From positions 157,312-221,311 of the forward strand of contig CAWBWI010000005.1 in assembly GCA_963792585.1 (NCBI GenBank): DNA of 64,000 nucleotides, read 5' to 3'. This document shows positions 1 through 64,000 of the stretch, in pieces. Source of the stretch: Candidatus Eiseniibacteriota bacterium (GTDB lineage: Bacteria > Eisenbacteria > RBG-16-71-46 > CAIMUX01 > VGJL01). Each line of letters starts with the position of its first letter. Positions within the stretch are counted from its first letter, which is position 1. The position numbers were made by a program, and so were the translations under genes. The notes under the pieces are model-generated. The model was not told the DNA's origin. It ran no database searches and saw nothing but the letters and a program-made list of their open reading frames with translations.

Positions 1-1
1 G

Positions 2-1723
2 CACCCTCTTTTCGAGGACGTGTCGGTCGGGTGCATCCTCCGACTCCGCGTGGAAGCGGACGTTGCGGATCGTCGCCGGCGGATCCCCCAACTCGTCGTC
101 GATGGTGAAGCCGCGCCCGACACCCGCTCCGCGTTCGAGGCCACGCTCGGCGCCGTGGGCGCCGCGCGCGCCTGGGGCGCGCCGCACCCGAGCCGATGCG
201 TCTTCCGCGCCTCGTGGGACATGCCGGGCGCGCGGCTGGTAGGCCGCTCCGGCGGACTCGCGTTCTTCCTCGCCGCGGCGACCGCGCGGGCCAGGCTCTC
301 CCCTTCCCTGTGGGACCGGATTCTCCCGGAGGGCCTCGCCGCGACGGGCGACGTCGAAGCGAAGACCGTCCTCCCCGTCGATCCGGACGGGCTTCTCACG
401 AAGGTGCGCGCGTCCCACCATGCGCGGGTGAAGATCCTGCTGGTTCCGAGAGCGCAGGAGGAAGCCGCCGCAGAGGAGGCGCGGTCGATGGAATCGATCG
501 CGCCGGGCCACCTCGTTGAGGTCGTCGGCGTGGACGACGTTCTGCAGATTTGGGCCGGCGGCTCCGTGGTGCGCCGTCGCGCGCGCGGATTGCCCCTCTT
601 CGTCCACGGGCTGCTTTCGTGGCTCACCCGCAGCCCCATCCGAATCGCGCTCCTGCTCGCGGTGTTCGCGGCGATCGCGGGCGCGCTGATCTTCACGGCC
701 GTGCGCTGGGAGAGGGACCCCGTCGCTGCCGAGTGGAAGGGCGAGCGCCTGGTGATGCGAAATCGCTACGGACATGCGTGGTCGATGCCAATGCTGTATC
801 CGCCGGCTCCCCGCGTCTTCTTCCAGCCAGACTGGGGCGCCCCGCTCGTGGTCATGAAGCCCCCCGGATCGGAGCGCTCCATCGTGATCGCGATCCTCGG
901 AGCGGGTCCTCAGGGATCGGAGCGCCTGGTCGCGCTGACTCCGGACGGCGACATTCTCTGGGAGACGGATTCCAGGCGAATCGGCGAACGCCACCACACG
1001 CCGGTCGCGGACGTCTGCTGGTTGGGCATTTACCTCTGCGGCCCGGCGGCGGACGGCTCCGCGCAAGTCTACGCGCTTCGGCGTTCGATCCAGTCGAATC
1101 TGTGCCTGATCGACCGGGTCGACGCGGGATCCGGCGCTTCCCGCGGCTGCCTTCGTAACCAGGGACACCTCGAGTTCAGCAGGGAGATTGACCTCGACAA
1201 CGACGGACTGCGCGAGGTCGTGTTCATGGGCACGCACAATCCCGATTCCTGCGCGATCGCGATCGTCCTTGATCCGGGCCGGATGCGGCCCATCTCCTCG
1301 GCGGATTCGCTCGATTCAATCCCCAACGTCTCGAATCCGTCGAGCCTGGGATCCGGTGTGGCCGCCTGCTGGCGCTTCGCCAACGATCGTTTCTCGACGC
1401 AGTTGCGCTCCACCTGCAACGGCCTGTACGAGGACAGCGTCGGGATCGTCCGGATCGCCACCAGCGGCTCAACGTCGGAGGGAAGCTTCCTCTACCGCCT
1501 GCGGACGGCGGATCTTCGTCGGCCGATGGTGCTCGACGTGCAGATCACGGACGCCTACCGGGCGTACCACAACGAACACATGGGTCGAGCGGTCCCTGCG
1601 GCGGAGATTGCCGCCGAAGAATCGCGCCTCGCCGGAAAGGCGGCGGTGCTGACGGAGGGGGGATGGGTCCCCATGCGTCGCTCGATCGCAACGTTTTCTG
1701 AAAGCGGCGCCGGGGTGAACTAA
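2..1723 (+). CDS. Membrane protein, 5'-partial: Lon/S16 protease-like domain, one TM helix, extracytoplasmic beta-propeller-like region
   Basis: Frame is open from base 2. GRSGGLA...LAATGDV...VLPV...TKVRA...ILLVP resembles the Lon_C Ser-Lys dyad region. Hydrophobic IALLLAVFAAIAGALIFTAV helix. FG-GAP-like DLDNDGLREVV motif. Confidence 0.6.
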   Translation, partial: HPLFEDVSVGCILRLRVEADVADRRRRIPQLVVDGEAAPDTRSAFEATLGAVGAARAWGAPHPSRCVFRASWDMPGARLVGRSGGLAFFLAAATARARLSPSLWDRILPEGLAATGDVEAKTVLPVDPDGLLTKVRASHHARVKILLVPRAQEEAAAEEARSMESIAPGHLVEVVGVDDVLQIWAGGSVVRRRARGLPLFVHGLLSWLTRSPIRIALLLAVFAAIAGALIFTAVRWERDPVAAEWKGERLVMRNRYGHAWSMPMLYPPAPRVFFQPDWGAPLVVMKPPGSERSIVIAILGAGPQGSERLVALTPDGDILWETDSRRIGERHHTPVADVCWLGIYLCGPAADGSAQVYALRRSIQSNLCLIDRVDAGSGASRGCLRNQGHLEFSREIDLDNDGLREVVFMGTHNPDSCAIAIVLDPGRMRPISSADSLDSIPNVSNPSSLGSGVAACWRFANDRFSTQLRSTCNGLYEDSVGIVRIATSGSTSEGSFLYRLRTADLRRPMVLDVQITDAYRAYHNEHMGRAVPAAEIAAEESRLAGKAAVLTEGGWVPMRRSIATFSESGAGVN

Positions 1724-1773
1724 GATAGGTCTGGAACAGGGGGAGCGGCGTGGCCCCCGGACGGGAACGAACC

Positions 1774-2334
1774 ATGGAGTGTTGGTCTCAGGGATCGTTG
1801 GAACGGGCGGCGATCCGTATGGCGGACGCGGGGATTGCGCCCGGCTGCGCGCCCAGCGCCGCAGTCGCCGCGGATCTCGTCTCTCTGCTCGCCCACGCGC
1901 AGACCTGCACTCGCTGCCGGGGCGTTCTCCACATTCTCTTCGACGCGGAAGTGCTCATGAGGGCGAGGGGACATCGTCCGATTGTCCTGCCGCTGCGGCT
2001 CCTGGATCCCACCGGCGCGTCGCGCGGGATGGACGCGGAGACTCCGCCCGGGTGGCGTGAGTCGTACCCGGTGGCGGCGCAAACCCCCGAAATCGGCCGA
2101 CGGATCGAGGATGGAACGACTCCGAGCCGCGTCCTTACGCTGACCACGAGCGACGATCGCTTCCTTGTGCGCATCCTGCCGAACAACCCCGGCCCCGGCG
2201 CAACCGCCATCCTGTATCCCGCGCGGGGTGGCGTGACGATCGAGATCGACGGGAAGAGCTTTGCATTCGACGAGACCGGAACCGCCACCCTACCCGGCTT
2301 CCCCGGCGCAGACATCTCACTCGTCCTCCGCTGA
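1774..2334 (+). CDS. Hypothetical protein with zinc-binding anti-sigma (zf-HC2/ZAS)-like motif
   Basis: N-terminal Cys followed by HAQTCTRC (HxxxCxxC). Confidence 0.5.
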   Translation: MECWSQGSLERAAIRMADAGIAPGCAPSAAVAADLVSLLAHAQTCTRCRGVLHILFDAEVLMRARGHRPIVLPLRLLDPTGASRGMDAETPPGWRESYPVAAQTPEIGRRIEDGTTPSRVLTLTTSDDRFLVRILPNNPGPGATAILYPARGGVTIEIDGKSFAFDETGTATLPGFPGADISLVLR

Positions 2335-2477
2335 CCGAAGGAAAACTTCTGAACGCGGACGCGCCTGCCCCTATGTCTCTAGGGCGGCGTCGGGGGTGGG
2401 CCGGCCGCGCATCCCAGACCGTGTCTCCGCGACCGTCCTGACCCGGCAGCCCGCCCCCGACGCGGCTGCTCGGGGAT

Positions 2478-4007
2478 CTACCAGATCGAACGCCGACGGC
2501 GCCGTGGCGGCGAACCCAACAGGGCCCCGAGAAGCCCTCGCGTCACCTCGCGCGTCACGGTCCGCGTCACGGGCGAGCGCAGCACCTCTTCGAGTTTGCT
2601 GGGCGGCTCCTTCGCCGCCCGGCGCGCCGGCGGCGGCGCCTCCGGCGCCTGGGGGGCGGGCGCCATCCTGGCTGCGAGCATCTCGCGCGCGCTGTCCCGG
2701 TCGACCGCCGTCGCATACGCGCGCACCTGCTCCGATGCTCCGAGTCTGGCGGCGAAGTCAGCGTCGTCGAGGGGACCCATCCGGGACGCCGGAGGCCCCA
2801 GGCGCGTGGCGAACGGCATCGTGGGCACGCCGGCCGGGGTGAGGACGGAAACGAGCGCATCGCCGATGCCGAGCGAGGTGAGGGTCGACTCGATCTCATA
2901 GAAGGGCGTCTTGGGAAGCGAGCGCGCGGCGGCGCGCAGGGCCTTGTCATCGTCGGGTGTGAAGGCCCGCAGCGCGTGCTGCACCTTGTTCCCCAGCTGG
3001 CCCAGTATATCACCCGGCACATCTTTGGGATTCTGCGTGACGAAGAAGATGCCCACCCCCTTCGACCGGATCAGCCGCACGATCTGTTCAACCTGATCGA
3101 GGAACGCCTTGCTCGCGTCGTCGAAGAGCAGGTGGGCTTCGTCGAAGAAGAAGACGAGCTTCGGCTTGTCGATGTCCCCCACCTCGGGAAGCTCGTGGTA
3201 GAGACGCGCGAGAAGTCCCATCATGAAGGTCGAGAAGAGAAGCGGCTTGTCGTTGACGTCGGAAAGCTCGAGCACGGTCACGCGGCCGTCCTCCGCGCCG
3301 TTCGTGACGAGCAGATCGTCCAGGTCGAACTCGGGCTCGCCGAAGAACCGTTCCGCCCCCTGCTGCTCCATCTCGACCATCTTGCGGAGGATCACGCCGA
3401 CCGTCGCCTTCGTGATGCCGCCGTAGTCCCTCAACTCCGCAGCGCCATCCTCGGTCAGGTATTGAAGCACAGACCGAAGATCCGCGAGATCGAGCAACGG
3501 GAGTCGCCGGTCGTCGCAGAACTTGAAGACCAGGGCGAGGACGCTCGTCTGGGTATCGTTGAGCGAGAGGATCTTGGAGAGGAGCAACGGTCCGAAGGAG
3601 GATACCGTCGCGCGCAGCTGCGCTCCCCGCGCGCCCGTGAGGCTGAGGAATTCGACCGGATAGGCGGCCGGGCGCCAGTCCCAGCCGGTCTCCTTCGCGC
3701 GCTGTGTGATTCGATCGTTTGACGTCCCCTCCGTACCGAGTCCGGAGAGATCCCCCTTGATGTCGGCGAGGAACACCGGCACCCCTGCGCTCGAGAGTTG
3801 CTCGGCGATCAGTTGCAGCGTTCGGGTCTTGCCGGTTCCCGTCGCGCCCGCGATCAGACCGTGACGGTTGGCCATCGCGAGGGGAAGTCGGACCAGCGGT
3901 TCACCGATGCACTCCGACCCGAGAATCGGGGCGCCCAGCAGGATCGAGGGGGCGTCCGCCGCGAAGGATCTCCTCGCGGCGTCGGTGAATTTCGGGTCCA
4001 ACGTCAT
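2478..4007 (-). CDS. yjgR: HerA-like ATPase, DUF853/YjgR family
   Basis: NRHGLIAGATGTGKT, DIKGDLSG, FFFDEAHLLF, RLIRSKGVG, QHALRAFTP. GGAGG RBS before ATG at 4007. Confidence 0.9.
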   Translation of the reverse strand: MTLDPKFTDAARRSFAADAPSILLGAPILGSECIGEPLVRLPLAMANRHGLIAGATGTGKTRTLQLIAEQLSSAGVPVFLADIKGDLSGLGTEGTSNDRITQRAKETGWDWRPAAYPVEFLSLTGARGAQLRATVSSFGPLLLSKILSLNDTQTSVLALVFKFCDDRRLPLLDLADLRSVLQYLTEDGAAELRDYGGITKATVGVILRKMVEMEQQGAERFFGEPEFDLDDLLVTNGAEDGRVTVLELSDVNDKPLLFSTFMMGLLARLYHELPEVGDIDKPKLVFFFDEAHLLFDDASKAFLDQVEQIVRLIRSKGVGIFFVTQNPKDVPGDILGQLGNKVQHALRAFTPDDDKALRAAARSLPKTPFYEIESTLTSLGIGDALVSVLTPAGVPTMPFATRLGPPASRMGPLDDADFAARLGASEQVRAYATAVDRDSAREMLAARMAPAPQAPEAPPPARRAAKEPPSKLEEVLRSPVTRTVTREVTRGLLGALLGSPPRRRRRSIW

Positions 4008-4327
4008 CTCTTTTGCCTCCATCCGGGCTTGCAGGGGTTGGGCCGTCGTCGTCGGGCCGCCGCGATCGCACCCGATTTCGTCTGGATGTGAGGATCGCGA
4101 CTCCCGGGAATCCATCATAGTCGACCCGCTCGCGCCCCGCAGCGCGATTCCCTGCCTTCCGGCCGCAGCATGCCAACGTGTAGAGTGGCCGAATCCGGAG
4201 CGGCCCGGGACGCGGGCGATCCGGCGAAACGGATGGTGGAGAACTGAGCACCGCGACGATCACCCAGAGGACAGGAGCCGATTACCCACGCGCTACGATA
4301 CGCGGCGCCCGCACGGCCCTGTTCCTC

Positions 4328-5179
4328 TTGCGCATCATCCTCCCCCTTTCCTTCGCGGTCAGCCTGCTCGACTGGACCGGGCTTCTCGCAAAGATCGGTC
4401 GGTTGCTCGCGCCCGCCATGAGCACCTTCGGCTTGCCGGGCGAGGCCGCACTCGCCCTGGTCTCGGGATGGTTGGTGGGAATCTATGGCGGCGTCGCCGC
4501 GATGGCGATCCTTCCCCTGGGCCCCGCACAGGTGACGATTCTCTCCCTGATGCTGCTGACGGCGCACAATCTGCCAGTCGAATGCACCGTGCAGCACAAG
4601 ACCGGAACCCCATGGTGGTTGAGCCTTCCGGTTCGCATCGCGACGGCGGCGGTGCTCGGATGGATCTGCGCCGCATTCCTCATCCCGCACGGCGCGCGCG
4701 GGGAGATCGCGATCCCGCCGTCCCTCCCCGCGGCGCATGCCTCCTTCGGGACTTTCTTGGAGCACTGGGCGGTGAGTGCCGGCAAGCTGGCCGTCAAGAT
4801 CCTCGTGATCCTGCTTGGCCTGATGCTCGTGACCGAGTGGATGCGGGCGCACGACATCTACCATCGCATCGCGCGGCCGCTGAAGCCCGTCCTCTCCGCG
4901 ATGGGACTCGCCCCGTCCGTCGCCTTCCTCTGGATTACAGCGATGGTCCTGGGGCTGGCCTACGGATCGGGTCTCTTGATGGAGGAGGCCCGCGAACCGG
5001 GACGCTATCGCGCGGCGGATCTGCGGGACCTGAACGTTTCGATCGGAATCTGCCACTCGGTCCTCGAAGACACGGCCCTTCTCTTCGCGCTCGGCGCTGG
5101 GCTATTGTGGATCACCGTGCCGCGCTTCATCGCGGCGGCGATCGTGGTTCGGCTCACGCGGATCGTCGCGCGGGCCTGA
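4328..5179 (+). CDS. Nucleoside-recognition (Gate) domain membrane protein
   Basis: Multi-TM ORF with GLPGEAALALVSG, AHNLPVE and CHSVLEDT motifs. The frame stays open upstream, so the true start may be earlier (~4245). Confidence 0.7.
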   Translation: MRIILPLSFAVSLLDWTGLLAKIGRLLAPAMSTFGLPGEAALALVSGWLVGIYGGVAAMAILPLGPAQVTILSLMLLTAHNLPVECTVQHKTGTPWWLSLPVRIATAAVLGWICAAFLIPHGARGEIAIPPSLPAAHASFGTFLEHWAVSAGKLAVKILVILLGLMLVTEWMRAHDIYHRIARPLKPVLSAMGLAPSVAFLWITAMVLGLAYGSGLLMEEAREPGRYRAADLRDLNVSIGICHSVLEDTALLFALGAGLLWITVPRFIAAAIVVRLTRIVARA

Positions 5180-5199
5180 GGGGGAAGTCCGAGGTGGGG

Positions 5200-5994
5200 A
5201 TGCGAGTCGATTGGGCGCTGGCGACCGACACTGGACGGGTGCGGACCCAGAACGAGGATTCCGCGATCGTCCGGGAAGCCGACGGCTTCGCCGTTCTGTG
5301 CGACGGGATGGGTGGGCACCTCGCGGGCGAGGTCGCGAGTCGAATCGGCGTGACGACGTTCGTCGAGTCGCTGGGTCGGCGGGCCGGGGCCGAAGGCAAC
5401 CACGGCGCTGTCACGCCCATGATCGGCGCGGTGCGCGCCGCCAACAACGCGATCTACCAGGCCGCGCGTTCCGCCACGGAGCACACGGGGATGGGCTGCA
5501 CGCTCGTCGCCCTGCGCATGATCGAGGGGCGCGCCTTCTACGTCAGCGTGGGTGACAGTCGCCTGTACCGGATGCGCGCGGGCGCCGTCGCGCAGGTCAC
5601 CGAAGATCACACGCGTCTGCGCATGTTCGCCCGCCTCGGAATTCCGCTCGATCCGGGCGAGGCGCGCATGCTTCGCGGCGTTCTGACCCGCGCCCTCGGA
5701 ACCTCCCCGGGAATCGACGTGGATTATGGCGAGATTGGCACCATGGCCGGTGACATTTGGCTCCTCTGCAGCGACGGCCTGACCGACGAACTGGATGACG
5801 GTGCGATCGGGGCGATTCTCGCGGAATCCCCGGTTGCACGCGAGGCCGCCAACCGCTGCGTCCGGGAGGCGATCCGGGCGGGAGGACGCGACAATGTCAC
5901 CGTTGTCGTCGCCCGCGTGATCGACGGCGGAACGTCGGGGACGCCCGGCGAGAAGCTCCCCGAACCGACGACCGATCCGGCCCCGCCGGCCTGA
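5200..5994 (+). CDS. PP2C-family Ser/Thr protein phosphatase (Stp1/PrpC-like)
   Basis: TDTGRVRTQNED, LCDGMGGH, VGDSRLY, LLCSDGL, GGRDNVTVV. GAGGT RBS. Confidence 0.9.
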   Translation: MRVDWALATDTGRVRTQNEDSAIVREADGFAVLCDGMGGHLAGEVASRIGVTTFVESLGRRAGAEGNHGAVTPMIGAVRAANNAIYQAARSATEHTGMGCTLVALRMIEGRAFYVSVGDSRLYRMRAGAVAQVTEDHTRLRMFARLGIPLDPGEARMLRGVLTRALGTSPGIDVDYGEIGTMAGDIWLLCSDGLTDELDDGAIGAILAESPVAREAANRCVREAIRAGGRDNVTVVVARVIDGGTSGTPGEKLPEPTTDPAPPA

Positions 5995-6088
5995 TTCGGG
6001 AGGATCCGGCGCCGCCGACCACGTACAGGAGGCGTCGGGGCGGCGCGTCCGCCTCCCGATCCGTCATCCCCGATCCTGGATCCACGGA

Positions 6089-7228
6089 CTACTTGAGAAC
6101 TTGCGTGGCGATCACGACCCTCTGGATCTCGGAGGTGCCCTCGTAGATCTCGGTGATCCGGGCGTCCCGGTAGAGCCGCTCGACGATGAACTCCTTCGTG
6201 TAACCGTACCCGCCGTGGATCTGGATCGCCCGGTGGGCGGCGCGGGTCGCCATCTCGCTGGCAAACAACTTTGCCTGGGCCGCTTCCCGCGTGATGCTTG
6301 CGCCGGTGTCCTTCAGCGACGCCGCGCGCCAGGTCAAGAGCCTCGCCGCTTCGAGCTCGGTCGCGGTGTCGGCGATCATCCACTGAAGCGCCTGGAAGCT
6401 CGAGATCGGCTTGCCGAACTGCTTGCGTTCCTTGGAGTACTTGAGCGACTCGTCGAGAGCGGACTGCCCGATGCCGACCGCCTGCGCCGCGATCCCGATG
6501 CGCCCCGCGTCGAGCGTGGTCATGGCGACGCGAAACCCCTTGTTCGGCTCTCCGAGCATGTTCGACTTTGGAAGCCGGACATTGTCGAAGTGGAGGGTGC
6601 ACGCGCCCGAGCCGCGGATGCCGAGCGTCTCCTCCTTGCGTCCGACGGTGAAGCCGGGCATATCCCGCTCCAGGATAAACGCGCTGATCCCGCGAACGCC
6701 GGAGGGCGGGTCGGTGAGGCAGAATACGAGGAACGTCTTGGCGATCATCGCGTTCGTGATGAAGATCTTCGAGCCGTTGAGGATGTAGTCCTCACCGTCC
6801 ACAACCGCCACGGTTCGCTGGCTCGCTGCGTCGGAGCCGGCCTCGGGCTCCGTCAATGCGAAGGCTCCGACCGCCTCCCCTTTCGCGAGGGGAACGAGGT
6901 ACTTTTGCTTCTGCTCTTCCGTCCCGAACTCCAGCAGGGGAAAGCAGACGAGGCTGTTGTGCGCCGAGACGATCACACCGGTCGCGGCGCACGCGCGCGA
7001 GATCTCCTCGATGATCAGGGCATAGGAGAAGGTGTCGAGTCCCGATCCGCCGTACTCGGGCGGGATGAATACCCCCAGAAAGCCGAGTTCCGCGAGCTTC
7101 GCGATCGATTCTCGGGGAAAGCGTCCTTCGGCGTCGACGGCCGCCGCGCGAGGCCGGACCTCCCGCTCCGCGAAGTCGCGTGCGGAGTCCAGGACCATCT
7201 TCTGCTCGTCACTGAGGTTGAAATCCAT
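6089..7228 (-). CDS. Acyl-CoA dehydrogenase (short/branched-chain type)
   Basis: FALTEPEAGSD, NGSKIFITN, RKQFGKPI, QIHGGYGY, IYEGTSEIQR. Confidence 0.95.
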   Translation of the reverse strand: MDFNLSDEQKMVLDSARDFAEREVRPRAAAVDAEGRFPRESIAKLAELGFLGVFIPPEYGGSGLDTFSYALIIEEISRACAATGVIVSAHNSLVCFPLLEFGTEEQKQKYLVPLAKGEAVGAFALTEPEAGSDAASQRTVAVVDGEDYILNGSKIFITNAMIAKTFLVFCLTDPPSGVRGISAFILERDMPGFTVGRKEETLGIRGSGACTLHFDNVRLPKSNMLGEPNKGFRVAMTTLDAGRIGIAAQAVGIGQSALDESLKYSKERKQFGKPISSFQALQWMIADTATELEAARLLTWRAASLKDTGASITREAAQAKLFASEMATRAAHRAIQIHGGYGYTKEFIVERLYRDARITEIYEGTSEIQRVVIATQVLK

Positions 7229-7291
7229 CAGTTTCCTCCGGAGTTCGGGTTCTTCAGGGACTCGCGGCCGCTCGTCCGAGCGTTGTTCATC

Positions 7292-8158
7292 CTAACCGAT
7301 CGCGGCGTTCGATCCAGTTCTTCCGAGCAGGTGGCGTAGCGCATCGTCCAGGTCCGGATACCGCCAGACGTACCCGGATGCCCGCAGGCGCGCGGGGTCC
7401 ACCCGCTGACTCGCCAGCAGCATCGCGTCCGCCGCCTCGCCGAAGACGGCTCTCAGGGCGAAACCCGGGACCGGGATCACCGCGAGACGTCCGAGGACGC
7501 GCGCCAGAGCACGGGTGAACACGGCGTTCGTCACGGCCCGGGGCGCGACCCCGTTGACGGGCCCTTCCAGGGACTCGGTGACCAGGGCATGCAGAATGAT
7601 GCCGATCAGGTCATCGAGAGCGACCCAACTGAACCACTGCCTGCCGTCGCCGATGCGACCGCCGAGTCCCAGCCGGAACAGCGGGAGCATCTTGCCAAGG
7701 GCACCGCCGGCGCCGCTGAGAACGACGCCGATCCGCGGGTGGACGACCCGAATTCCCCGCTCCCGGGCGGACGCGCAACCGGCCTCCCAGGCGCGACAGA
7801 CGTCGGGAAGAAACCCGGCTCCGCCCCGGCTTTCCTCGGTCAAGACTTCTTCCCCGCGATCCCCGTAGAAACCCACGGCGGACGCGCTGACCAGAACCCG
7901 CGGCGGCGTCTCCATCCGCGCCAACGCCTCGCAGAGGCGTCGAGTTCCCTCGTCCCTGCTCTCGAGGATCCGCCGCTTCTTCGCCTGGTTCCAGCGTCCC
8001 ACGATCGGCTCTCCGGCGAGATGAACGACCCCATCGATGCCCGTCGGAATCTCGGCCCACCCGCGCGCCAGACGCGTCACCCGATGCCCGCCCGAGGTGA
8101 GGAACGGGACGAGCGATCGTCCGATCATTCCCGTCGACCCGGTGATCAGAATGTTCAT
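7292..8158 (-). CDS. TIGR01777/YfcH-family NAD-dependent epimerase-like protein
   Basis: MNILITGSTGMIG, VHLAGEPI, SASAVGFYGDRG, GGRIGDGRQWFSW. Confidence 0.9.
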   Translation of the reverse strand: MNILITGSTGMIGRSLVPFLTSGGHRVTRLARGWAEIPTGIDGVVHLAGEPIVGRWNQAKKRRILESRDEGTRRLCEALARMETPPRVLVSASAVGFYGDRGEEVLTEESRGGAGFLPDVCRAWEAGCASARERGIRVVHPRIGVVLSGAGGALGKMLPLFRLGLGGRIGDGRQWFSWVALDDLIGIILHALVTESLEGPVNGVAPRAVTNAVFTRALARVLGRLAVIPVPGFALRAVFGEAADAMLLASQRVDPARLRASGYVWRYPDLDDALRHLLGRTGSNAAIG

Positions 8159-8427
8159 GGGATGATCCCCTTCCTCGCGCGCATGCGCCGCCGGATCCCC
8201 CTGCGTGATCCAGTGTCGATCGTTGCACATCCGATCCGGTTTCTCTCGGAAAGGGCTCCCACGAGGAAGAGTTTGCGCCCGCGGGGCGTGCCGACCCGAC
8301 TCCCGACCTCGACCGGTTCCCAGTGCGGGGTTGGCCGCTCCAGGGAGGCGGGGCGCCCATGCCACGCGAACAGATCCTCTGCAGGCGCCTCCACGCGGGA
8401 GCGACGCACGTAGAGGCGCGGGGTCAT
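8155..8427 (-). pseudogene. Degenerate SRPBCC-domain fragment upstream of the TIGR01777 gene
   Basis: MTPRLYVRRSRVEAPAEDLFAWHGRPASLERPTPHWEPVEV resembles the start of an SRPBCC domain, then similarity is lost. Confidence 0.5.
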
Positions 8428-9860
8428 CGCCTCTCCGCGGCCCGCGCGATGCCGCGCAGCATTCCCGCGAATACCCGCCGGTGGATCGGGTAGAGGATGT
8501 ACCAGTAGGCAAGACCGGGAAGGCCGAGAGGATCGAAGATCGCCGTCTGCCGGACGATCGCTCCGTCCCCGTCCGGCTCGACCGTGAACTCGAGCCACGC
8601 TCGTCCCGGGACCTTCATCTCGGCAACGAGCCGGAGTTCCCGATCCGGGACGATCCGCTCGACACGCCACCAGTCGACAGGATCGCCCACGTTCAGCCGA
8701 TCCGGATGGGGGCGGCCGCGCCGAACGCCGACACCACCCGCGAGCAGATCGAGGAATCCCCGCAGCCGCCAGATCCAATTCCAGGAGTAGTAACCGGTGT
8801 TCCCCCCGATCCTTCGGATCGGAGCGAAGGCGCGCGGACAGTCCGCCGCGACGCGGATCGCTCGCGAATCCACGATCCGGCTGCCAAATCTCACGCCGCC
8901 CCGAGGGCTTCGCAGTCCCGAAGCCGAGAGGGCATCGGACCAGCGCGTCTCGGCGGCCTCCCGGTCCTCGTTGCGGAGCGCCGTCGCAATCGCTTCCCGA
9001 ACGCCGAGCGGGCGAAGGGAAAAGAGCCGACGGGCAATGTCATCATCGACGATCGTCGGATGGCGAAGACTGTCGATCAACTTCCGTCCGACGCGGGCAT
9101 AGAGCGGTGTGACGAGGCCGAGCCACAAGCTCGAGAGGCGCGGGGTCAGGACCGGCACCGGGATCATCGTCCGCTTGAGGCCGCGTTGCCGGGCGTATTC
9201 CCGCATGATCTGACCGTAGGAGACGCGATCGGCTCCGCCGATCGGGATGATCCGGTTTCCTTCAACGGCAAGATCGATCGCGGATTCCAGGTAGTCGACT
9301 AGATCCGTAACGGCGATCGGTTGCGCCGGCACCGCAACCCAGCGGGGCGTGACCATCACCGGCAGACGTTCGACGAGCGCACGGATCATCTCGAAGGAAA
9401 GGCTGCCGGAACCGATGACGATCGATGCACGGAACTCGATCAGAGGAACACCCGAAGCCCGCAGGATCTCGCCGACCTCCTGCCGGCTCCGCAGATGGGC
9501 GGACAGGCCGGTTTCCGATCTTCCAAGTCCACCCAGGTAGATGATGCGGCGAACCCCGGAGTCGCGCGCGGCCAGGCCGAAAGCATGCGCGCCAACGCGA
9601 TCCTCCTCCTCGAACGATCCCGTGGAGCCCATCGAGTGGATGAGATAGTAGGCGGTCTCGACATCCCGCATTGCGGGAGCGAGGGAACTCGGCTCGAGGA
9701 CATCGCCCGCCGCCAGTTCGGTGGCCGCCCCCACGCGGCCCCGCAATCGCTCGGGCCGTCGCACGAGGCAGCGGACCCGGCGCCCCCCTGCCTCGAGCCG
9801 GCGGAGGAGCCGCCCCCCGATATAGCCGGTTGCGCCGGTCAGAAGGATCAGGCCGCCCAT
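8424..9860 (-). CDS. ybjT: SDR-like NAD(P)-binding protein with DUF2867 domain (YbjT-like)
   Basis: LLTGATGYIGGRL, YYLIHSM, HLRSRQEVG, GSGSLSFEMIR, AEMKVPGRAWLEF. Confidence 0.85.
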   Translation of the reverse strand: MGGLILLTGATGYIGGRLLRRLEAGGRRVRCLVRRPERLRGRVGAATELAAGDVLEPSSLAPAMRDVETAYYLIHSMGSTGSFEEEDRVGAHAFGLAARDSGVRRIIYLGGLGRSETGLSAHLRSRQEVGEILRASGVPLIEFRASIVIGSGSLSFEMIRALVERLPVMVTPRWVAVPAQPIAVTDLVDYLESAIDLAVEGNRIIPIGGADRVSYGQIMREYARQRGLKRTMIPVPVLTPRLSSLWLGLVTPLYARVGRKLIDSLRHPTIVDDDIARRLFSLRPLGVREAIATALRNEDREAAETRWSDALSASGLRSPRGGVRFGSRIVDSRAIRVAADCPRAFAPIRRIGGNTGYYSWNWIWRLRGFLDLLAGGVGVRRGRPHPDRLNVGDPVDWWRVERIVPDRELRLVAEMKVPGRAWLEFTVEPDGDGAIVRQTAIFDPLGLPGLAYWYILYPIHRRVFAGMLRGIARAAERR

Positions 9861-9867
9861 CGGGATC

Positions 9868-11232
9868 TCAGACCTCCCGCTTTACGCGTGCCAGCGCAGC
9901 CAGCGCGCGCAGGCGCGCCTCCGCATGGTCGATGATCGGATCCGGACGCGGTGCCGTCGTCCACCGTCGAACGTACGCCCCGTCGGGGTCGAACTTGGCC
10001 TCCTGCGCCGCCGGGTTGAAGATCCGGAAATAGGGCGCCGCGTCGGCGCCGCATCCTGCCACCCATTGCCAGCCGAGGGTGTTGTTGGCGAGATCGGCGT
10101 CCACGAGTGTGTCCCAGAACCATCGCGCCCCTTCCCGCCAAGGCAGGAGCAGGTCCTTGACCAGGAACGAGGCGACGATCATGCGGACCCGATTGTGCAT
10201 CCAACCGGTGGTCCAGAGTTCCGCCATCCCGGCATCGACGATCCCATAGCCGGTGCGAGCGCGCTGCCATGCGTGCAGGCGCCGCGGATCCCGTCTCCAT
10301 GGAAACGCGCGGAACTCCGGACGCAGCGGTTGCGTGGGGGTCTGCGGGAAGTGGTAGAGAAGATGGTGGGCAAACTCGCGCCACCCGATTTGCCGGACGT
10401 ACCCCTCGGCGGCGGCGATGATCCCGGGCTCGGGGTGGGTCGCGGCACGGGTGGTGATCGCGCGCAGCACTTGACGCGGCCCGATCTCGCCGAAATGGAG
10501 ATGGGGGGACAGCCGGGAAACGCCGTCGCGATCGGGCCGATCGCGACCGGCCAGGTATCCGCTCAAACCGCTTCTGATAAACTTCCGCAGCCGCTTTTGC
10601 GCACCGACCTCGCCCGGGGTCCAAACCTCACGGATGCCCGAAGCCCAGTCGACTCGCGACTCGAGTCTCAGGCTGTCGAGCGATCCACGCGCCGGCCATC
10701 GGGTCGGGGCATGCATCCGGCGCGGCGCAGGCAGTGGATCGGGCAGGCTCTCCGGCGCCCCGAGGCACGCATTCCAGAAGGGCGTGAAGACCCGGAACGG
10801 TCCTCCCGCCCGATTGCGGATCGTCCAGGGCTCGTGGAGGAGTGTGGAATTGAAGCTCCGCGCCTCGATCCCGGCGGCCCGCAGTTCCTGCTTCAACTGC
10901 GTCTCCCGAGCGATCGCGGCGGGTTCGTATCGGCGGTTCCAGAAGACGGCATCCGCCCCTGACTCGCCCGCCAGGGCCCGCAAGACGTCGAGGCTGGCAC
11001 CCGCGCGAATGACCAGCCGCGAGCCCAGGCGCGCAAGCGCCGCATCGAGAGCCGCCAGCGATTGGTGAAGCCACCAGCGCGAGGCGGCCCCCGGCGCCCA
11101 GTCCCCCTCTTCGGTCGGTGACCAGATGTAGACTGGGATGACTCCGCCGCCGCGCGCCATCGCTCCGGCGAGCGCAGGGTTGTCCTCCAGCCGCAGATCC
11201 TGCCGAAACCAGAGAATCGTGTTCTTCACCAC
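9868..11232 (-). CDS. phrB: Deoxyribodipyrimidine photolyase (class I CPD)
   Basis: ILWFRQDLRLEDNPAL, SRLSPHLHFGEI, WREF, TGWMHNRVRMIVASFL, DAAPYFRIFNP. Start placed at GTG just before the conserved N-terminus. Confidence 0.92.
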   Translation of the reverse strand: MVKNTILWFRQDLRLEDNPALAGAMARGGGVIPVYIWSPTEEGDWAPGAASRWWLHQSLAALDAALARLGSRLVIRAGASLDVLRALAGESGADAVFWNRRYEPAAIARETQLKQELRAAGIEARSFNSTLLHEPWTIRNRAGGPFRVFTPFWNACLGAPESLPDPLPAPRRMHAPTRWPARGSLDSLRLESRVDWASGIREVWTPGEVGAQKRLRKFIRSGLSGYLAGRDRPDRDGVSRLSPHLHFGEIGPRQVLRAITTRAATHPEPGIIAAAEGYVRQIGWREFAHHLLYHFPQTPTQPLRPEFRAFPWRRDPRRLHAWQRARTGYGIVDAGMAELWTTGWMHNRVRMIVASFLVKDLLLPWREGARWFWDTLVDADLANNTLGWQWVAGCGADAAPYFRIFNPAAQEAKFDPDGAYVRRWTTAPRPDPIIDHAEARLRALAALARVKREV

Positions 11233-11295
11233 ACCGTATGATAGATCATCCCCGCGCTTGACCCCCAGGGCGGCGCCGCGTATAAGGGACTGCTG

Positions 11296-11412
11296 TTGTC
11301 GCCGAGTCCTGCCGCCGCAGGAACGGGGGACCCAAGATGTTGGGGCGTATCGCCGCAAGGCGAAGGGCAAGCTCTTCGGCCCGAGCCCGTCAGCTAACCC
11401 CGTAGGCGTCGG
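11296..11412 (+). promoter_or_regulatory. c-di-AMP (ydaO/yuaA) riboswitch
   Basis: GCCGAGTCC...GGAACGGGGGACCCA...TGGGGCGTATC...AGGG...CCCGAGCCCGTCAGCTAACCCCGTAGGCG matches the ydaO-yuaA consensus and lies directly upstream of a KimA/YdaO-type gene. Confidence 0.9.
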
Positions 11413-11480
11413 AGAGGTGTGCCTTCCGGACCGATCCGGGAGACCCTCCTCGAATCGTCACAGCATCAGGAGGCTCCCAA

Positions 11481-13496
11481 TTGCCGACAGACGGTCCGCT
11501 AGGCGCATCGCCTAAAGGACGCACGCCCCCGGTCGAGAAACCGCCGATTCGGACCCGGGTTCGCCGCTTCCTCATCGGCAATCCTCGCGATCTCGCGGAC
11601 CGTTCGATGTTTCATCGGCTGGCCCTCGTCCCCTTCCTGGCGTGGGTCGGACTTGGGGCGGACGGACTGTCGTCATCTTCGTACGGACCGGAAGAAGCAT
11701 TCCGGACCCTCGGACAGCACACCTACCTGGCCGTCATCCTCGTGGGCGCGATCGCGGCGACGATCTTCATCATCTCGATGGCCTACAGCCGGATCATCGA
11801 GGCCTTCCCCCACGGTGGTGGCGGGTATGTCGTGGCCACGAAGCTACTGGGAGAGCGGGTCGGCGTCGTCTCCGGGTCCGCGTTGCTGGTCGACTACATC
11901 CTGACGATCACCGTCTCGATCGCAGCGTCCGGAGATGCGCTCTTCAGCTTCCTCCCCTTCGCATGGCAGGCTTGGAAGTTCCCCGCGGAGATCTTTCTCA
12001 TCATCGGTCTCACGACCCTCAACATCCGCGGCGTCCGAGAGTCGGTCATCTCCATGCTGCCAGTCTTCATCCTCTTCCTGATCACACACCTCGTGCTCAT
12101 CGTGGGCGGCGTCATCCTGCACGCGCCCCAGGTCGCCGCGACGGCGACCACCATCGGGAGCGGGTTCCACTCGGGCCTATCGACCCTGGGAATCGGCGGA
12201 ATGCTCTTCCTGCTGATCCACGCCTATTCGCTCGGAGGAGGTACTTACACCGGTTTGGAGGCGGTCTCCAACGGCCTGCCCATCATGCGCGAGCCTCGAG
12301 TCCACACGGGAAAGCGAACGATGACCTACATGGCGACATCGCTCGCCTTCACGGCCGCCGGCCTCTTGCTCCTCTACCTGCTCTGGGACATCCGCCACGT
12401 GGACGGCAAGACGTTCAATGCGGTCCTTGTGGAACGCTTCGCCGCGGGCATGCCGTTCGGATCGACATTCATCATCCTGACCCTGGTCTCGGAAGGAGCT
12501 CTCCTGATCGTCGGAGCGCAGGCCGGTTTCATCGACGGCCCGCGGGTGCTCGGGAACATGGCGGTCGACTCCTGGATGCCGCATCGATTCGCGGCGCTGT
12601 CCGAACGGCTGACCACTCAGAACGGGATCATGATGATGGGTGGGGCGTCGCTCGCCGCCCTCCTCTACACGAGGGGAGACGTACGCCATCTCGTGGTCAT
12701 GTACAGCATCAACGTCTTCCTGACCTTTTCGATCTCGATGTTCGGAATGGCCCGGCACATCCTTCAGACGAGGAAGGAACGCCCCCACTGGAGAAAGCGG
12801 CTCCTCTTGTTCGTGACGGGGTTCGCGCTCTGCGCGATGATCCTCTGCATGACGATCTTCATGAAGTTCCGCGAAGGTGGCTGGCTGACCCTGTTCGTCA
12901 CGACCTTCTTCGTTGTGTTCTGCTTCCGGATCCGCCGCCATTACCGCCGCGTCGGCGAGAAGCTGCAGCAGCTGTATGCGGAACTTGGAGAACTGCCCTC
13001 CACCCACGATGATACCAAGGAACTCAAGCCCGACCCGACGAAGCCGACGGCCGTCGTCCTGGTCGGCAGCTACGGCGGACTCGGAATTCACACTGTGCTC
13101 AACATCTTCCGCTCCTTCCCTGGACACTTCCGCAACCTCGTCTTCGTCTCCGTCGGCGTCGTCGATTCGGGTGAGTTCAAGGGGGAGGACGCGATCGAAG
13201 GTTTGGAGAAGCGGACGGAGGAGATGCTTCGCAAGTACGTCGACCTGGCGCGCGCCCTGCAGATCCCAGCCACCTCCCGCTATTCGATCGGAACCGACGC
13301 CGTAGACCAGGCCGAGAAGCTTTGCCTGGGTGTGTTGAAGGAGTTCCCCCACTCGACCTACTTCGCCGGAAAGATCATCTTCCGCAGGGAGAGTTGGTAC
13401 CAGCCGATCCTCCACAACGAGACCGCCTATGCCGTCGCCAAGAGGCTGCAGTGGGCCGGGAGAACGATGGTCATCCTCCCCGCGCGCGTCCGCTAG
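11481..13496 (+). CDS. kimA: APC-family K+ transporter, KimA/YdaO-like
   Basis: GADGLSSSSYGPEEAF, FPHGGGGYVVA, LVDYILTITVS, TGLEAVSNG, C-terminal soluble domain with LHNETA. c-di-AMP riboswitch upstream. Confidence 0.85.
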   Translation: MPTDGPLGASPKGRTPPVEKPPIRTRVRRFLIGNPRDLADRSMFHRLALVPFLAWVGLGADGLSSSSYGPEEAFRTLGQHTYLAVILVGAIAATIFIISMAYSRIIEAFPHGGGGYVVATKLLGERVGVVSGSALLVDYILTITVSIAASGDALFSFLPFAWQAWKFPAEIFLIIGLTTLNIRGVRESVISMLPVFILFLITHLVLIVGGVILHAPQVAATATTIGSGFHSGLSTLGIGGMLFLLIHAYSLGGGTYTGLEAVSNGLPIMREPRVHTGKRTMTYMATSLAFTAAGLLLLYLLWDIRHVDGKTFNAVLVERFAAGMPFGSTFIILTLVSEGALLIVGAQAGFIDGPRVLGNMAVDSWMPHRFAALSERLTTQNGIMMMGGASLAALLYTRGDVRHLVVMYSINVFLTFSISMFGMARHILQTRKERPHWRKRLLLFVTGFALCAMILCMTIFMKFREGGWLTLFVTTFFVVFCFRIRRHYRRVGEKLQQLYAELGELPSTHDDTKELKPDPTKPTAVVLVGSYGGLGIHTVLNIFRSFPGHFRNLVFVSVGVVDSGEFKGEDAIEGLEKRTEEMLRKYVDLARALQIPATSRYSIGTDAVDQAEKLCLGVLKEFPHSTYFAGKIIFRRESWYQPILHNETAYAVAKRLQWAGRTMVILPARVR

Positions 13497-13577
13497 GTAG
13501 CGGGAACGGTGTCTCATCCAGACCTCCGCTAGGTACCCGGGAAACATCCAACCAAACCCCTGATTCGGAGGATCCGC

Positions 13578-15390
13578 GTGAGAATCCTGAGCGCACTGGT
13601 CGCGGTACTCTCCTGGGTTCGTCCCCGCCAGTCGCATCCGACGCGCTCGCCCGCGGTCCGGCGCGACCCGCGGACAAGAGCCTCGTGATGATTGATGCGA
13701 ATCAGCTGACGATGTGTGTCACCAATCGCGGTGGGTTTCAGCACAGGGATGTGGAAGGCCACGAAGGTCACCGCGGGGCTCTTCTTCCCACACGGGTAGG
13801 ACCAGACGGTCGTCTATGCGGCGGGCCTCTGGATGGGCGCGAAGGTTGCCGGTGACACCCGCGTGGCCGTCGCTGACTACTCCATGGAATACGGCCCCGG
13901 CCGAATCTACCCGGACGGGCACTGGGACTCCCCTCGGATCACGCGTATACGGGTGCTGCAAGATCGTTCCATTGCAACGGAGGACCAGGACTACATCCAG
14001 TGGCCCGTGAACGACGGCGCGCCGGCCGGTCTTGACGGGAAGCCCCTCTGCGTCGGCGACCAGACGCTCTGGTCCGTCTACGACGACGCCGGACGCGGCG
14101 AATCGCACGAGCGACTCAGGGGGCTCTGCGCCCCTCATGGTCGAAGTCCGGCAGACGACCTTCGCGTTCGATCGCACCTGGCCTCTGGGAAACGTCGTCT
14201 TCCTGAAGTACCGGATCTACAACCGCGGAGCGGTATCGCTGGACAGCGCGTATGTCGCTCGCTGGCGCGACCCGGACGTGGGTGGCCCGGACGATGATCT
14301 GGTCGCCTGTGATTCGACCTGCGGATGGGTTACGGATACAACGCCACGAACAACGACGCATCGTACGGTACGCGTCCGCCGGCCGTGGCGATCGCCCTGC
14401 TCCAAGGTCCCCTCGTTCCCTCGCCCGGCGGCGCCGGCCACGCGTTCGGGCGGGAATGGCCTGGTTGGGTGAACAGATCGATGACCTCCTTCTCCCGCTT
14501 CCGAAAGGACGAGGACCCGGTCGGCCGATCGGCCACCTACAACTGTCTGCAAGGACTCGCGTTCGACGGAAGCCCTGTCGTGAACCCGGTGACGGGGAAG
14601 GCCACCCGCTTCGCGGTCCCTGGAAGTCCGGTAGAGGGAACCGGCTGGCGCGATGCGGATCCGGGAGATCGGCGCATGCTCGTGAGTGCGGGCCCGTTCA
14701 CGAAGGTCAGGGCGACTGCAGGAGGTGATCCTCGCGGTCATCGTGGCGCAAGGAAGCAACCGGCTCAACAGCCTGTCCCTGGCACGCGAGGCGCGGGATC
14801 CGGCGGAAGCCGTGGTGCCGATCGCACTGGCATCGCTCTCGGCCGAGCGCACGGATGAAGGCGTCGTGATCCGGTGGGAAGTACCCCTGGATGCCCGCGC
14901 CGCGGCGTTCGACGTCTACCGGGGAGATCCCACGGAGCCGAGCCAACGGGTTCGGCTGACCGCGGATCCGCTGCGCGACTGCACCCCTTGTTCCTGTATC
15001 GATCCGCGGCCGCCATTGGAAGAGACCCTCTACTGGCTATGGAACCTCGACGCCGGCCCGGGCGATGCCTGGCTCGGACCCGCCGTGCTCCCGCCCGCGG
15101 AGTCAGGGTCGGAGCGGCTGACGCTTGCGATCGACGGAGCCATGCCGCTTCCGGGGGCGATCCGCCTCCGGTACGAGTTACGCCGAGATGAGCAGGCAAA
15201 GCTGAGCGTGCATGATGTGCAGGGCCGGATGGTGCGAACTCTGCTGGATCGGGTCGAGCAGGGGGGCCGGCATACGATTGCATGGGACGGTCTCGACGAG
15301 GCCGGCAGGACAGCGCCTGCGGGATTCTACATCGCCCGGCTCACTGCAGGGACTTCGGTCCGGGCCTGCAAGCTTCTTCGCGCGCTCTCA
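13578..15390 (+). pseudogene. Disrupted secreted protein with C-terminal FlgD-Ig domain
   Basis: GGAGG RBS plus GTG. Consecutive fragments in different frames (IDANQLTMCVTNRG; GLFFPHG*DQTVVYAAGLW with in-frame TAG; VEVRQTTFAF; DPGDRRML; WDGLDEAGRTAPAGFY). No stop after the FlgD domain. Confidence 0.7.
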
Positions 15391-16164
15391 GTACTTCAGC
15401 TGCGACCCGAACATGCTGTGCGGGATCGCGAAGACGATCAAGGTGATCACCGCCGCCGCGATCACCACCCCGCGACTGCCGCGCATGCGGGTGACGAAGA
15501 GCAATGCGATCAACCAGGCGATGAAGGCGATCAACGTCTTGTTGTCGGTCAGATCCCAACCAAACGGCACCCCGGTCCAGAAGGCCCCGAAGGCGTACTT
15601 CTGGACGATCGGCCCGAGGACCATTCCACCCAGTCCGAGGAGGATCAGGGTCGTTCTCGTGTATCCGACCAGACGCCGCTTCTTTCTCAATGCCTCGAGG
15701 CCGGACCGGTTGGCATAGAGCATCCCGAAGAACATGAGGAAGATGTGGGGCCCCAGAATCCAGGCGGGCACGGCCCCCTTGAAGCGCGTGATGATGTTTC
15801 CTCGGCGGGGAATGTTCACTTCCTGATCGGAATCGGTCAGCCGGATCTTGTACTCGACCTTCCCCGCGGGTGGCTGGTGCGGGAGCGCCCCTACGAGATT
15901 CTCCCCATCGCGCTGCATTTCTTCGGTGACGAATGGATCCGAGGTCGGGTAACGCCTCCACGAGATGCTACCGGTCACGGCAGGATCGGGCACACGGATG
16001 ACGACCCGCTGGTCGCCCTTTCCGCCGTGAGAGCGATCCAGCCGGTACTTGATCCTCTCCCCTCCGATTTCGACCCGACCGCGGACGGGATATGTCGGAC
16101 CGGTCGTTCGCTGGTAATAGGCGGCCGCCAGCGTGATCAGAACGGCGAGGACCCACAGACGCAT
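15388..16164 (-). CDS. Conserved hypothetical membrane protein
   Basis: MRLWVLAVLITLAAAYYQRTTGPTYP; QPPAGKVEY; GPIVQKYAFGAFWTGVPFGWDLTDNKTLIAF; several TM helices. Confidence 0.75.
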   Translation of the reverse strand: MRLWVLAVLITLAAAYYQRTTGPTYPVRGRVEIGGERIKYRLDRSHGGKGDQRVVIRVPDPAVTGSISWRRYPTSDPFVTEEMQRDGENLVGALPHQPPAGKVEYKIRLTDSDQEVNIPRRGNIITRFKGAVPAWILGPHIFLMFFGMLYANRSGLEALRKKRRLVGYTRTTLILLGLGGMVLGPIVQKYAFGAFWTGVPFGWDLTDNKTLIAFIAWLIALLFVTRMRGSRGVVIAAAVITLIVFAIPHSMFGSQLKY

Positions 16165-16570
16165 CGCATACCTCTCGGATGGTTCCGGCGGGTGCGGCCG
16201 CCGTTCGCTCAACCTGCGCAAGACCAAACCGGGCGGATCATCGCACGGCGCGGGCGGCCCGCGCCACAACGGACACGACCCCGGAAACGCCGCTCCGGAA
16301 CGCGCGATGATCGGTGGCAGGAAGAAGACGGAAAGGAGGCGGCCGGCCCCTTCCAGCGACCGCAAGATCCACCCACCCCGAGACGGCCGCCCGGCCGGCC
16401 CCGGCCGGCCCTGGCCGGCATCGCGTCGAAATCAAACACCCGGCCGGCCGGGTCGGCTCAATGGAGTTCTTGGGGGGCGGCACGGTGCGCGGTCGGCTGC
16501 ATGCGCCGGCAGCCGCTGCCGCTCGAGACGAGTACCGACTCCCCTTGTCGCGGCTCGTTCATCTGCTCTG

Positions 16571-17098
16571 CTACGCCCCGACCACATCATCGTGAAGAAT
16601 GGCATAGATCTCTACGTCGTGATGCTTCCCCTTGTTGTACCACGCGCCTCGCGCCGTGCCCTCGTGCCGAAAGCGGCACTTCTCTGCCAGACGACGCGAT
16701 GCCGCATTATCAGGGTGAATGACTAGCCGAATCCGATTGAACGTCTTCGTCTCGAACAGATAGCGCACCATCAGATTGACCGCCTCCGTCATCGCCCCCT
16801 GACCACGATGCCCCGGTCCGTAGAGAATGTAGGAGAGTTCGTATTCGTCCAGGTAGTTGACCGTCTTGAAGAATTCGATGTGCCCGATGATCTCATCGGA
16901 GCTGTTGACGATGACGAGCAAGCCATCCTCTTTGCCCCAGAAGCCTGTATCATGAAACTGCTTCTTGAAGGAGGGCTGCGAGAGAACGCCGCGCGGGAAG
17001 AACTCGCCTCGATTGGCAATGTCGAGATGAAATGCGTAGAGCGGCTCCAGGTCGGCTTCGCGCACCGGGCGCAGGGTGATGGATGTGCCTTTGAGCAT
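16571..17098 (-). CDS. GNAT acetyltransferase, RimJ/RimL family
   Basis: ITLRPVREAD, HRGQGAMTEAV, NAASRRLAEKCRFRHEG. Confidence 0.88.
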   Translation of the reverse strand: MLKGTSITLRPVREADLEPLYAFHLDIANRGEFFPRGVLSQPSFKKQFHDTGFWGKEDGLLVIVNSSDEIIGHIEFFKTVNYLDEYELSYILYGPGHRGQGAMTEAVNLMVRYLFETKTFNRIRLVIHPDNAASRRLAEKCRFRHEGTARGAWYNKGKHHDVEIYAILHDDVVGA

Positions 17099-17137
17099 GC
17101 TTTCTCCCTTTGGTTCATCATCGGCCGGCCGCGCTAC

Positions 17138-17932
17138 CTACCGGAAGATCTCCGCGAAGAAGTCGGTCATCGCCGTCCAGGATCGACGATCGGCCGATTC
17201 GTTGTACGCCGCGCCCTTGGACGGGTCGTTCCCCGAGTCGGGACGCGAGAAGCTATGGACGGCACCCCCGTATGCGATGAACTGCCAGTCGACGCCCGCC
17301 TCGCGCATCTCCTTCATGAAGGCCGCGACCTGCTCGGCCGGGACGTAGGGATCGTCGCCGCCGTGGCAGACGAGGACCTTTCCCCGGATCTGCTTGGCGT
17401 CCGCAGGGTTCGGCGTGTCGAGATTCCCGTGGAAGGAAACGACCCCCGCGAGGGGCGCACCACTGCGGGCCAGCTCGAGCGCGGAGCCCCCCCCAAAGCA
17501 GTATCCGATGACGGCGATCTTGCTCGTGTCGACACGATCCATCCCGCGCAGCACTTCGAGACCCGCGTTCGCGCGGGCGCGCATCAGCTTACGATCGGCC
17601 CGGTAGATCCCCGCCTGCTTTCCGCACTCCTCCGGCGTCGTCGGCCGGACGCCCTTGCCGTAGATGTCCGCAGCGAAGGCCACGTACCCCATCTCCGCGA
17701 GCGTCTCCGCGCGCATCTTCACGTAGGGCCCGACCCCGGTCCAATCGTGAACGACCAGAACCGCCGGACGCTTCGCCGACCCGGCATCAACCGGGTAGGC
17801 CAGGTAACCCTCGAGAACCGCATCCCCCTGCGTGTACTCGATCGTCTCGGTCTTGATCATCGCGTGCGCCCCTCCCGCGGCGAACGAACAGAGGGCAACG
17901 ACCATCATCGAAGCAATCCAGATCGTCTTCAT
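17138..17932 (-). CDS. Dienelactone hydrolase family protein with signal peptide
   Basis: GYCFGG nucleophile motif, VVSFHGNL, YGGAVHSF. N-terminal MKTIWIASMMVVALCSFAAGGAHA. Confidence 0.9.
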   Translation of the reverse strand: MKTIWIASMMVVALCSFAAGGAHAMIKTETIEYTQGDAVLEGYLAYPVDAGSAKRPAVLVVHDWTGVGPYVKMRAETLAEMGYVAFAADIYGKGVRPTTPEECGKQAGIYRADRKLMRARANAGLEVLRGMDRVDTSKIAVIGYCFGGGSALELARSGAPLAGVVSFHGNLDTPNPADAKQIRGKVLVCHGGDDPYVPAEQVAAFMKEMREAGVDWQFIAYGGAVHSFSRPDSGNDPSKGAAYNESADRRSWTAMTDFFAEIFR

Positions 17933-18069
17933 CGATTCCACTCCTCAAACGCCGAGGACGGCGCTCAGCCCGGACCATTGGCGAAACAGGAGAGAATAGC
18001 ACGCCGCGGCAGCCTCGGCCTCGCGTGCGGCGCCGGAGATTCGGACACGAGCCGCCGGTCGGGCGCGCC

Positions 18070-20367
18070 TCAGACGAGCCAGGCGTAGCCGAGCTTCATG
18101 AAGATCGTGCGATCCTCCGGCCGTAGCCCCCTCACGCGGGATCCAGCGTGATTCCCGGAGTAGCCGAGGTAGACGACGGTTTGAGGATTGACCTTGTACG
18201 AAAGCAGGAGTTGCCCGAAGAGGGCGCGGGACCTCGGCTGCAGGTCCATGGCGGGGTCGTAGAGCCTCGTGTTCAGCATCAAGTCCTCGTACTGAACGAT
18301 CGCGCGCGCGTAGGTGCGGACGTTGAACTGATAGACGAATCGCGAGTCGATCAGATTGATTTCGTAGAGCGTCTCGTCCGCTTCGGTGAGTCGCTGGTAG
18401 GTGTGATCGATGGTCATGCTCAGATGGTGCCCCAGGTTCCACTGGAAGCCGGGGCCGCCGCTCAGGTCCCGAGCCGGTCGGGCGTTCGCGTAGTCGATCG
18501 CCTTCCCCGTCCAGACGGTGAACCATCCCTTGAACGCGCCGACCGGTTGTCCCTCTATGTGGAAGCGGCCCGTCGTCACATCGTAGAGACGGCCGAGGTA
18601 TCGCTCCCGCGCGATGGTGAACTGCGCGTCCGATTCCGATTGCATCGGCCCTTGATAGCTGCCGCTGATCTCGATGCCGGAGTCGGTGAGTACCCCTCCC
18701 ATGTCGGTGGTCCTCTGAGCTTCAACGCCGTAGTTGAGGCGGGTGAACCACGATTCCTTCGCGCCATAGATGTGGCGCTGCGCGCCCACCTCGTAGTGCC
18801 GGACGTCGACCCGCGGGACGAAGCCCGCGTCGGCCCGGAAGTTCTGATCCAGGTTCTCGCCGTAAAACCAGCCGCTCCAGCCGCGCCTGTCGTGAGAATA
18901 GAGCAGGCTGCCTCCGAATCCGCCGAACGCGCGCGCCGGCTGGCCATATGCGGCAGCCGTCTCTTTCGGATAATGGGTCGCGGAGCCCACGGCCTGGTAA
19001 CGGATGAGATCTCCCTTTCCGATTCGGATGTGGCCGTCGAAGCCATACACGCGGTTGGAGTAGGAATCGCCTTCCCGGTCGGTGGCCAGCACCCCGATCG
19101 CCGATGCGCTCCCCACGTCCCGGCGGTAGCGGAGGACCCCGCTCGTCACCTTCCGGTCGAGGGCCGTCCCGTCGGATGAGAGATTCGATGGGAAGATCAG
19201 GTTGGGGTGATCGTCGCGCGTCACGAAGAGACCCACTGCAGACCCCGCGAGCTTGCCGGTCACCTTGCCGCCCCACGAGGGATCGACGACCGTTCGGGTG
19301 TAGACCGTTTGCAGCGGGGTTGCGAAGAAGTCCGAGCCCTCGAGGAAGAGGGGACGCTTTTCCGCATACTGCAGGGCGAAACGATTGTTGACCTCGAGCT
19401 GCACGGCGTCCGCTTCGACCTGGGAGAAGTCGGGATTGACGGCCGCGTTGAGGCTCAGGTTCGGCGTGACGCCCCAGCGGGCCGAGAGTCCCGCATCAGC
19501 CTTCTGATCTTCCTTCCGGAGGTGGCCGGACGATCCGACCGCGTCGGTTCGGTGGCCCGTCACCGTTGGATCGAATTCGAGGTTCCTCCCGGGCGTGATC
19601 CCCTCGAAACCGACGATCTTGCCCGCCTGCCGGAAGAAACCGCTCACGTCCCGATCGAAGATCACGGAGCTGAGCTGGTAGCGGACGCTCCGGGGGCGGG
19701 CGCGAAAAGCGACCAAGCCCCAAACCTGGGGACCGTCGGTGCGCGGGAAACGGAGCGCCGTGAAGGGAATCGCGATCTCGACCTCGTAGCCGTCGGCGGT
19801 GATCCGCCCCGCCGTGTTCCAGATCGCGTCCCAGGTGGAATCCTCGGGATCGTCCTCCGCCATATCGTTGCGGGCGAGGTCCATCTGCACACCGAATGGA
19901 TTGACGAAGAACTCGAAACCGCGGCGCTCATCGTTGAACGGGTCGATCATCAGGCCGACGAAGTCGTCCCGGAACGCGGCATCGCGATCGCTCAGGTGGG
20001 CGCGGATCTCGTCGGGCCTGGGGTCGCGAGCCCGGAATGCCGCATAGAAGTTCTGTTCATCGAAGGTGAGGAGGCACTCGGTCGCGACGGGCGCCGGGAC
20101 GTTGTCTCCCGGCTCGATTTCATACGGCAGGTCGATGACGAGGGCCCGACTCCATGCGGCATCGTCGAGCAGGCCGTCTACGTGGACGGACGACGTTGCG
20201 CGCGGCACCGGCCGCGGCGTTCTCTCCGAGGCAATCCGGCCGGCCGAGACGGCTCGAGGCTCATCGGCCCCGGCGCGCGCCGTCGGCAGCCCCCCCGCGA
20301 GCGCGAAGAAGCACGCAAGACACCAGAGGACTCGAAGAGCTGAGAGTGAACGATTCCCGCGGCGCAT
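18070..20367 (-). CDS. CBM9-like/DUF5916 outer-membrane protein
   Basis: VDGLLDDAAW, NPFGVQMD, EIAIPFTALRF, NPDFSQVEADA, EKRPLFLEG, C-terminal FMKLGYAW. Confidence 0.8.
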   Translation of the reverse strand: MRRGNRSLSALRVLWCLACFFALAGGLPTARAGADEPRAVSAGRIASERTPRPVPRATSSVHVDGLLDDAAWSRALVIDLPYEIEPGDNVPAPVATECLLTFDEQNFYAAFRARDPRPDEIRAHLSDRDAAFRDDFVGLMIDPFNDERRGFEFFVNPFGVQMDLARNDMAEDDPEDSTWDAIWNTAGRITADGYEVEIAIPFTALRFPRTDGPQVWGLVAFRARPRSVRYQLSSVIFDRDVSGFFRQAGKIVGFEGITPGRNLEFDPTVTGHRTDAVGSSGHLRKEDQKADAGLSARWGVTPNLSLNAAVNPDFSQVEADAVQLEVNNRFALQYAEKRPLFLEGSDFFATPLQTVYTRTVVDPSWGGKVTGKLAGSAVGLFVTRDDHPNLIFPSNLSSDGTALDRKVTSGVLRYRRDVGSASAIGVLATDREGDSYSNRVYGFDGHIRIGKGDLIRYQAVGSATHYPKETAAAYGQPARAFGGFGGSLLYSHDRRGWSGWFYGENLDQNFRADAGFVPRVDVRHYEVGAQRHIYGAKESWFTRLNYGVEAQRTTDMGGVLTDSGIEISGSYQGPMQSESDAQFTIARERYLGRLYDVTTGRFHIEGQPVGAFKGWFTVWTGKAIDYANARPARDLSGGPGFQWNLGHHLSMTIDHTYQRLTEADETLYEINLIDSRFVYQFNVRTYARAIVQYEDLMLNTRLYDPAMDLQPRSRALFGQLLLSYKVNPQTVVYLGYSGNHAGSRVRGLRPEDRTIFMKLGYAWLV

Positions 20368-20475
20368 CCCCCCACCTTCCAGACCGATCGACCGGGCGTC
20401 ATACGAGTTTCCCGGCTCGAAGGTTTCCACATTCGCGTCGTCACTCACGTCTGTAATCATTTATGCTGCGGCGTA

Positions 20476-21726
20476 TTACAGCTTCTGCACCACCACCGCG
20501 GTGATGTCGTCCGTCTGCGGCGCGCTTCCGGCGTGCCGGTCGACCGCACCAAAGAGTGCGTCGAGGACATCGGCCACCGGAAGTCCTCGCGTCGCCCGCA
20601 AGACGTCCCGAAACCGGCGCAGGCCGAACGGTCTCCCCAACCGATCCTCACGCTCGATCAATCCGTCGGTGTACATCACGACCCTGTCGTCCGGCCGGAG
20701 GCGGACATGCCCCCGCTCGTAGCGCGCCGCGGGATTCGGACCGAGCACGAGCCCCCCCCGATCGAGCGCCAGAAAGCGGTCTCCCCGCTGCAGAAACGGC
20801 GGGTTGTGGCCGGCATTGCAGTAGATCAAAGTGCCGCTGCGCTCGAACTCTCCATAGAAGAGGGATATGAACTTGCTCGAGAGGGCGGCGCGGTGGATCA
20901 CCTCGTTGAGTCGCTCGATCACCCGCACGACCTTCAGCTCCGGACGGATCCCCATCCGCAGTCCGGTGATCACGTCGCGCGCGAGCAGGGCCGCCGGGAG
21001 TCCGTGCCCCGAGGCGTCGGCGATGGTCACGCCGAACATCGAATCCGTGAGGCGAAGGTAGTCGAAGACATCCCCTCCGACGATTTCCGTGGGGCGCGAT
21101 CGACCGTCGATCTGGTATCCGTCGAACTGAGGCGGCGCCGCCGGGAGGAGGCTCTCCTGGATCACGCGGGATTCCTCGAGGATCCCGGAGAACTTCTGCT
21201 GTTCGAGTCGGAGATTGACAACGTGCCGGACCGCGCTCAGGGAATAGAGGATGTTCTCCTCACGGACCTCTCCGTTGATCGAGAAGGCGATTACGTGGGT
21301 GTTCCCCTTACCCACCGCGATGGCGGCGAATGTGGATCCGACCCCGAGGGTCTCCTCGATCGTGTCATCGAAGCCGGGGTCCCCGTGCTTCATGATCACG
21401 AGCCCTTCGTCGAGGGTCCGCTGGTGCGGGGGGTAGCTCCGCGGGACGCGATAGCCGATCGGCGCGCCGCGATTCGACCCGATCCGGACGAAAAGGGAAA
21501 AGTCCTCCCCGTCCCGCCGGTAGAGACGGCCGTGCTCGAATCCAAGTTCCTCCTGGAACCCCGAGATCAGGCTCTCGAGGATCCCCGAGAGCATCGTGGA
21601 CGGATCCTCGGCATGCTCGATCCTGCCGAGGACGGTCTCGAGCTTCCGGTAGAGCGCCTTGAAGTCCGCTCTCTTGGTCTCCAAGGTGGACACCGCCTTC
21701 GCCTGGGTCATCAGGACACCTTCCAT
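20476..21726 (-). CDS. SpoIIE/RsbU-type PP2C phosphatase with N-terminal GAF-like region
   Basis: VGGDVFDY, IADASGHGLPAAL, CNAGHNPP, YTDGLIE, DDITAVVV. Confidence 0.88.
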   Translation of the reverse strand: MEGVLMTQAKAVSTLETKRADFKALYRKLETVLGRIEHAEDPSTMLSGILESLISGFQEELGFEHGRLYRRDGEDFSLFVRIGSNRGAPIGYRVPRSYPPHQRTLDEGLVIMKHGDPGFDDTIEETLGVGSTFAAIAVGKGNTHVIAFSINGEVREENILYSLSAVRHVVNLRLEQQKFSGILEESRVIQESLLPAAPPQFDGYQIDGRSRPTEIVGGDVFDYLRLTDSMFGVTIADASGHGLPAALLARDVITGLRMGIRPELKVVRVIERLNEVIHRAALSSKFISLFYGEFERSGTLIYCNAGHNPPFLQRGDRFLALDRGGLVLGPNPAARYERGHVRLRPDDRVVMYTDGLIEREDRLGRPFGLRRFRDVLRATRGLPVADVLDALFGAVDRHAGSAPQTDDITAVVVQKL

Positions 21727-21824
21727 GTCTCCTCCGCGCGGTCGCTCTTTCCAAGACGCAGGGAGACGGCCATCCGTTCAGTGGGAAGATACCGGTTCGG
21801 GAGGGGGGAAGAAAACCGGGTCCG

Positions 21825-22976
21825 TCAGCCGTGCCGTTCCCGCAGGATGTGGGCTGCCTCGACGATGCGACGCATCTTTCCCGTCGCCGTGGCTTCGTCG
21901 TTCACGCAGCGGTCGGCGAAACACCCGAATCCGCAGTCGGGATTCAGGAAGATCGCCTCGGGGGGGTAGAACGCCAAGGCGCGCTCGACCCGCGCGACGA
22001 TTTCGTCGACGGTCTCGATCTCCGCGGTCCTCGGGTTGACGACCCCGAGACCGATCTCCCGATCGCCGAGGGCCGTGCCCACGACCTCGACATCCCCGGC
22101 GCGCGGGGTCGCGTACTCGAGGACGAACTGGCGCACGCGCATCCGATCGAAGGCGGGCAGCAGGCGCGTGTAGTCGCCCGACAACAGGACATCCTCCCGC
22201 CGGCTCCAGTTCCCGCGGCAGACATGGATGCCGATCCGCATCGCGCCGAGCCCCTCGACCACTTTGTTCAGGAGGTCGGCAGCGTAGTCGAGTTCCGAAC
22301 CCGCGTCCCGGCGGGTTGCCAGTGTCGCTCACATGAATGTTCGTCGATCGCATTCCTCCGACATGACGATCTCCGTCAGGACCGGCTCGTCGAACTGGAC
22401 GAAGTCGCACCCAGCCGCCGCGAGATCGGACAGCTCCTCGCGAAGCAGCCGGACGACATCTTCACCCATCTCGGTCTTGTCGGAGTAGACCTTCCCGGAG
22501 AAGGCGCCGACCCACATCGCGCGCGTCAGCAGGTACGGACCCGGCAGGGTCACCTTCACGGGCTTGTCCGTCAGTCCGCGGACGAAACGGAACTCCTCGA
22601 GCGCCAGCGGCTCGCGCCGGGAGAGTCGACCGACGCATGTCGGGTTGCTGATCGCGGAAGCGGGCACGTCGAGGGTCGAGAGCATCTCCTCGAATCCCGA
22701 CTTGTCCTCGACCGTGTCGAGCATCTCGGCCAGCGTCATCAACCTGGCGCCGTTCAGCTTCTCGGAGACGAATGAATAGAAGTTGTCCCTGCGGTGCTCG
22801 CCGTCGACGACGATGTCGACGCCGGCGTCGAGCTGGATCTGAACGGTTCGCCGGACTTCTTCGTCGGCGATCCGCTCGAAGGCCTCGCTCGCGATGCGGC
22901 CCTTGCGCCGGTCCCTCAGTGCGCGCAGGAGTTCCTGCGAGCGCGGCCAGCTTCCTACCTGGGTCACCGTGAACAT
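21825..22976 (-). CDS. Cobalamin-independent methionine synthase II family protein, 383 aa if the in-frame TGA is read as selenocysteine
   Basis: ORFs 22329..22994 and 21825..22262 are in the same frame, separated only by TGA at 22331-22329 (RRTFM*ATLATRRDAGSELDYAADLLNKVVEG). Motifs VGSWPRS, DGEHRR, QFDEP, HVCRGNW, LEYATPRAG, NPDCGF. Confidence 0.85.
22295..22322 (-). promoter_or_regulatory. Candidate bacterial SECIS hairpin in the MetE-like gene
   Basis: mRNA after UGA reads GCGACA-CUG-GC-AACCCGC-CGGGAC-GCGGGUU-CGG: perfect 7-bp upper stem starting 11 nt after UGA, G in loop position 2. Confidence 0.7.
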
Positions 22977-22990
22977 GGTCGGATGTCCTC

Positions 22991-23734
22991 TCACACGATC
23001 GCCAGCTTGAGGTCGAGGTCGACCGCCCGCCTCAGGGTCGAGGCGATCGGCGAGCGGAGAACGGTGCGCTCCCAGGCCTCCCGCACGCGGCCTTCATCCT
23101 CCATGGTCGAAGCGAAGCACTTCACCTCGATCCTCTGGAATGAGGGGTCGCCCTCCTGCAGGCCCAGGTGCGCCAGGACGTTTCCCAGCCGCCCCTTGAT
23201 CGTGATCTCCACGTCATCGATCCCGATGCCGGACCGGGAGCACTCGGTGGCGAAACCGACGGTGAGGTCCCCCGCCAACGCGCCGAGCATCACCTCGACC
23301 GCCGACGGATGCCGGTCCTTCTCCTCGAAGCTCGCCGGCTGCCCGACGTCGAACGAGAAGTTCCTGCAGTAGACGGTGCTCTTCAACGGACCGGTCGCGC
23401 GGACGCGCAGGCGCCACTCGTACTCGCGGGCGCGTTCCTTGTCCTTCTCCAGGGCCCTCTGCTCGTCCGCGGTATTCCCCCCGCGCCGAACGAAGTAGCG
23501 GGCCAGGGGCCCTTCCTTCACCGCGCCGAGGAACTCGTGGCCGACCATCCGGCACCAAGGGGGAAGGTCATCGCCGACGGTCGGCTCATGGCTGCGCATC
23601 TCGAGGACTCCCCCGTCCGGGACCTTGAGCATGTGCTCCCGAATCAGGAGGATCAGCCCGGAGCCGCAGTCGAGCTCTCCGCCGTCGAAGACGTGGTCGG
23701 GTCGGATCGCAGCCGGATCGATGGGTTCGGTCAT
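22991..23734 (-). CDS. TusA-like sulfur carrier fused to an OsmC-like domain
   Basis: N-terminal FDGGELDCGSGL...DLPPWCRMVGHEFLG (TusA/SirA fold). C-terminal PSAVEVMLGALAGDL...RSPIASTL (OsmC fold). Confidence 0.8.
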   Translation of the reverse strand: MTEPIDPAAIRPDHVFDGGELDCGSGLILLIREHMLKVPDGGVLEMRSHEPTVGDDLPPWCRMVGHEFLGAVKEGPLARYFVRRGGNTADEQRALEKDKERAREYEWRLRVRATGPLKSTVYCRNFSFDVGQPASFEEKDRHPSAVEVMLGALAGDLTVGFATECSRSGIGIDDVEITIKGRLGNVLAHLGLQEGDPSFQRIEVKCFASTMEDEGRVREAWERTVLRSPIASTLRRAVDLDLKLAIV

Positions 23735-23737
23735 TTC

Positions 23738-24103
23738 CTAGTACGACACACTCGGCGTGCCGCCGGAGAGGAACTCGACGAGCGCCGCCCCACCCGCGAG
23801 GGTCGCGCCGGGGATCAGCTGATCCTCCGTGATCGCCCGCTTCTTCGTGCAGGGCGTGCAGACGAGGATCTTGCCGCCGCCGGCAATGTACTTGTCGACG
23901 AGCTCCTTGAGGGGCGCGAATGGCGCGCCGATCGAGATCTTCTCCGCCTCTCCCTTCACCGCGGCCCAGACGCCGTCGGTGCTGAGAAAGATCATCGTAT
24001 CCTTCTCGCTACCCAGAGCCGCGTTGGCGACGACGAAACCGACCGTCGCCTTGTCGCCGTCCTCGCGGCAGTGGTTGAGCAAGACACAGAACTTCTCCGC
24101 CAT
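23738..24103 (-). CDS. DsrE/DsrF-like family protein
   Basis: KATVGFVVANAAL, IFLSTDGV, GGKILVCTPCTKKR. Confidence 0.85.
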   Translation of the reverse strand: MAEKFCVLLNHCREDGDKATVGFVVANAALGSEKDTMIFLSTDGVWAAVKGEAEKISIGAPFAPLKELVDKYIAGGGKILVCTPCTKKRAITEDQLIPGATLAGGAALVEFLSGGTPSVSY

Positions 24104-24104
24104 A

Positions 24105-24353
24105 CTAATCGCTCCTCTCTTTCACCTTCACGAGGTAGTAGGGGTGCTTTGCTTCGATCAGCCGGTGCCCCGTCATGCGGCACCATGCCGGCATCTCCAC
24201 AGGCGCCCCCTCGTCGTGCGCTGTCACGAGGACGAACGTTCCGCCCTCCTGTTTCCGAAAATGCATGCGCAGATCGATCAGGATCTCACCGCAGCCGGTG
24301 CCTTTCCCATCGAACTCCGAGTCATGCTTCCAGCCCGCGGGCGGACCGTCCAT
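24105..24353 (-). CDS. TusA/SirA-family sulfurtransferase
   Basis: 82-aa MDGPPAGWKHDSEFDGKGTGCGEILIDL...EMPAWCRMTGHRL. GGGAGG RBS. Confidence 0.8.
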   Translation of the reverse strand: MDGPPAGWKHDSEFDGKGTGCGEILIDLRMHFRKQEGGTFVLVTAHDEGAPVEMPAWCRMTGHRLIEAKHPYYLVKVKERSD

Positions 24354-24560
24354 CGTGCCAGCCTCCCAGCCCGCCTGGGATTCGAGCCCCCGGCGGACAT
24401 GGGCTCGATCGTAGCACCTGCCTTCTCCATTCTGTGTCGCATCTTGCCTGTGCCGCATCTTGCTGCCTCGAGGCTCGCCCGCGTGATAGAATTGGTCGGA
24501 TTGTTGTGGTCTGACCTCGTGCGCGGCCGCGCACGGCGCACGGAGGTGTGCTTGAGACGA

Positions 24561-26690
24561 ATGCTCCTCGTCTGCCTTCTGCTCCTCCCCGCGAGGACGA
24601 ACGCCATCACCCTCCGGGAAGCCTTCGAGCGGGCGGGCCCGGCGGATGGCTACGACAAGTACGTCGTCCTCGAACCGGGAGTGACCTACACGGGCGGACT
24701 CCTGATCGGCCCGATCTTCAGCCCGATCGCCTATGGGCTCGAAGGAGAAGAGGGGAAGGACGTACGGATCGTCGGGAACGGAGCAGTCCTCGATCTGCGG
24801 GGTGGACAGATCTGCATCTCCTATTGCATGAACCGCCTCGACATCGACGACTGCGTCGTGCTTCGTGGCAACATCCGTTTCCGTGGGATCAATACCGCGG
24901 ACGATGTCGCGCTCCCGACGGGATCGGTCCGGCACGTCACCTTCTACAAGCCGCACGACTACGGAATCCGACTCCAGGGCTCCGGAGACGGGATCACGCT
25001 CGAACGCAATCTGGTCGTCGATGCGGTCGACACCGGCTGGGATTACGTCTACATGACCGGAATCTCAAATAGCTGGTTGCCCACGGGGACCAACATCTCG
25101 TTCAGCGGGCAGTACGGATGGTACGGCACACCCGTGGTGCGCGAGAACTGGTCCTACCAGAGCGACCCGGTTCGCAATGCCGATCCTCTGACCCACTTCT
25201 CGCGGCTCTGCGAATACGGCTGATTCGCGCCGATGCCGTGGCCGGGCGCCACCATGCCTCCGAACAACAACCGTTTCGGGGTGGATCCTCTCCTGCGGAA
25301 TCCGGAGGAAGGCGATTACCGGCCGGAGCCCGGATCACCGGCTGAAGGATACGGCTGTCGGACATTCCCACCCGGCGGGCCGCGGGCCGGCGCGCAAGAG
25401 GCACCCCGACCCACAGCCCTTCCCGCCGCGGGGACGCGGGAAACGGTTCAGGTTTCCGGTCCGATCCATGGCGACACCTCATGGGATGCCGATACGATCG
25501 CGGTCGTCGGCGACGTCACGATCGAAGACGGCGTGACCTTGTGGATTCGGCCGGGCGCATGCGTCGCCTTCCAGGGCGCCTACTCCTTGACCGTGATGGG
25601 TCGGCTCCTTGCGATTGGCACGCCGGAGCAGCGCATTGTCTTTACCGGTGGGGCGGCCATGGCTCGCACGGCGGGATCACGCGAAGGAAGCTGGACGGGG
25701 ATCCGCTTCCCGCGCACCGCGGCGACGAATGACTCGACGCGCCTCGAGTACTGCGTCATCGAGTACGCGCGGGCCCCCGCAGGGGGATCCTTCGGCGGCG
25801 CCCTTTTCTTCGACGGTTTCTCGAAGGCCGCCATCGTGAACTCGATCCTGCGCAGCAACGTGGCGCAGTTCGGCGGCGCCGTCTTCTGCATCCGCCAGGC
25901 ATCTCCGCGTTTCGCCGGCACGCTCATCACCGGCAACTCTGCGGAGGTCACCGCCTCGGCCGTCTACAGCATCGACTCCTATCCCACCTTCGCGAACTGC
26001 ACGATCGTGAACAACCACGACCGGAACGCCGAGCCGAGCTGGCCGACCGCCGCGTTCGTCAACTTCATCGCGAAGGCGCGCACGACCGGCTGCGTGGTTT
26101 GGGACAACCCCTCCTCCTACTTCCTCCCAACCCAGATGATCGAACCGAAGGCACCCTACACCACCTACGACGACATCCAGGGAGGGATCCCGGGCGAGGG
26201 AAACATCGACCTCGATCCGGCCTTCGCCGGAGATGCGGGACATCCCTATCGCCTGAGGGCCGACTCCCCGTGTCGGGACGCGACGGGAAACGCGACCGTT
26301 GGCCTGCCGGACCTCGATCTGGCCGGGTCGCTGCGGGTCGTCGGGGCGGCCGCTGACATCGGAGCCTACGAGTGGATCGACCCGAGCAGCGCGACCGAAA
26401 CCAGCGCGACGCCCCGCTTCGACTTCTCCCCGTGTCCGAATCCGACGGGCGGCGAGTCGGTCCTGCGTTTCACACTGCCCGCGCCGGCGCGTGTCGAAAT
26501 CGGGATCTATGATCTTGAGGGCCGACTCGTGCGCACCCTGCCCGGCGCCGACCTCGCATCGGGATCGCACGTGATGATCTGGGATGGAACGGACGCATCG
26601 GGTCGATCGGCGGCGGCGGGCGTCTACTATGCCCGGCTTTCGGCGGGGGACGCCGCCTCCGCCGTCGCGAAGATCACGATCGCAAGATAG
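24561..26690 (+). CDS. Secreted right-handed beta-helix protein with FlgD-Ig C-terminus, ~709 aa if the in-frame TGA is read as selenocysteine
   Basis: GGAGGT RBS and signal peptide MLLVCLLLLPARTNA (alternative TTG start at 24552). The ORF ending at TGA 25221-25223 and ORF 25233..26690 share a frame (RLCEYG*FAPMPWPG). C-terminal PNP...WDGTDASGRSAAAGVYY. Confidence 0.75.
25233..25255 (+). promoter_or_regulatory. Candidate bacterial SECIS hairpin in the beta-helix gene
   Basis: AUG-CC-GUGGC-CGGGC-GCCAC-CAU, loop 19 nt after UGA. Same CGGG loop start and 2-nt 5' bulge as the hairpin in the MetE-like gene. Confidence 0.6.
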
Positions 26691-26763
26691 GCCTGCAAGC
26701 GCGATCGTTGCGTCGTCTTCCGGGGCGGGCGGCACGCGCGATGCGATCCCGTCCGTGAAGGCC

Positions 26764-29008
26764 TCAGTCTGTGGCGCCGCCCACCACGACCTTGCCGGTC
26801 GCCGCAAATCCGGGCCCGCGCAAGCGGAGGAAGTAGGTCCCGGGCGCGGGCCGGGAACCATCCTTGCGCCTCCCGTCCCACGCAACGTCCCACTCCCCGG
26901 CATCGAACATGCGATCCGCGAGGATCGCGACCCGGCGCCCCGCCGCATCGAAGAGCTCGAGCCGCGCGGCACCCGCGTTCGGCGTACGGATCCGAATTCG
27001 GGTCGAGGGACCGACCGGATTCGGCGCGATCGATCCGATCTCGGCGAGGCTCCGCGCCCCGGCGGCCTCCGCCACCCCGCTGACCCCGCGCTCGATCTCG
27101 GCAAGGAACCAGGTCGCGTTCTCGGCGGTGATGTCGACGTGCCCCTGATTGTCGGCCGGGAAGTAGACCGCGTCGAAGGGGGTATGGGTGAGGACGTCGG
27201 GATCGCCGGCGATGTCGTAGAACAGATCGGTCGTATCGAGCGCGAGCGCGCTCACGGTCGGGATGAAGCAGTGGTTGGGATACGGAGCGATGATGTCCCC
27301 GTAGCCGGGATCACTCGCGCCGAGCTGTGCCATCGTGTCCCGCCATCCTCCCGGCGCATTGTCGTAGGGCCGGGTCCCCGCGATCGTGATGGTGACCTCG
27401 TCGGCCGGCAGGAAGATGTAGTCGATCATTCCGTGGAAGATGTCGTGGCTCGACATGTTCGGCACGGCCCAGCAGTTCCCCGTGATGTCGACGAGGAAGC
27501 TCGTGTACTCCCAGCGGATGATCTGGGCGCCGGCGGCGAAGCCCTGGCTCCACCTGGATCCGCTCCCGTTCGCGATCGCGACCTTGCGCGGCGCCGGTCG
27601 GCTAGTCCCCCACGGCGGCGATTTCGGACATCAGGGCCGTCCGCAGCGGATCGGCCTGCCCCCCGCCGCCGGGCGGATCGGTGTGGTGGTAGACGAGCAG
27701 CTGCCGCGCGGCCGGCGTGTCGAGCGACGCGAGGTTCGCCGCCGCCTCGGTCGACTGGTCGGAGAAGAACCAGAGCCAGTACTGGATCCCGAGCGGAATG
27801 TCCGCGCCCGAGTTGCGGCGAGTCGAACGAGATGAAGGTGCGCACCGAGTGGGGAAGGCCGTGCGTCTCCATGTAGGCGAGCGCATAGCGACCGACCAGG
27901 CCCCCCATGCTCGCGCCGACCAGCGCCATGGTGTTCGCTGGACCGACGGCCGCGCGAATCTTGCCCGATCAGCTCGACGGCGACGAAGGCGTTGCGCTGG
28001 ATGTAGTCGCCGCCGTTCGCGAAGTTAAGGACGACCGCGTCGAAGCCGCGACTCCGAAGCTCCTCTACGAGCTGCTCCCGGTTGAGGAGCGCGTAGAGTT
28101 CGTCCCAGTTCATCGTGTTGTCCGGATCGAATCCCTCGATCAGGAGCGACGGGCTTGGTCAGCGTCGGCATGCTGGCCGGAGAGGTAGACGTACGCGTCA
28201 CCCGCGCCGTAGCCGCCGAGATACGGAATCGTCGCCGTGACATGGAGCGTGTCGTTGGGCGCGGGGGCCAATAGCTCGCGAACCTCGAACGGGAAGCCGG
28301 CCTCGAGGGTCGCTCCGTCGTCGAAGAGGGAACGCAGCCGGATCTGTTCCAGTCCCGTCTCCGGATACCGCACGTCCATCCCGCTTCCCATGGAAACGAC
28401 GACGAAGCCGCGCCCATCGTCGAAGTCGATCATCGTCGAGAGCCGCGCGGCCGGGTCGTTGCCGAAGGAAGCGTCGGCATCCACGCGAAACCGCACCTTG
28501 GAGCCGCGGTAGGTGTGGTCCCGCAGGGGCGCCGCGGCGAAGACGCGCCCGGCGACGAAGGGGTTGCCGCTACCCATCTCCAACCGTGACCCCCGGACGA
28601 CGAGGGATCCGTCCTCGAGCGCATCGGGCCGGATCCGGTCGTAGCGGAAGTCCATGACCACGATCGGGATGTTCGCGGGCCCCGACATCTCCTCGCCGCG
28701 CGCGATGATCGAGGGGAGATCCGGCCAGGACGGGGTCGCGATCGACGCCCGTCGGATTCGTCGTAGAGCTGGCGCCACTGTTGAAGGTCCGTCGGCTTCG
28801 AATCCTCCCCGCCGTCGTGTTCCTCGATCCGCGATAGGGGAACCACCCGATCATAGAGGATGCCCGTCGGGACGCTCTCGGCGGGCAGCGCTCCCAGGAT
28901 CTCCCCCAACCGCTCTGTTACGTTCCGTGCAGGCGCCGATCTCACGCCCGACGGAGCAAGAACGACCAGACAGGCGACGACCAGTGTGGCGCGGCCGGCG
29001 TGAGACAT
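26764..29008 (-). CDS. Secreted alpha/beta-hydrolase-domain protein with FlgD-Ig C-terminus (several frameshifts)
   Basis: Signal peptide, VPTGILYDRV, GGDYIQRNA, GASMGGLVGRYAL (GxSxG), HCFIPTVSAL, WDGRRKDG, spread over five or more frame segments. Confidence 0.7.
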
Positions 29009-29152
29009 GCGGACACCTCCTGCGAATCGGACCGTCTCGGCGCGAACAGAGCGGGACTGAGTATTCTATCAGAAGCCGCGTTCGCGCCGGGCCCTGGAGT
29101 ATGATGGATCGAAGCCGGCCGCCGCCATCGCAACCCACCTGGAGGATCACCC

Positions 29153-30086
29153 GTGGACCCGGCACGCGCCCTCGACCGACGTCGATTCCTGAGCGCCGCC
29201 ATCGGCATCGCGGCTGCCGTACCGCTCATCGGTCAGTTCCGGCACGCTGCGGCATCGACGGAAACCACCCAAGGAGCCCCCGCCATGAGCCCCGAAAAGC
29301 CCTTCCCGGGCCGCATGCCGGTCCTCTTCATCGGCCATGGATCCCCAATGAACGCGATCGAGGACAACGAGTGGAGCCGCCAGTTCCGGGCTCTCGCGAC
29401 GTCGCTCCCCCGCCCCCGAACGGTTCTGTCGATCTCCGCACACTGGTTCGTGCCGGGGACCTTTCTCACGGGCAACGAACGCCCCGAGACGATTCACGAC
29501 TTCGGCGGGTTTCCCCAGGCGCTCTTCGACATGCAGTATCCCGCCCCCGGGAGACATCGAACTGGCCAAGCACGTCGTCGAACTCCTTGGCCCCGAACGC
29601 GCATCGATCCGGACGGACTGGGGGCTGGATCACGGGACGTGGACGGTCCTGCATTACCTCTTGCCAAGGGCCGACTGCCCCGTCGTGCAGCTCAGCATCG
29701 ATGAGCGGATGCCGCCCGCCGGCCATCTGGCCCTGGGCCGCGTCCTGGCCCCGCTCCGGGATGCCGGCATCCTCGTCCTTGGCAGCGGCAACATCGTTCA
29801 CAACCTTCGCTATGCGTTGACGAGCGCCGCGAGGGGTGACCTCTCGACCCCCGAGTGGGCCGCCGCGTTCGATGCCGATATCGCCCGCGCGATCGAACAG
29901 CACGACGGGGCCTACCTCGCTTCGGCGGTCGAGAACGCGAACGGGAAGATGGCCCATCCGACCCTCGACCACTATCTCCCGCTCCTCTACGCCGCGGGGG
30001 CTGCCGATCCTTCGGATCCGGTTCGTTTTCCGATACAAGGCTTCGACTACGGATCGCTCTCGATGCGGGCCGTCCAATTCGGGTGA
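29153..30086 (+). CDS. ygiD: 4,5-DOPA extradiol dioxygenase (LigB family), frameshift near 29550
   Basis: MPVLFIGHGSPMNA, ISAHW, TIHDFGGFP, then in another frame DHGTW, PVVQLSID, GSGNIVHNL, AHPTLDHYLPLLY. Confidence 0.85.
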
Positions 30087-30187
30087 TCCGTCGGTTGGAA
30101 TACGCCGCTTTGACGAGATTCCCGGCGATTGGCTACCATGTCCCGTTCTAAATGGATGGCATCCGAAGACAAAGGAGTTGAGAAGGA

Positions 30188-31093
30188 ATGGCACTCGATC
30201 GAACGATTCTCGTGACCGGCGCCACCGGCGCCCAGGGCGGCAGCGTCGCCCGCAACCTACTCGCGGGCGGCCGGTTCGCCGTCCGCGCACTCACACGCAA
30301 ACCGGACAGCGACGCGGCGAAGGGGCTGACGAAGGCCGGCGCCCAGGTGGTCCAGGGCGATCTCGCCGAACCGGCGAGCATCCGCAAGGCGCTCGAGGGC
30401 TGTTACGGCGTCTTCGGCGTGACGAGCTTCTGGGAGCACTTCACAAAGGAGTACGACCACGGAAAGAACCTCGTCGACGCGGTCGCTGCGGCGGGAGTGA
30501 AGCACTTCGTCTTCAGCACTCTCCAGTCGATCAAGAAGACGGCTCCGGAGCTCGATGTCCCGCACTTCGAGCTGAAGTCGCAACTCGAGGACCTGACGCG
30601 TAGCGCGGGCATCCCGGCGACGTTTGTCCACGTCGCCTTCTACTTCGACAACTTCATCGCCTTCGTCCCGCCACGCAAGCAGGAGGATGGCTCCTACGCG
30701 ATCGGGTTCCCTCAGGGCGACACGCCGTTGGCAGGGGTTGCCGTAGGCGATGTGGGGGGCGTGATCTCCTCGATCTTCGAGCAGCGGGACGCTTTCCTCG
30801 GGAAGATCATTCCGATTGCCGGCGACGAGATGCCACCCGCGATCTATGCGGAGATCATGTCTCGGGAGACCGGCCGCAAGGTCGTCTACAACTACATCCC
30901 CCGCGAGGTCTTCGCCAAGTTCGGCTTTCCCGGCGCGGCGGAGGTCGCGGACATGTTCGAGTACTACCGCATCCACATCCCGAGCCGGAAGCCGGACATC
31001 GAGCGGGCCCGCGCCCTCTACCCGAAGCTGCAGAACTTCGAGCAGTGGGCGCATGCGAACCGCGAGGCGTTGATCGCCGCTCTGGGGGACTGA
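30188..31093 (+). CDS. NmrA/HSCARG family NAD(P)-binding protein
   Basis: ILVTGATGAQGGSV, VRALTRKPDS, GKNLVDA, VPHFELK. Confidence 0.9.
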   Translation: MALDRTILVTGATGAQGGSVARNLLAGGRFAVRALTRKPDSDAAKGLTKAGAQVVQGDLAEPASIRKALEGCYGVFGVTSFWEHFTKEYDHGKNLVDAVAAAGVKHFVFSTLQSIKKTAPELDVPHFELKSQLEDLTRSAGIPATFVHVAFYFDNFIAFVPPRKQEDGSYAIGFPQGDTPLAGVAVGDVGGVISSIFEQRDAFLGKIIPIAGDEMPPAIYAEIMSRETGRKVVYNYIPREVFAKFGFPGAAEVADMFEYYRIHIPSRKPDIERARALYPKLQNFEQWAHANREALIAALGD

Positions 31094-31191
31094 TCGGGTT
31101 TCCCGGACCGTCGCGGGCGAAGAAATGGGCGGAATGCAAGGCGGCGCATCGTGCGCAAACGCACGCTGCGCCGCTCGTTTGGGCCGGTCGT

Positions 31192-32787
31192 CTACTCGGT
31201 GACCGGCTGTGCCGGGGCGGAAAGCAGGCGGCTCCTGAGCCGACCCATCATGTTGTGAATGATCCCCGACTTCTTCTCTGCGGTGCGGGGCGGGCTCACG
31301 CTTCGCTCGTGCGCGACCCTTGCCGCGACGGGCTCGGGCTGACGCCTCTCCCGGTGACCTGCGGAGCGCGTGGGCGGAACCGGATCCTGTCGCCGATGGG
31401 CCCCATCGCGCCGAGCGCCGGATCCCTGATCGTTCCTCCGGGGACGTGAGGGACCTGCGCCCTCCTCGCGGCCGCGCGTCGGAGACGGGGTCTCCTCTCG
31501 CCTGCGTGCGACTGCAGGCATTGCGGCCTGCCCGCGGCCTTGAGTCCGCGGCGCGGCGTCGGCGGGTTCGCTCCGATGCGCGCGACCGTTCGAACGAGAC
31601 CCGGTGGCGCTTCCCGTGCGCCGGCGGCGCTGCCCCGACCGGCCGGAGCCTGCTGAAGACTCCTCGACGCTTCTCTGCATCGGCTCCCCCACCCATTCGA
31701 TCTTGCGTGAGATCAACCGCTCGATCGCGTCGAGACCCGACGCGTCCTCGGAGGTTACCAGCGAGATCGCGACTCCCTTGCGACCGGCCCGCGCCGTCCG
31801 GCCGATCCGGTGCACGTAGTCGCCCGCCGAGTAGGGCAAGTCGTAGTTGATGACGTGGGAGACGTCGTCGATGTCGATCCCGCGCGCGGCGATGTCGGTC
31901 GCGACCAGGAGGTGGACGCGTCCCGCCCGGAAGTCCTCCAGCGTGCGAACCCGCTCGCTTTGACTCCGGTCGCCATGCATGGCCGAGGCCCGCAGCCCCC
32001 GCTCCCGCAGTTGCCGCGAAAGAGTGGTCGCGCCCGACTTCGTCCGCACGAAGACGATCGCTCGCTTCATCTGGTGGTCCCGAATGAGCCCCTCGAGCGT
32101 CGAACGCTTGCGGCCCCGCTCCACGGCGACCAGCAGCTGCTGGACCTCATCGAGCGTCTTGGCCGCCGGGGCGACCTCGATCCGGAGTGGATTGGTCAGC
32201 ATATCCCTCGAAAGGAGCTGGATCTCCTTCTCGAGCGTCGCGGAGAAGAGCATCGACTGGCGCTCCTCGCGGACCATCCCGACGATTTCGCGGACGTCCT
32301 TGATGAAGCCCATGTCGAGCATCCGGTCGGCCTCGTCGAGGACGAGGAACTCCGTGTTGCGGTAGTCGATGTTGCCCCGCCAGGTGTGGTCGATCAGCCG
32401 GCCCGGCGTGGCGACGAGGACGTCGACGCCGTGGCGCAGCATCTTCTCCTGCGGCTCGATCGGGACCCCGCCGAAGACGGTGGTCGTGATCAGGTCGAGG
32501 TAGCGCCCGTAATCACGGAAACTCTGTCCAACCTGGATTGCCAGTTCCCGGGTCGGGACGAGGACGAGGGCGCGCAACGGCGCCTTGGGCCGCTCCGACA
32601 GCCTCTGGAGGATCGGCAGGGCGAAGGCCGCCGTCTTGCCGGTTCCCGTCTGGGCGCAGCACATCAGGTCCCGGCCTTCGAGGACCTGGGGAATCGCCTG
32701 CGTCTGGATCGGTGTGGGTTCGGTGTAGTTGATCTCTTCGATGGCGCGGAGGATCTCCTCGCGGAGACCCATTTCCTGGAATGTCAT
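31192..32787 (-). CDS. DEAD-box RNA helicase (RhlE-like)
   Basis: PTPIQ, AQTGTGKT, PTRELA, DEAD, SAT, HRIGRTARAG, basic C-terminal tail. Confidence 0.95.
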   Translation of the reverse strand: MTFQEMGLREEILRAIEEINYTEPTPIQTQAIPQVLEGRDLMCCAQTGTGKTAAFALPILQRLSERPKAPLRALVLVPTRELAIQVGQSFRDYGRYLDLITTTVFGGVPIEPQEKMLRHGVDVLVATPGRLIDHTWRGNIDYRNTEFLVLDEADRMLDMGFIKDVREIVGMVREERQSMLFSATLEKEIQLLSRDMLTNPLRIEVAPAAKTLDEVQQLLVAVERGRKRSTLEGLIRDHQMKRAIVFVRTKSGATTLSRQLRERGLRASAMHGDRSQSERVRTLEDFRAGRVHLLVATDIAARGIDIDDVSHVINYDLPYSAGDYVHRIGRTARAGRKGVAISLVTSEDASGLDAIERLISRKIEWVGEPMQRSVEESSAGSGRSGQRRRRTGSATGSRSNGRAHRSEPADAAPRTQGRGQAAMPAVARRREETPSPTRGREEGAGPSRPRRNDQGSGARRDGAHRRQDPVPPTRSAGHRERRQPEPVAARVAHERSVSPPRTAEKKSGIIHNMMGRLRSRLLSAPAQPVTE

Positions 32788-33317
32788 GCTCTCTCTTTCT
32801 TCTTTTCCCGCATGAGGATCGGCATCCTAGCCGGAATCCGCAGCGGACTCCCCGTTGTGTGAAAGGTAACTCCCGGCTCCGGGTTCTCGAGTTCGGGGAA
32901 GAACTGCGGAAGGAGGGGATTTTTCGCAGAGGGTTCGGCGGTCCGCGCGTCGCGGTCGCCGGTCGTCTGTTTCAATCGTTGGCTACCTAGGTCCCATGGT
33001 TGCAGTCAGTATCGGCGGAATCGATACAGAATACCAGAGGTATTCATGATCCGGACCGGGTCGGGATGCCCACGACGGCTCCGGGCGTCCCTCCAGCCGC
33101 CAGGCTGCATCAGGCCGGCGGGATCCCACGGCGGCCCCCAGCGCGTCGAGAATCGCCGTAACCCCATGGCCGCACGGGATCAAACCCATGAGGAGAACAT
33201 ACCCTTCGAAGTGCCCGTCGCATTGCGCAACCCGTGCCATGGCGACGATTCCGTTCAGACCTCCTCCCACGGCGGCGGCGGAAACGGCGAGTATCACCGC
33301 CTCAGAACGAGGAGGGT

Positions 33318-34490
33318 CTATGGTCTCGCCTTCTCCTCTTCCCAGGGCGGCAAGATCTTGACCAGCACCCAGAGGATGACGAACGGCAGAATCATCAGAA
33401 GGATCGAGGGCAGGAGCCCCTCCCGCGTCGCGAAGCCCAGCTTGTAGGTCGTGTAGCCGAGGAAGCTCTTCGAGAAGAGCTGCCCGCCGATGACCACATT
33501 CCACCGCATCGCGAAGATCCCGATCAGCGTCAGAAGCCCCGCGAAGAAGTAGATGGTCTTGCGCCCCGCCGCGGTGATCTTCGTCACCTGGGTGAGGCCC
33601 AGAAGGAAGAGCGGCACCAGCGTCCCCAGGAAGATCTGGATGATGATCTGGGACCCGTAGAGCTTGGTGTGCACCATGAAGTCCAGACTCTTGAACGACT
33701 CGTCCGCCTCGTAGATCCGGTGGATCAGGTCGAGCATTTCGAGCGAGAAGTCGATCAGGAACGCATAGAGCAGGTATCGCGCGATCGTGTCGACGCAGTC
33801 CATCCGGATCTCGGTCCTCTTGAACCAGCTCACGACCATGTAGATCATCATCACCGCCGCGATCCCGGACACGATGGCGGAGAAGATGAAGACGACGGGC
33901 ATCAGGGGAGTCGACCACCAAGGATTCGCCTTGATCGAACCGAAGATGAACCCGACGTATCCGTGCAGCAGAAAGGCGGACGGGATCCCGACGATCGTGA
34001 GGAACCGGCCCACCTTGGCGTCGATCTCGAGCGACTGCGGGCTGATGTTCGAAGAACCGAGGCTCAGAACGCGGTAGAAGAACCCCTTCAGACCGCCGGC
34101 CTCCCGCCCCGTCTCGACGATCTGCTTCCGGTAGTCGATCCAGATCTCGAGCAGGAGCACCACGAGCAGGTACCAGAGGTAGACAAAACCGAACATGGCC
34201 ATCGCGGAACTCTGGTGCGGCGTCAGGTACATTTCCAGCGAGCGCTCGGGATGCCCCAGGTGGAGTTGCAGCGGAAGCGGGGCCACGAGAAGGAACGACA
34301 ACGCGGTCAGGAGCGCCAGGCGATAGGTCGGACGGACCGCCGCAACGTTGAAGACCCGCTCGAGCGAGGCGAGGATGAAGGCGCCCGCGACCAAACCCGT
34401 GATGAACGGGTAGAGGACGATCAGGAGACTCCACTGGAGTTCGGCTTCGTTGGGATAGATGAACCCGCGGACCGCATGGACGACGTCCAT
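33318..34490 (-). CDS. NrfD/PsrC/DsrP-family membrane anchor
   Basis: WSLLIVLYPFITGLVAG, HLGHPER, LHGYVGFIFG, RWNVVIGGQ; about 10 TM helices. Confidence 0.88.
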   Translation of the reverse strand: MDVVHAVRGFIYPNEAELQWSLLIVLYPFITGLVAGAFILASLERVFNVAAVRPTYRLALLTALSFLLVAPLPLQLHLGHPERSLEMYLTPHQSSAMAMFGFVYLWYLLVVLLLEIWIDYRKQIVETGREAGGLKGFFYRVLSLGSSNISPQSLEIDAKVGRFLTIVGIPSAFLLHGYVGFIFGSIKANPWWSTPLMPVVFIFSAIVSGIAAVMMIYMVVSWFKRTEIRMDCVDTIARYLLYAFLIDFSLEMLDLIHRIYEADESFKSLDFMVHTKLYGSQIIIQIFLGTLVPLFLLGLTQVTKITAAGRKTIYFFAGLLTLIGIFAMRWNVVIGGQLFSKSFLGYTTYKLGFATREGLLPSILLMILPFVILWVLVKILPPWEEEKARP

Positions 34491-34498
34491 CTTCCCCC

Positions 34499-35281
34499 CT
34501 ACCGAACCGACGCATCCAGACCGTTGTAATAGGTCTTGGATCCGGTGGCCATCTGCGGCTTGAGGACCTGGACCTTGTGCGTGGCCAGGAACTCGTGAAT
34601 TGGATCTTTCGGGTCCTTCAGGTCACCGAGGACCCTCGCCCCCGTGGGACAGGTCTCGCAGCATGCAGTGGTGAGCCCCTTGGAGATGCGGTGATAGCAG
34701 AGACTGCACTTGTCCACCGTGTTCGAGCGGGGGTCGATGAATCGGCAGCCGTATGGGCATGCCTGGACGCAGTAGCGGCAGCCGAGGCAGTAGCTCTTGT
34801 CGACCAGCACCACGCCGTCCGGACTCTCGAACGTGGCGCCCACCGGGCAAACCTGCACGCAGGGCGAATGGGCGCAGTGGTTGCAGAGCTTCGGCACGAA
34901 GAAGCTCTTCGCGCCGTCGCCCGCGTGATAGCGCTCCGGGAAACCGTCGTAGCCGCCGTTGGGGGAGTCCACGTCGGGATGGTCCTCCGCCTCCAACCGT
35001 GACGGGTCCTTGGCGGGAACGTGGTAGCGCTCGACCCACGTGCGGAAGTACTCGGGCGCGAGCGGCACATCGTTCTCCTGCTTGCAGGCGCGAACGCAAT
35101 TGCCGCAGCCGACGCACTTCTCGATGTCGATGATCATCGCCCACCAGTGCTCGGCGGTCTCGTAGCCGGGCGCCGCCGCCGGCTTTCCGGCAATCAGGCT
35201 CTCGAGCGACAACGCGCCGGACGCAGCGAGCAACACGAAACGCGCCCCGCTGCGCAGGAAATCTCGGCGGTCGACCTCCAT
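34499..35281 (-). CDS. Tat-exported 4Fe-4S protein (NrfC/DsrO/TtrB-like)
   Basis: DRRDFLR signal; CVGCGNCVRAC, CNHCAHSPCVQVCP, CLGCRYCVQACP, KCSLC...CCETCP. Confidence 0.9.
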   Translation of the reverse strand: MEVDRRDFLRSGARFVLLAASGALSLESLIAGKPAAAPGYETAEHWWAMIIDIEKCVGCGNCVRACKQENDVPLAPEYFRTWVERYHVPAKDPSRLEAEDHPDVDSPNGGYDGFPERYHAGDGAKSFFVPKLCNHCAHSPCVQVCPVGATFESPDGVVLVDKSYCLGCRYCVQACPYGCRFIDPRSNTVDKCSLCYHRISKGLTTACCETCPTGARVLGDLKDPKDPIHEFLATHKVQVLKPQMATGSKTYYNGLDASVR

Positions 35282-35291
35282 GGTTGGTCTC

Positions 35292-35753
35292 CTACTCCAC
35301 TTCCGGGTGGTGGGGTTGATGGCAACTGGTGCAGACCTCTCCCCCCGAGTGCTCATCCCCGTCGACTTGGGGGAACGCGGCGGGACGGGCGACGTTTCGT
35401 TCGTGGCAGCTCCGGCAAAGGGTCTTCGCGTCGGGCAGTTCGGGCTGCGATCCGCTCGGGTCCGCCGCATGCGCCGCGAGGGCCCCGTGACACGCCTCGC
35501 AACCCACATGCTCGTGCCTGTGCCCGGCGCGGCCTTCCACGACGTCGGCGTGGCATTCTTCGCAAGCAGCGCGCCCGGCGAACGAGATCGGCATCGCGGC
35601 GTTGTCGGCCAGCGCTCCCGGACGATAGTGCCCGTACTGGCCGAAATCCTTGGGGATCATTGCCGCGCGGAGGATCAGGAAGAGGACGATCCCCACGCCG
35701 AAGAGGATCGCGGCGCGGACGAAATGCTCGACGTCCTTGAACTTGAAGCTCAC
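35292..35753 (-). CDS. Membrane-anchored tetraheme cytochrome c
   Basis: N-terminal TM helix; CEECH, CEACH, CRSCH, CTSCH. Confidence 0.88.
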   Translation of the reverse strand: MSFKFKDVEHFVRAAILFGVGIVLFLILRAAMIPKDFGQYGHYRPGALADNAAMPISFAGRAACEECHADVVEGRAGHRHEHVGCEACHGALAAHAADPSGSQPELPDAKTLCRSCHERNVARPAAFPQVDGDEHSGGEVCTSCHQPHHPEVE

Positions 35754-35834
35754 ACGTCCCCTCTCTTCTTCAGAGTCCGCTTCTCAGCCTGTGACCGTCC
35801 CCGCCCCGATCGGCCGGGCGCTCGCGACGCCGGG

Positions 35835-36984
35835 TCAGCGGCCGGGCGGCGTCTCCGGTCCTACCGTCCGCTCGGTCGTGTAGAAAGTGATCCAGGTCCG
35901 ATTCTCCGTGTCCCCCGTCGGAGCGTGCTCATAGGAGAGGCGCACGCTCACGAATGCCGTCGACTGCCGGAAGACCGGGAATCGAAACGTCTCGGTTCGA
36001 GATTCGCCGCCGAGGATCCGGGTGTCCGCCGTGCGCCTGACGCCCTTCGCGAAGTAGCCGCTGTCCGTGATGATGGGGGCGCCCGTCGCGTCCTCGAAGG
36101 TCTGTCCGTAGGTCCTCTGCTCGTTGTACGTCTGCCCGTCGCTCGTCTTGACCTTGATTTCCAGGACGACGCGACGCGAGGGCATGCCGGTGGGCACGGC
36201 ATGGCCGGCCCCGACATTCTTGAGACCGACGTCGAGAACGAGATGGCCTTCCGATCGCTTGGGATTGAAGGTCACCGGCCAACGCCTTGTTGAGTTGCGT
36301 GATCGAGTGGCCGCCCGGAACGTCGTGGAGGTTCACCTCGGCATCGGGAACTCGGGCTACCCGCGCGTCCACGACTTCCGCCTCGGTTCGGTTCATGTGG
36401 CAGGTCTGGCAGGTCCGCCCGTCCTTTGCCGCCGGGCTCTGCTGCCATTCCGAGTAGGTGGCCATGATCACCGTGCCCTCGGGGTTCCGGTACTCGTGGC
36501 AAGGGGCGCACACCGCGGCGGTCGTGTGGAGCTCGGAGTACTGCACGTCGTGCGCCATGGACTCGGCGTCCTTGATCGGACCACGCTTGACCTTGCCGAT
36601 GTCGTAGGTCAGCTTCGTGCCCAGTTCCGTCACCTCCACGGAGGAGATCCCGTGGCAGATATCGCAGCTGACCCCCTCCCATGACACCTTCAGATCGAGG
36701 TCGGCATCGTTGAGAAGATCCGCGGCGGGGCCATGGCACCCGGTGCAGATCCGGCCGACGGACGCCCCTTCTCTGCGGTTCGTCTCCCGGTAGGCATCCA
36801 GGAAGATCGGATCCTCCATCGCCCGGGCGTGGGCCGAGGTCCGCCACATTCGGTAGATGTCCCGGTGGCATTCGCTGCAGACCTCGCTACGCGCAGGCCG
36901 CCCACTCGAGCCCCCGGGGGAGGCGAGCGACGGCCCCACATAGGCGAGGGTTCCGGCCAAGATCAGTACGTTCCAGCGACGCAT
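35835..36984 (-). CDS. Pentaheme cytochrome c (c554/c552-like) with C-terminal beta domain, frameshift near 36280
   Basis: Signal peptide; CSECH, CTGCH, CDICH, CAPCH, CQTCH; continues in a second frame with NVGAGHAVPTG. Confidence 0.82.
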
Positions 36985-37508
36985 GCTGCCCTCCGTGGAG
37001 TGGAATGGCGGCGGCCTTCCCCGAGTCGGAATGGAGCAATTCAGCCCTGGAATCCGGTATCTGTCAATGTGTAAATGGGTTGTGGGTGTCGAATGTCCGC
37101 GTTGAAATTCTTGTATACGATTTCACTAACAGCACATCTGATCGATGTGGCGCAGAGTCGCACCCTCGAATCAGAAGCTGGAATGCTCCAACGCGATGGG
37201 CTGTATCACGAGGACGACTGAATGCCGCGATCCCACCGACCCCGAAGAAGGAGCGAACCATGGGTCTTGCTCCGGCATGCCACGCAGGATTTTTCATAGC
37301 GCCCGGCGTCGTCGGTCTCCTCCGGTGGGAATGTCCTCCATGGGGGCCGCGAGTCCCTCCACATCCCCCGACCCTGCCCCATTCTGAATTCTTTACGGTG
37401 ATTCCAAGTTTGGTCGGCATTGCTTATGATCTTCCAGGGCCGACCCGGGAGCGCCGCCCCGGGGATCAATGACCAACGACGGGGCGCCGATCGGCGCAGG
37501 AGAACTCG

Positions 37509-37829
37509 ATGCCGGCTTTCGACTTCCACGGAAAGGTGCTCGAGATCAACGAAGAGGGATTCCTCGCCCATCCGGAAGAGTGGACCGAGGAGTTGGCGGC
37601 GTTTCTGGCGCGCGAGGAGGAGAACCTCGATCAGTTGACCGACGAGCACTGGGCCGTCATCCGTTTCATCCGTCAGCATTACGAGGAGAAGCAATCGGCC
37701 CCGATGGTCCGTTCGGTCTGCAAGGCCACCGGGCTGCCCCTGAAGCGCGTCTACGAGTTGTTCCCATCCGGTCCCGCGAAGGGCGCCTGCAAGCTGGCGG
37801 GTCTTCCCAAGCCCGACGGCTGCGTCTAG
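37509..37829 (+). CDS. dsrC: DsrC/TusE sulfur relay protein with both C-terminal cysteines
   Basis: EEGFL...LTDEHWAVIRFIR...LFPSGPAKGACKLAGLPKPDGCV (C-X10-C). Confidence 0.88.
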   Translation: MPAFDFHGKVLEINEEGFLAHPEEWTEELAAFLAREEENLDQLTDEHWAVIRFIRQHYEEKQSAPMVRSVCKATGLPLKRVYELFPSGPAKGACKLAGLPKPDGCV

Positions 37830-37832
37830 GGC

Positions 37833-38468
37833 ATGGCGGATCCCCTTCGGATCGGCGTCGCAATCTGCGGCGCATGGGCGCTCGCCGCGATCACCTCCCA
37901 AGTCCTACGCGCGAGGTCTTACGGCAGACGGCCGCTTTACGCGCCACCTGCGGGAGATCCTGTCAAAGCGATCCTCTACGCATTCGGTCCGGGGATGTCC
38001 CCAACCGCCAAGGAAAGCGTGCGGGAACACATCTCCGCCTATCTCGCCGGAATGGGGTATCACCTCGGAATCTTCACCTCGATGGCGATCCTGGCGGTCC
38101 AGATCGCAGGCGGGGCGGCGAGTGGGCCGGTGCTCTTGGCGTTGCGGATGCTCAGTCTGACGGGAGCCGTCTGCGGGTTGACCCTGCTTGCGCGGCGTCT
38201 CGTAACCGCTCCCCTGCGGGGGTTGAGTTCCCCCGACGACTACATCGCCAACGCGCTGGTGACGGCCTTCGCGGCCCTGGCTCTTGCGTCCACGCTCAGC
38301 GCCGCCGCACTGCCCATCTTGCTGGCGGAGAGCATGATCCTCTTCCTCTACCTGCCTCTCGGCAAGATCCGGCACTGCTTCTTCTTCTTCACCACCCGTT
38401 CGGCGGCGGCGGCGCAGTTCGGCCGCCGCGGAACCTGGCCACCGGCGCACTCGTCCGGGCGCGGGTAG
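37833..38468 (+). CDS. NarI/DsrM-like membrane subunit
   Basis: About 5 TM helices, YHLGIF, SSPDDY, YLPLGKIRH; lies between dsrC and the DsrK-like gene. Confidence 0.65.
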   Translation: MADPLRIGVAICGAWALAAITSQVLRARSYGRRPLYAPPAGDPVKAILYAFGPGMSPTAKESVREHISAYLAGMGYHLGIFTSMAILAVQIAGGAASGPVLLALRMLSLTGAVCGLTLLARRLVTAPLRGLSSPDDYIANALVTAFAALALASTLSAAALPILLAESMILFLYLPLGKIRHCFFFFTTRSAAAAQFGRRGTWPPAHSSGRG

Positions 38469-38477
38469 GGCGGCGAC

Positions 38478-39819
38478 ATGTCGGAACGAACCGAGCTCGA
38501 ATCGCGGTTGGACGCCCTCACACCCAAGGACCTCGATCGGGGTTTGCAGGCCTTTCGGGAAAAGCTGGGCGGCGCGGAAGCGTCTTTCCTCCAGACATGC
38601 GTCCACTGCGGGCTCTGCGCGGAATCCTGCCACTACTACCGGACGGATCGGGAGCTGGAGTCCATTCCCGCATACAAGCTGGACCAGGTCGTGTCGGTCT
38701 TCAAACGGCACTTCACCACGGTAGGCAAGCTCATGCCCGGACTCGTCGGCGCCCGAACCTTCGATCGAAGCATGGCCGGGAAGTGGGTCGAGGTTCTATT
38801 CGGCCGCTGCTCCCTCTGCGGCCGTTGCAGTCTCAACTGCACGACCGGCATCCACATTGCGCCCCTGCTGCGCGCCGCGCGCGGCGCCCTCGTTGAAATG
38901 GACCTGGTCCCCTCCGACCTGCAAGGGATCGTCACGACCAGCCTCCAGTCCGGCAACAACATGGCGATCGCGCAAAGAGGACTGGCTCGAGACCCTGCAG
39001 TGGATCGAGGAAGAGTTGCAGCTCGCGACGGGTGACCCCGACGCGAGGATCCCCGTGGACAAGGAAGGCGCGCGGATCCTCTTCACCGTGAACCCGCGGG
39101 AGCCTAAGTTCTTCCCCCTCTCCCTGCAGGCAAGCGCCACCGTGTTCCATGCGGCCAAGGAAGACTGGACCGTGGCCAGCGAAGGCTGGGACCTCACGAA
39201 CTACGGGCTCTTCACGGGGAACTCGCGCGAGGCCGGCGCAATCGCCTCGAACCTGATGCGCTCGATGACGCGGCTGGGCTGTCGGATGCTGGTGATCGGC
39301 GAGTGCGGTCACGGATACGCGGCCGCGCGTTGGGAGGCGGCCGAGTGGCTGCGGGAGTCTCCCGCCTTCGAGATCCGGAGCTTCCTCGAGATCATGGAGG
39401 ATTACCTGCGGGAAGGCAGGATCCGGGTCGATCCGGATCGGCACCCTGACGTGGTGACCCTCCACGACCCATGCAACCTCGTCCGCAACGGCGGGGTCTC
39501 CGAGCCGCAACGCGCGATCCTGCGTCGAACCGTCCGCCACTTCGTGGAGATGACCCCAAATCGGGAAGAGAACTTCTGTTGCGGCGGGGGTGGCGGCCAG
39601 CTCGCGATGAGCCGCTTCAAGGCGAGGCGGATCGCATCCGGCGGCGTGAAGGCGGAGCAGATACGTCGCACGGGTGCCGCGACCGTCGTCGCCCCTTGCC
39701 ACAACTGCATCGATCAGCTCATGGAGCTCAACAAGGAATACAAACTCGGCGTCGCCATCAAGACCGTCGCGGAGATGGTGGCCGACGCCTTGGTCGCCGA
39801 TCCGTCCACCCAAAGCTGA
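38478..39819 (+). CDS. DsrK/HdrD-like Fe-S oxidoreductase with CCG domain, frameshift near 38970
   Basis: CVHCGLCAESC, CSLCGRCSLNC, GNNMAI then KEDWLETLQW in the next frame, GECGHG, HDPCN, CCGGGGG, APCHNC. Confidence 0.85.
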
Positions 39820-39828
39820 GAGGAAACC

Positions 39829-41063
39829 ATGTCACTCGCTACGCGCAAGACCGACACTCCGCAACCCGAAAGTGCGGACCCCGTTTGTAGCCTGATCTAC
39901 CTCGACAACGGAGCGACCTCGTTTCCCAAACCGCCTCAGGTCTATGACTTCATGGACACGTTCTATCGCGGGTACGGCGTCAATCCCGGCCGCTCCGGCT
40001 ACGATCTCTGCATCGAGGCCGGCGACCTGGTCGAGGATACGCGCAAGTTGCTCACGAAGTTCTTCAACGGGACCGATCCGAGCCGCCTGGTGTTCGGCTA
40101 CAACGCGACGGACGCGCTGAACCTGGCGATCTTCGGCCTCCTCGCGCCGGGCGACCACGCGGTGACCACCCACCTGGAGCACAACTCGACCCTGCGGCCC
40201 CTGTGGCACCTGCAGGAGCGGGGCGTCGAGGTCGACTGGGTGGACTTCGACGAGACCGGGCTACATCGGACCCGGATGCGATCATCCGCTGCCTCAAGAA
40301 GAACACCAAGGCGGTCGTTATCAACCATGGCGTCGAACGTGATCGGCACGGTCCAGGACGTCGCGGAAGGTCGGCGGAGCCTGCCGAGAGCGCGGCATCC
40401 CCTTGATCCTGGATGCCTCCCAGACCGCCGGAATGATTCCGGTGGACATCGAGGAACTCGGCGTCGGCGTCCTCTGCTTCACCGGTCACAAGTCCCTCAT
40501 GGGCCCGATGGGAACGGGTGGGATGTACGTTCGCGAGGACGTGGAGATCCGTCACACGCGCGCCGGCGGCACCGGCGTGCGGAGCGCGCAGCGCCACCAT
40601 CTCGAGGAGTACCCGTATCGGATGGAGTACGGAACGCCGAATCTGCCCGGGATCGCCGGGCTTGAGCGCCGGGGCGCAGTGGGTGATCGATAAAGGTGTC
40701 GAGGAGATCCACCGCCACGAGATGTCCCTCTGGACGAAGCTTCGCGACGGGCTGCGGGAGATCCCGGGGGTCACGCTCTACTGCCAGGACTCCGCAGAAG
40801 ACCGGATCAGCGTGCTGGCGTTCAACGTGGACGGGCTCGATGCCGCCGACACCGGCACCATGCTCGACGTCGACGCGAACATCGCCTGCCGCACCGGACT
40901 TCACTGCGCCCCGATGGTCCACGAACATCTGGGCACGGACAAGATCCACGGCTCGGTCCGCTTCGGGATCGGTCCGTTCAACACGGAGGAGGAGATCGCG
41001 CACACGATCCAGGCCGTGCGGGAGATCGCCGAGATGCAGGCACGCAAGGGGGCCAGAAGCTAG
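39829..41063 (+). CDS. Class V aminotransferase: cysteine desulfurase/selenocysteine lyase (group II type), frameshifted
   Basis: IYLDNGATSFPKP, EHNS, DASQTAG, TGHKSLMGP, EYGTPN, RTGLHCAP across three ORF fragments. Confidence 0.85.
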
Positions 41064-41274
41064 GGGTGCCTCCCTCCCGGCGAATCACATCCGTGGCTGC
41101 AACCGGGAATGAACCTTGCTATTGTCCGCCACCGAGGGGCGGCAACCTGCGGGTTTCCCGTATGTGTGGCCGCGGGCGAGCCTTCCGGATCCTCGCCATG
41201 GCGCCGACGTTCGGGTCCGCATTGCTTCGGGCGTGCGTTCCGCAATTGTCGCGCCTGGGCGAGGAGAATGCACC

Positions 41275-41952
41275 ATGCGACCGCCCCTGAAGATCTTCGC
41301 CGTCCTTCCGCTCCTGACCTTTCTCTCCCTTGTCCCGCCGGCCGAATCCGCCACCTGTCAGGGAAGTCTGCTCCTCGGATTGAACGCCGGCCCGGGAGCG
41401 CTTGGGAATCTCACGGTATCGAACATTTCGGCCAACCTCCCGCTCCGCCTCCGCCTCGGCCTCGGTTTCGCCACCATGAATCCCGGGAAGCCGGAGGACG
41501 CCCGGCGCGTTTTCATCAACGACAACAGCGGCGGCACGCCGGAGAAGCACGGCCATTTCTGGACGATCGGCCTCGATCTCATTCAGCCCTTCTCCGCGAC
41601 GGCGGCCCGCCGGATCGACGGCTACATCGGTCCTCGCTATGGGATGTTCGATGGGCACTTCCGCTATGTCGGAGACAACGAGGAGTTCGACGTGACCGGC
41701 AGCTCCTGGGGCGTGGGGGCCGGACTCGAGGCTTCCGCCGACATCAGTTCGAGATTCGCGCTCCTGGTCTCCGGGGGGGCCGAATACTACCGTCCAGGCA
41801 ACCTCCACGGCCACGATGCGACCTACAGCCCGAACGACGACAATGTCAACTCGCGCAAGGACTACCAGTACGACGACGCCGACGAGGCGATCAACCAGCC
41901 GAACGTCGAGATGAAGCTGATGGGAGGTGTGACCTACCGATTCGGGCGCTGA
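41275..41952 (+). CDS. Outer-membrane beta-barrel protein
   Basis: Signal peptide, amphipathic strands, C-terminal GVTYRF. Confidence 0.65.
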   Translation: MRPPLKIFAVLPLLTFLSLVPPAESATCQGSLLLGLNAGPGALGNLTVSNISANLPLRLRLGLGFATMNPGKPEDARRVFINDNSGGTPEKHGHFWTIGLDLIQPFSATAARRIDGYIGPRYGMFDGHFRYVGDNEEFDVTGSSWGVGAGLEASADISSRFALLVSGGAEYYRPGNLHGHDATYSPNDDNVNSRKDYQYDDADEAINQPNVEMKLMGGVTYRFGR

Positions 41953-42137
41953 GGTCGGGGTCTGCTGGCACGGGGTCCGCTGGAACCTGGACCCGCACAG
42001 GACAATTCAGTACGATTTCCTGTTTTCTATTCCCCGATCCGACCAATTACTCGAAACAGGAGATCCACATGGGTGCCCGGCTCCGACGCGGCCGGAACCG
42101 ACTTGTCTGGTTGCTCTGCCTCCAGGAGGTGTTCCGA

Positions 42138-42905
42138 ATGAATCGTACGCTCCCTTCGCGCTCCCTTCTGATCTACGCGCTCGTCCTCGTTTTGTCCGCC
42201 GGGTTTCTCGTCGCGAGGTGTGACGCGCAGATCCCCGACACGTTCACCAATCTCAAGGTCCTGCCCAAGGAGATCAGCAAGCAGGATCTGATCAGCACCA
42301 TGCGCGCATTCTCGAACGCGCTGGGAGAGCACTGCGATTACTGCCACGTCCACAAGGACGGCAACCCCCAGAACGACATGGACTGGGCCGCCGACGATTT
42401 GAAGGCGAAGACGACCGCGCGCGTCATGATGCAGATGACCCAGACGATCAACGCGACCGAGATCCCCAAGATCACCACCGCCCATCTGGACCGCGTCGAG
42501 GTTCGGTGCCGCACCTGCCATCACGGACAGGCCCGCCCGATGCTGATCGAGGATCTCCTATCGGGCGCCTACCAGGCTGCCGGGATCGACTCGCTCGAGA
42601 ACAAGTACGAGGAGCTGCGCAAGGAGTACTACGGGAGCGACACCTTCAACTTCGGCGAGCGGATGTTGCCCTCTCTCGGAGAGAAACTGGCGGGGCAGGG
42701 CAAGCCGGCGGAGGTCGTGAAGTTCGCGGAGTACAACCTGCACTGGTTCCCTCAGTCCGGTCTCGCGCACCTCATGCTGGGCCAGGCTCGCGCCGCGGCG
42801 GGCGAGAAGGATGCCGCCATGGAGGAACTGAAGAAGGCGGTCGAACTCGATCCGGGTCTGGAGGAAAACGCGCAGCGGGTCATTTCCCGGATGCAGCCCA
42901 AATGA
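42138..42905 (+). CDS. Diheme c-type cytochrome with C-terminal TPR
   Basis: GGAGG RBS, signal peptide, NLKVLP, CDYCH, CRTCHHG, TPR-like AHLMLGQA...KKAVELDP. Confidence 0.8.
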   Translation: MNRTLPSRSLLIYALVLVLSAGFLVARCDAQIPDTFTNLKVLPKEISKQDLISTMRAFSNALGEHCDYCHVHKDGNPQNDMDWAADDLKAKTTARVMMQMTQTINATEIPKITTAHLDRVEVRCRTCHHGQARPMLIEDLLSGAYQAAGIDSLENKYEELRKEYYGSDTFNFGERMLPSLGEKLAGQGKPAEVVKFAEYNLHWFPQSGLAHLMLGQARAAAGEKDAAMEELKKAVELDPGLEENAQRVISRMQPK

Positions 42906-43040
42906 GGCGGGAGTCTTCTCGCGGCGGCCCGCCCGTCTTGCCGATGAAGGAAACCTGTCCTATCATCCGCTCACGGCACCGACTTCCTCGAGCCGGCGGA
43001 CGGTGACAGACCCGATCCCATTCGAAGCGGAGGACCCTGC

Positions 43041-43562
43041 ATGACCAAAGAAATCGACTTCGCCCAGTTGAAGCTACAGGACGCCCTCGATCTTGCGATC
43101 TTGATCGAGGAGGAGGCGGAAGAGCGCTACCGGGAATTCGCGGAACAGATGGAGGCATTCTTCACCCCCGAGGCGGCCCGGTTCTTCACCTTCATGGCCG
43201 GCAACGAGGCGAAGCACGGCAGGGAGCTTTCGGACCGCCGACGGAAGCGATTCGGCGACGCCCCGGTCACGATCGATCGGCGCATGCTGTGGGAAGTCGA
43301 AGCCCCTTCCTACGACAAGGCCCGCGCGTTCATCTCCCCGCGAAAGGTCCTGGAGATCGCCCTTCAATCGGAGATCAGGGCACACGACTATTTCGCCGGC
43401 GCCGCTCCGCACGTGAAGGACGCCGACGTGAAGCAGCTCTTCGAGGAGCTCAGGCTGGAGGAGATCGAGCACCAGGAGATGGTGCGCAGGGAGATGGAGA
43501 AGCAGCCGCCCGACGACGATCGGGATCCGGACGAGTTCATCGACGAACCGCACGAGATGTAG
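43041..43562 (+). CDS. Rubrerythrin/ferritin-like diiron protein
   Basis: AILIEEEA, EAKH, SEIRAHDYF, EEIEH. Confidence 0.85.
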   Translation: MTKEIDFAQLKLQDALDLAILIEEEAEERYREFAEQMEAFFTPEAARFFTFMAGNEAKHGRELSDRRRKRFGDAPVTIDRRMLWEVEAPSYDKARAFISPRKVLEIALQSEIRAHDYFAGAAPHVKDADVKQLFEELRLEEIEHQEMVRREMEKQPPDDDRDPDEFIDEPHEM

Positions 43563-43650
43563 GATCGCCGCCGGGTTCTTCCGCCAGGAGCGGGGGATCA
43601 CTTGGACCTTCACGAGGACCTCGCCGTTCGCCGGCGCAGGTCCTCGTCGC

Positions 43651-44835
43651 TCACTTCAGCAGGATCAGCTTCTCCGTCGCCCGTCCGGAGCCGGAGGAGA
43701 CGCGTAAGAAGTACGGACCCGCCGCGGCCGCGCGTCCGTCGGCCCATCGCCCGTCCCAGCGAAGCCTCACGTCTCCCGGACCCTCGCCTCGATAGAGCGG
43801 CGCGATCCGGCGCCCGGACGCATCGTAGATCGCCGCATCCACCATCGTCGCCGTCGTGATGCCGATGCGGGCCTCGAAATCTCCGCTGGATGGATTGGGC
43901 CGGACCTCGATCCCCCGGATCCCATTCGGGGACGGGCCCACATCCGCCGACGGCACCCAGACGTCGGTGATCGGCGTCTCGTTGACGGCCGCGCCGAAGG
44001 GTTGGATCGCCAGCGCATCGCAGATCGTGCGCAAGACCGTGTAGTGATTGATCACTCCGTAGGACACGTACCCGCTCTTGACCAATCCTCCGGCGAATAC
44101 CGTCAGGATGTGATTCTCGTGGTACGAGTCGTCCTCGTCCCAGGTGAGAATCACGAATCCCGCGGGTCCGACGGCCTGGAGCATGGCCGGCATGTTCGCG
44201 GCGAGCCAAGCGTCTCCGGTCGCCACGGAGCAATCGTGCGTGTTGTTGCATTGGTTCGGAACGACGAATGCCAGTCGCGGCAACGTTCCGTTCTCGATGT
44301 CGGTCGCGAGGTCCTGGTACCGCCGTTCCCGCTGATGATCCAGATTGCTGAAGTGTGTCCAGGGGGCATGCTTGCGGACGTAGAGGCTGTCGCTGCTCAA
44401 GCACCCGGGGAAGCCGGGAAACGGCAGATTCTCCGCATACGACTTCCACGTGAGCCCGGCCTCCTCACAGGCTTGGCCGAGGTTGGGCGCGGTGAAAGGT
44501 GAGCCCGGCGCAGGACACGCATTGCTGGTCACATCCATGGTCGATCCCGACCAGAGGGCGATGTAGTTCGGCTGCGACGGGTGGGTGACCGCGTAGGACG
44601 AAGTGAAGAGACTGCCTGAATCGATGAGGCTCGCCGTGTACGGGGCGCCCCAGACGTCCTGATAGAACTTGTTCTCCATCACGACCACGATGATGTGGTC
44701 CGCGAGTGGAACGCCTCCCGGGGGCAGCGTGGGCCCGCCCCACGTCGCGCCGTTGGCCAGAACCAGAAGGGACCAGAGGAACCCGGTTAGGCGGCTCCCC
44801 CTGGGAAATCGCGTCGCAGATTTGAAACGGACCAT
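43651..44835 (-). CDS. Phosphoesterase-family acid phosphatase with FlgD-Ig C-terminus
   Basis: DHIIVVVMENK, THPSQPNYIAL, YVRKHAPW, TWDED, HYTVLRTI, WDGRWADG. Confidence 0.85.
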   Translation of the reverse strand: MVRFKSATRFPRGSRLTGFLWSLLVLANGATWGGPTLPPGGVPLADHIIVVVMENKFYQDVWGAPYTASLIDSGSLFTSSYAVTHPSQPNYIALWSGSTMDVTSNACPAPGSPFTAPNLGQACEEAGLTWKSYAENLPFPGFPGCLSSDSLYVRKHAPWTHFSNLDHQRERRYQDLATDIENGTLPRLAFVVPNQCNNTHDCSVATGDAWLAANMPAMLQAVGPAGFVILTWDEDDSYHENHILTVFAGGLVKSGYVSYGVINHYTVLRTICDALAIQPFGAAVNETPITDVWVPSADVGPSPNGIRGIEVRPNPSSGDFEARIGITTATMVDAAIYDASGRRIAPLYRGEGPGDVRLRWDGRWADGRAAAAGPYFLRVSSGSGRATEKLILLK

Positions 44836-45052
44836 CGATCACCTCGGCCTGCGGATTCGGACTCACCGCGCCTCATCCGATGGAAACAGGTCATGATAAC
44901 ACATCATCGCGAATCGGTGAAGGTGTTGTCCGGCATTGGGCGAAAAGCATATAATCCACGAGGTTTGTGGATGCCGCGACATCGACATCCATGCGGACCG
45001 CTCTCCATGAGCGGCTGACACGATTGGGCCCGCAGCTTGACCAGGAGTACCC

Positions 45053-47035
45053 ATGGCCTCCCACTTCCTTCATCCGATATCTCCGCGCCGTGCATCTGCT
45101 TGGATCGCGTTTGGGCTCGCGCTCGCGAGCCCGCCTGCCGACGCGCTTCGCGTCGTGGACTACAACATCCTGAACTACCCGGGGAATTCGGGCTCCGCGC
45201 GCGCGCCCTACTATCGGACGGTCCTGGGGCCGTTGAACGCGGATGTGATCGTCACCGAGGAGATTACGAGCGCTTCGGGCCCGGCGCAGTTCCTCAACGA
45301 GGTCCTCGAAGTCCTCGAGCCGGGACAGTGGGCGACCGTGTCGTTCATCGATGGAAACGACACCGACGCGGCGCTGTTCTACAAGCCCGCGAAGGTGCAA
45401 TTCCTGGGCCAGTCGGCGTTCTATCCGAATCCGGCCAATCATCTGCGCCTCGTCCATTCCTATCGACTGAAGCCGATCGGCTACGCGTCCCCCGCGGCCG
45501 AGCTACGCCTCTACACGGCGCACCTGAAGGCGTCGACGGGATTCGAAGCGCAGCGCCTCGCCGAGTGCGTCGGCATGCGGGACAGCCTGAATGCCATGCC
45601 GATGGGAACGCACGCGATGATCTGCGGCGATATGAACTTCTACAAGGCCAGCTCGGAGCCGGGGTACTGGAAACTCCTCGAGTCGCAGGCGAACAACAAT
45701 GGACGCGCATTCGATCTGCTTCCCGCTGGGGATTGGCACGACGCCCAAGGCTTCGCCATCTATCACACGCAGTCGACCTGCCTCTCGGGCACCTGCGCCT
45801 CCGGCGCCGCGACGGGCGGCATGGATGACCGTTTCGATTTCATCCTCCCGACCTACAGCCTGATCACCGGGCATGGGCTCTCCGTGATTCCGGGCACGTG
45901 CATCTCCGTCGGCCAGGATGGCCAGCATCTCAACAGGAACATCACGGATGCGCCTACGATCCCCGAGGGAGCCGCCTACGCGACCGCCCTCCAGTTGACG
46001 AGCGACCACCTTCCCCTTCGGATCGACCTGCAGTTGCCGGCGAAGATCACAACGGCCCCGGCGCTCGCCTTCGACCCCGTCATCGTCGGCGCGCCCCTGC
46101 AGATTCGGAATCTCGTCGTGGGAAACCCGGCTATCGCTCCGGCCGATTCGCTCAACTGTCTGTTCTCTCCGCCTTCCGGATTCGGGGCTCCGACCCCTCT
46201 CGCGGTCGCCTCCGGAGACTCCGCGTCCGCGTCGATCACCATGAACACGGGCGCCTCAGGCGTCCTCTCCGGGGACCTCCTGATCTCCTCCGACGCCCCC
46301 GACGATCCGGTGAAGTTGATTCCGCTGTCCGGGACCGTGCTGGACCACGCGGCCGCGTCGCTCGATTCGACCGCAATCGCCCTCACCGCAACCATCGACT
46401 TCGGAAGCCACGAGGCGGGCTCGTTCACGCCGCAGAGCGCGCGGGTTCACAACGTTGGGTACGACGCGCTCCAGGCGCGCCTTGCGGTCAACGCCGCGGC
46501 GATCGCCGGGGCGGACGGGCGCTTCTCGATCGTGGGAGGATTCGACCCGGCCCTCATCGGGTCCACCGGTCAGGGCTTCGCGATCGTCTTCGATGACGCC
46601 GGCGCGACCGAGGATTCCATCTACGCGGCGACCCTGACCTTCTCGAGCGCCGACGAGGCCTTGCCCGGCGCCGCGGCCCAACCGGACCTCGTGGTGTCCT
46701 TGTCCGCCACGGTGGAAAGCGGCCCGGCCGACTCGAGCGACCTGCCCTTGCCCACCGCCACCCGCCTGTTCACGCCGTCGCCGAACCCGCTCGCGGGTCG
46801 CACGACGCTGCGCCTGGACTTGGCGCAGCCCGCGAACGCCACCGTCATGATCTTCGACGCCTCGGGTCGTTCCGTGGCGACCTTGGCCCACCGCCTGTTC
46901 AAGGCGGGCCGGCACGATCTGACCTGGGACGGTCACGGCGATGACGGCGCCCCGGTAGGATCTGGAATCTACTTCGTGAGGTTCAGCGCCGCGGGAGGGA
47001 GCCGTCAGGCGGTCCGGTTGGTCATCGTTCGATAG
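45053..47035 (+). CDS. Secreted endonuclease/exonuclease/phosphatase-family protein with Ig-like and FlgD domains
   Basis: YNILNY, HLKAS, CGDMNFY, GGMDDRFDFIL, SDHLP; C-terminal PNP...WDGHGDDG. Confidence 0.82.
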   Translation: MASHFLHPISPRRASAWIAFGLALASPPADALRVVDYNILNYPGNSGSARAPYYRTVLGPLNADVIVTEEITSASGPAQFLNEVLEVLEPGQWATVSFIDGNDTDAALFYKPAKVQFLGQSAFYPNPANHLRLVHSYRLKPIGYASPAAELRLYTAHLKASTGFEAQRLAECVGMRDSLNAMPMGTHAMICGDMNFYKASSEPGYWKLLESQANNNGRAFDLLPAGDWHDAQGFAIYHTQSTCLSGTCASGAATGGMDDRFDFILPTYSLITGHGLSVIPGTCISVGQDGQHLNRNITDAPTIPEGAAYATALQLTSDHLPLRIDLQLPAKITTAPALAFDPVIVGAPLQIRNLVVGNPAIAPADSLNCLFSPPSGFGAPTPLAVASGDSASASITMNTGASGVLSGDLLISSDAPDDPVKLIPLSGTVLDHAAASLDSTAIALTATIDFGSHEAGSFTPQSARVHNVGYDALQARLAVNAAAIAGADGRFSIVGGFDPALIGSTGQGFAIVFDDAGATEDSIYAATLTFSSADEALPGAAAQPDLVVSLSATVESGPADSSDLPLPTATRLFTPSPNPLAGRTTLRLDLAQPANATVMIFDASGRSVATLAHRLFKAGRHDLTWDGHGDDGAPVGSGIYFVRFSAAGGSRQAVRLVIVR

Positions 47036-47149
47036 GACGGCAGGTCGCCGACGTTCGATGGCCGCGCAGACCGCCGGCCGGTCAGAGCATCCGAAACGTG
47101 ACGCCCTGCTCCTCGAGAAACACGCGGGCGGAGCGAGCCGCGGCCCCGG

Positions 47150-47734
47150 TCATGGCGCGCAGGCCTTCTGGATCAGGGCCTCGATCTCGCCCGTCTTCTT
47201 TGGATCGTAACCGACGTGCGTGACGAGAGTGCTCCCGGTCGGACCGACCAGATAGGTTGAGGGCAGCGCCGTGACCTTGTATGCGTCCGCGGTCTTTCCG
47301 GATGGATCGAAGGCTACGAGAAACGGAGCAGGCACTTTCTGGAGGAACGTTTCCGCGGCCGCCCGCTTCTTGTCGAGATTCACCGCAACGATCGTCAGGC
47401 CCTTGTCGGCGAATCGCTCGTGAAGGGAAGCGAGCCAAGGAAACGACTTCTGGCACGGCCCGCACCACGAGGCCCAGAAGTCGACCAGGATCACCTTCCC
47501 CTTCAGGGACTCGAGAGAGACCGTCGCCCCGTCTCGGGTCGGCAACGAGAAAGCCGGCGCGGCTGTGGCGTTCGGCTCGGACGGCGAGGTGGCGCGGGCG
47601 GGCCCCGTTCCGGCGAGGATTGTGAGCGCGAGCATCAAGCAGCGTGCGGGCAGCCATCGAGCGCACTTCGAGACGACACGAAAGGGACGCGGCGTCGGAG
47701 GGCACGAGGCTGCGGGTCGATCGGTGTGCGGCAT
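47150..47734 (-). CDS. TlpA-family thiol-disulfide oxidoreductase
   Basis: KGKVILVDFWASWCGPC, LPSTYLV. Start uncertain. Confidence 0.9.
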   Translation of the reverse strand: MPHTDRPAASCPPTPRPFRVVSKCARWLPARCLMLALTILAGTGPARATSPSEPNATAAPAFSLPTRDGATVSLESLKGKVILVDFWASWCGPCQKSFPWLASLHERFADKGLTIVAVNLDKKRAAAETFLQKVPAPFLVAFDPSGKTADAYKVTALPSTYLVGPTGSTLVTHVGYDPKKTGEIEALIQKACAP

Positions 47735-48018
47735 ACCAAACCTCCCGGAGATTGTGAATGTATCTCGCTTGGCTGCCTCCGAGACGCCGGTCCCTCAACG
47801 CCGACAGGTTGCCGCCGGAGTCGATTCCCCTCAGCCCCTCGCAGGACCGGCTCCATACACGACGCAACCCCGACGGTTCCCGCGCCCGGCGAGAAAATAC
47901 CCGGGCATGCCGCAAGGGGAATTGCATTCCACGCGACGGTCGGAGGATCCTGCGTCTCGCAGATCGTCGGTGCGCCGCCGCCGTCGTCTGCCGATAGCTT
48001 CCACTGGAGGGACGCACC

Positions 48019-50463
48019 ATGATCTTGCATCAGATCTCTCTGATCCGGAGATCGGGATCGAACATCGTTCGAGCTCTGATTCTCCTCGTGCTCGGCGTCT
48101 CGTGCGTGACCGCGCTCGGCGCCGCGCCGATCACCATCTACGACGACCTTCTGCAGAACCAGTTCGAGGATTGGAGTTGGGCGGCGCACGATCTGAACCA
48201 GTCGGCGATCGTGCATACGGGCATCCACGCCATCTCGATGGTTCCGGTGAGCTGGCAGGGTCTCTATTTCCATCGGGGCGGCGGAGTCGACGTGGAGGAG
48301 AACGGGACGCTCGAGTTGTGGGTCCACGGAGGTCCATCCGGGAATCAGCAGATCCGATTCTTCCTGTATGCGAATAACGAGGCGATCGGGAATGCGGAGT
48401 TCGAGACCTTCGTCGAGGGGGGCGCGATCCCGGCGGGACATTGGGCCCGCGCGACCATCCCCTTCTCCGCTCTCGGGGTGACCACCGGCGTCATCGACGG
48501 AATCGTACTGCAGGCGGACGCCGCGCAGGCGCAGCCCACCGTCTACTTCGACGACCTGATCCTGCTCGCCACGGGCGGGCCGCCGTCGCCCGTCCAGGTG
48601 ACAGTGGACCCGAACGCGGACCGCCACCCGATCAACCCTATGGTCTACGGGGTGAACTTCGGGAGCGCCTCGGAGTTCGAGTCCGCCGCCTATCCGCTGC
48701 GACGTTGGGGGGGCAACTCCACGACCCGGTACAACTGGAGGAAGGACGCGACGAACCACGCCTCCGATTGGTTCTTCATCAACCTGCCCGAATCCGACGC
48801 CGACAGCACGAGTCTCCCGGAGGGATCCTCGGCGGATCGATGGATCGACGAGACGCTCGGCGCCGGAGCGGGCGCCATCGTGACCGTCCCCACGATCGGA
48901 TGGGTCGCCCGCGACCGAGTGAAACGGTGGGGCTTCTCGGTCGCGAAGTATGGACCCCAGCAGGAGACCGAGTGCACGGCCACCGGGTGGCCTTCCTGGT
49001 GTGAGCCCGACGCGGGGAACGGGATCCGCCCCGACGGGACCCTGATCACCGGCAACGACCCACTCGACACATCGATCCCGATCGGCCCATCGTTCGTTGC
49101 GTCCTGGGTGCAACACATCGCGGGACGCGTGGGTTCGGGCGGACAGGGCGGCGTTGCCCTCTACGCACTCGACAACGAGCCGATGCTCTGGAACTCGACC
49201 CATCGAGACGTGCATCCCGCTCCCGCAACGCTCGACGAGCTCTGGTCGCGCACGCAGGACTACGCAGAGGCGGTCAAGACCGTCGACCCTACGGCGCAGA
49301 TTCTGGGCCCGGCCGCGTGGGGCTGGTGCGAGTATTTCTACTCAGCGGCGGACGGGTGCGTGCCGGGCGCCGACATGGCCGCCCACGGCGGCTTGCCGCT
49401 GTTGGAGTGGTATCTCCTGCAGAACCGACAGCGGGAGATACAGACCGGGCGGCGGCCGGTCGATTTCCTGGACATCCACTACTACCCTCAGGCCCCCGGC
49501 GTCGCCCTGACCGACGACGAGTCCGGCGCGGTGGCAAGCGTCCGGCTGCGTTCGCTGCGGAGTCTTTACGATCCGGCCTACGTCGACGAATCGTGGATCG
49601 GACAGCCTGTCCGCCTGATCCCACGCATGAAGGAGTGGATCGCCGCGCGGTGTCCCGGAGTGAAGATCGCCGTCACGGAGTACAACTGGGGCGGTGACCA
49701 GGGGATCTCCAGCGCGCTGGCGCAAGCGGAGGCGCTCGCGATCTTCGGCAGGGAGGGCGTGGATCTGGCCACCCGGTGGGTGGCGCCACAGTCGCCTTCT
49801 CGGGTTCTGCAGGCGTTTCACCTCTTTCTCGACTACGACGGACTGGGTTCGTCCCTCTTCGGTGAGAGCGTGCGGGCGACCAGCTCCGACATCGACGACG
49901 TTGGTGCCTACGCGATCCGTCGCCACGATGCACGGATCGCCGTGCTCCTGTTCAACAAGGCCACTTCGATCCGGAACGTCCAGGCGTCCGTGGAAGGCGC
50001 GGGCGACGGCGTCGCCGCGCTCTATCGGTTCGATGCCACGATGCCCCTCGGCCCCGCCGGACACGCCGATGTCGCGGATGGGGGCTTCTCGATCGATCTG
50101 CCCGCCCGCTCGGCGACCCTGGTGTTGATGCCGCTCGACACCTCCGCGACGCTTCCGGGCGACGTCGCAACGGATCGAATCGACCTTCGGGCACAGCCGA
50201 GTCCGTTCCGATCGACGCTCTCCCTGACGTACCGATCCGGCGGCCCGGTCGCGACGCCGGGCGCGGCAGAGGTTCGTATCTGCGACGCGACGGGCCGCGT
50301 CGTCCGCCGACTTGCCGGTCCGGTTCCGACGGATGGCGACTGGAACGGGATCGTCTGGGACGGCAGAGACGAAACGGGCCATGAGGTCGGCTCGGGGATG
50401 TACTTCTTCGATCTCCGGGCTGGGGCGCGCAGGGGGTCGGGAAGAGCGCTGAAGGTCAACTAA
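48019..50463 (+). CDS. Glycoside hydrolase family 44 with N-terminal CBM-like and FlgD domains
   Basis: RWGGNSTTRYNW, LDNEPMLWNSTHRDVHP, DIHYYPQ, AVTEYNWG, GREGVDLATRW. Confidence 0.88.
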   Translation: MILHQISLIRRSGSNIVRALILLVLGVSCVTALGAAPITIYDDLLQNQFEDWSWAAHDLNQSAIVHTGIHAISMVPVSWQGLYFHRGGGVDVEENGTLELWVHGGPSGNQQIRFFLYANNEAIGNAEFETFVEGGAIPAGHWARATIPFSALGVTTGVIDGIVLQADAAQAQPTVYFDDLILLATGGPPSPVQVTVDPNADRHPINPMVYGVNFGSASEFESAAYPLRRWGGNSTTRYNWRKDATNHASDWFFINLPESDADSTSLPEGSSADRWIDETLGAGAGAIVTVPTIGWVARDRVKRWGFSVAKYGPQQETECTATGWPSWCEPDAGNGIRPDGTLITGNDPLDTSIPIGPSFVASWVQHIAGRVGSGGQGGVALYALDNEPMLWNSTHRDVHPAPATLDELWSRTQDYAEAVKTVDPTAQILGPAAWGWCEYFYSAADGCVPGADMAAHGGLPLLEWYLLQNRQREIQTGRRPVDFLDIHYYPQAPGVALTDDESGAVASVRLRSLRSLYDPAYVDESWIGQPVRLIPRMKEWIAARCPGVKIAVTEYNWGGDQGISSALAQAEALAIFGREGVDLATRWVAPQSPSRVLQAFHLFLDYDGLGSSLFGESVRATSSDIDDVGAYAIRRHDARIAVLLFNKATSIRNVQASVEGAGDGVAALYRFDATMPLGPAGHADVADGGFSIDLPARSATLVLMPLDTSATLPGDVATDRIDLRAQPSPFRSTLSLTYRSGGPVATPGAAEVRICDATGRVVRRLAGPVPTDGDWNGIVWDGRDETGHEVGSGMYFFDLRAGARRGSGRALKVN

Positions 50464-50677
50464 GGGGCGGCTCCGGGGCGCAGGCGACCGGCAGCACGCA
50501 CAGGTGCGGATCCGCACCGGCAGCACGGCAACGGCAACGGCAAAGGGCATCCGCACCGGCAGCACGCGCCCTTGGAATTCCGGCTGTTTTCTTCTATCAT
50601 TATATGTCCGGCTGCATGGGCTGTCCTGGAGTCCGGATATCTCAGGTGTTCGACGCAAACCCCATGAGGATAATGCT

Positions 50678-52957
50678 ATGCTTTCCCGGTCAATCCCGGT
50701 GTTCTTGACGGTCGCCATTCTGGCTCTCGGCCTCGCGGCTGGATCCGTGAGCGCCCAGGCCCCCACGTCCAACTTTTGGACCGACGTCTCCCCCTCCGCG
50801 ATTGCGCCGGTAGGAGAGCGCGTAATCCAGCCCGTAAGCTACCGCACCCTCAGTCTCGATCAGCAAGCGATCCGGTCGTTCCTCTCCCAGGTCCCCATGG
50901 AGGGCACTCCCTCGGCCGTGGATCGGGCGGTCATCGAACTGCCCATGCCCGCGGGAGGATTCGAGCGCTTCGCAATCGTCGAATCCCCCGTCATGGCGCC
51001 CGAACTCGGCGCGATGTACCCGGAGATTCGGACTTATGCCGGTTACGGCTTGGATGACCCTTCGGCCACGATCCGTTTCGACCTCGTCCCCCAAGGCTTC
51101 CATGCCCTGATCCTCTCCGAGAACGGCTCCATCTGCATCGATCCGTTCCAGCGTGGGGACGCGACCCACTATCAGAGCTACTACAGGAGCGATCACCTCT
51201 CCGGCGGGCTCCTCGGCGGCTGCACCGTCGTGGACGATGACGGCATGGGGGCCGAGATCGCCTCCCTCGTGGGAGACGGCCACCACCGCTCCGGCACGCA
51301 GCTGCGCACCTATCGCGCCGCCATCGCGGCCACGGGCGAGTACACGACCTACCACGGCGGCACCGTCGCTCTCGGCCTTGCGGCCGTGGTGACCAGCTTG
51401 AACCGCGTGACCGGCGTCTACGAGCGTGAGGTCTCCATCCGGATGGTGCTCATCCCGAACAACAACCTGATCATCTACACCAACGCCGCGACCGACCCGT
51501 ACACCAACAACAACGGGAGCACGATGCTCGGACAGAACCAGGCGAACCTGGACGCGGTGATCGGCAGCGCCAACTACGACATCGGCCACGTATTCTCGAC
51601 CGGCGGCGGCGGCATCGCGGGGCTCGGTGTGGTTTGCCGTACCGGGAACAAGGCGCGCGGCGTCACCGGGTCCACGCAGCCGATCGGTGACAACTTCGAC
51701 ATCGACTACGTCGCCCACGAAATGGGTCACCAGTTCGGCTCGAACCACTGCTTCAACGGCAACGCCGGTTCCTGCGCGGGCGGAAACCGGAACGCATCCA
51801 CCGCCTACGAGCCGGGCAGCGGTTCCACCATCATGGCCTACGCCGGAATCTGCGGCGCGCAGAACCTGCAGGGGCATAGTGACGACTACTTCGTGTGGAT
51901 CAGCACGCAGGAGATCGTCGCCTACAGCACCACCGGCTCCGGCAACGCCTGTGCGGTCACCACTGCAACGGGCGTGATCGAGCCGACCGTCGACGCGGGG
52001 GTCGGCGGCTTCACGATTCCGCTCAACACACCTTTCGCCCTCACGGCGACGGCAACCACGACCGGCACCCCGACCTACTGCTGGGAGGAGTCGGATCTCG
52101 GGCCGGCCGGGGCATCCGAACACGCCTTCGGGCAACGCGCCGATCTTCCGCTCCTTCGACCCGGTCGCAAGCCCCACTCGCACTCTTCCCGAAGCTCAGC
52201 AACCTCCTCAACAACACCCAGACGATGGGCGAGATCCTCCCGTCTACGCGCGCAACCTCTCGTTCCGCGTCACCGTGCGCGACACGCAGGTCGGCGGCGT
52301 CGGCGTTCGGCAACGATGGGATCTCCTTCGCGGTCGCCGCGACGGGCCCGTTCCTGGTCACCTATCCCAACACCGTGCGTCACCTGGCCTGGCGGAACGC
52401 AGGAGACGGTCACCTGGGATGTCGCGGGCACGAACGCCGCGCCGGTGAACTGCGCGACGGTCAACATCCTTCTCTCGACCGACGGCGGCAACACCTGGCC
52501 GGCGGTCGTGCTGGCCGGGACCCCGAACGACGGCTCCGAGCAGATCACGGTCCCCACCACCCCAACCACCCAGGCCCGACTGAAGATCGAGGCGGCGGAC
52601 AACATCTTCTTCGATCTGTCGAACCGGAACTTCACGATCGAGTACTCGGCGGATGTCGCCGAGCAAGCGGTCTCCCCTTCCGGTCTGAAGCTCTACGTAA
52701 ACAGCCCGAACCCATTCAACCCCAACACGACGATCCGCTTCGAGATGCCGCAGGCGGGTCCGGCGGCCGTCCGCATCTACGACGCTTCCGGACGACTCGT
52801 GCGGACGCTCGTCGAGGAGCAGTTTGGCGCGGGAGTTCACCAGGTCCTGTGGAATGGAAGGGACTCGCGGGGCAAGGCCATGGACTCGGGCGTGTATCTC
52901 TACAAGCTCAACGCCATGGGAGAAACGCTTTCGGGACGGATGACTCTGACGAAGTAG
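50678..52957 (+). CDS. Reprolysin-like (M12B) zinc metalloprotease with FlgD domain; internal compensating frameshifts ~52110-52380
   Basis: YRAAIAATGEY, YDIGHVF, AHEMGHQFGSNH, EPGSGSTIMAYAG. Expected FPKLSNLLNN...GEILP segment sits in another frame. Confidence 0.88.
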   Translation: MLSRSIPVFLTVAILALGLAAGSVSAQAPTSNFWTDVSPSAIAPVGERVIQPVSYRTLSLDQQAIRSFLSQVPMEGTPSAVDRAVIELPMPAGGFERFAIVESPVMAPELGAMYPEIRTYAGYGLDDPSATIRFDLVPQGFHALILSENGSICIDPFQRGDATHYQSYYRSDHLSGGLLGGCTVVDDDGMGAEIASLVGDGHHRSGTQLRTYRAAIAATGEYTTYHGGTVALGLAAVVTSLNRVTGVYEREVSIRMVLIPNNNLIIYTNAATDPYTNNNGSTMLGQNQANLDAVIGSANYDIGHVFSTGGGGIAGLGVVCRTGNKARGVTGSTQPIGDNFDIDYVAHEMGHQFGSNHCFNGNAGSCAGGNRNASTAYEPGSGSTIMAYAGICGAQNLQGHSDDYFVWISTQEIVAYSTTGSGNACAVTTATGVIEPTVDAGVGGFTIPLNTPFALTATATTTGTPTYCWEESDLGPAGASEHAFGQRADLPLLRPGRKPHSHSSRSSATSSTTPRRWARSSRLRAQPLVPRHRARHAGRRRRRSATMGSPSRSPRRARSWSPIPTPCVTWPGGTQETVTWDVAGTNAAPVNCATVNILLSTDGGNTWPAVVLAGTPNDGSEQITVPTTPTTQARLKIEAADNIFFDLSNRNFTIEYSADVAEQAVSPSGLKLYVNSPNPFNPNTTIRFEMPQAGPAAVRIYDASGRLVRTLVEEQFGAGVHQVLWNGRDSRGKAMDSGVYLYKLNAMGETLSGRMTLTK

Positions 52958-52990
52958 GTCGCGAGACGATTTCGGCGGGTCTTGTGCTGA

Positions 52991-53021
52991 GCGGGGCTCC
53001 GGCTGCATGCCGGAGCCCCGC
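52991..53021. terminator. GC-rich hairpin between convergent genes, probable terminator
   Basis: GCGGGGCTCCGGC-TGCAT-GCCGGAGCCCCGC perfect 13-bp stem; no long U-tract. Confidence 0.55.
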
Positions 53022-53028
53022 CTTCCAT

Positions 53029-53901
53029 CTATTTGACCATGACCACCAGGTACTTGACCTTCCTGAACTCCGCGGCGTCCAGGATGCGAAGCCTCGCCTG
53101 GCCCTCCGCTCCGAGCAGCTCGTAGCTCGACCGGCTCTGCGCGCTGAGAACCTGTGGTTCCTGACCGCCGATCGGGATCTCGGAGACCTGATCGGTATCG
53201 AGGGTGACGAAATCTCCCTCCTGGAAAGCTCCCGAGAGCTGCGGTGACTTTCCGAGGCCGATCAGTCCGCCGGTCTCGGTCACGATCCCCTTCTCCTTCA
53301 GGGCCTTCTTCGTCCCAACGGTGAAGTAGATCGTGCCGATCTCCTTTTGCTTCTCGGCGATCACACCCTCCTGCTCGGCGATCCTCTGTTGTCCCTGGGC
53401 GACATCGACGCGAAGACCGGTGACGGTCATCGAGAGGGAATCCACCCGCGCTGTGAGCATCTGGATCGTCTCTTCCCGCTCCGCCATCGACTTCTTGAGG
53501 TTGTCGACGATCCTCTGCAGTCCCGCCACCTTCGTCTGGCTGTCCTTGAGTCTGGTTTCCAGCTCCCGGATCCGTTGCTTGGTGTTCTTGATGCTCGCCT
53601 TGAGATCGGCGATGGAGTTCAGCATCTGCTCCTTCTGGGTCTCGGTCATTCGCTTCCCCAACTCGGTCTTCTGGGAGAAGCGGAGGAGCTGCGACTCTCC
53701 GGGGCTGATCGCGCTCAGGCTATCCTGGATCTCGGCGATCGCTATGAGGGCTGAGTCGAACTGCGTGCGCACCGCCTGTTCGGCCTCGCGGGTCTCGGCA
53801 TACATCGCACCCTGCTCGCGGTAGCGCATCGAGAGAGCGATGATCCCGGCCAGCAAAGCGACGGTGACGAGACTCAGGCTGATGACGACGAACTTTCTCA
53901 T
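53029..53901 (-). CDS. Membrane-anchored coiled-coil protein
   Basis: N-terminal TM helix, long heptad region, C-terminal YFTVGTKKALKEKG...YLVVMVK. Confidence 0.7.
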   Translation of the reverse strand: MRKFVVISLSLVTVALLAGIIALSMRYREQGAMYAETREAEQAVRTQFDSALIAIAEIQDSLSAISPGESQLLRFSQKTELGKRMTETQKEQMLNSIADLKASIKNTKQRIRELETRLKDSQTKVAGLQRIVDNLKKSMAEREETIQMLTARVDSLSMTVTGLRVDVAQGQQRIAEQEGVIAEKQKEIGTIYFTVGTKKALKEKGIVTETGGLIGLGKSPQLSGAFQEGDFVTLDTDQVSEIPIGGQEPQVLSAQSRSSYELLGAEGQARLRILDAAEFRKVKYLVVMVK

Positions 53902-54226
53902 AGGGCCTCCTCGAAATGATGCGGTCGAGTATGCTGCCCCTTTCTATTCCGGACAATAGCAGGATCCGTCGGGTCTTGGAGTCGGACGTCTCGGAGGAAA
54001 CTCGATTGAGGGGACTCGCCGGGGTTGGTTGTGCATTAGTCATTTTCATAACTAACAGCCGGCCTACCAGTTACATATTCGTTGTCTCCATGGATAATAT
54101 CTAACCCGCCGCCGGCCGCGACCGCCGGTAAGGCGCGGGCTACTTGATATACCCTTGGGCTCGGAGCCGCTGTGGGCCGTCCATCCGGAATCAATCGAGC
54201 ACGTTCGACTGGAAGGAGAACGGACA

Positions 54227-54928
54227 ATGGATATCAAAGGGGCCAGAGCACTCGTCACCGGCGGCGGGGAGGGAATCGGCCGGGCTGTCGCCGAGAGGCT
54301 GATCGCGAAGGGCGCACGGGTCGGCATCATGGGACGGCGCGCTGCCCTGCTGAAGGCAACCGCGGAGGAGATCGGGGCGCTGGCGATCCCGGGCGATGTC
54401 GGACTCGAGGCGGACGCCGTTCGCGCGGTCCAGTCCATCGTGGATGCCTTCGGTGGGATCGACATCCTCGTCAACAACGCCGGCTTCGGGTACTTCGCTC
54501 CCCTGGTGGAGATGGACGCGAAGCGCTTCGAGGAAGTCTTCACGACGAACGTTCGTGGGGCGATGCTGATGGCGCGCGAGGCCGCGAAGCGATTCGTCGC
54601 ACAGCAGAGCGGAAACCTCATCAACGTATCCTCGACCTCCGGCCTGCGTGGGGGCGCGCGGAGCACCGCCTACTCCGGATCCAAGTTCGCCTTGCGCGGG
54701 ATGACGGAGTGCTGGCGCGACGAGCTTCGCCGGCACAATGTCCGTGTCATGCTCGTCAATCCCAGCGAGGTGCAGACGAACTTCTTCGCGAAGGTCGGGG
54801 GCAAGCAGGAGCCGTCGCCGAAGAAACTGCGCGGAGAGGAGATTGCGGATGCGATCGTCGGCGTCCTCGAGATCGACGACAGGGGCTTCATTCCCGAGTT
54901 CTCGGTCTTCGCGACGAACCCCTTCTAG
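54227..54928 (+). CDS. SDR-family oxidoreductase
   Basis: ALVTGGGEGIG, LVNNAG, YSGSK. AAGGAG RBS. Confidence 0.92.
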   Translation: MDIKGARALVTGGGEGIGRAVAERLIAKGARVGIMGRRAALLKATAEEIGALAIPGDVGLEADAVRAVQSIVDAFGGIDILVNNAGFGYFAPLVEMDAKRFEEVFTTNVRGAMLMAREAAKRFVAQQSGNLINVSSTSGLRGGARSTAYSGSKFALRGMTECWRDELRRHNVRVMLVNPSEVQTNFFAKVGGKQEPSPKKLRGEEIADAIVGVLEIDDRGFIPEFSVFATNPF

Positions 54929-55134
54929 CGAAAACGGGACGCCCACTTCCAGGCCGTCGCACGATGGGAAGCCCGCGGAGACCCCGCCGAAGGTCCCCGC
55001 TTTACGTTGCCCCGGTCGGTTGCTAGTCTCCACGCGGCTTCCCTGAGCGGGGCCTCCGTTCGGGGGAATGGGCCGGGGCCCCGCGCGCTGCGCGGGATGG
55101 CGGGTGGGAGCCGCTCCCACCGGAGGAGAGGGCC

Positions 55135-56010
55135 GTGGAGCATGCCGCGCCGCAACAGAAGTCCGCGTGGGAGGTCATCCGGAATTACTTCCTCGACTTC
55201 AAGGTTCTGAAGGATTGCCCCCGCGAGTACTGGACGATCCAGGCGATCAACTTCCTGGACTGCTTCGCCTACTTCGCCTTCCTGAACATCGCCGTGGTCT
55301 TTCTCTCCGAGAACATCGGACTCTCGGATGTCCGCGCCGGCTATGTATTCACGGTCTTCACGACGATGACGACTCTGATGCTCTTCTTCTCGGGTTTCAT
55401 CACGGACTCGCTGGGCATCAAGAAGGCGCTCTACCTGGCCATGGGGCTCCTGATCCTCGCGCGCGGCGGCATCGCAGCCCTCGGTTTCTTTCCCGGCATC
55501 CCCCATCGCTCGTTCTTGATCTGGCCGCTCTTCCTCCTGCTCGCGCCCGGCACGGCCATGGTCCAGACGGTCTTCCAGGCGGCGATCCGCCGATACACCA
55601 GCGCGCGCGCGCGGAGCGCCGGGTTCAGCATGTGGTATCTGGTCATGAACATCGGGGCGGCGCTCGGCGGCTTCGCGATCGACTTCGTCCGCCTGACCAT
55701 GAAGGCCGACAACACCTGGATCATCAACATCGGGGTATTCGCCGCGGTCCTCTGCACGGTCCTGACGCTCCTCTTCATCCGCAACGAGCTGCAGGCCCAC
55801 TCTCCAGGCGAGGAGATCGCCACCGAGGATGAAGTCAAGGGCGAGCGGAAAATGCCGTGGCAGATCCTGCGCGAGGTCGTCACCCAGAGTCCGTTCTGGC
55901 GCTTCATCGTTCTGGTGAGCTGCCTGATCGGGGTGCGCGCCGTCTTCCTCTACATGGCGTTGCTCTCGCCGAAGTACTGGCTTCGGGTGATCGGCGAGAA
56001 CGCGCCGATG
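55135..56010 (+). CDS. MFS transporter, 3'-truncated at the sequence junction
   Basis: About 7 TM helices, motif A-like GFITDSLGIKKAL, AGFSMWYLVMNIG; C-terminal half absent. Confidence 0.75.
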
Positions 56011-56547
56011 GTAGTGAACCAGGTGAAGTCCTTGGGGATGTTGCTGTAGGGGAAGCCCTGCGAGATGCCCTGCACCAGGCCGGTGAAGATAAACGAGGTG
56101 GCCAGCGTGACGATAAAGGAGTTCAGCTTCGACTTGATGATGATGAAGCCGTTGAGGGCACCGGCGGCCGTGCCGACCAGCAGCGCCAGCGGCACGCCGA
56201 TCCAGGGCGACCAGCCCATGGTGTCCATCGTCCAGCCGGCGATCACCACGGTCAGCCCGCCGATGGCGCCCAGCGAGAGGTTCATGCCGCCGATGACGAT
56301 GACGATGGCCTGGCCGAGGGCGACAAAGACGTAGAGCGAGGCCGTGCGCGCCACGTTGAACAGGTTGAAGGGCGTCAGAAAACTGGAGTTGCTAAAGGTG
56401 AACAGGATAAAGAGCAGCAAGGTCGCCAGCACGACGCTGGTGTCGCTGCGGCGCAGGATTGCACCGCAGCGTGGAACCTGCGGAGGCGCCAGGTGAAGCG
56501 CTGGTGCTGCTGGGAGCCCCTTGGTTTTCAGATACGGACTCTTTCAT
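56011..56547 (-). CDS. Sugar ABC transporter permease (RbsC-like), 3'-truncated and frameshifted
   Basis: FLTPFNLFNV, ALGQAIVIVIGGMNLSLGA, GALNG...SFIVTLAT; only the N-terminal half is present. Confidence 0.8.
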
Positions 56548-56568
56548 ATTGGTCTCTCGATCTTGCGC

Positions 56569-57796
56569 TTAATCCTGCAGGTCTGAACTGCTGCCGGGCT
56601 CCTGCGGCGTGCGGTAGACGCCGTCCTCGACCTGCGCCGGCGTGCAGAAGTAATCGCGCAGGTGGGGAATGTATTCGAGAAAGATCTGCTCGTGGCCCAG
56701 GGCGATGCGGTTGAACAGCACCAGGTGCTGGTGGATCTGGCCCATGTCGCCCACGTGCGGCACGACCGGCAGGTCGAACTTGCGCGCCAGCAGGCTGACG
56801 GTGATGAACTCGCTGATGCCGCCGACGCGCGTGCAGTCCACCTGGATGAAGTGGGCGGCGCCGGCCTGCATGTAGTTCTTGAAGAGCACCCGGTGCGGAA
56901 TGTGCTCGCCGACGGCCACGGGGATGGGAGCAATGGCGCGCGCCAGGGTCTGGTGCGCCAGCACGTCGTCGGGGTGGGTCGGCTCCTCGATCCAGTAGGG
57001 CGACATGGCGGCCAGCTCGAGGCAGATGCGCACGGCGCTGGGCAGCGTCCACTGCTGGTTGGCGTCGAGCATGATCTGCACGTCGGGGCCGACCACCTCG
57101 CGCACCATCAGCGCCCGGCGCACGTCGCGGGCGCTGTCGGGCGAGCCGATCTTGAGCTTCATGGCCGTGAAGCCGGCGTCCACGGCGCGGCGGGCGTTCT
57201 CGCGCACCTGTTCGTCGCTGTAGTGGAACCAGCCGATCGAGGTGTCGTAGCCCGGGTAGCCGCGGTCGATGACGCCGCGGCGCTCGGCGCGGCGCGGCAG
57301 CTCGCGCCGGAGCAGGGCGACGGCCTCCGCCGGGCAGCAGCACATCCTCCAGGTAGCTGAGGTCGAGCAGGGCCACGACCTGCTTCGGGCGTGAGGTCGA
57401 TCAGCAGCTTCCACAGCGGCACGCCGCGCGCCTTGGCCCACAGGTCGAAGCAGGCGTTGGTGATGGAGGCCAGCGCCAGGTGGACGACGCCCTTGTGCGG
57501 GCCCAGCCAGCGCAGCTGCGGGTGGTCGGCGATCTGGCGGAAGACGCGGCCGAAGTCGGCCATCAGTTCCTCGATCTCGCGGCCGACCAGCGGCGCCGCC
57601 AGCGTCTCGATCGCCTTGCAGACCATGTCGGTGCCTTGGCCCAAGCGTCAACGCCAGGCCGACGCCGGTGAGCGGCCCGATCGGTGTGCAGGCGCGCCAC
57701 GGCGTAGGCATACTGCGGGTTGGTGTGGATGGCATCCACGCCTTCGCCCGGCTTGAGCTGAAAACGGGCATCCTGCGTGCTGACACGCGTGATCAC
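56569..57796 (-). CDS. L-fuconate dehydratase-like enolase-superfamily enzyme (frameshifted)
   Basis: DAIHTNPQYAYA, QLRWLGPHKGVVHLA, KLKIG, LDANQ, WIEEPTHPDD, VGEH, VPHVG, EYIPHL. Confidence 0.85.
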
Positions 57797-57826
57797 GACG
57801 GCAGGACAAGTGACTGCTCCTTTGCG

Positions 57827-58615
57827 TTATACACGGCCCAGACGGCGATAGCCCAGTTCGGCGCCGCCGCTGACGGGCAGCGCGACGCCGGTCATAAAGC
57901 GAGCCTGTTCGGACAGCAGAAAGACCGCCACATCGGCGACCACGTCGCCGTCGGGGCAGTAGCCGAGCGCGTGGATGTGGTTGAGAAAGTCCTCGGCGCC
58001 GGCCGGATTGGGCTGTTCCTGCACCCACTCGCGCAGCAGCGGCGTCCAGACGGCAGCCGGGCAGATGGCGTTGACACGGATGCCAAAGGGCGCGTAGTCC
58101 AGCGCCATGGCCTTGGTCAGGGCGATCACGGCGCCCTTGGTGGCCACGTAGACGGCGTGGTTCTCCTGGCCCAGCTCGCCCACCATGCTGGCCGTGTTGA
58201 GGATGCAGCCGCGGCTGTGCTTGAGCGCCTCGATGCCGTAGCAGCGTGGTGTAGTAGATGCTCTTGAGGTTGATGTCGAAGCAGCCGGTCCCACTGCGCT
58301 TCGCTCGTTTCGTGCAGCGGCTTGGAGGGCACGCTGATGGCGGCGTTGTTGTGGATGGCGTCCAGCTTGCCGAAGATGGTCGACGGTGGTCGGCGATGGC
58401 GGCCTGCACGGAGGGGCCACGAGGCCACGTCACAGTGGACGGCCAGGCCGGCGCCGCCCAGCGAGCGCTGCGACCGTGTCTGTGGCGGCCTCAAGGTTGA
58501 TGTCGGCCACGGCCACGATGGCGCCGGCACGATGGTAGGCCTTGGCGCACTCGCGGCCGATGCCCTGGCCGCCGCCGGTCAGAAAGATGACTTTGCCGCT
58601 CAGTTCATCGCTCAT
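57827..58615 (-). CDS. SDR oxidoreductase, sugar dehydrogenase-like (frameshifted)
   Basis: GKVIFLTGGGQGIG, HNNAA, YVATKGA, RVNAICP, VSGGAELGY. Confidence 0.8.
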
Positions 58616-59781
58616 GCGTCCTTTTCCGCCTGGGCTACAATTTCGCCGATCTGCTCCGTCATGCGGTGCAGCGCGGCGTCGATCGCCAGTGCGCCGGTCA
58701 TGGCCGCCTGCACGGTCTTCCACAGCACCTCTTCGACCTCGGGGTAGCGCCCAAACTTGGGCGGGATGACCACGCCGCCGATGGCGTCTTCGAGCGTGTG
58801 CCAGCGCGCCTTGGCCGACCGGTGCGGCTTCGGCCTGCGACCGGCGCATGACGGACGTGCGCACCGGCACCGAGCCCTGCTGCGCCTCCACCCATTGCTG
58901 CTCGGGCGCCGTCAGGAAGCGCAGCAGCGCCAGCGCCTCGGCCGACTGCGCGCCCTGCTGCGTCAGGGCAAAGGTGTGGCTGCCGCCGTAGACCAGCGAC
59001 TTGCCCTGCGGTCCGACTGGATAGCGGGCAAGGGCAAAGCGGTCGTGCACGGCCGAGGCGTGCGGGTCGCAGTAGTCGGCGTAGTAGCCGGGCCAGTCGC
59101 CGACCATGGCGGCGTGGCCGTCACGGAAGCAGTCGTGCACCTTGTCGTAGTGCCAGTCGACGATCTCCGGCGGCACGAGCCCTTCGGCGTAGAAGGTGCG
59201 CAGGAGCGAAAGCGCCCAGCGCCCGCCGTCGTTCTCGATCTGCGGCACCAGGTCGGGCGGGAACAGCTCGGCGCCGCCCATCTCGACCAGCTCGTAGAAG
59301 GTGCCGAAGAGGCCCGGATTCCATGCCCGGAAAGACAAAGCCGTATTGATGAGGCGGCCGGTTGAGCGCACGGGCCAGGTCGAGCAGGTCGTCCCAGGTG
59401 GCCGGCGGCTGGGCGATCAGGTCGGTGCGATAGTGGAGCAGGCGCACGTCGACGTTGCGCGGCAGCGAGAAGAGCTGCCCGTGGATACGCGCCAGGTCGA
59501 GCAGCTGGGGCGTAAAGTCCTCCAGTTCGGCGCTGGCGAGGAGATCGTCGAGGGGAGCCAGGAAGGCCTGCTGCGACGGCGCATACTTGGTGTGGGTGGA
59601 GACCAGGTCATACGGCACCTCGCCCTGGCCGGCGAGGCCGGCCAGATGCTCGTTGAGCGCCGGGATGGTCGCCGCGGTAGGCGACCTCGACGGCGATGCC
59701 GGTCTGCGCGGTGAAATCGGCAAGGCGGCTGTAGAGGGCGTCATACATGGGACCGGCAATCAGGGCAACGCGTACGCTCAT
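58612..59781 (-). CDS. Sugar ABC-type substrate-binding protein (frameshifted)
   Basis: MSVRVALIAGPMYD, LPRNVDVRLLHYRTDL, PATWDDL, GHAAMVGDWP, LRFLTAPEQQ. Confidence 0.75.
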
Positions 59782-59782
59782 G

Positions 59783-60496
59783 TCATCTCGTCCCTTTCGC
59801 GCGACGGCGGTTACGGCATGCGGATACTTGTCGATCAGGCGGAAGATGCGTTCCTCGGTGGCGTGCAGGTGAGCCTCGACGGCGGCGGCCGCGGCGTCGC
59901 TGTCGTGCGCCTTCAAGGCGCGAAAGATGGCGTCATGTTCGACGCACGTCTGCTGCTGGTCCATCTCCTGGAACACCTGGTAGAAGCGGCCCAGTTCGAT
60001 GTGGACGTTGAGCGAGCGATAGGCGCCGAGCAGAAACTGGTTGTCGGCGGCGGTCAGGATCAGCTCGTGAAACTCCTTGTCCAGCTGGTTGAACTGGCGG
60101 TAGCCGTGCGACCAGGAGCCGACCTCGGTGTGGGCGCTTTCGTCCAGGATGCGCTGCATGATCTTCTCGACCGTGATCAGGTCGGGCAGCATGATGTGCT
60201 TGGCGGCGAGGCGGGCGCCGTCCACCTCGATCAGGCGGCGGGCGTGCATCAGGTCGTGCACCTGTTCGAGCGTCAGCAGCGGGCTGACGCGGTAGCCCTT
60301 GTAGGCCTCAAAGGTGATCAGCCGTTCCGCGGCCAGGCGCGCCAGCGCCTCGCGGATCGGGCGTCGGGCTGACGGCCAGATCGACGGCAAGGGCATCGAT
60401 GTTGAGCCGTTCGCCCGGCGGATAGTGCTGGTCCATGATGCGCTCTTTGAGGCGCTCGTAGACCGACGTGGCAAGCACGGTTTTCTGATCGGGCAT
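59783..60496 (-). CDS. GntR-family (FCD) transcriptional regulator (frameshifted)
   Basis: VYERLKERIM...PGERL...LAVS.TPIREAL; FCD domain with DKEFHELI and EHDAIFRAL. 3' end uncertain. Confidence 0.85.
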
Positions 60497-60548
60497 AGGT
60501 TGTAGGGCTAGGAAAACGGATTGCGAGCGGCACTGGGTAGGCGCAAAA

Positions 60549-60588
60549 TCCTATAGGAAACAATAGCATGCTATAGAATCGGTGTCAA
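60549..60588 (-). promoter_or_regulatory. Sigma70-type promoter of the gntR operon with overlapping palindromes
   Basis: Minus strand TTGACA-N17-TATTGT with TGn extension. Palindromes TCCTATAGGA (60549-60558) and ATAGCATGCTAT (60563-60574). Confidence 0.65.
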
Positions 60589-60664
60589 GCATCTATTTTG
60601 GTGCGCGGCTGGAAGTGGTACAATACGGAGAACCGTTACACACCACTCCAGGAGAATCACTGCC

Positions 60665-61407
60665 ATGGCTCGATATCTTGCCTTGACCTGCGAAGCGCTT
60701 GCCCGCCCTGTTTACGCCGCGGCTGCGGTCAGCCCGCACACGGTAAACGTGCGCCTCTTTAAGCAGGGGCTGCACAACCGGCCCAAGGGGCTGCGCGTGA
60801 CGCTGCAGGACGAGATCGACGCCGTGCCCCAAGGCGAGTGGCGACGCCATCCTGCTGGCCTATGGCATGTGCGGCACGGCGACGGTCGGGCTGACGTCGC
60901 GCCATACGCCGCTCGTGCTGCCGCGGGCGCATGACTGCATCACGCTCTATCTGGGCTCGCGCCAGCGCTACAACGACGAGTTTATGCGCCACCCGGGCAC
61001 CTACTGGTACAGCGTGGACTACATGGAGCGGCAGGAGAAGGGCGCGGCCGTGGCGCTGGGCGCAGCAGGGCATTGCCGACGACGAGGAGCAGTACGAGCA
61101 GTACGTGCAGAAGTACGGCCAGGAAACGGCCGACATGCTGATGGAGGAGATCCGCAGTTGGTCACGCCACTACACACGCGCCACCTTTATCGACCTCGAG
61201 CTGAACGACGGCGGCATCTACGCCGAGCGCGCCCAGGAGAAGGCAGCGAAGGAAGGCTGGGTCTTCGAGCGCATGCAGGGCGACACCCGCCTGATGCGCA
61301 TGCTGATGCACGGCGAGTGGGACCCGGAAGAGTTCCTGGTCGTGCCGCCGGGGCAGGCGATCGCGCAGAGCTACAAGGACAGCATCGTCAAGGCCGTCGC
61401 CGGCTAG
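60665..61407 (+). CDS. DUF1638 domain-containing protein (frameshifted)
   Basis: GLHNRPKGLR, YGMCG, PRAHDCITLYLGS, PGTYW, YVQKYG, FLVVPPG. Confidence 0.8.
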
Positions 61408-62387
61408 TAGCCAAGCTCCTTGTCCACAAGATTTGGCATCGGCTTTCCCGGCGTTGGCGGCAGTTGAGACAGCTCCGCCAACGCCGCTACGCGCAGCTTT
61501 TCGAAGCTCTGCAGCCAGCCGGCGCGGTGCGGGGTCATGACGATGTTGTCGAGTTCGTGGAAGGGGAAGCGCGACGGGTAGGTGTGGCTGCGCTCCTCGT
61601 CGTCCTTGGGATATTGGTACCAGACGTCGATGCCGGCGGAGCGAATCCGGCGCTCGGCCAGGACATTGTACAGCGCCTCCTCGTCGATCACGGGGCCGCG
61701 ACCGACGTTGACCAGGATGCAGTTGGGCGGCAGCAGCGCCAGTTCCTTGGCGCCCAGCAGGCCCTCGGTTTCACGCGTGTGCGGCAGCAGGCTGATCAGC
61801 ACGTCGGCGCGCGGCAGCAGTTCGGCCAGGTGCGCGACGCTGTAGAGCGCCACACCGTCGCGTGCAGGCGCCTCCGGTTCGTGGCGGCGCACGCCGATGA
61901 CCTTCATGCCCAACGCCTGGCACATGGGTGCGAGGCGCTTGCCAATGGCGCCGTAGCCCAGGATGACGGCCGTCTTGCCCGGAAAGGTGTCGGTGGGGTG
62001 CGTGTCGTCGTTCCACGTCCAGTTGCCCTGGCGGATGCGATGGTCCAGTTCGGCAACGTGCTTGGAGGCCGCCAGCAGCAGGGCGAACGCCATCTCGGCG
62101 GTGGAGATGTCGTTGAAGTGCAGGTTGTGCAGCGTGACGGCGGGTACTGGCGCAGCAGGGCCTGGGTCGGAAAGGGGATCGCCGGCAAAGGGCACGATGA
62201 CGGCACGGACGTGAGGGCTGCGCACAAGGTGCTCCTCGGTCACGGCACCGCCGACGATGATGTCGGTATCCACCGGCTGCTCGTCGCCGGGCGCGGCAAA
62301 CAGACGAACGTCGGCGGGCACAAGGGGCCGCAGTTCGTCGAGCGTGTTGGGCATGGGCAGGGTGGGGAAGTAAACGTTGAGTGACAT
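61404..62387 (-). CDS. D-isomer-specific 2-hydroxyacid dehydrogenase
   Basis: ILGYGAIG, LPHTRET, VNVGRG, DVW, MTPH, NLVDKELGY. Confidence 0.88.
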   Translation of the reverse strand: MSLNVYFPTLPMPNTLDELRPLVPADVRLFAAPGDEQPVDTDIIVGGAVTEEHLVRSPHVRAVIVPFAGDPLSDPGPAAPVPAVTLHNLHFNDISTAEMAFALLLAASKHVAELDHRIRQGNWTWNDDTHPTDTFPGKTAVILGYGAIGKRLAPMCQALGMKVIGVRRHEPEAPARDGVALYSVAHLAELLPRADVLISLLPHTRETEGLLGAKELALLPPNCILVNVGRGPVIDEEALYNVLAERRIRSAGIDVWYQYPKDDEERSHTYPSRFPFHELDNIVMTPHRAGWLQSFEKLRVAALAELSQLPPTPGKPMPNLVDKELGY

Positions 62388-62509
62388 GCTGGGCCTTTCT
62401 GGTTGCTTGTGTTTGCCCATTATGCCAGAACTCGCCACGAAGAGACCTTTGCGCGCCGGTGACCAGCTTGGGGTAGGCCGGACCGGAAGACTCTGATAAG
62501 TGGAGCGCG

Positions 62510-63259
62510 TCATGCTGGCGGTGACCGGTGTAGCATCAGCTTGCAGGAGTTACGGTTTCGAATCGCAGCTGACCCAACCACCAGTTGACACACGCTCGGG
62601 ATCCACTCGTCCAGCGTGGACCATGGCACGAGCAGGTCGCGGCCGATGGCGAAGCGCTGCGTGAAGCGCATGGTCGGCGTGAAGGCGTGCTTGCGGAGGA
62701 AAGCAGCGACGCGTTCGTGGTCGCCTGCTTGCAGGTCGATGGCGTGGGCGTACTGGTCCTTGACCAGGACGCCGCCTTCGCCGGCCTCACGGGCAGCGTC
62801 CTTGACGACGAAGTGCAGCATGCGCTCGAAGCAGATGGGTTCGGGGGCAAAGGCGTGCTTGCCGGGTTGCGAGTAGAGGAGCGGGTGTGTGCCCTCGCAC
62901 GACAGCTTGCCACCGGCGAGGCTCATGGCGGAGTAGTCGCCGTGCCAACTGGCCTCTGCCCAAACCAGGCGACCGTCGTCGTCGATGTAACTCCAGGCGT
63001 GCTCCAGTTCGTATAGATGGCCGATATCCCAGTCCCACCAGATGGCGTATTCGACGACCTTGCGCCATGGAGGGACGAGTTCACGCAGGATGCGGCGAGG
63101 GAAGGAGGGCGAGTCGCCTTCTTCCTGGAAGACGGTGACGCCCACGGCTAAGGGCAGAAAGGGTTCGGCTTCGTCGAACAGGATAATCGGCGCGTAGCGC
63201 GCCGCCAGTTCCAGGTCCGCATCATATGCTTCGGCGCGGGGCGCCCTTGCACCGTTCAT
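62510..63259 (-). CDS. Conserved hypothetical protein
   Basis: YAPIILFDEAEPFLP, EYAIWWDWDIGHLYELEH, EASWHG, QPGKHAF look like conserved motifs. AAGGAG RBS. Confidence 0.6.
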   Translation of the reverse strand: MNGARAPRAEAYDADLELAARYAPIILFDEAEPFLPLAVGVTVFQEEGDSPSFPRRILRELVPPWRKVVEYAIWWDWDIGHLYELEHAWSYIDDDGRLVWAEASWHGDYSAMSLAGGKLSCEGTHPLLYSQPGKHAFAPEPICFERMLHFVVKDAAREAGEGGVLVKDQYAHAIDLQAGDHERVAAFLRKHAFTPTMRFTQRFAIGRDLLVPWSTLDEWIPSVCQLVVGSAAIRNRNSCKLMLHRSPPA

Positions 63260-64000
63260 GGTGTTATCTCCTTGGTAGAACGTCATTTTTCCAACAAGCT
63301 GATCTGGACCGGGCAGCCGCTATTGGGGGCAATGCTGCTGGCCGGTATACCGTCAACCGGTTCTTGCTGGTACGCCTTAGGCGATGGATGGCGACTAATT
63401 GTGCCGCCCGCCGGGCAGGCTGCGGAAGACCAGGTCGATCGTACCGTCGTTGCGGACATTCATCTCGCCTTGGTCGATGTGCAAGCGACCGTCCGCATTA
63501 ACCGTGCCGATCTGTGTCTCGACGAATTGACGCCGGCCGGACAAGTCACACGCCAGGTCAATCGAATAGCGGGGCGAGACACTGTCGGTTTGTGCTGCAG
63601 CCATCATGCCGAGCACGAATGCGAGAGTGCGTTGTCCAAAGATTTCCTGCACTGCTTGCGGCTCAAGGTCAAGCGCCAGGCACAAGTGCAGGTTCATAAT
63701 GAGGCCATCGATGGCCTCTTCGGCGGCAGTGCGGCGGCAAAGGCACGGCTCGTGCGGTACAGCTGCGCAACCGAGCGGCCGCGCTGATCGTCGTTCCGAT
63801 CTTCGTAGCGACATCGTATTTCCTTCTCAATCCCTGGCAAGAAGCACAGGGTTACGGCTACAATTGTAGACTGTTCTGAGATCACTTGCCACCACTTGCA
63901 ACTGTCAGTTTGTTCCGAGTTGTGCTGGGTTGTCCGGCAGCCCGAAGCAACCCTCTTCAACAACCTTCCGCCGCTTGACCTCTGGAGCATTATGCGATAT

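Follow-up and report, generated by a model that had tools for sequence, protein, structure and literature searches.

The MetE fold is not tied to methionine synthesis, as the epoxyalkane:coenzyme M transferase, a zinc enzyme of the MetE family, has a thiol different from homocysteine as the target of its alkylation; we know of no TusA, DsrE or OsmC partners and of no selenocysteine (Sec) for this transferase. In the methionine synthase MesD, amino-acid-binding roles have been assigned to S22, E73 and D188 (PMC7857596). Transfer of sulfane sulfur from DsrE to TusA is documented (PMC11094781). For bacterial selenoproteins, the sections of PMC13188914 considered here describe the SECIS hairpin by a loop of 3-9 nt whose initial two positions include a G, a distance of 16-37 nt from the UGA and an MFE of -7.5 or lower.

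The window, i.e., the whole stretch of DNA analyzed, comprises 64,000 nt of contig CAWBWI010000005.1 (GCA_963792585.1) from Candidatus Eiseniibacteriota bacterium, whose genome is labelled G000. Its minus strand encodes a MetE-like protein with the following features:

21825..22976, minus strand: core MetE-like (PF01717) zinc enzyme, 383 aa with TGA216 read as Sec
22329..22331, minus strand: in-frame TGA, predicted Sec216, motif TFM-U-A, a Cys/TGA column in homologs
22298..22317, minus strand: predicted bacterial SECIS, stem AACCCGC/GCGGGUU, loop CGGGAC, G at +20 after the TGA
21933..22226, minus strand: codons of the zinc ligands H251, C253, E287 and C348, aligning with HxC, E and CG of MetE/MesD
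21921..21923, minus strand: C352, an extra Cys four residues past the zinc ligand C348, candidate resolving Cys

A MetE-like gene with an internal TGA

Read from 22976 to 21825 on the minus strand, the gene is a single frame of 383 codons and a stop, with codon 216 (RTFM*ATLA) as its only internal TGA. Re-reading of the sequence thus agrees with the initial annotation, which had described one TGA at 22331-22329 in an otherwise continuous frame. [quoted passage not shown] Judged by these profiles, the protein does not appear to be a full-length MetE.

The structure model (pLDDT 88.3, pTM 0.90) retrieved MetE catalytic domains and MesD 3RPD in Foldseek, with TM 0.73-0.77 and about 22% identity, and MesD 3RPD is also the best profile match. 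In full-length Sec forms, H251, C253, E287 and C348, as well as S9, E60 and D196, are each found in 75/75 sequences, the last three aligning with S22/E73/D188 of MesD 3RPD once a shift of 3 residues in the numbering is allowed for. As the four canonical zinc ligands and the homocysteine-binding residues are intact, Sec is a surplus residue, just as had been claimed from the DNA alone. It is carried in an insertion of about 13-19 residues after the DEP motif, just past D196, and is therefore probably on the active-site face, a placement taken from the topology, as is the presumed contact with the zinc site. In this family-specific loop the model is at its least reliable, with pLDDT of about 50 and residues 217-221 below 50. 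C352 is Cys in 75/75 Sec forms and in 36/36 of the nearest proteins, and the position is Thr in 82/84 more distant Cys forms.

Contigs of a related strain, assembled from runs X4 (DNA) and X17 (RNA library), span the TGA codon with 11 differences in 261 nt. None of the listed changes falls at the TGA codon or in the six-pair stem, and 4 of the 11 lie within 12 nt after the TGA, all being synonymous by inspection. The X17 contigs should be considered as indicating presence rather than transcription, and runs X2 and X3 do not cover the codon. An assembly error does not account for the TGA, as these independent contigs keep it and seven other genomes of the host's order carry a TGA in the aligned column; the support for the codon that the initial annotation had asked of raw reads comes from assembled contigs.

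Downstream on the minus strand of the window are a SpoIIE-type phosphatase (20476-21726) and a DUF5916/CBM9 protein (18070-20460), neither of which recurs near homologs. Elsewhere in the genome, an EF-Tu-like gene (G000:C3:1187450-1188582) yields three separate partial matches that fall in different open frames, which is a sign of assembly indels.

Hairpin, Cys/TGA column and reading of the codon

The 7-bp stem, with the arms AACCCGC at 22317-22311 and GCGGGTT at 22304-22298, begins 11 nt after the TGA and is present as first claimed. Folded alone, the hairpin is no better than chance (z -0.51 to -0.80), two of three folding windows prefer another structure, and a similar hairpin filter passes 291/2479 TGA stops between long open frames in the GC-rich G000. 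The single-sequence evidence is thus weak and the case for a SECIS rests on conservation. For this, we considered 119 TGA loci among the matches listed, after four duplicates had been dropped; the hairpin lies outside the pattern used to search for them.

All five core G-C pairs are kept in 113/119 TGA loci, as compared with 12.3 expected when codons are redrawn according to the usage of each gene, a contrast that is inflated by kinship, as related genomes are not independent. The hairpin had been expected to persist in TGA-bearing homologs, and this count bears it out. The outermost A-U pair is kept in only 101/119. The Thr codon at +5 is ACC in 116/119 loci, the flanking Thr codons being ACC in 69 and 66; Arg at +6 is CGC in 112/119, and Arg at +7 is CGT (74) or CGG (38) and never CGC, giving a loop with GU or GG. 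Synonymous sites are frozen where the stem lies. Two-sided covariation in the stem is slight, with 2 changes in 48 chosen sequences. As a control, Cys forms sharing the identical peptide were sought in metagenomes; this control is small, with only 5 loci, 4 of which have Ser at the second Arg, and the full stem was found in none of the five.

With a spacing of 18, the loop CGGGAC and -10.7 kcal/mol, the hairpin of the window satisfies the constraints given in the consulted sections of PMC13188914. In our own implementation of these constraints, 110/119 TGA loci satisfy them at spacing 18, as do 2/13 Cys loci at another place. Of the nine failing TGA loci, seven are Bacteroidota, and six of these have a shifted hairpin. 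In the Bacteroidales loci L040, L046, L065, L116, L132 and L143, the TGA is followed by TRSDA[DG] and the shifted hairpin has a 7-nt loop, AGATGCA or GGATGCA, possibly a lineage-specific SECIS. An Rfam scan of positions 20000-26000 gave no match, and a scan for sigma-70 promoters and terminators found none.

The column itself is Cys in 119/120 of the best protein homologs, the remaining one being a deletion, and the TFM[C/U] motif is almost invariant across homologs of 44-100% identity. The initial annotation had given RTFMC for the homologs, correctly, and had named a Trp or variable column as the finding that would count against it; among close homologs, the column is instead Cys or TGA. Of 206 genomes of the host phylum, 21 have a match and 8, including G000, have TGA at the column. 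In L163:4380-4400 (G009), a two-base gap lies at the TGA codon with the hairpin intact, reflecting either an assembly error or a pseudogene.

To follow the TGA form, we scanned one genome per species with the pattern DEP...TFM-TGA-A, which yielded at least 120 loci, with about 220 stretches estimated; as the pattern picks TGA forms, it gives no Sec-to-Cys ratio. Among the 120 loci listed, 115 are genuine homologs of 62-82% identity with the frame open on both sides, four lack an in-frame motif and one is a chance match. By record title, the TGA loci come from at least 12 phyla, with Desulfobacterota, Planctomycetota, Verrucomicrobiota, Acidobacteriota, Bacteroidota, Calditrichota, Chloroflexota and Gammaproteobacteria among the groups named, and include the type strains Desulfopila aestuarii DSM 18488 (L109) and Desulfobulbus alkaliphilus DSM 24258 (L104). 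Of 51 representatives that are more distant, 10 have Cys at the column, one has Trp, one Arg and 6 some other residue, and 33 lack the loop. Given this mixed or missing column, TFM[C/U] is to be regarded, at the level of sequence, as the marker of a subfamily. The Trp belongs to P0131, a distant homolog of 38% identity, and the database products P0128, P0160 and P0249 end at TFM.

Regarding the decoding machinery, G000 (84% complete) contains tRNA-Sec, and selA, selB and selD score over cut-off; selB is found in 55/57 TGA genomes tested. The selD gene of G000 (L005, G000:C6:192042, plus strand) itself contains one in-frame TGA (AG-U-AAK); its 8-bp hairpin begins 12 nt downstream, in a register similar to that of the MetE-like gene.

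Assembly indels elsewhere, a hairpin that is not significant when taken alone, the Trp of P0131 and the database products cut at TFM could each be cited for other readings of the TGA, namely as a real stop (the gene then being split or a pseudogene), as an error of sequencing or as a Trp codon in a different genetic code. The same TGA is, however, found in 119 loci with both halves conserved, the independent contigs keep it, and splitting the gene would part D196 from all zinc ligands. Moreover, both this gene and its upstream neighbour end in TGA where their homologs end, so TGA acts as a stop in G000. These explanations are thus largely refuted and, taken together, we consider them highly improbable. 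Based on the conserved TGA/Cys column, the conserved hairpin and the Sec machinery in the genome, UGA216 is predicted to be read as selenocysteine, with SelB decoding through the hairpin, to which we assign a probability of roughly 0.96.

In a 152-sequence tree, the Sec forms fall into a single clade (SH-aLRT 100) within which Cys forms are nested, and well-supported branches force at least three changes. In a 59-sequence FastTree rooted on loop-less homologs, Cys lineages branch first. The simplest reading, suggested by the trees, would be one Cys-to-Sec gain accompanied by C352, followed by reversions. The Cys forms L151-L154 and P0004-P0038, which are nested in the Sec clade, look like such Sec-to-Cys reversions; in the four for which the DNA available is sufficient, the full stem is missing. 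The family would provide a natural comparison series, made up of the ancestral Cys forms, a single Sec clade and the Cys revertants.

Partner genes and proposed function

The MetE-like gene is the last of an operon, following a small tusA, dsrE and a tusA/osmC fusion:

24105..24353, minus strand: small TusA-like protein, 82 aa, in 70/82 Sec loci
23738..24103, minus strand: DsrE-family protein, 121 aa, in 74/82 Sec loci
22991..23734, minus strand: TusA-OsmC fusion, 247 aa, with an OsmC-containing gene (fusion or standalone) in 80/82 Sec loci
22977..22990, minus strand: 14-nt gap containing GAGGA ahead of the ATG; the remaining operon gaps are 1 and 3 nt

All three partner genes are present in 68/74 Sec loci with at least 2140 nt upstream. 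In the fusion, C23 and C61 of the TusA domain are invariant and the OsmC domain has no invariant Cys; the DsrE protein, which has a CxxC, presents invariant C6, C82 and C85, while in the small TusA-like protein C21 is kept in 50/50 and C58 in 49/50. The TusA and DsrE profile matches are weak, that of TusA being under the Pfam cut-off, and a motif scan found no Sec in the partner genes. The clustering of these genes and their conserved cysteines are what a DsrE/TusA relay would be expected to present at the sequence level, yet such cysteine motifs could also carry something other than sulfur.

Distant Cys homologs of 43-48% identity are TusA-MetE fusions (L161, L162, L166, L167, P0126, P0130, P0138 and P0198), which suggests a partnership of TusA with the MetE-like enzyme. 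The fusion genes L162:918-2480, L166:1492-3090, L167:1492-3093 and L161:748-2076 lie behind dsrE and encode 520-530 aa; that of L161 is frameshifted near its end.

Downstream of the enzyme, a longer TusA-like protein whose N-terminal extension is rich in Cys is seen at L094:5694-7010 and also at L042, L043, L048, L058, L086, L096 and L107, being followed in L048 and L094 by an ArsM-like methyltransferase. At L165:1369-4011, a Cys form is followed by an OsmC-like gene and, by inspection, a probable rhodanese-like gene. In one Cys clade, DsrE and small TusA are found in 0/14 loci (with short flanks), and a standalone OsmC, an Rv1679-like acyl-CoA dehydrogenase and an Rv1680-like binding protein adjoin the enzyme. 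This alternative set is seen at L155:7425-11060, L099:598-3071 and L038:5695-9807, with L099 containing both it and the TusA/DsrE set. The Rv1680-like protein has no obvious signal peptide by inspection.

Several lines lead us to favor a relay, namely a full-length MetE gene and a MetH-length gene in G000, the lack of recurring corrinoid or MesX partners, the DsrE-to-TusA precedent and the TusA fusions. The MetE-like enzyme is thus likely to stand at the end of a relay that hands sulfur or selenium from DsrE to TusA, and not to be an ordinary methionine synthase. As to the chemistry, we give a little under even odds to Sec-mediated transfer of sulfane sulfur or selenium between TusA and a zinc-bound amino-acid thiol. 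Zinc would bind and activate a homocysteine-like thiol, and Sec216, carried by a mobile loop that follows D196, would make its attack either on a persulfidated cysteine of TusA or on the sulfur of the substrate. Through a transient Se-S bond, which C352 may resolve, one chalcogen atom would be passed between carrier and amino acid, with the Cys-free OsmC domain possibly being a dock or scaffold. The direction could be the building or the stripping of a sulfur amino acid. The relay does not explain the Cys clade with acyl-CoA-dehydrogenase-like and binding-protein-like genes.

The zinc and homocysteine-binding residues, all kept in 75/75 sequences, the MesD 3RPD profile match and the ArsM-like methyltransferases near 5/82 Sec loci would also suit a fifth family of folate-independent methionine synthase, in which Sec relays a methyl or methylthio group that the partners provide, in the manner of MesX for MesD. 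We regard this as unlikely, since the neighborhood clusters have no recurring corrinoid, folate or MesX gene and the partners have sulfur-carrier folds; indeed, the conserved TusA/DsrE/TusA-OsmC operon argues against a plain methionine synthase. PF03599 (Wood-Ljungdahl AcsC/AcsD, which a host of MesB or MesC would be expected to have) gave no match in G000, a genome that is 84% complete. MetE and MetH-length genes are available in the host, and a PF02574 protein is found in 52/57 TGA genomes, yet coexistence with MetH is also usual (75%) for the true synthase MesD (PMC7857596).

In the Bacteroidota loci L046:1216-2963 and L095:3-2885, yedF and selD are directly upstream of the operon, in L095 together with a cysteine desulfurase/Sec-lyase-like gene, and in Cys-type operons the binding protein has a weak similarity to TIGR04553, described as a putative selenate-binding protein. 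Such neighbors would fit selenium salvage, whereby the enzyme strips selenium from selenohomocysteine, selenomethionine or a similar compound and TusA and DsrE carry it to SelD. Against this, which we find distinctly unlikely, the selD link is found in only 2/82 loci, both of one phylum, and an enzyme that itself requires selenium would presumably be a poor scavenger under selenium starvation. An enrichment of selB in Cys-form hosts was considered and rejected (9/10 genomes vs a phylum background of 179/206).

Sec could, moreover, be incorporated without being the catalytic nucleophile; it would then be a redox switch or a zinc ligand that can be exchanged, and the partners would maintain its redox state. 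The four intact canonical ligands, by which Sec is surplus, the predicted flexibility of the loop, the CxxC of DsrE and the two Cys per TusA domain would agree with such a role. The near invariance of TFM[C/U] over 44-100% identity is opposed to it, as is the rule, given in the consulted part of PMC13188914, that Sec in characterized selenoproteins is at the catalytic site, and we hold this role to be quite improbable.

Returning to the relay, our tentative proposal, put somewhat more cautiously than the transfer chemistry itself, is that this would be the first selenoenzyme of the MetE superfamily and a novel type of catalysis, in which a zinc-thiolate site paired with a Sec shuttle moves sulfur or selenium between the TusA/DsrE carriers and an amino acid of the homocysteine type, with no need for PLP, folate or cobalamin. 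If true, a pathway in more than a dozen phyla would have gone unrecognized, concealed by the truncation of the protein at TFM in gene calling.

Comparison with known systems

Table 1 of PMC13188914, a 2026 catalogue, has no PF01717 or methionine-synthase-like row among its 119 families, in accordance with the initial annotation, which knew of no such family among the classical bacterial selenoproteins. Term searches of PMC12013277 and of the main text of PMC13326102 gave no methionine-synthase-like selenoprotein, atlas searches returned only generic names, and we found no literature report of the selenoprotein or its operon, with Haft and Tolstoy 2025 being covered only through the rows of Table 1 in PMC13188914. 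Almost certainly, this is a real and widespread selenoprotein family of known fold, the partner set of which is undescribed. With about 220 stretches estimated at one genome per species, the family is widespread, yet its products in the databases are truncated.

With MetE's C-terminal catalytic domain (1XPG, 1XDJ, 4ZTX), the enzyme shares the barrel fold (TM 0.76), the His/Cys/Glu/Cys zinc site and the Ser/Glu/Asp amino-acid-binding residues. Unlike MetE, it has no folate-binding barrel at its N terminus, is only about 22% identical, falls far under the NCBIfam cut-offs and has the additional insertion after DEP that carries Sec. The single catalytic domain and the functional residues are also those of MesD/MesX and MesA-C, and an adjoining dedicated partner is common to MesD and the window operon. 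However, identity to MesD 3RPD is 22%, as compared with the 55-72% MesD thresholds of PMC7857596, and the partner of MesD is DUF1852 (MesX), whereas those of the window enzyme have TusA, DsrE and OsmC folds. With MesX absent among the neighbors, the sequence does not place the enzyme within MesD, for which at least about 55% identity and an adjacent DUF1852 would be expected. In addition, 3RPD has no Sec/Cys loop, and many hosts of the Sec family are anaerobes.

As in the sHdr DsrE3/TusA relay, insofar as it is described in the consulted part of PMC11094781, DsrE- and TusA-family genes with conserved cysteines are adjacent. The end point differs, being a MetE-like enzyme in the window, and Hdr, LbpA and Dsr genes do not recur among the neighbors. 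With the bacterial selenoproteins catalogued in PMC13188914, as far as the available sections describe them, the family shares the UGA/Cys column, a hairpin 18 nt downstream with a loop G and a host with SelABCD. DsrE-like and OsmC-like selenoproteins are listed in Table 1 of that catalogue, whereas the window-type partners are without Sec. Most catalogued selenoproteins are thiol oxidoreductases, and Sec beside an intact zinc-thiolate site in a methionine-synthase fold would be a new chemical setting for this element.

Follow-up and report, generated by a model that had tools for sequence, protein, structure and literature searches.

Positions 21,825 to 26,690 of the window (the whole 64,000-nt stretch of DNA analysed here) raise the question of whether two genes, each broken by nothing but one in-frame TGA (22331-22329 and 25221-25223), encode selenoproteins, and whether they form a single system with the carrier genes lying between them. 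An earlier note on this DNA had described a minus-strand operon (TusA, DsrE, TusA-OsmC, MetE-like), a spacer of approximately 200 bp and a plus-strand secreted gene, and had expected gene calling to split both outer genes. The coordinates hold and gene callers do split the two genes. Pfam agrees with the gene labels, the TusA matches scoring below the gathering cut-off. The features are as follows:

21825..22976, minus strand: MetE-like core protein, predicted selenoprotein (Meth_synt_2 only), 383 aa; ATG at 22976, stop at 21825; Sec216 in RTFM-U
22298..22317, minus strand: predicted bSECIS hairpin of the MetE-like gene; stem ACCCGC / GCGGGT, loop CGGGAC from +19; assigned from codon freezing and pair counts
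22329..22331, minus strand: in-frame TGA of the MetE-like gene, predicted Sec216; assigned from TGA/Cys conservation in homologues
22991..23734, minus strand: TusA-OsmC fusion, 247 aa (Pfam); in 80/80 related loci; invariant C23 and C61 in the TusA part
23738..24103, minus strand: DsrE-family protein, 121 aa (Pfam); in 76/80 loci; invariant C82-x-x-C85 and C6
24105..24353, minus strand: TusA-family protein, 82 aa (Pfam); in 76/80 loci; invariant C21 and C58
24354..24551, no strand: divergent spacer, 198 bp, between the carrier operon and the secreted gene
24552..26690, plus strand: predicted secreted selenoprotein, 712 aa; TTG start at 24552
25209..25223, plus strand: CEYG-U motif of the secreted gene; Cys220 (TGC) and in-frame TGA 25221-25223, predicted Sec224
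25238..25252, plus strand: predicted bSECIS hairpin core of the secreted gene; GTGGC-CGGGC-GCCAC, loop from +20

Rfam returned nothing in 20000-28000, the spacer included, and neither a sigma-70-like site in the spacer nor a promoter or terminator consensus was found. Contigs from RNA libraries span most of the stretch, although such contigs cannot show transcription. Both TGA sites are spanned by a contig with 94% DNA identity, and neither codon is altered among the differences listed (332 further differences stand outside that list).

Decoding of the in-frame TGA codons

The Sec machinery for which the earlier note had proposed a search, namely selA, selB, selD and the tRNA-Sec gene selC, was found in full in the source genome. 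The note had also stressed the likeness of the two hairpins. Their CGGG loops do follow the TGAs after 18/19 nt and both, as read from the sequence with the cores folded, can be drawn with a 2-nt bulge on the 5' side, but among 59 loci of the secreted family the bulged lower stem is not conserved, pairs 12-14 being kept in 24-33 of them. The hairpins of the window alone are not beyond chance, because 82 of 981 genomic TGAs with coding-like flanks pass a bSECIS-type rule at <= -6.4 kcal/mol, 27 of the 82 at similar spacing. As read here, the case for selenocysteine rests on conservation in homologues, not on the likeness between the two hairpins. A de novo TGA scan of the genome gave many false positives, at least four of the 21 inspected candidates being ordinary gene junctions or non-coding frames.

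Homologues with neither Cys nor TGA, which the earlier note had named as evidence against selenocysteine, are not the pattern seen in either family. At the aligned site of the MetE-like gene TGA is found in 80/80 of the best GTDB loci and Cys in 119/120 protein matches. In the secreted family the second motif site is TGA in 74/74 unique loci and the first in 20/74 (UxxxU), and Cys forms are present as well (P0123 and P0282).

The MetE-like hairpin is conserved at the level of codons. Codon +6 is CGC in all 85 unique Sec loci and codon +7 is CGT or CGG in all 85, never CGC, whereas elsewhere in these genes CGC makes up 1087 of the 2642 Arg codons. Five core pairs are kept in 85/85 of these loci and the sixth is changed on both sides in one locus. 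The peptide RRD[AV]G above the hairpin occurs in all 85 Sec loci versus 3/119 Cys forms. This conserved bSECIS fits the model of a G[G/U] in the loop, 16-37 nt from the UGA. Three Planctomycetota genomes point to a second gain of Sec, with a different hairpin. Cys209 accompanies Sec in 69/80 loci, whereas all 119 Cys forms lack a Cys in the ten residues that precede the motif. The Sec form is also carried by Desulfopila sp. IMCC35008 and Fundidesulfovibrio agrisoli SG106.

For the secreted gene, the best 120 database N-halves all stop immediately ahead of the first or the second motif site. Three core pairs of the hairpin are present in 59/59 loci, and GCC is the +9 codon in 58 of them (28 expected); a second, different type of peptide also gives rise to the hairpin, with unchanged spacing. 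The SECIS appears looser than in the MetE-like family, since pair 19-25 is kept in 34/59 and G at +21 in 39/59; twelve of the 59 have neither this G nor the full C19-G25 pair pattern of the window. All 15 other genomes of the phylum with the secreted gene have selA and tRNA-Sec.

In every computational test run both outer genes behaved as selenoprotein genes, in line with the two unusual selenoproteins of the earlier note, and each UGA is almost certainly read as selenocysteine through the usual SelB/SECIS mechanism. It is hardly conceivable that the TGAs are instead genuine stop codons, errors of the assembly, or Trp codons in a different genetic code: frameshifts elsewhere in the assembly (ahcY and sprA are in pieces) and W at these sites in a few database proteins would fit, but TGA recurs in 80 and 74 independent loci, where the sequence on either side of it is conserved in the same frame, uninterrupted homologues carry Cys, TGA also serves as the terminal stop of the same genes, and W at both Cys-equivalent sites in AT-rich records may reflect a gene caller reading TGA as Trp. 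Neither family is among the 119 catalogued prokaryotic selenoprotein families (PMC13188914 Table 1; compared by table entries), so that each gene very likely encodes a selenoprotein whose family the catalogue does not list. Both resemble the catalogued proteins in the UGA with a bSECIS 16-37 nt downstream and an early G[G/U] in the loop and in having Cys homologues, and some catalogued families have two Sec, as the UxxxU forms of the secreted family would; the catalogue, however, holds no Meth_synt_2 entry, no beta-helix entry and no CxxxU or UxxxU motif.

The MetE-like protein and the carrier operon

The predicted model of the MetE-like protein matches the catalytic half of MetE (Foldseek E 6e-22, TM 0.75 to 1xpg). 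The zinc-ligand positions H251, C253, E287 and C348, together with S9, E60 and D196, are invariant in 99 rows, the zinc and homocysteine positions having been matched to E. coli numbering by motif and not by direct alignment. Sec216 is predicted to lie on the zinc-site face of the barrel; the loop that holds it, which joins strand 4 to helix 4, is modelled as poorly ordered, and the pLDDT around the residue is <50. Identification as full-length MetE (TIGR01371, approximately 750 aa with an N-terminal folate-binding half) was rejected, as the protein has 383 aa, no folate half and a score of 108.7 bits against a cut-off of 929.95. It is below every NCBIfam methionine synthase cut-off and, with MesD as the member compared, matches 3rpd weakly (74 bits). 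With the catalytic half of MetE and the core methionine synthases MesA-MesD (Price et al. 2021, PMC7857596; PDB 1XPG, 3RPD, 1YPX) it shares the barrel and the His-Cys-Glu-Cys zinc and homocysteine-contact positions, and like MesA-MesD it has no folate domain. It differs in its low identity (approximately 22%), in the additional invariant Cys/Sec loop and in its partners, which are TusA, DsrE and TusA-OsmC in place of the corrinoid protein or MesX of MesA-MesD. When a natural Cys form (L258) was modelled in complex with its TusA-OsmC neighbour plus zinc, the score was 0.04 (mark 0.32), which is counted neither for nor against any reading.

TusA and DsrE are persulfide carriers. The gene order, which the earlier note had proposed to compare among relatives, is kept: these four genes, each present in 76-80 of 80 loci, are the only ones to recur, and each of the three carriers has two to three invariant cysteines. 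The OsmC part of the fusion has none and scores 16.8 bits against the cut-off of 95 for the OsmC-related selenoprotein NF041052, on which grounds both this assignment and that of an OsmC peroxidase were rejected. No corrinoid, folate or MesX-like gene recurs within 5 kb of the operon (judged by eye on cluster representatives), and neither a sel gene, selD included, nor a lyase gene recurs beside it.

The MetE-like gene is seen almost only in selenium-using genomes. All 60 sampled Planctomycetota and all six sampled Chloroflexota carriers of the MetE-like gene have selA, mostly with Cys forms (7/66 Sec), against a background of 299/401 and 223/296 genomes, respectively (75% in both phyla). Even the Cys form is found in none of the 175 sampled genomes without selA (Fisher p 2e-9, with kinship and genome size ignored and no correction); for the Chloroflexota sample alone the link is not significant (p 0.34). 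Within the phylum of the source genome the test does not discriminate, because 33/36 chosen genomes have selA and the remaining three have selB and tRNA-Sec. One 1.6 Mb assembly with the Sec form (G209) gave no selA match and no selB above the cut-off. Taken together, the operon is probably tied to selenium supply.

Two known systems invite comparison. Type 1 mlp gene clusters perform corrinoid-dependent methyl-selenide salvage and are enriched in Sec-using genomes (87%; PMC10418091); the carrier operon is likewise a cluster with a UroD/MetE-superfamily methyltransferase enriched with Sec use (66/66 here). It was rejected as an mlp cluster, since the corrinoid protein and the reductive activase are absent among its recurring genes; it has cysteine carriers and a predicted Sec loop instead. 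In YedF/FdhU (TIGR03527; PMC5322559), as in TusA-DsrE persulfide relays, TusA-like and DsrE-like (CxxC) domains also occur together, and YedF acts in Se metabolism and is linked to SelD. In the carrier operon, by contrast, the genes are separate and are accompanied by an OsmC-like fusion as well as a zinc enzyme, and the TusA motif is xCG as opposed to CPxP.

Our best guess, held tentatively, is that the operon carries out corrinoid-free methyl-selenide salvage. Methylselenol would be captured by the cysteines of TusA, TusA-OsmC and DsrE as a mixed selenenyl-sulfide and handed to the loop Sec/Cys of the MetE-like enzyme; the methyl group would pass to zinc-activated homocysteine, yielding methionine, and protein-bound perselenide would return via the carriers towards SelD. 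Oxidised Sec could be resolved by Cys209, which is found only in Sec forms. Methyl-selenide salvage as such has precedent (PMC10418091), while for methyl transfer from a selenenyl-sulfide none was found in the literature consulted.

The operon could also be a relay for sulfur or thiols that has no particular part in supplying selenium; Sec would then only speed the reaction, and the selA link would reflect lifestyle. The enzyme might, for instance, be a methionine synthase that needs no folate and draws on a methyl-sulfur donor, or one that alkylates thiols in the manner of epoxyalkane:CoM transferase. We regard this as unlikely: the intact homocysteine- and zinc-binding positions, the Cys of most family members, the established persulfide chemistry of the carriers and the high selA background all speak for it, but it does not account for the absence of even the Cys form from selA-less genomes, and a separate MetH-like gene is already present in the source genome. 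Less probable still is selenium delivery without methyl transfer, where the zinc site would bind selenide, selenohomocysteine or free selenocysteine and load the loop residue and the carriers with perselenide for SelD. The co-occurrence with selA, the link of YedF to SelD and the invariant carrier cysteines suit such delivery; it leaves the retained methyltransferase barrel with its intact homocysteine contacts unexplained, however, and no selD or lyase gene recurs nearby.

The predicted secreted protein and its relation to the operon

The secreted protein has a signal-peptide-like start (by eye), a beta-helix domain with C220-x-x-x-U224, a second beta-helix, a choice-of-anchor-Q-like segment and a FlgD/T9SS-like tail. 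The model of the first domain has a pLDDT of 96.7, and residues 18-275 match right-handed parallel beta-helices (best VIA Z 13.2, rmsd 3.4 A over 163 residues, with many rows tied); all 50 rows of structural matches are beta-helix proteins. Foldseek gave no match for the domain at E 0.001, the ESM Atlas only generic beta-helix clusters with NosD/pectinesterase-like neighbours, and Pfam holds no family for the CxxxU beta-helix domain. The fold is shared with pectin lyase-like proteins, NosD and tailspikes, whereas the identity is only 7-17% and the CxxxU/UxxxU pair sets the domain apart from known beta-helix proteins. The T9SS sorting domain TIGR04183 scores 21.3 bits (cut-off 23) and relatives pass Por_Secre_tail; the secretin-like SprA gene of the source genome is in frameshifted pieces and below the cut-off. 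No neighbour is conserved in 34 loci of at least 4.5 kb (largest cluster four loci).

The CxxxU/UxxxU motif is probably redox- or metal-active and not structural. If the beta-helix served in adhesion or glycan binding, a structural staple made of a selenenyl-sulfide or a diselenide would suit a protein predicted to leave the cell, whose fold matches are all polysaccharide lyases, tailspikes or adhesins and whose language-model neighbours are NosD/pectinesterase-like. Such a staple seems improbable to us, given that Sec occupies the second site in 74/74 loci and was gained at the first in 20, that catalogued selenoproteins mostly place Sec in redox or metal sites, and that one relative is fused to rhodanese domains.

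The earlier note had placed both selenoproteins in one co-located S/Se trafficking system, and this part of it is not supported. The secreted gene is near the operon in 0/101 MetE-like loci (21 of them with 1.5 kb flanks only); conversely, none of 95 loci of the secreted family (many on short contigs) has the operon nearby. Within the phylum the MetE-like gene is present in 21 genomes and the full secreted domain in 16; the source genome (G000) and G006 are the only ones with both, in G006 on different contigs. The back-to-back arrangement is kept only in the near-identical relative (94% DNA identity), and it is because the pairing is absent from the related loci that the genes are not taken as one system. 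We are confident that the two selenoprotein genes are unlinked and independent. Co-regulation of both with the carriers across the divergent spacer, for which the common 198 bp and the contig spanning both genes would speak, is largely refuted by these counts and very improbable.

Two independent, predicted selenocysteine genes

The explanation that we slightly favour is one of two independent Sec genes; it builds on the two TGA codons and their conserved SECIS, on the operon, whose enzyme keeps the zinc-ligand positions intact, on the selA co-occurrence and on the absence of gene linkage. The first would stand in an operon likely serving selenium metabolism, possibly corrinoid-free recovery from methylated selenium; the second would be secreted and bear a CxxxU/UxxxU redox or soft-metal site outside the cell. 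A bolder version is doubtful, in which the TusA-DsrE-TusA/OsmC-MetE operon is a widespread cobalamin-free route of selenium salvage, its Sec loop converting methyl-selenide to methionine plus selenide bound to the carriers, and in which FCB-group bacteria export several surface selenoproteins by a type IX-like route, the UxxxU beta-helix being the first of these.

If read as selenoproteins, the two families add two folds, the MetE barrel and the beta-helix, to the bacterial selenoproteome; databases hold both as split hypothetical proteins. The natural CxxxC, CxxxU and UxxxU variants of the secreted family, with a single hairpin placed to serve two UGAs, provide a ready comparison series, and the family hints at extracellular selenium chemistry. 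The operon, unstudied, found across phyla and tied to selenium use, leads to a specific hypothesis on how selenium may be supplied or recovered, one that is testable in cultured strains.

Two probable selenoprotein families at one locus

Our verdict on the two outer genes of the locus is that they very likely represent two selenoprotein families, decoded by the standard route and having no functional link to each other. The arrangement described in the earlier note was found as claimed: the minus strand carries TusA, DsrE, TusA-OsmC and Meth_synt_2 (MetE-like) genes, and a spacer of 198 bp separates them from a gene on the plus strand with a FlgD-like C-terminal domain. Each outer gene, when read out in the window, has one in-frame TGA, as was also claimed:

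22976 to 21825, minus strand: MetE-like gene, 383 aa, TGA at residue 216; ATG 22976 is the most likely start, because homologues begin there
24552 to 26690, plus strand: predicted secreted beta-helix gene, 712 aa, TGA at residue 224; TTG start preceded by GGAGG

The source genome G000 (84% complete) contains tRNA-Sec, selA, selB and selD, and selD itself has an in-frame TGA; Candidatus Eisenbacteria records are among the best matches that bear a name. In this genome (65% GC) hairpins by themselves prove little: of the 981 TGAs with coding-like flanks, 82 do at least as well on a bSECIS-type rule as the weaker of the two window hairpins.

The proposed co-located system was not borne out: the secreted gene was found in none of 101 MetE-like loci and the operon in none of 95 secreted-gene loci. 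One contig with 94% identity retains the arrangement of both genes; judging from these genome comparisons, the pairing is local. At a distance of 7-17 kb from the operon (33321-43559) are genes for NrfD, 4Fe-4S proteins, a CCG-domain protein and rubrerythrin, together with the pieces, near 39829-41060, of a class-V aminotransferase resembling cysteine desulfurase; no recurrence of genes of this region beside the operon was seen in relatives. Read by eye, a predicted secreted hydrolase-like gene (26764-29008) and a dioxygenase-like gene (29153-30086) are apparently frameshift-split. Elsewhere in G000 ahcY (C1:459179-460427) and sprA (C4:17198-21309) are apparently split in the same way, and all these frameshifts are likely assembly errors.

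Both families are absent from the catalogue checked, the 119 families in Table 1 of a 2026 review (PMC13188914). No methionine synthase, beta-helix or FlgD entries were found in the portions covered of the BSepDB main text and part of its supplement (PMC13326102) or of the deep-Sep main text and supplements (PMC12013277), and NCBIfam 20.0 holds no seleno-specific model for either protein. Searches of openly available full text found no report of either selenoprotein or the operon, and their sole match for CxxxU was a trypanosome paper.

The predicted secreted family and other candidate selenoproteins

The full secreted domain is encoded in fifteen other genomes of the phylum, all having the TGA, selA and tRNA-Sec. 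The comparison began with 96 loci, 16 from genomes and 80 from metagenomes, of which 10 cut before the site, 6 duplicates and 6 of a distant short subfamily were excluded. The motif is CxxxU or UxxxU (Cys220 and predicted Sec224 in the window); its second position is TGA in all 74 remaining loci, and its first is Cys in 54 and TGA in 20. Databases store the family as halves of 216-231 aa and about 490 aa, and the 120 best N-terminal halves all stop just ahead of a motif site, 108 at one and 12 at the other. Intact Cys forms are the P0123 cluster (named Cloacimonadota) and P0282. Six database records (P0124, P0135, P0144, P0146, P0276, P0283) have Trp at one or both sites, probably Sec codons misread by a table 4 gene caller. 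The short beta-helix subfamily (about 260 aa; L209, L211-L215, P0164, P0168) has a single CG-U motif, with TGA in four loci and Cys in two.

Sufficient sequence for hairpin analysis was available for 72 loci. The hairpin is encoded via W-x-x-A in 59 of them, and all 59 keep the three core pairs; the Ala codon is GCC in 58 of 59 (28 expected) and the third base at +10 is T in 32 of 50 (5.5 expected). Among the other 13 loci, V-S-W-A-like codons build the hairpin in 12, with spacing unchanged. The loop lies ~20 nt past the second UGA and 32 nt past the first; since both distances fall within the range given in the bSECIS account of PMC13188914, a single hairpin could serve both UGAs. Comparison with a known selenoprotein, suggested in the earlier note, placed the G000 selD loop at the same distance as that of the secreted gene.

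The predicted domain is a right-handed beta-helix (pLDDT 96.7), for which structure comparison found no close relative. In shorter family members the domain is joined straight to Por_Secre_tail, and one relative is fused to rhodanese domains. The Cys/Sec pair is best read as a redox or soft-metal site, the rival reading being a structural bond.

Further candidates were noted in G000. Predicted secreted proteins of about 190 aa with GxGx-U (G000:C1:1777540, minus; G000:C5:107461, plus; loci L225, L226, L271-L275) share a conserved hairpin, GACTG-GGTC-CAGTC, and lack a Pfam match; the site is TGA in four of five matches in three related genomes and TGC in one. They are a candidate third uncatalogued family. 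Four predicted secreted proteins with UxxC near the N-terminus (G000:C6:900851, 968110, 970444 and 742343, all minus; L216-L218), one of them frameshifted, have a common CCCG-GTG-CGGG-type hairpin and FlgD/T9SS-like tails, a hint that this lineage exports a group of selenoproteins. Additional likely selenoproteins, each with a G[G/U] hairpin, are found at L219-L224, L227, L228, L230 and L232; they include known types (TlpA-like, peroxiredoxin, AhpD/CMD, rhodanese CxU, HesB-like, Prx-like, arsenite methyltransferase-like) and the less familiar RWPYT-U ahead of a redoxin domain and a 47-codon UxxC frame.

The MetE-like family

The MetE-like gene was matched in 21 of 206 genomes of the phylum; the 20 aligned loci have TGA in 8 (window included) and TGC/TGT in 12, two pieces of one frameshifted copy being left unaligned. 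One relative's gene (G009:C28:35745-36918; L029, L034) is frameshifted exactly at the Sec codon. TGA was found in all 80 best of 396 GTDB relatives, a set selected for resembling the Sec-form query that does not give the Sec fraction of the family, and Cys in 119 of 120 protein matches, the remaining one being without that segment. In a quick 68-row tree (site masked; SH-aLRT support only; long outgroup) Cys forms fall inside the Sec clade, and the state of the site has to change three times. Three Planctomycetota genomes of the distant clade, which lie outside the tree's sampling, have TGA at the same site and a different downstream hairpin, apparently a separate Sec gain.

Across the 85 unique Sec loci, codon choice beneath the hairpin is frozen: +5 is ACC in 83, +6 CGC in 85, +7 CGT (44) or CGG (41) and +9 GCG (73) or GTG (12). 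All 85 keep five core pairs and the loop CG[G/T]GA[C/T], agreeing with the bSECIS model as outlined in PMC13188914, in which G and then G or U stand early in the loop. The peptide above the hairpin is relaxed in Cys forms (retained in 3 of 119).

The predicted model is a MetE catalytic barrel (pLDDT 87.6). H251, C253, E287 and C348, and S9, E60 and D196, are invariant in 99 rows and correspond, by motif, to zinc and homocysteine residues described by Price et al. (PMC7857596). Sec216 lies in the loop following strand 4, both flanks having pLDDT <50. Cys209 is found in 69 of 80 Sec loci, and no Cys form (0/119) has Cys among the ten residues preceding the motif.

The operon and selenium metabolism

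TusA-OsmC lies upstream of the MetE-like gene in 80 of 80 loci, and DsrE and TusA are present in 76 each; if ORFs in other frames of these genes are set aside, no further gene recurs in more than 10. Invariant cysteines are present in every carrier, and at these loci Sec occurs in none of them. At four Planctomycetota loci (L266-L269) a gene with a GNCTDFH motif, presumably transglutaminase-like, stands immediately upstream of the operon, and TusA has an additional Cys-rich N-terminal extension.

Of 401 evenly sampled Planctomycetota genomes, 60 carry the MetE-like gene; all 60 have selA (299 of 401 overall), and only 6 have Sec at the site (33 read out; the other 27 without internal stop). 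In Chloroflexota it occurs in 6 of 296 genomes, again all with selA (223 of 296 overall). Pooled, it is present in 66 of 522 selA-positive and 0 of 175 selA-negative genomes (p 2e-9), a value that overstates because both centre genomes were picked as Sec-form carriers, kin are non-independent and genome size is lower among the selA-negative genomes listed. In one Sec-form genome (1.6-Mb assembly) selA and selB were not over the cut-off. As Cys forms too track selA, these genome counts suggest that the operon serves selenium metabolism, beyond mere Sec use.

We tentatively favour corrinoid-free methyl-selenide salvage as its role, because of the selA tracking, a separate MetH-like gene in G000, the corrinoid-dependent precedent of type 1 mlp clusters for methyl-selenide salvage, and the possible wasting of selenium through reaction of selenide with SAM, both as treated in a preprint (PMC10418091). 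The carriers would take up methylselenol, the Sec/Cys loop of the MetE-like protein would present it, the methyl group would pass to zinc-bound homocysteine, and the perselenide may go back to SelD.

Follow-up and report, generated by a model that had tools for sequence, protein, structure and literature searches.

Two neighbouring open reading frames on the forward strand of the 64,000-nt window analysed here (the whole stretch of DNA, to which all coordinates refer; its host genome is labelled G000) raise the question whether the TGA at 25221-25223, directly preceded by HFSRLCEYG, ends a gene or is read as an amino acid. A sequence-only reading had proposed that both frames, from 24561 to 26690, encode one exported selenoprotein, with a Cys four residues before the TGA (CxxxU), a CGGG-loop hairpin behind it and a fold not usually linked to redox chemistry.

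Gene layout

Translation confirmed that the two frames are in phase: 24561-26690 (+) is one reading frame with TGA 25221-25223 as the single internal stop, the frame stays open for 488 codons after it, and the proposed Cys codon, TGC at 25209-25211 (+), lies four codons ahead of it. The end of the span holds as well, but the gene probably starts at TTG 24552 rather than at ATG 24561, because a Shine-Dalgarno-like GGAGG (24542-24546, +) lies 5 nt upstream of this TTG and the closest homologues, of 223 aa, start with MRRLLL; ATG 24561 is disfavoured since its A is a C in contigs of close relatives. The whole gene would then cover 24552-26690 (+), with 713 codons, including the internal TGA as Sec, and a terminal TAG. 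The TGA corresponds to residue 224 (U206 of the mature protein) and the TGC to mature C202, the first position of the putative Cys/Sec pair. Contigs of a 90-95% relative occur in two small-share metatranscriptomes and one of them spans the TGA (24967-25288), at a depth of 3 that cannot show transcription.

A single locus proves little, because 32 of 1542 coding-like TGA-ended ORFs of the host genome (2%) have an in-frame coding-like continuation of at least 400 codons and because the hairpin in the window is weak; the case is carried by conservation across genomes. Judged by it, what look like two adjacent genes are almost certainly a single one, and we are highly confident that the internal TGA is decoded as selenocysteine.

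Conservation of the in-frame TGA

A protein database search with the upstream ORF, which has a hydrophobic N-terminus and no family match above cut-off, gave 425 near-length homologues, which means that hundreds of database entries are truncated halves of this gene. All of the best 120 of the 425 stop at either the first or the second pair position of the motif L-C-E-Y-G-(U): 106 end at C-x-x-x, 87 of them with LCEYG, and 14 just before the Cys. At the DNA level, homologues end at a TGA with an in-frame continuation. One homologue with 73% identity has a cluster-mate labelled Candidatus Eisenbacteria. Longer matches were limited to two among 2444 candidates, both full-length with CEYGC (P0124 and P0125/L039). 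These are fused Cys homologues of the kind by which the proposal could be checked, and together with short CGC forms they align a Cys with the UGA. A search with residues 1-200 of the downstream ORF listed 46 matches, the two weakest being unrelated beta-helix proteins; starts are mostly scattered Met, Val or Leu codons in or after the cap that closes the first domain, and there are no signal peptides.

Among distinct long-form loci from several phyla, the second pair position is TGA in 59 and Cys in one, and neither TAA nor TAG was seen at either pair position. Nor was the downstream ORF found out of frame or missing at the motif, signs that would have spoken against the proposal; L125 has a TAA 49 codons past the TGA and is broken or mis-assembled. 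In the host phylum (201 genomes) all 16 long-form matches carry TGA (15 one, 1 two). Forty-seven of 201 Cloacimonadota genomes match, with one or two TGA in 44 of 48 rows; the remaining four rows comprise a single Cys form plus three matches that end ahead of the motif. Among 201 genomes from the phylum of G071, TGA is present in 17 of 19 rows, and Planctomycetota records also carry the TGA-bearing gene. Where these genes truly end, TGA is the stop codon in 6/50 cases and, at AT-rich loci, in 4/40. These figures are counts and not a test, because kin are not independent.

The first pair position is encoded by TGC in 31, TGT in 18 and TGA in 10 of the 59 long-form loci. The latter ten (L023, L041, L045, L049, L051, L053, L122, L130, L133 and L136) have TGA at both positions, 12 nt apart, giving UxxxU. 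On a tree of 56 rows, from which duplicate or partial loci were omitted (L042/L052, on a frameshifted contig, L048, L106, L108, L112, L043 and L022), the first position changed between C and U about seven times, and at least four changes are forced by strong branches.

That the TGA is a true stop, separating two genes or the parts of a conserved split gene or pseudogene, is highly improbable. TGA is indeed the commonest stop of the host (712/1337 long ORFs), 2% of TGA-ended ORFs continue in frame, an ATG follows 9 nt after the TGA and databases list the halves separately; but this ATG is not conserved, TAA or TAG stands at the site in no lineage, including the AT-rich ones in which so few true ends are TGA, a stop would cut the first domain ahead of its cap, and for UxxxU one would have to assume an ORF of 3 codons from one stop to the next. 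Just as remote is a decoding as Trp or another residue, for which one could cite the W at these positions in the database proteins P0184, P0202, P0218, P0222 and P0290 and the real Trp codons of a WGGW sister group described below. However, the main stop codon of the host is TGA, a tRNA-Sec(TCA) is present, and the natural sense codons at both long-form positions are those of Cys. The P0290 cluster also has members cut at CPG, and P0345 runs past its own end with W; this behaviour points to gene callers that used a code with TGA as Trp.

A SECIS-like hairpin behind the TGA

According to the legend of Fig. 2 in PMC13188914, the bSECIS model has a loop of 3-9 nt with a G among its first two nucleotides, located 16-37 nt after the UGA, and an MFE of -7.5 or lower. 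The hairpin GTGGC-CGGGC-GCCAC at 25238-25252 (+) fits this model: its loop, CGGGC, follows the TGA at a distance of 19 nt, with a G at the second position and -9.0 to -10.8 kcal/mol. The proposed CGGG-loop hairpin is thus present and, as a class, conserved, but taken alone the one in the window is no better than chance (z of +1.1 against shuffles; p 0.23 against synonymous resampling).

The class was examined at 78 distinct TGA sites, 59 long and 19 short, after sites sharing the same 45 nt downstream had been removed as duplicates; the site pattern did not catch L026, which is absent from the set. A hairpin was found at 76 of the 78 sites, and the loop starts at 17-20 nt in 59. The summed energy was -521, compared to -323 for the best of 150 synonymous resamplings; 68 of the 78 sites beat their own synonymous mean, 24 at p <= 0.05. 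An energy of -5 kcal/mol was reached at 64% of the TGA sites, but at only 10% of 776 other positions within the genes. At 16 short-form sites the four inner stem pairs are kept in 16/16, with two or three pair types each (C-G/A-U/U-A), so that the stem covaries, changing on both sides, and the GUN loop is GUU, GUG or GUA. At 25 sites of the Cloacimonadota type, the Val/Ala-Ser codons are invariably GTC/GCC-AGT, although these genomes are AT-rich. Two observations count against the hairpin as evidence: in the host order its stem overlaps conserved Trp and Ala codons, and the Cys form L039, in a Sec-positive genome, still has a hairpin (p 0.015, synonymous resampling), which in that case fails to tell Sec from Cys forms. 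From this conservation it is nearly certain that SelB would bind the G-loop hairpin and insert Sec.

As expected for the host of a selenoprotein, SelA, SelB, SelD and tRNA-Sec(TCA) are present in the genome, and the SelD gene itself holds a TGA. SelA and tRNA-Sec are present in all 16 long-form carriers near the host; among 61 genomes of relatives overall, SelA was found in 57 and tRNA-Sec in 58, and since nearly all relatives have them, this co-occurrence does not discriminate. SelA was also found in nine of ten more distant carriers, and the tenth, G065, lacks a SelA match and has SelB and tRNA-Sec. The survey covered these 61 host-side genomes and ten distant carriers. A motif scan for further selenoproteins in the host genome, set too strictly, returned SelD alone, and no paralogue of the gene was found in this genome.

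Predicted fold of domain 1 and position of the pair

AlphaFold was run on the mature 694 residues with Cys in place of Sec. Mean pLDDT was 93 over all 694 residues, 97 for residues 1-256 and 94-98 for residues 201-250, which lie across and after the TGA. The model bears out that the downstream piece begins with the end of the upstream domain: the residues after the TGA are folded into the first beta-helix (pLDDT about 97), and the read-through product folds here as one domain. This domain 1 (24606-25370, +; mature residues 1-255) is predicted to be a short right-handed parallel beta-helix, a three-sheet parallel coil with a capping helix, that spans the TGA and holds the loop with the two chalcogens. 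Its C-terminal cap, NN..G.DP.L.DP..GD.R..PGSPA.GYGC (25263-25370, +), is encoded after the TGA and its C251 is invariant.

The best structural match of domain 1 is the PL6 lyase 7dmk (VIA Z 14.6, rmsd 3.2, 190 aligned), followed by many lyases, AlgE4 and NosD with Z of 11-12.7; NosD 7o0y has Z 11.2 and rmsd 4.1 over 171 aligned residues. All these neighbours are carbohydrate enzymes, adhesins or NosD, with no thiol oxidoreductase among them. Pectate lyases align over model residues 1-255, and it is therefore the read-through that supplies the end of domain 1. Foldseek gave no match to domain 1 at E <= 0.001, PDB sequence searches matched caps and tails only, and no Pfam or NCBIfam family scored above cut-off with this domain.

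Domain 1 has only about six rungs. By DSSP strand register in the predicted model, the last groove strand has C202 at its end, which completes a ladder S72-R93-Q124-S167-C202, and R91 and R122 lie one position over. Out of about 90 rows, 79-90 conserve R91, R93, R122, D118, D146 and H197 (H197 in 86/92). For the catalytic base/acid and the Ca-binding acidic residues that line the groove in the polysaccharide lyases PL1, PL6 and PL9, the candidates by conservation would be R91, R93, R122, D118 and D146.

Domain 2, tail and probable export

The gene begins with a predicted Sec-type signal peptide, MRRMLLVCLLLLPARTNA (24552-24605, +), recognised by inspection and from the N-termini of homologues. 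The downstream part contains NNNRFGVDPLLRNPEEGDYRPEPGSPA and a second beta-helix, domain 2 (25443-26381, +), which is closed at 26247-26372 by a second cap. The sequence-only reading had seen that the cap motif recurs there as GNIDLDPAF...YRLRADSPC; this is a choice-of-anchor Q cap (NF041518 above cut-off). Equally, the FlgD domain that it had placed on the downstream ORF is found as FlgD_ig (PF13860, E 4e-12). The C-terminal domain (26424-26687, +) is T9SS type A-like as well; TIGR04183 reaches 21-22 bits on this tail (cut-off 23) and homologues score at or above the cut-off. With the full model, Foldseek gave Rhombotarget A as best beta-helix match, and the tail matched FlgD and PorU.

A SprA-like gene and eight PorV-family genes above cut-off are present in the host, together with at least 148 FlgD-Ig tails (148 matches among 150 scored of 302 candidates). 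Since the host has all of these, the simplest view of the tail is that of a secretion sorting domain. It is likely that the signal peptide would export the chain and that the FlgD-type tail would route it via the T9SS-like system of the host. The T9SS-like secretome of G000 lies outside Bacteroidota.

A wider superfamily with variable loops

Two features had escaped the sequence-only reading: the first Cys is often also Sec, and the gene belongs to a wider superfamily. Profile searches found short relatives that share the N-terminus and the cap but differ in the loop (DCGU, WCGC, CPGU/CPNU/CFGU, ECSC, GCDC or CETC); one marine cluster has 98 members. On this scaffold the pair occurs as CxU, CxC, CxxU, CxxC, CxxxU, UxxxU and CxxxC, and the tails are FlgD/T9SS, dockerin-like or a short SWG.IK motif. 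P0207/P0348, one cluster with two sequences, is lipoprotein-like and has two rhodanese domains fused to domain 1; the first rhodanese has a Cys loop, and the chain is cut just before the first pair position. A sister group with the same two-beta-helix architecture has WGGW or GGWEG (L135 at G437:C2, L153, P0230, P0249, P0286, P0300 and P0320), and in L135, the one locus checked, WGGW is encoded by real TGG codons. Three tandem short-form paralogues at L073 (G051:C77:69900-73400) comprise one DCGU and two single-Cys YYCV forms. From the WGGW group and these single-Cys paralogues it follows that the scaffold does not need the pair. An ORF with an AhpC/TSA domain lies near L073. NCBI names for members of the family are hypothetical or beta-helix repeat protein.

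The natural series CxC, CxU, CxxU, CxxxC, CxxxU, UxxxU and WGGW on one scaffold offers a direct test of selenium versus sulfur, and how SelB decodes two UGAs could be studied in the natural UxxxU members.

Possible function of the Cys/Sec pair

The reading that we prefer, with a probability of about 0.55, is that the gene encodes a secreted and surface-sorted protein whose Cys/Sec pair would be an extracellular redox or sulfur-transfer site. Taken on its own, the assignment of the pair to thiol/selenol redox or sulfur-transfer chemistry outside the cell is roughly an even bet. It is favoured by the fact that two chalcogens are kept at varying spacing and that Cys and Sec were exchanged repeatedly at the first position, and also by the basic groove, by the rhodanese fusion and by how rare Cys forms are. 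The proposal of an exported selenoprotein in a fold unusual for redox chemistry is supported in this sense; the redox chemistry itself is what we infer. Mechanistically, C202 and U206 could cycle between thiol/selenolate and selenenylsulfide, and UxxxU forms could form a diselenide, which we regard as slightly more probable than not. Because C202 closes the groove ladder beside the conserved R91 and R122 in the predicted register, an anionic substrate such as a sulfur oxyanion, a polysulfide or persulfide, or an acidic polymer may be held next to the pair; domain 2 could be a stalk or a glycan-binding module. Against a redox or sulfur-transfer role it counts that the rhodanese fusion is a single cluster of two sequences, that the structural neighbours include no thiol oxidoreductase, that the scaffold also occurs without the pair and that no gene neighbours are conserved across lineages (33 loci; 461 ORFs).

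It is tempting to go further and to see a widespread and so far unrecognised superfamily of secreted selenoenzymes in which a polysaccharide-lyase beta-helix became a catalyst of redox reactions or sulfur transfer. Its groove, lined by Arg, would feed a tunable Cys/Sec pair, with a catalytic selenenylsulfide, or a diselenide in UxxxU forms made from two UGAs with one hairpin, on the surface of uncultured anaerobes and marine bacteria. This extension is tentative, and we think it rather doubtful in its full form.

Two other functions would leave the protein a selenoprotein. One is extracellular binding of a soft metal (Cu, Hg, Zn, Ni) by the pair, which would make the protein a scavenger or chaperone similar to NosD, a beta-helix copper protein. 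Spacings of CxC, CxU and CxxU are frequent among metal ligands, H197 is conserved as noted above, NosD 7o0y is a structural neighbour and short forms match NosD models weakly; yet a dozen lyases resemble the domain at least as well as NosD does, the sequence match to NosD is far below cut-off, no metal transporter or nos gene recurs near the examined loci, and only two ligands are conserved across the superfamily, which makes this function unlikely. Alternatively, the pair might be a structural selenenylsulfide or diselenide staple in a glycan-binding protein, adhesin or lyase in which the work is left to the arginines. Pectate and alginate lyases, whose grooves use Arg and Lys, have this fold, the protein is exported to where disulfides form, and the WGGW sister group lives without the pair. 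Against such a staple stand the recurrent gain of a second Sec, which would be hard to explain, the rarity of Cys in long forms (1/60 distinct loci) and the about six rungs of domain 1, short for a lyase groove. Moreover, Sec is costly, and in characterised bacterial selenoproteins it is catalytic or metal-binding, as described in PMC13188914 and known generally. We therefore consider a staple improbable, too, and retain the redox or sulfur-transfer site as the preferred function.

Relation to known selenoproteins and beta-helix proteins

As described in the 2026 inventory (PMC13188914), the bacterial selenoproteome is mostly thioredoxin-like. The present family shares with the bacterial selenoproteins that have Cys/Sec pairs (CxxU, UxxC, UxxU; TsoA LULAxC) a UGA aligned to the Cys of homologues, a G-loop hairpin 16-37 nt downstream, a second Cys or Sec nearby and a host with Sec machinery. 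However, Table 1 of this inventory has no CxxxU or UxxxU among its 119 families, the closest being TsoA with UxxxC in reverse order, and contains no beta-helix family; the candidates of Deng et al. 2026 could include the present one. The word "helix" has no occurrence in the available texts of PMC13188914, PMC12013277 and PMC13326102. Literature on selenoproteins or selenocysteine with a parallel beta-helix, FlgD or Omp28 yielded nothing relevant, and none of the selenoprotein models of NCBIfam 20.0 fits the Sec-bearing domain. The families of Haft and Tolstoy (2025) are contained in NCBIfam and Table 1 of the inventory.

The Omp28-related selenoprotein (GOS_C, NF045500) is also extracytoplasmic and shares the dockerin-like tail of the short forms, but the match covers just this tail (22.7 bits against a cut-off of 200), and fold and motif differ. 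Other envelope selenoproteins (ExtKL, the FCYXU TonB receptor, SaoB/SaoX) likewise reside outside the cytoplasm, so that export alone is not new. With the beta-helix proteins (PL6, PL1 and PL9 lyases, AlgE4 and NosD; Z 11-14.6) domain 1 has in common the fold, the N-terminal capping helix, the Asn/Cys ladder and a C-terminal extension; it differs by an identity of only 8-17% and by fewer rungs. To our knowledge, none of these lyases, AlgE4 or NosD has a Cys/Sec pair. The family does not belong to NosD, since short forms only reach 15-20 bits against cut-offs of 300 (TIGR04247) and 23.6 (PF05048) and nosDFY neighbours are absent. Choice-of-anchor Q/T9SS type A cargo (Rhombotarget A fold, PorU CTD) also combines a beta-helix, the choice-of-anchor Q cap and an Ig-like sorting tail, but these are generic modules, and the Sec-bearing domain 1 is in no family above cut-off.

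The selenoprotein family is real and apparently uncatalogued, and the fold, the CxxxU motif and the di-Sec variant appear to be new. It would add a fold class to the bacterial selenoproteome and point to selenium chemistry at the cell surface via a T9SS-like route. Screens for Cys/Sec pairs may have missed it because Cys forms of the long protein are scarce, a limit of such screens that deep-Sep itself states.

Neighbouring genes and further in-frame TGA codons

No gene shared across lineages was found near the locus, only lineage-specific synteny (33 loci; 461 ORFs; Pfam on 16 neighbour ORFs). Downstream, a convergent gene at 26764-28778 (-), exported and alpha/beta-hydrolase-like with a FlgD tail, appears to be broken into several frames by frameshifts or assembly errors. 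Elsewhere in the host genome (G000:C2, -, near oriented 204118), an ORF ends with AVAKGGCG-TGA and has an in-frame continuation of 545 codons; GGCGU resembles a Sec motif, but the following codons score as non-coding.

Upstream lies a divergent operon with genes for TusA, a DsrE-like protein (CxxC) and a TusA-OsmC fusion (22991-24380, -) and a cobalamin-independent methionine synthase-like gene (MetE-like; 21825-22994, -). A link of this operon to the beta-helix gene was considered and rejected, as the two are not linked in relatives. The MetE-like gene has an in-frame TGA at 22329-22331 (RRTFM-U-ATLA). Among 14 loci of this gene, eight have the TGA with a conserved hairpin, CCCGC-CGGGA(C/T)-GCGGG, 18 nt downstream, and six have Cys. 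"Methionine synth" does not occur in the text of PMC13188914, and the gene is likely a second uncatalogued selenoprotein. By motif, the TusA-OsmC gene adjoins the MetE-like gene in all eight TGA loci and in none of the six Cys loci, and the operon looks like a sulfur-relay module.
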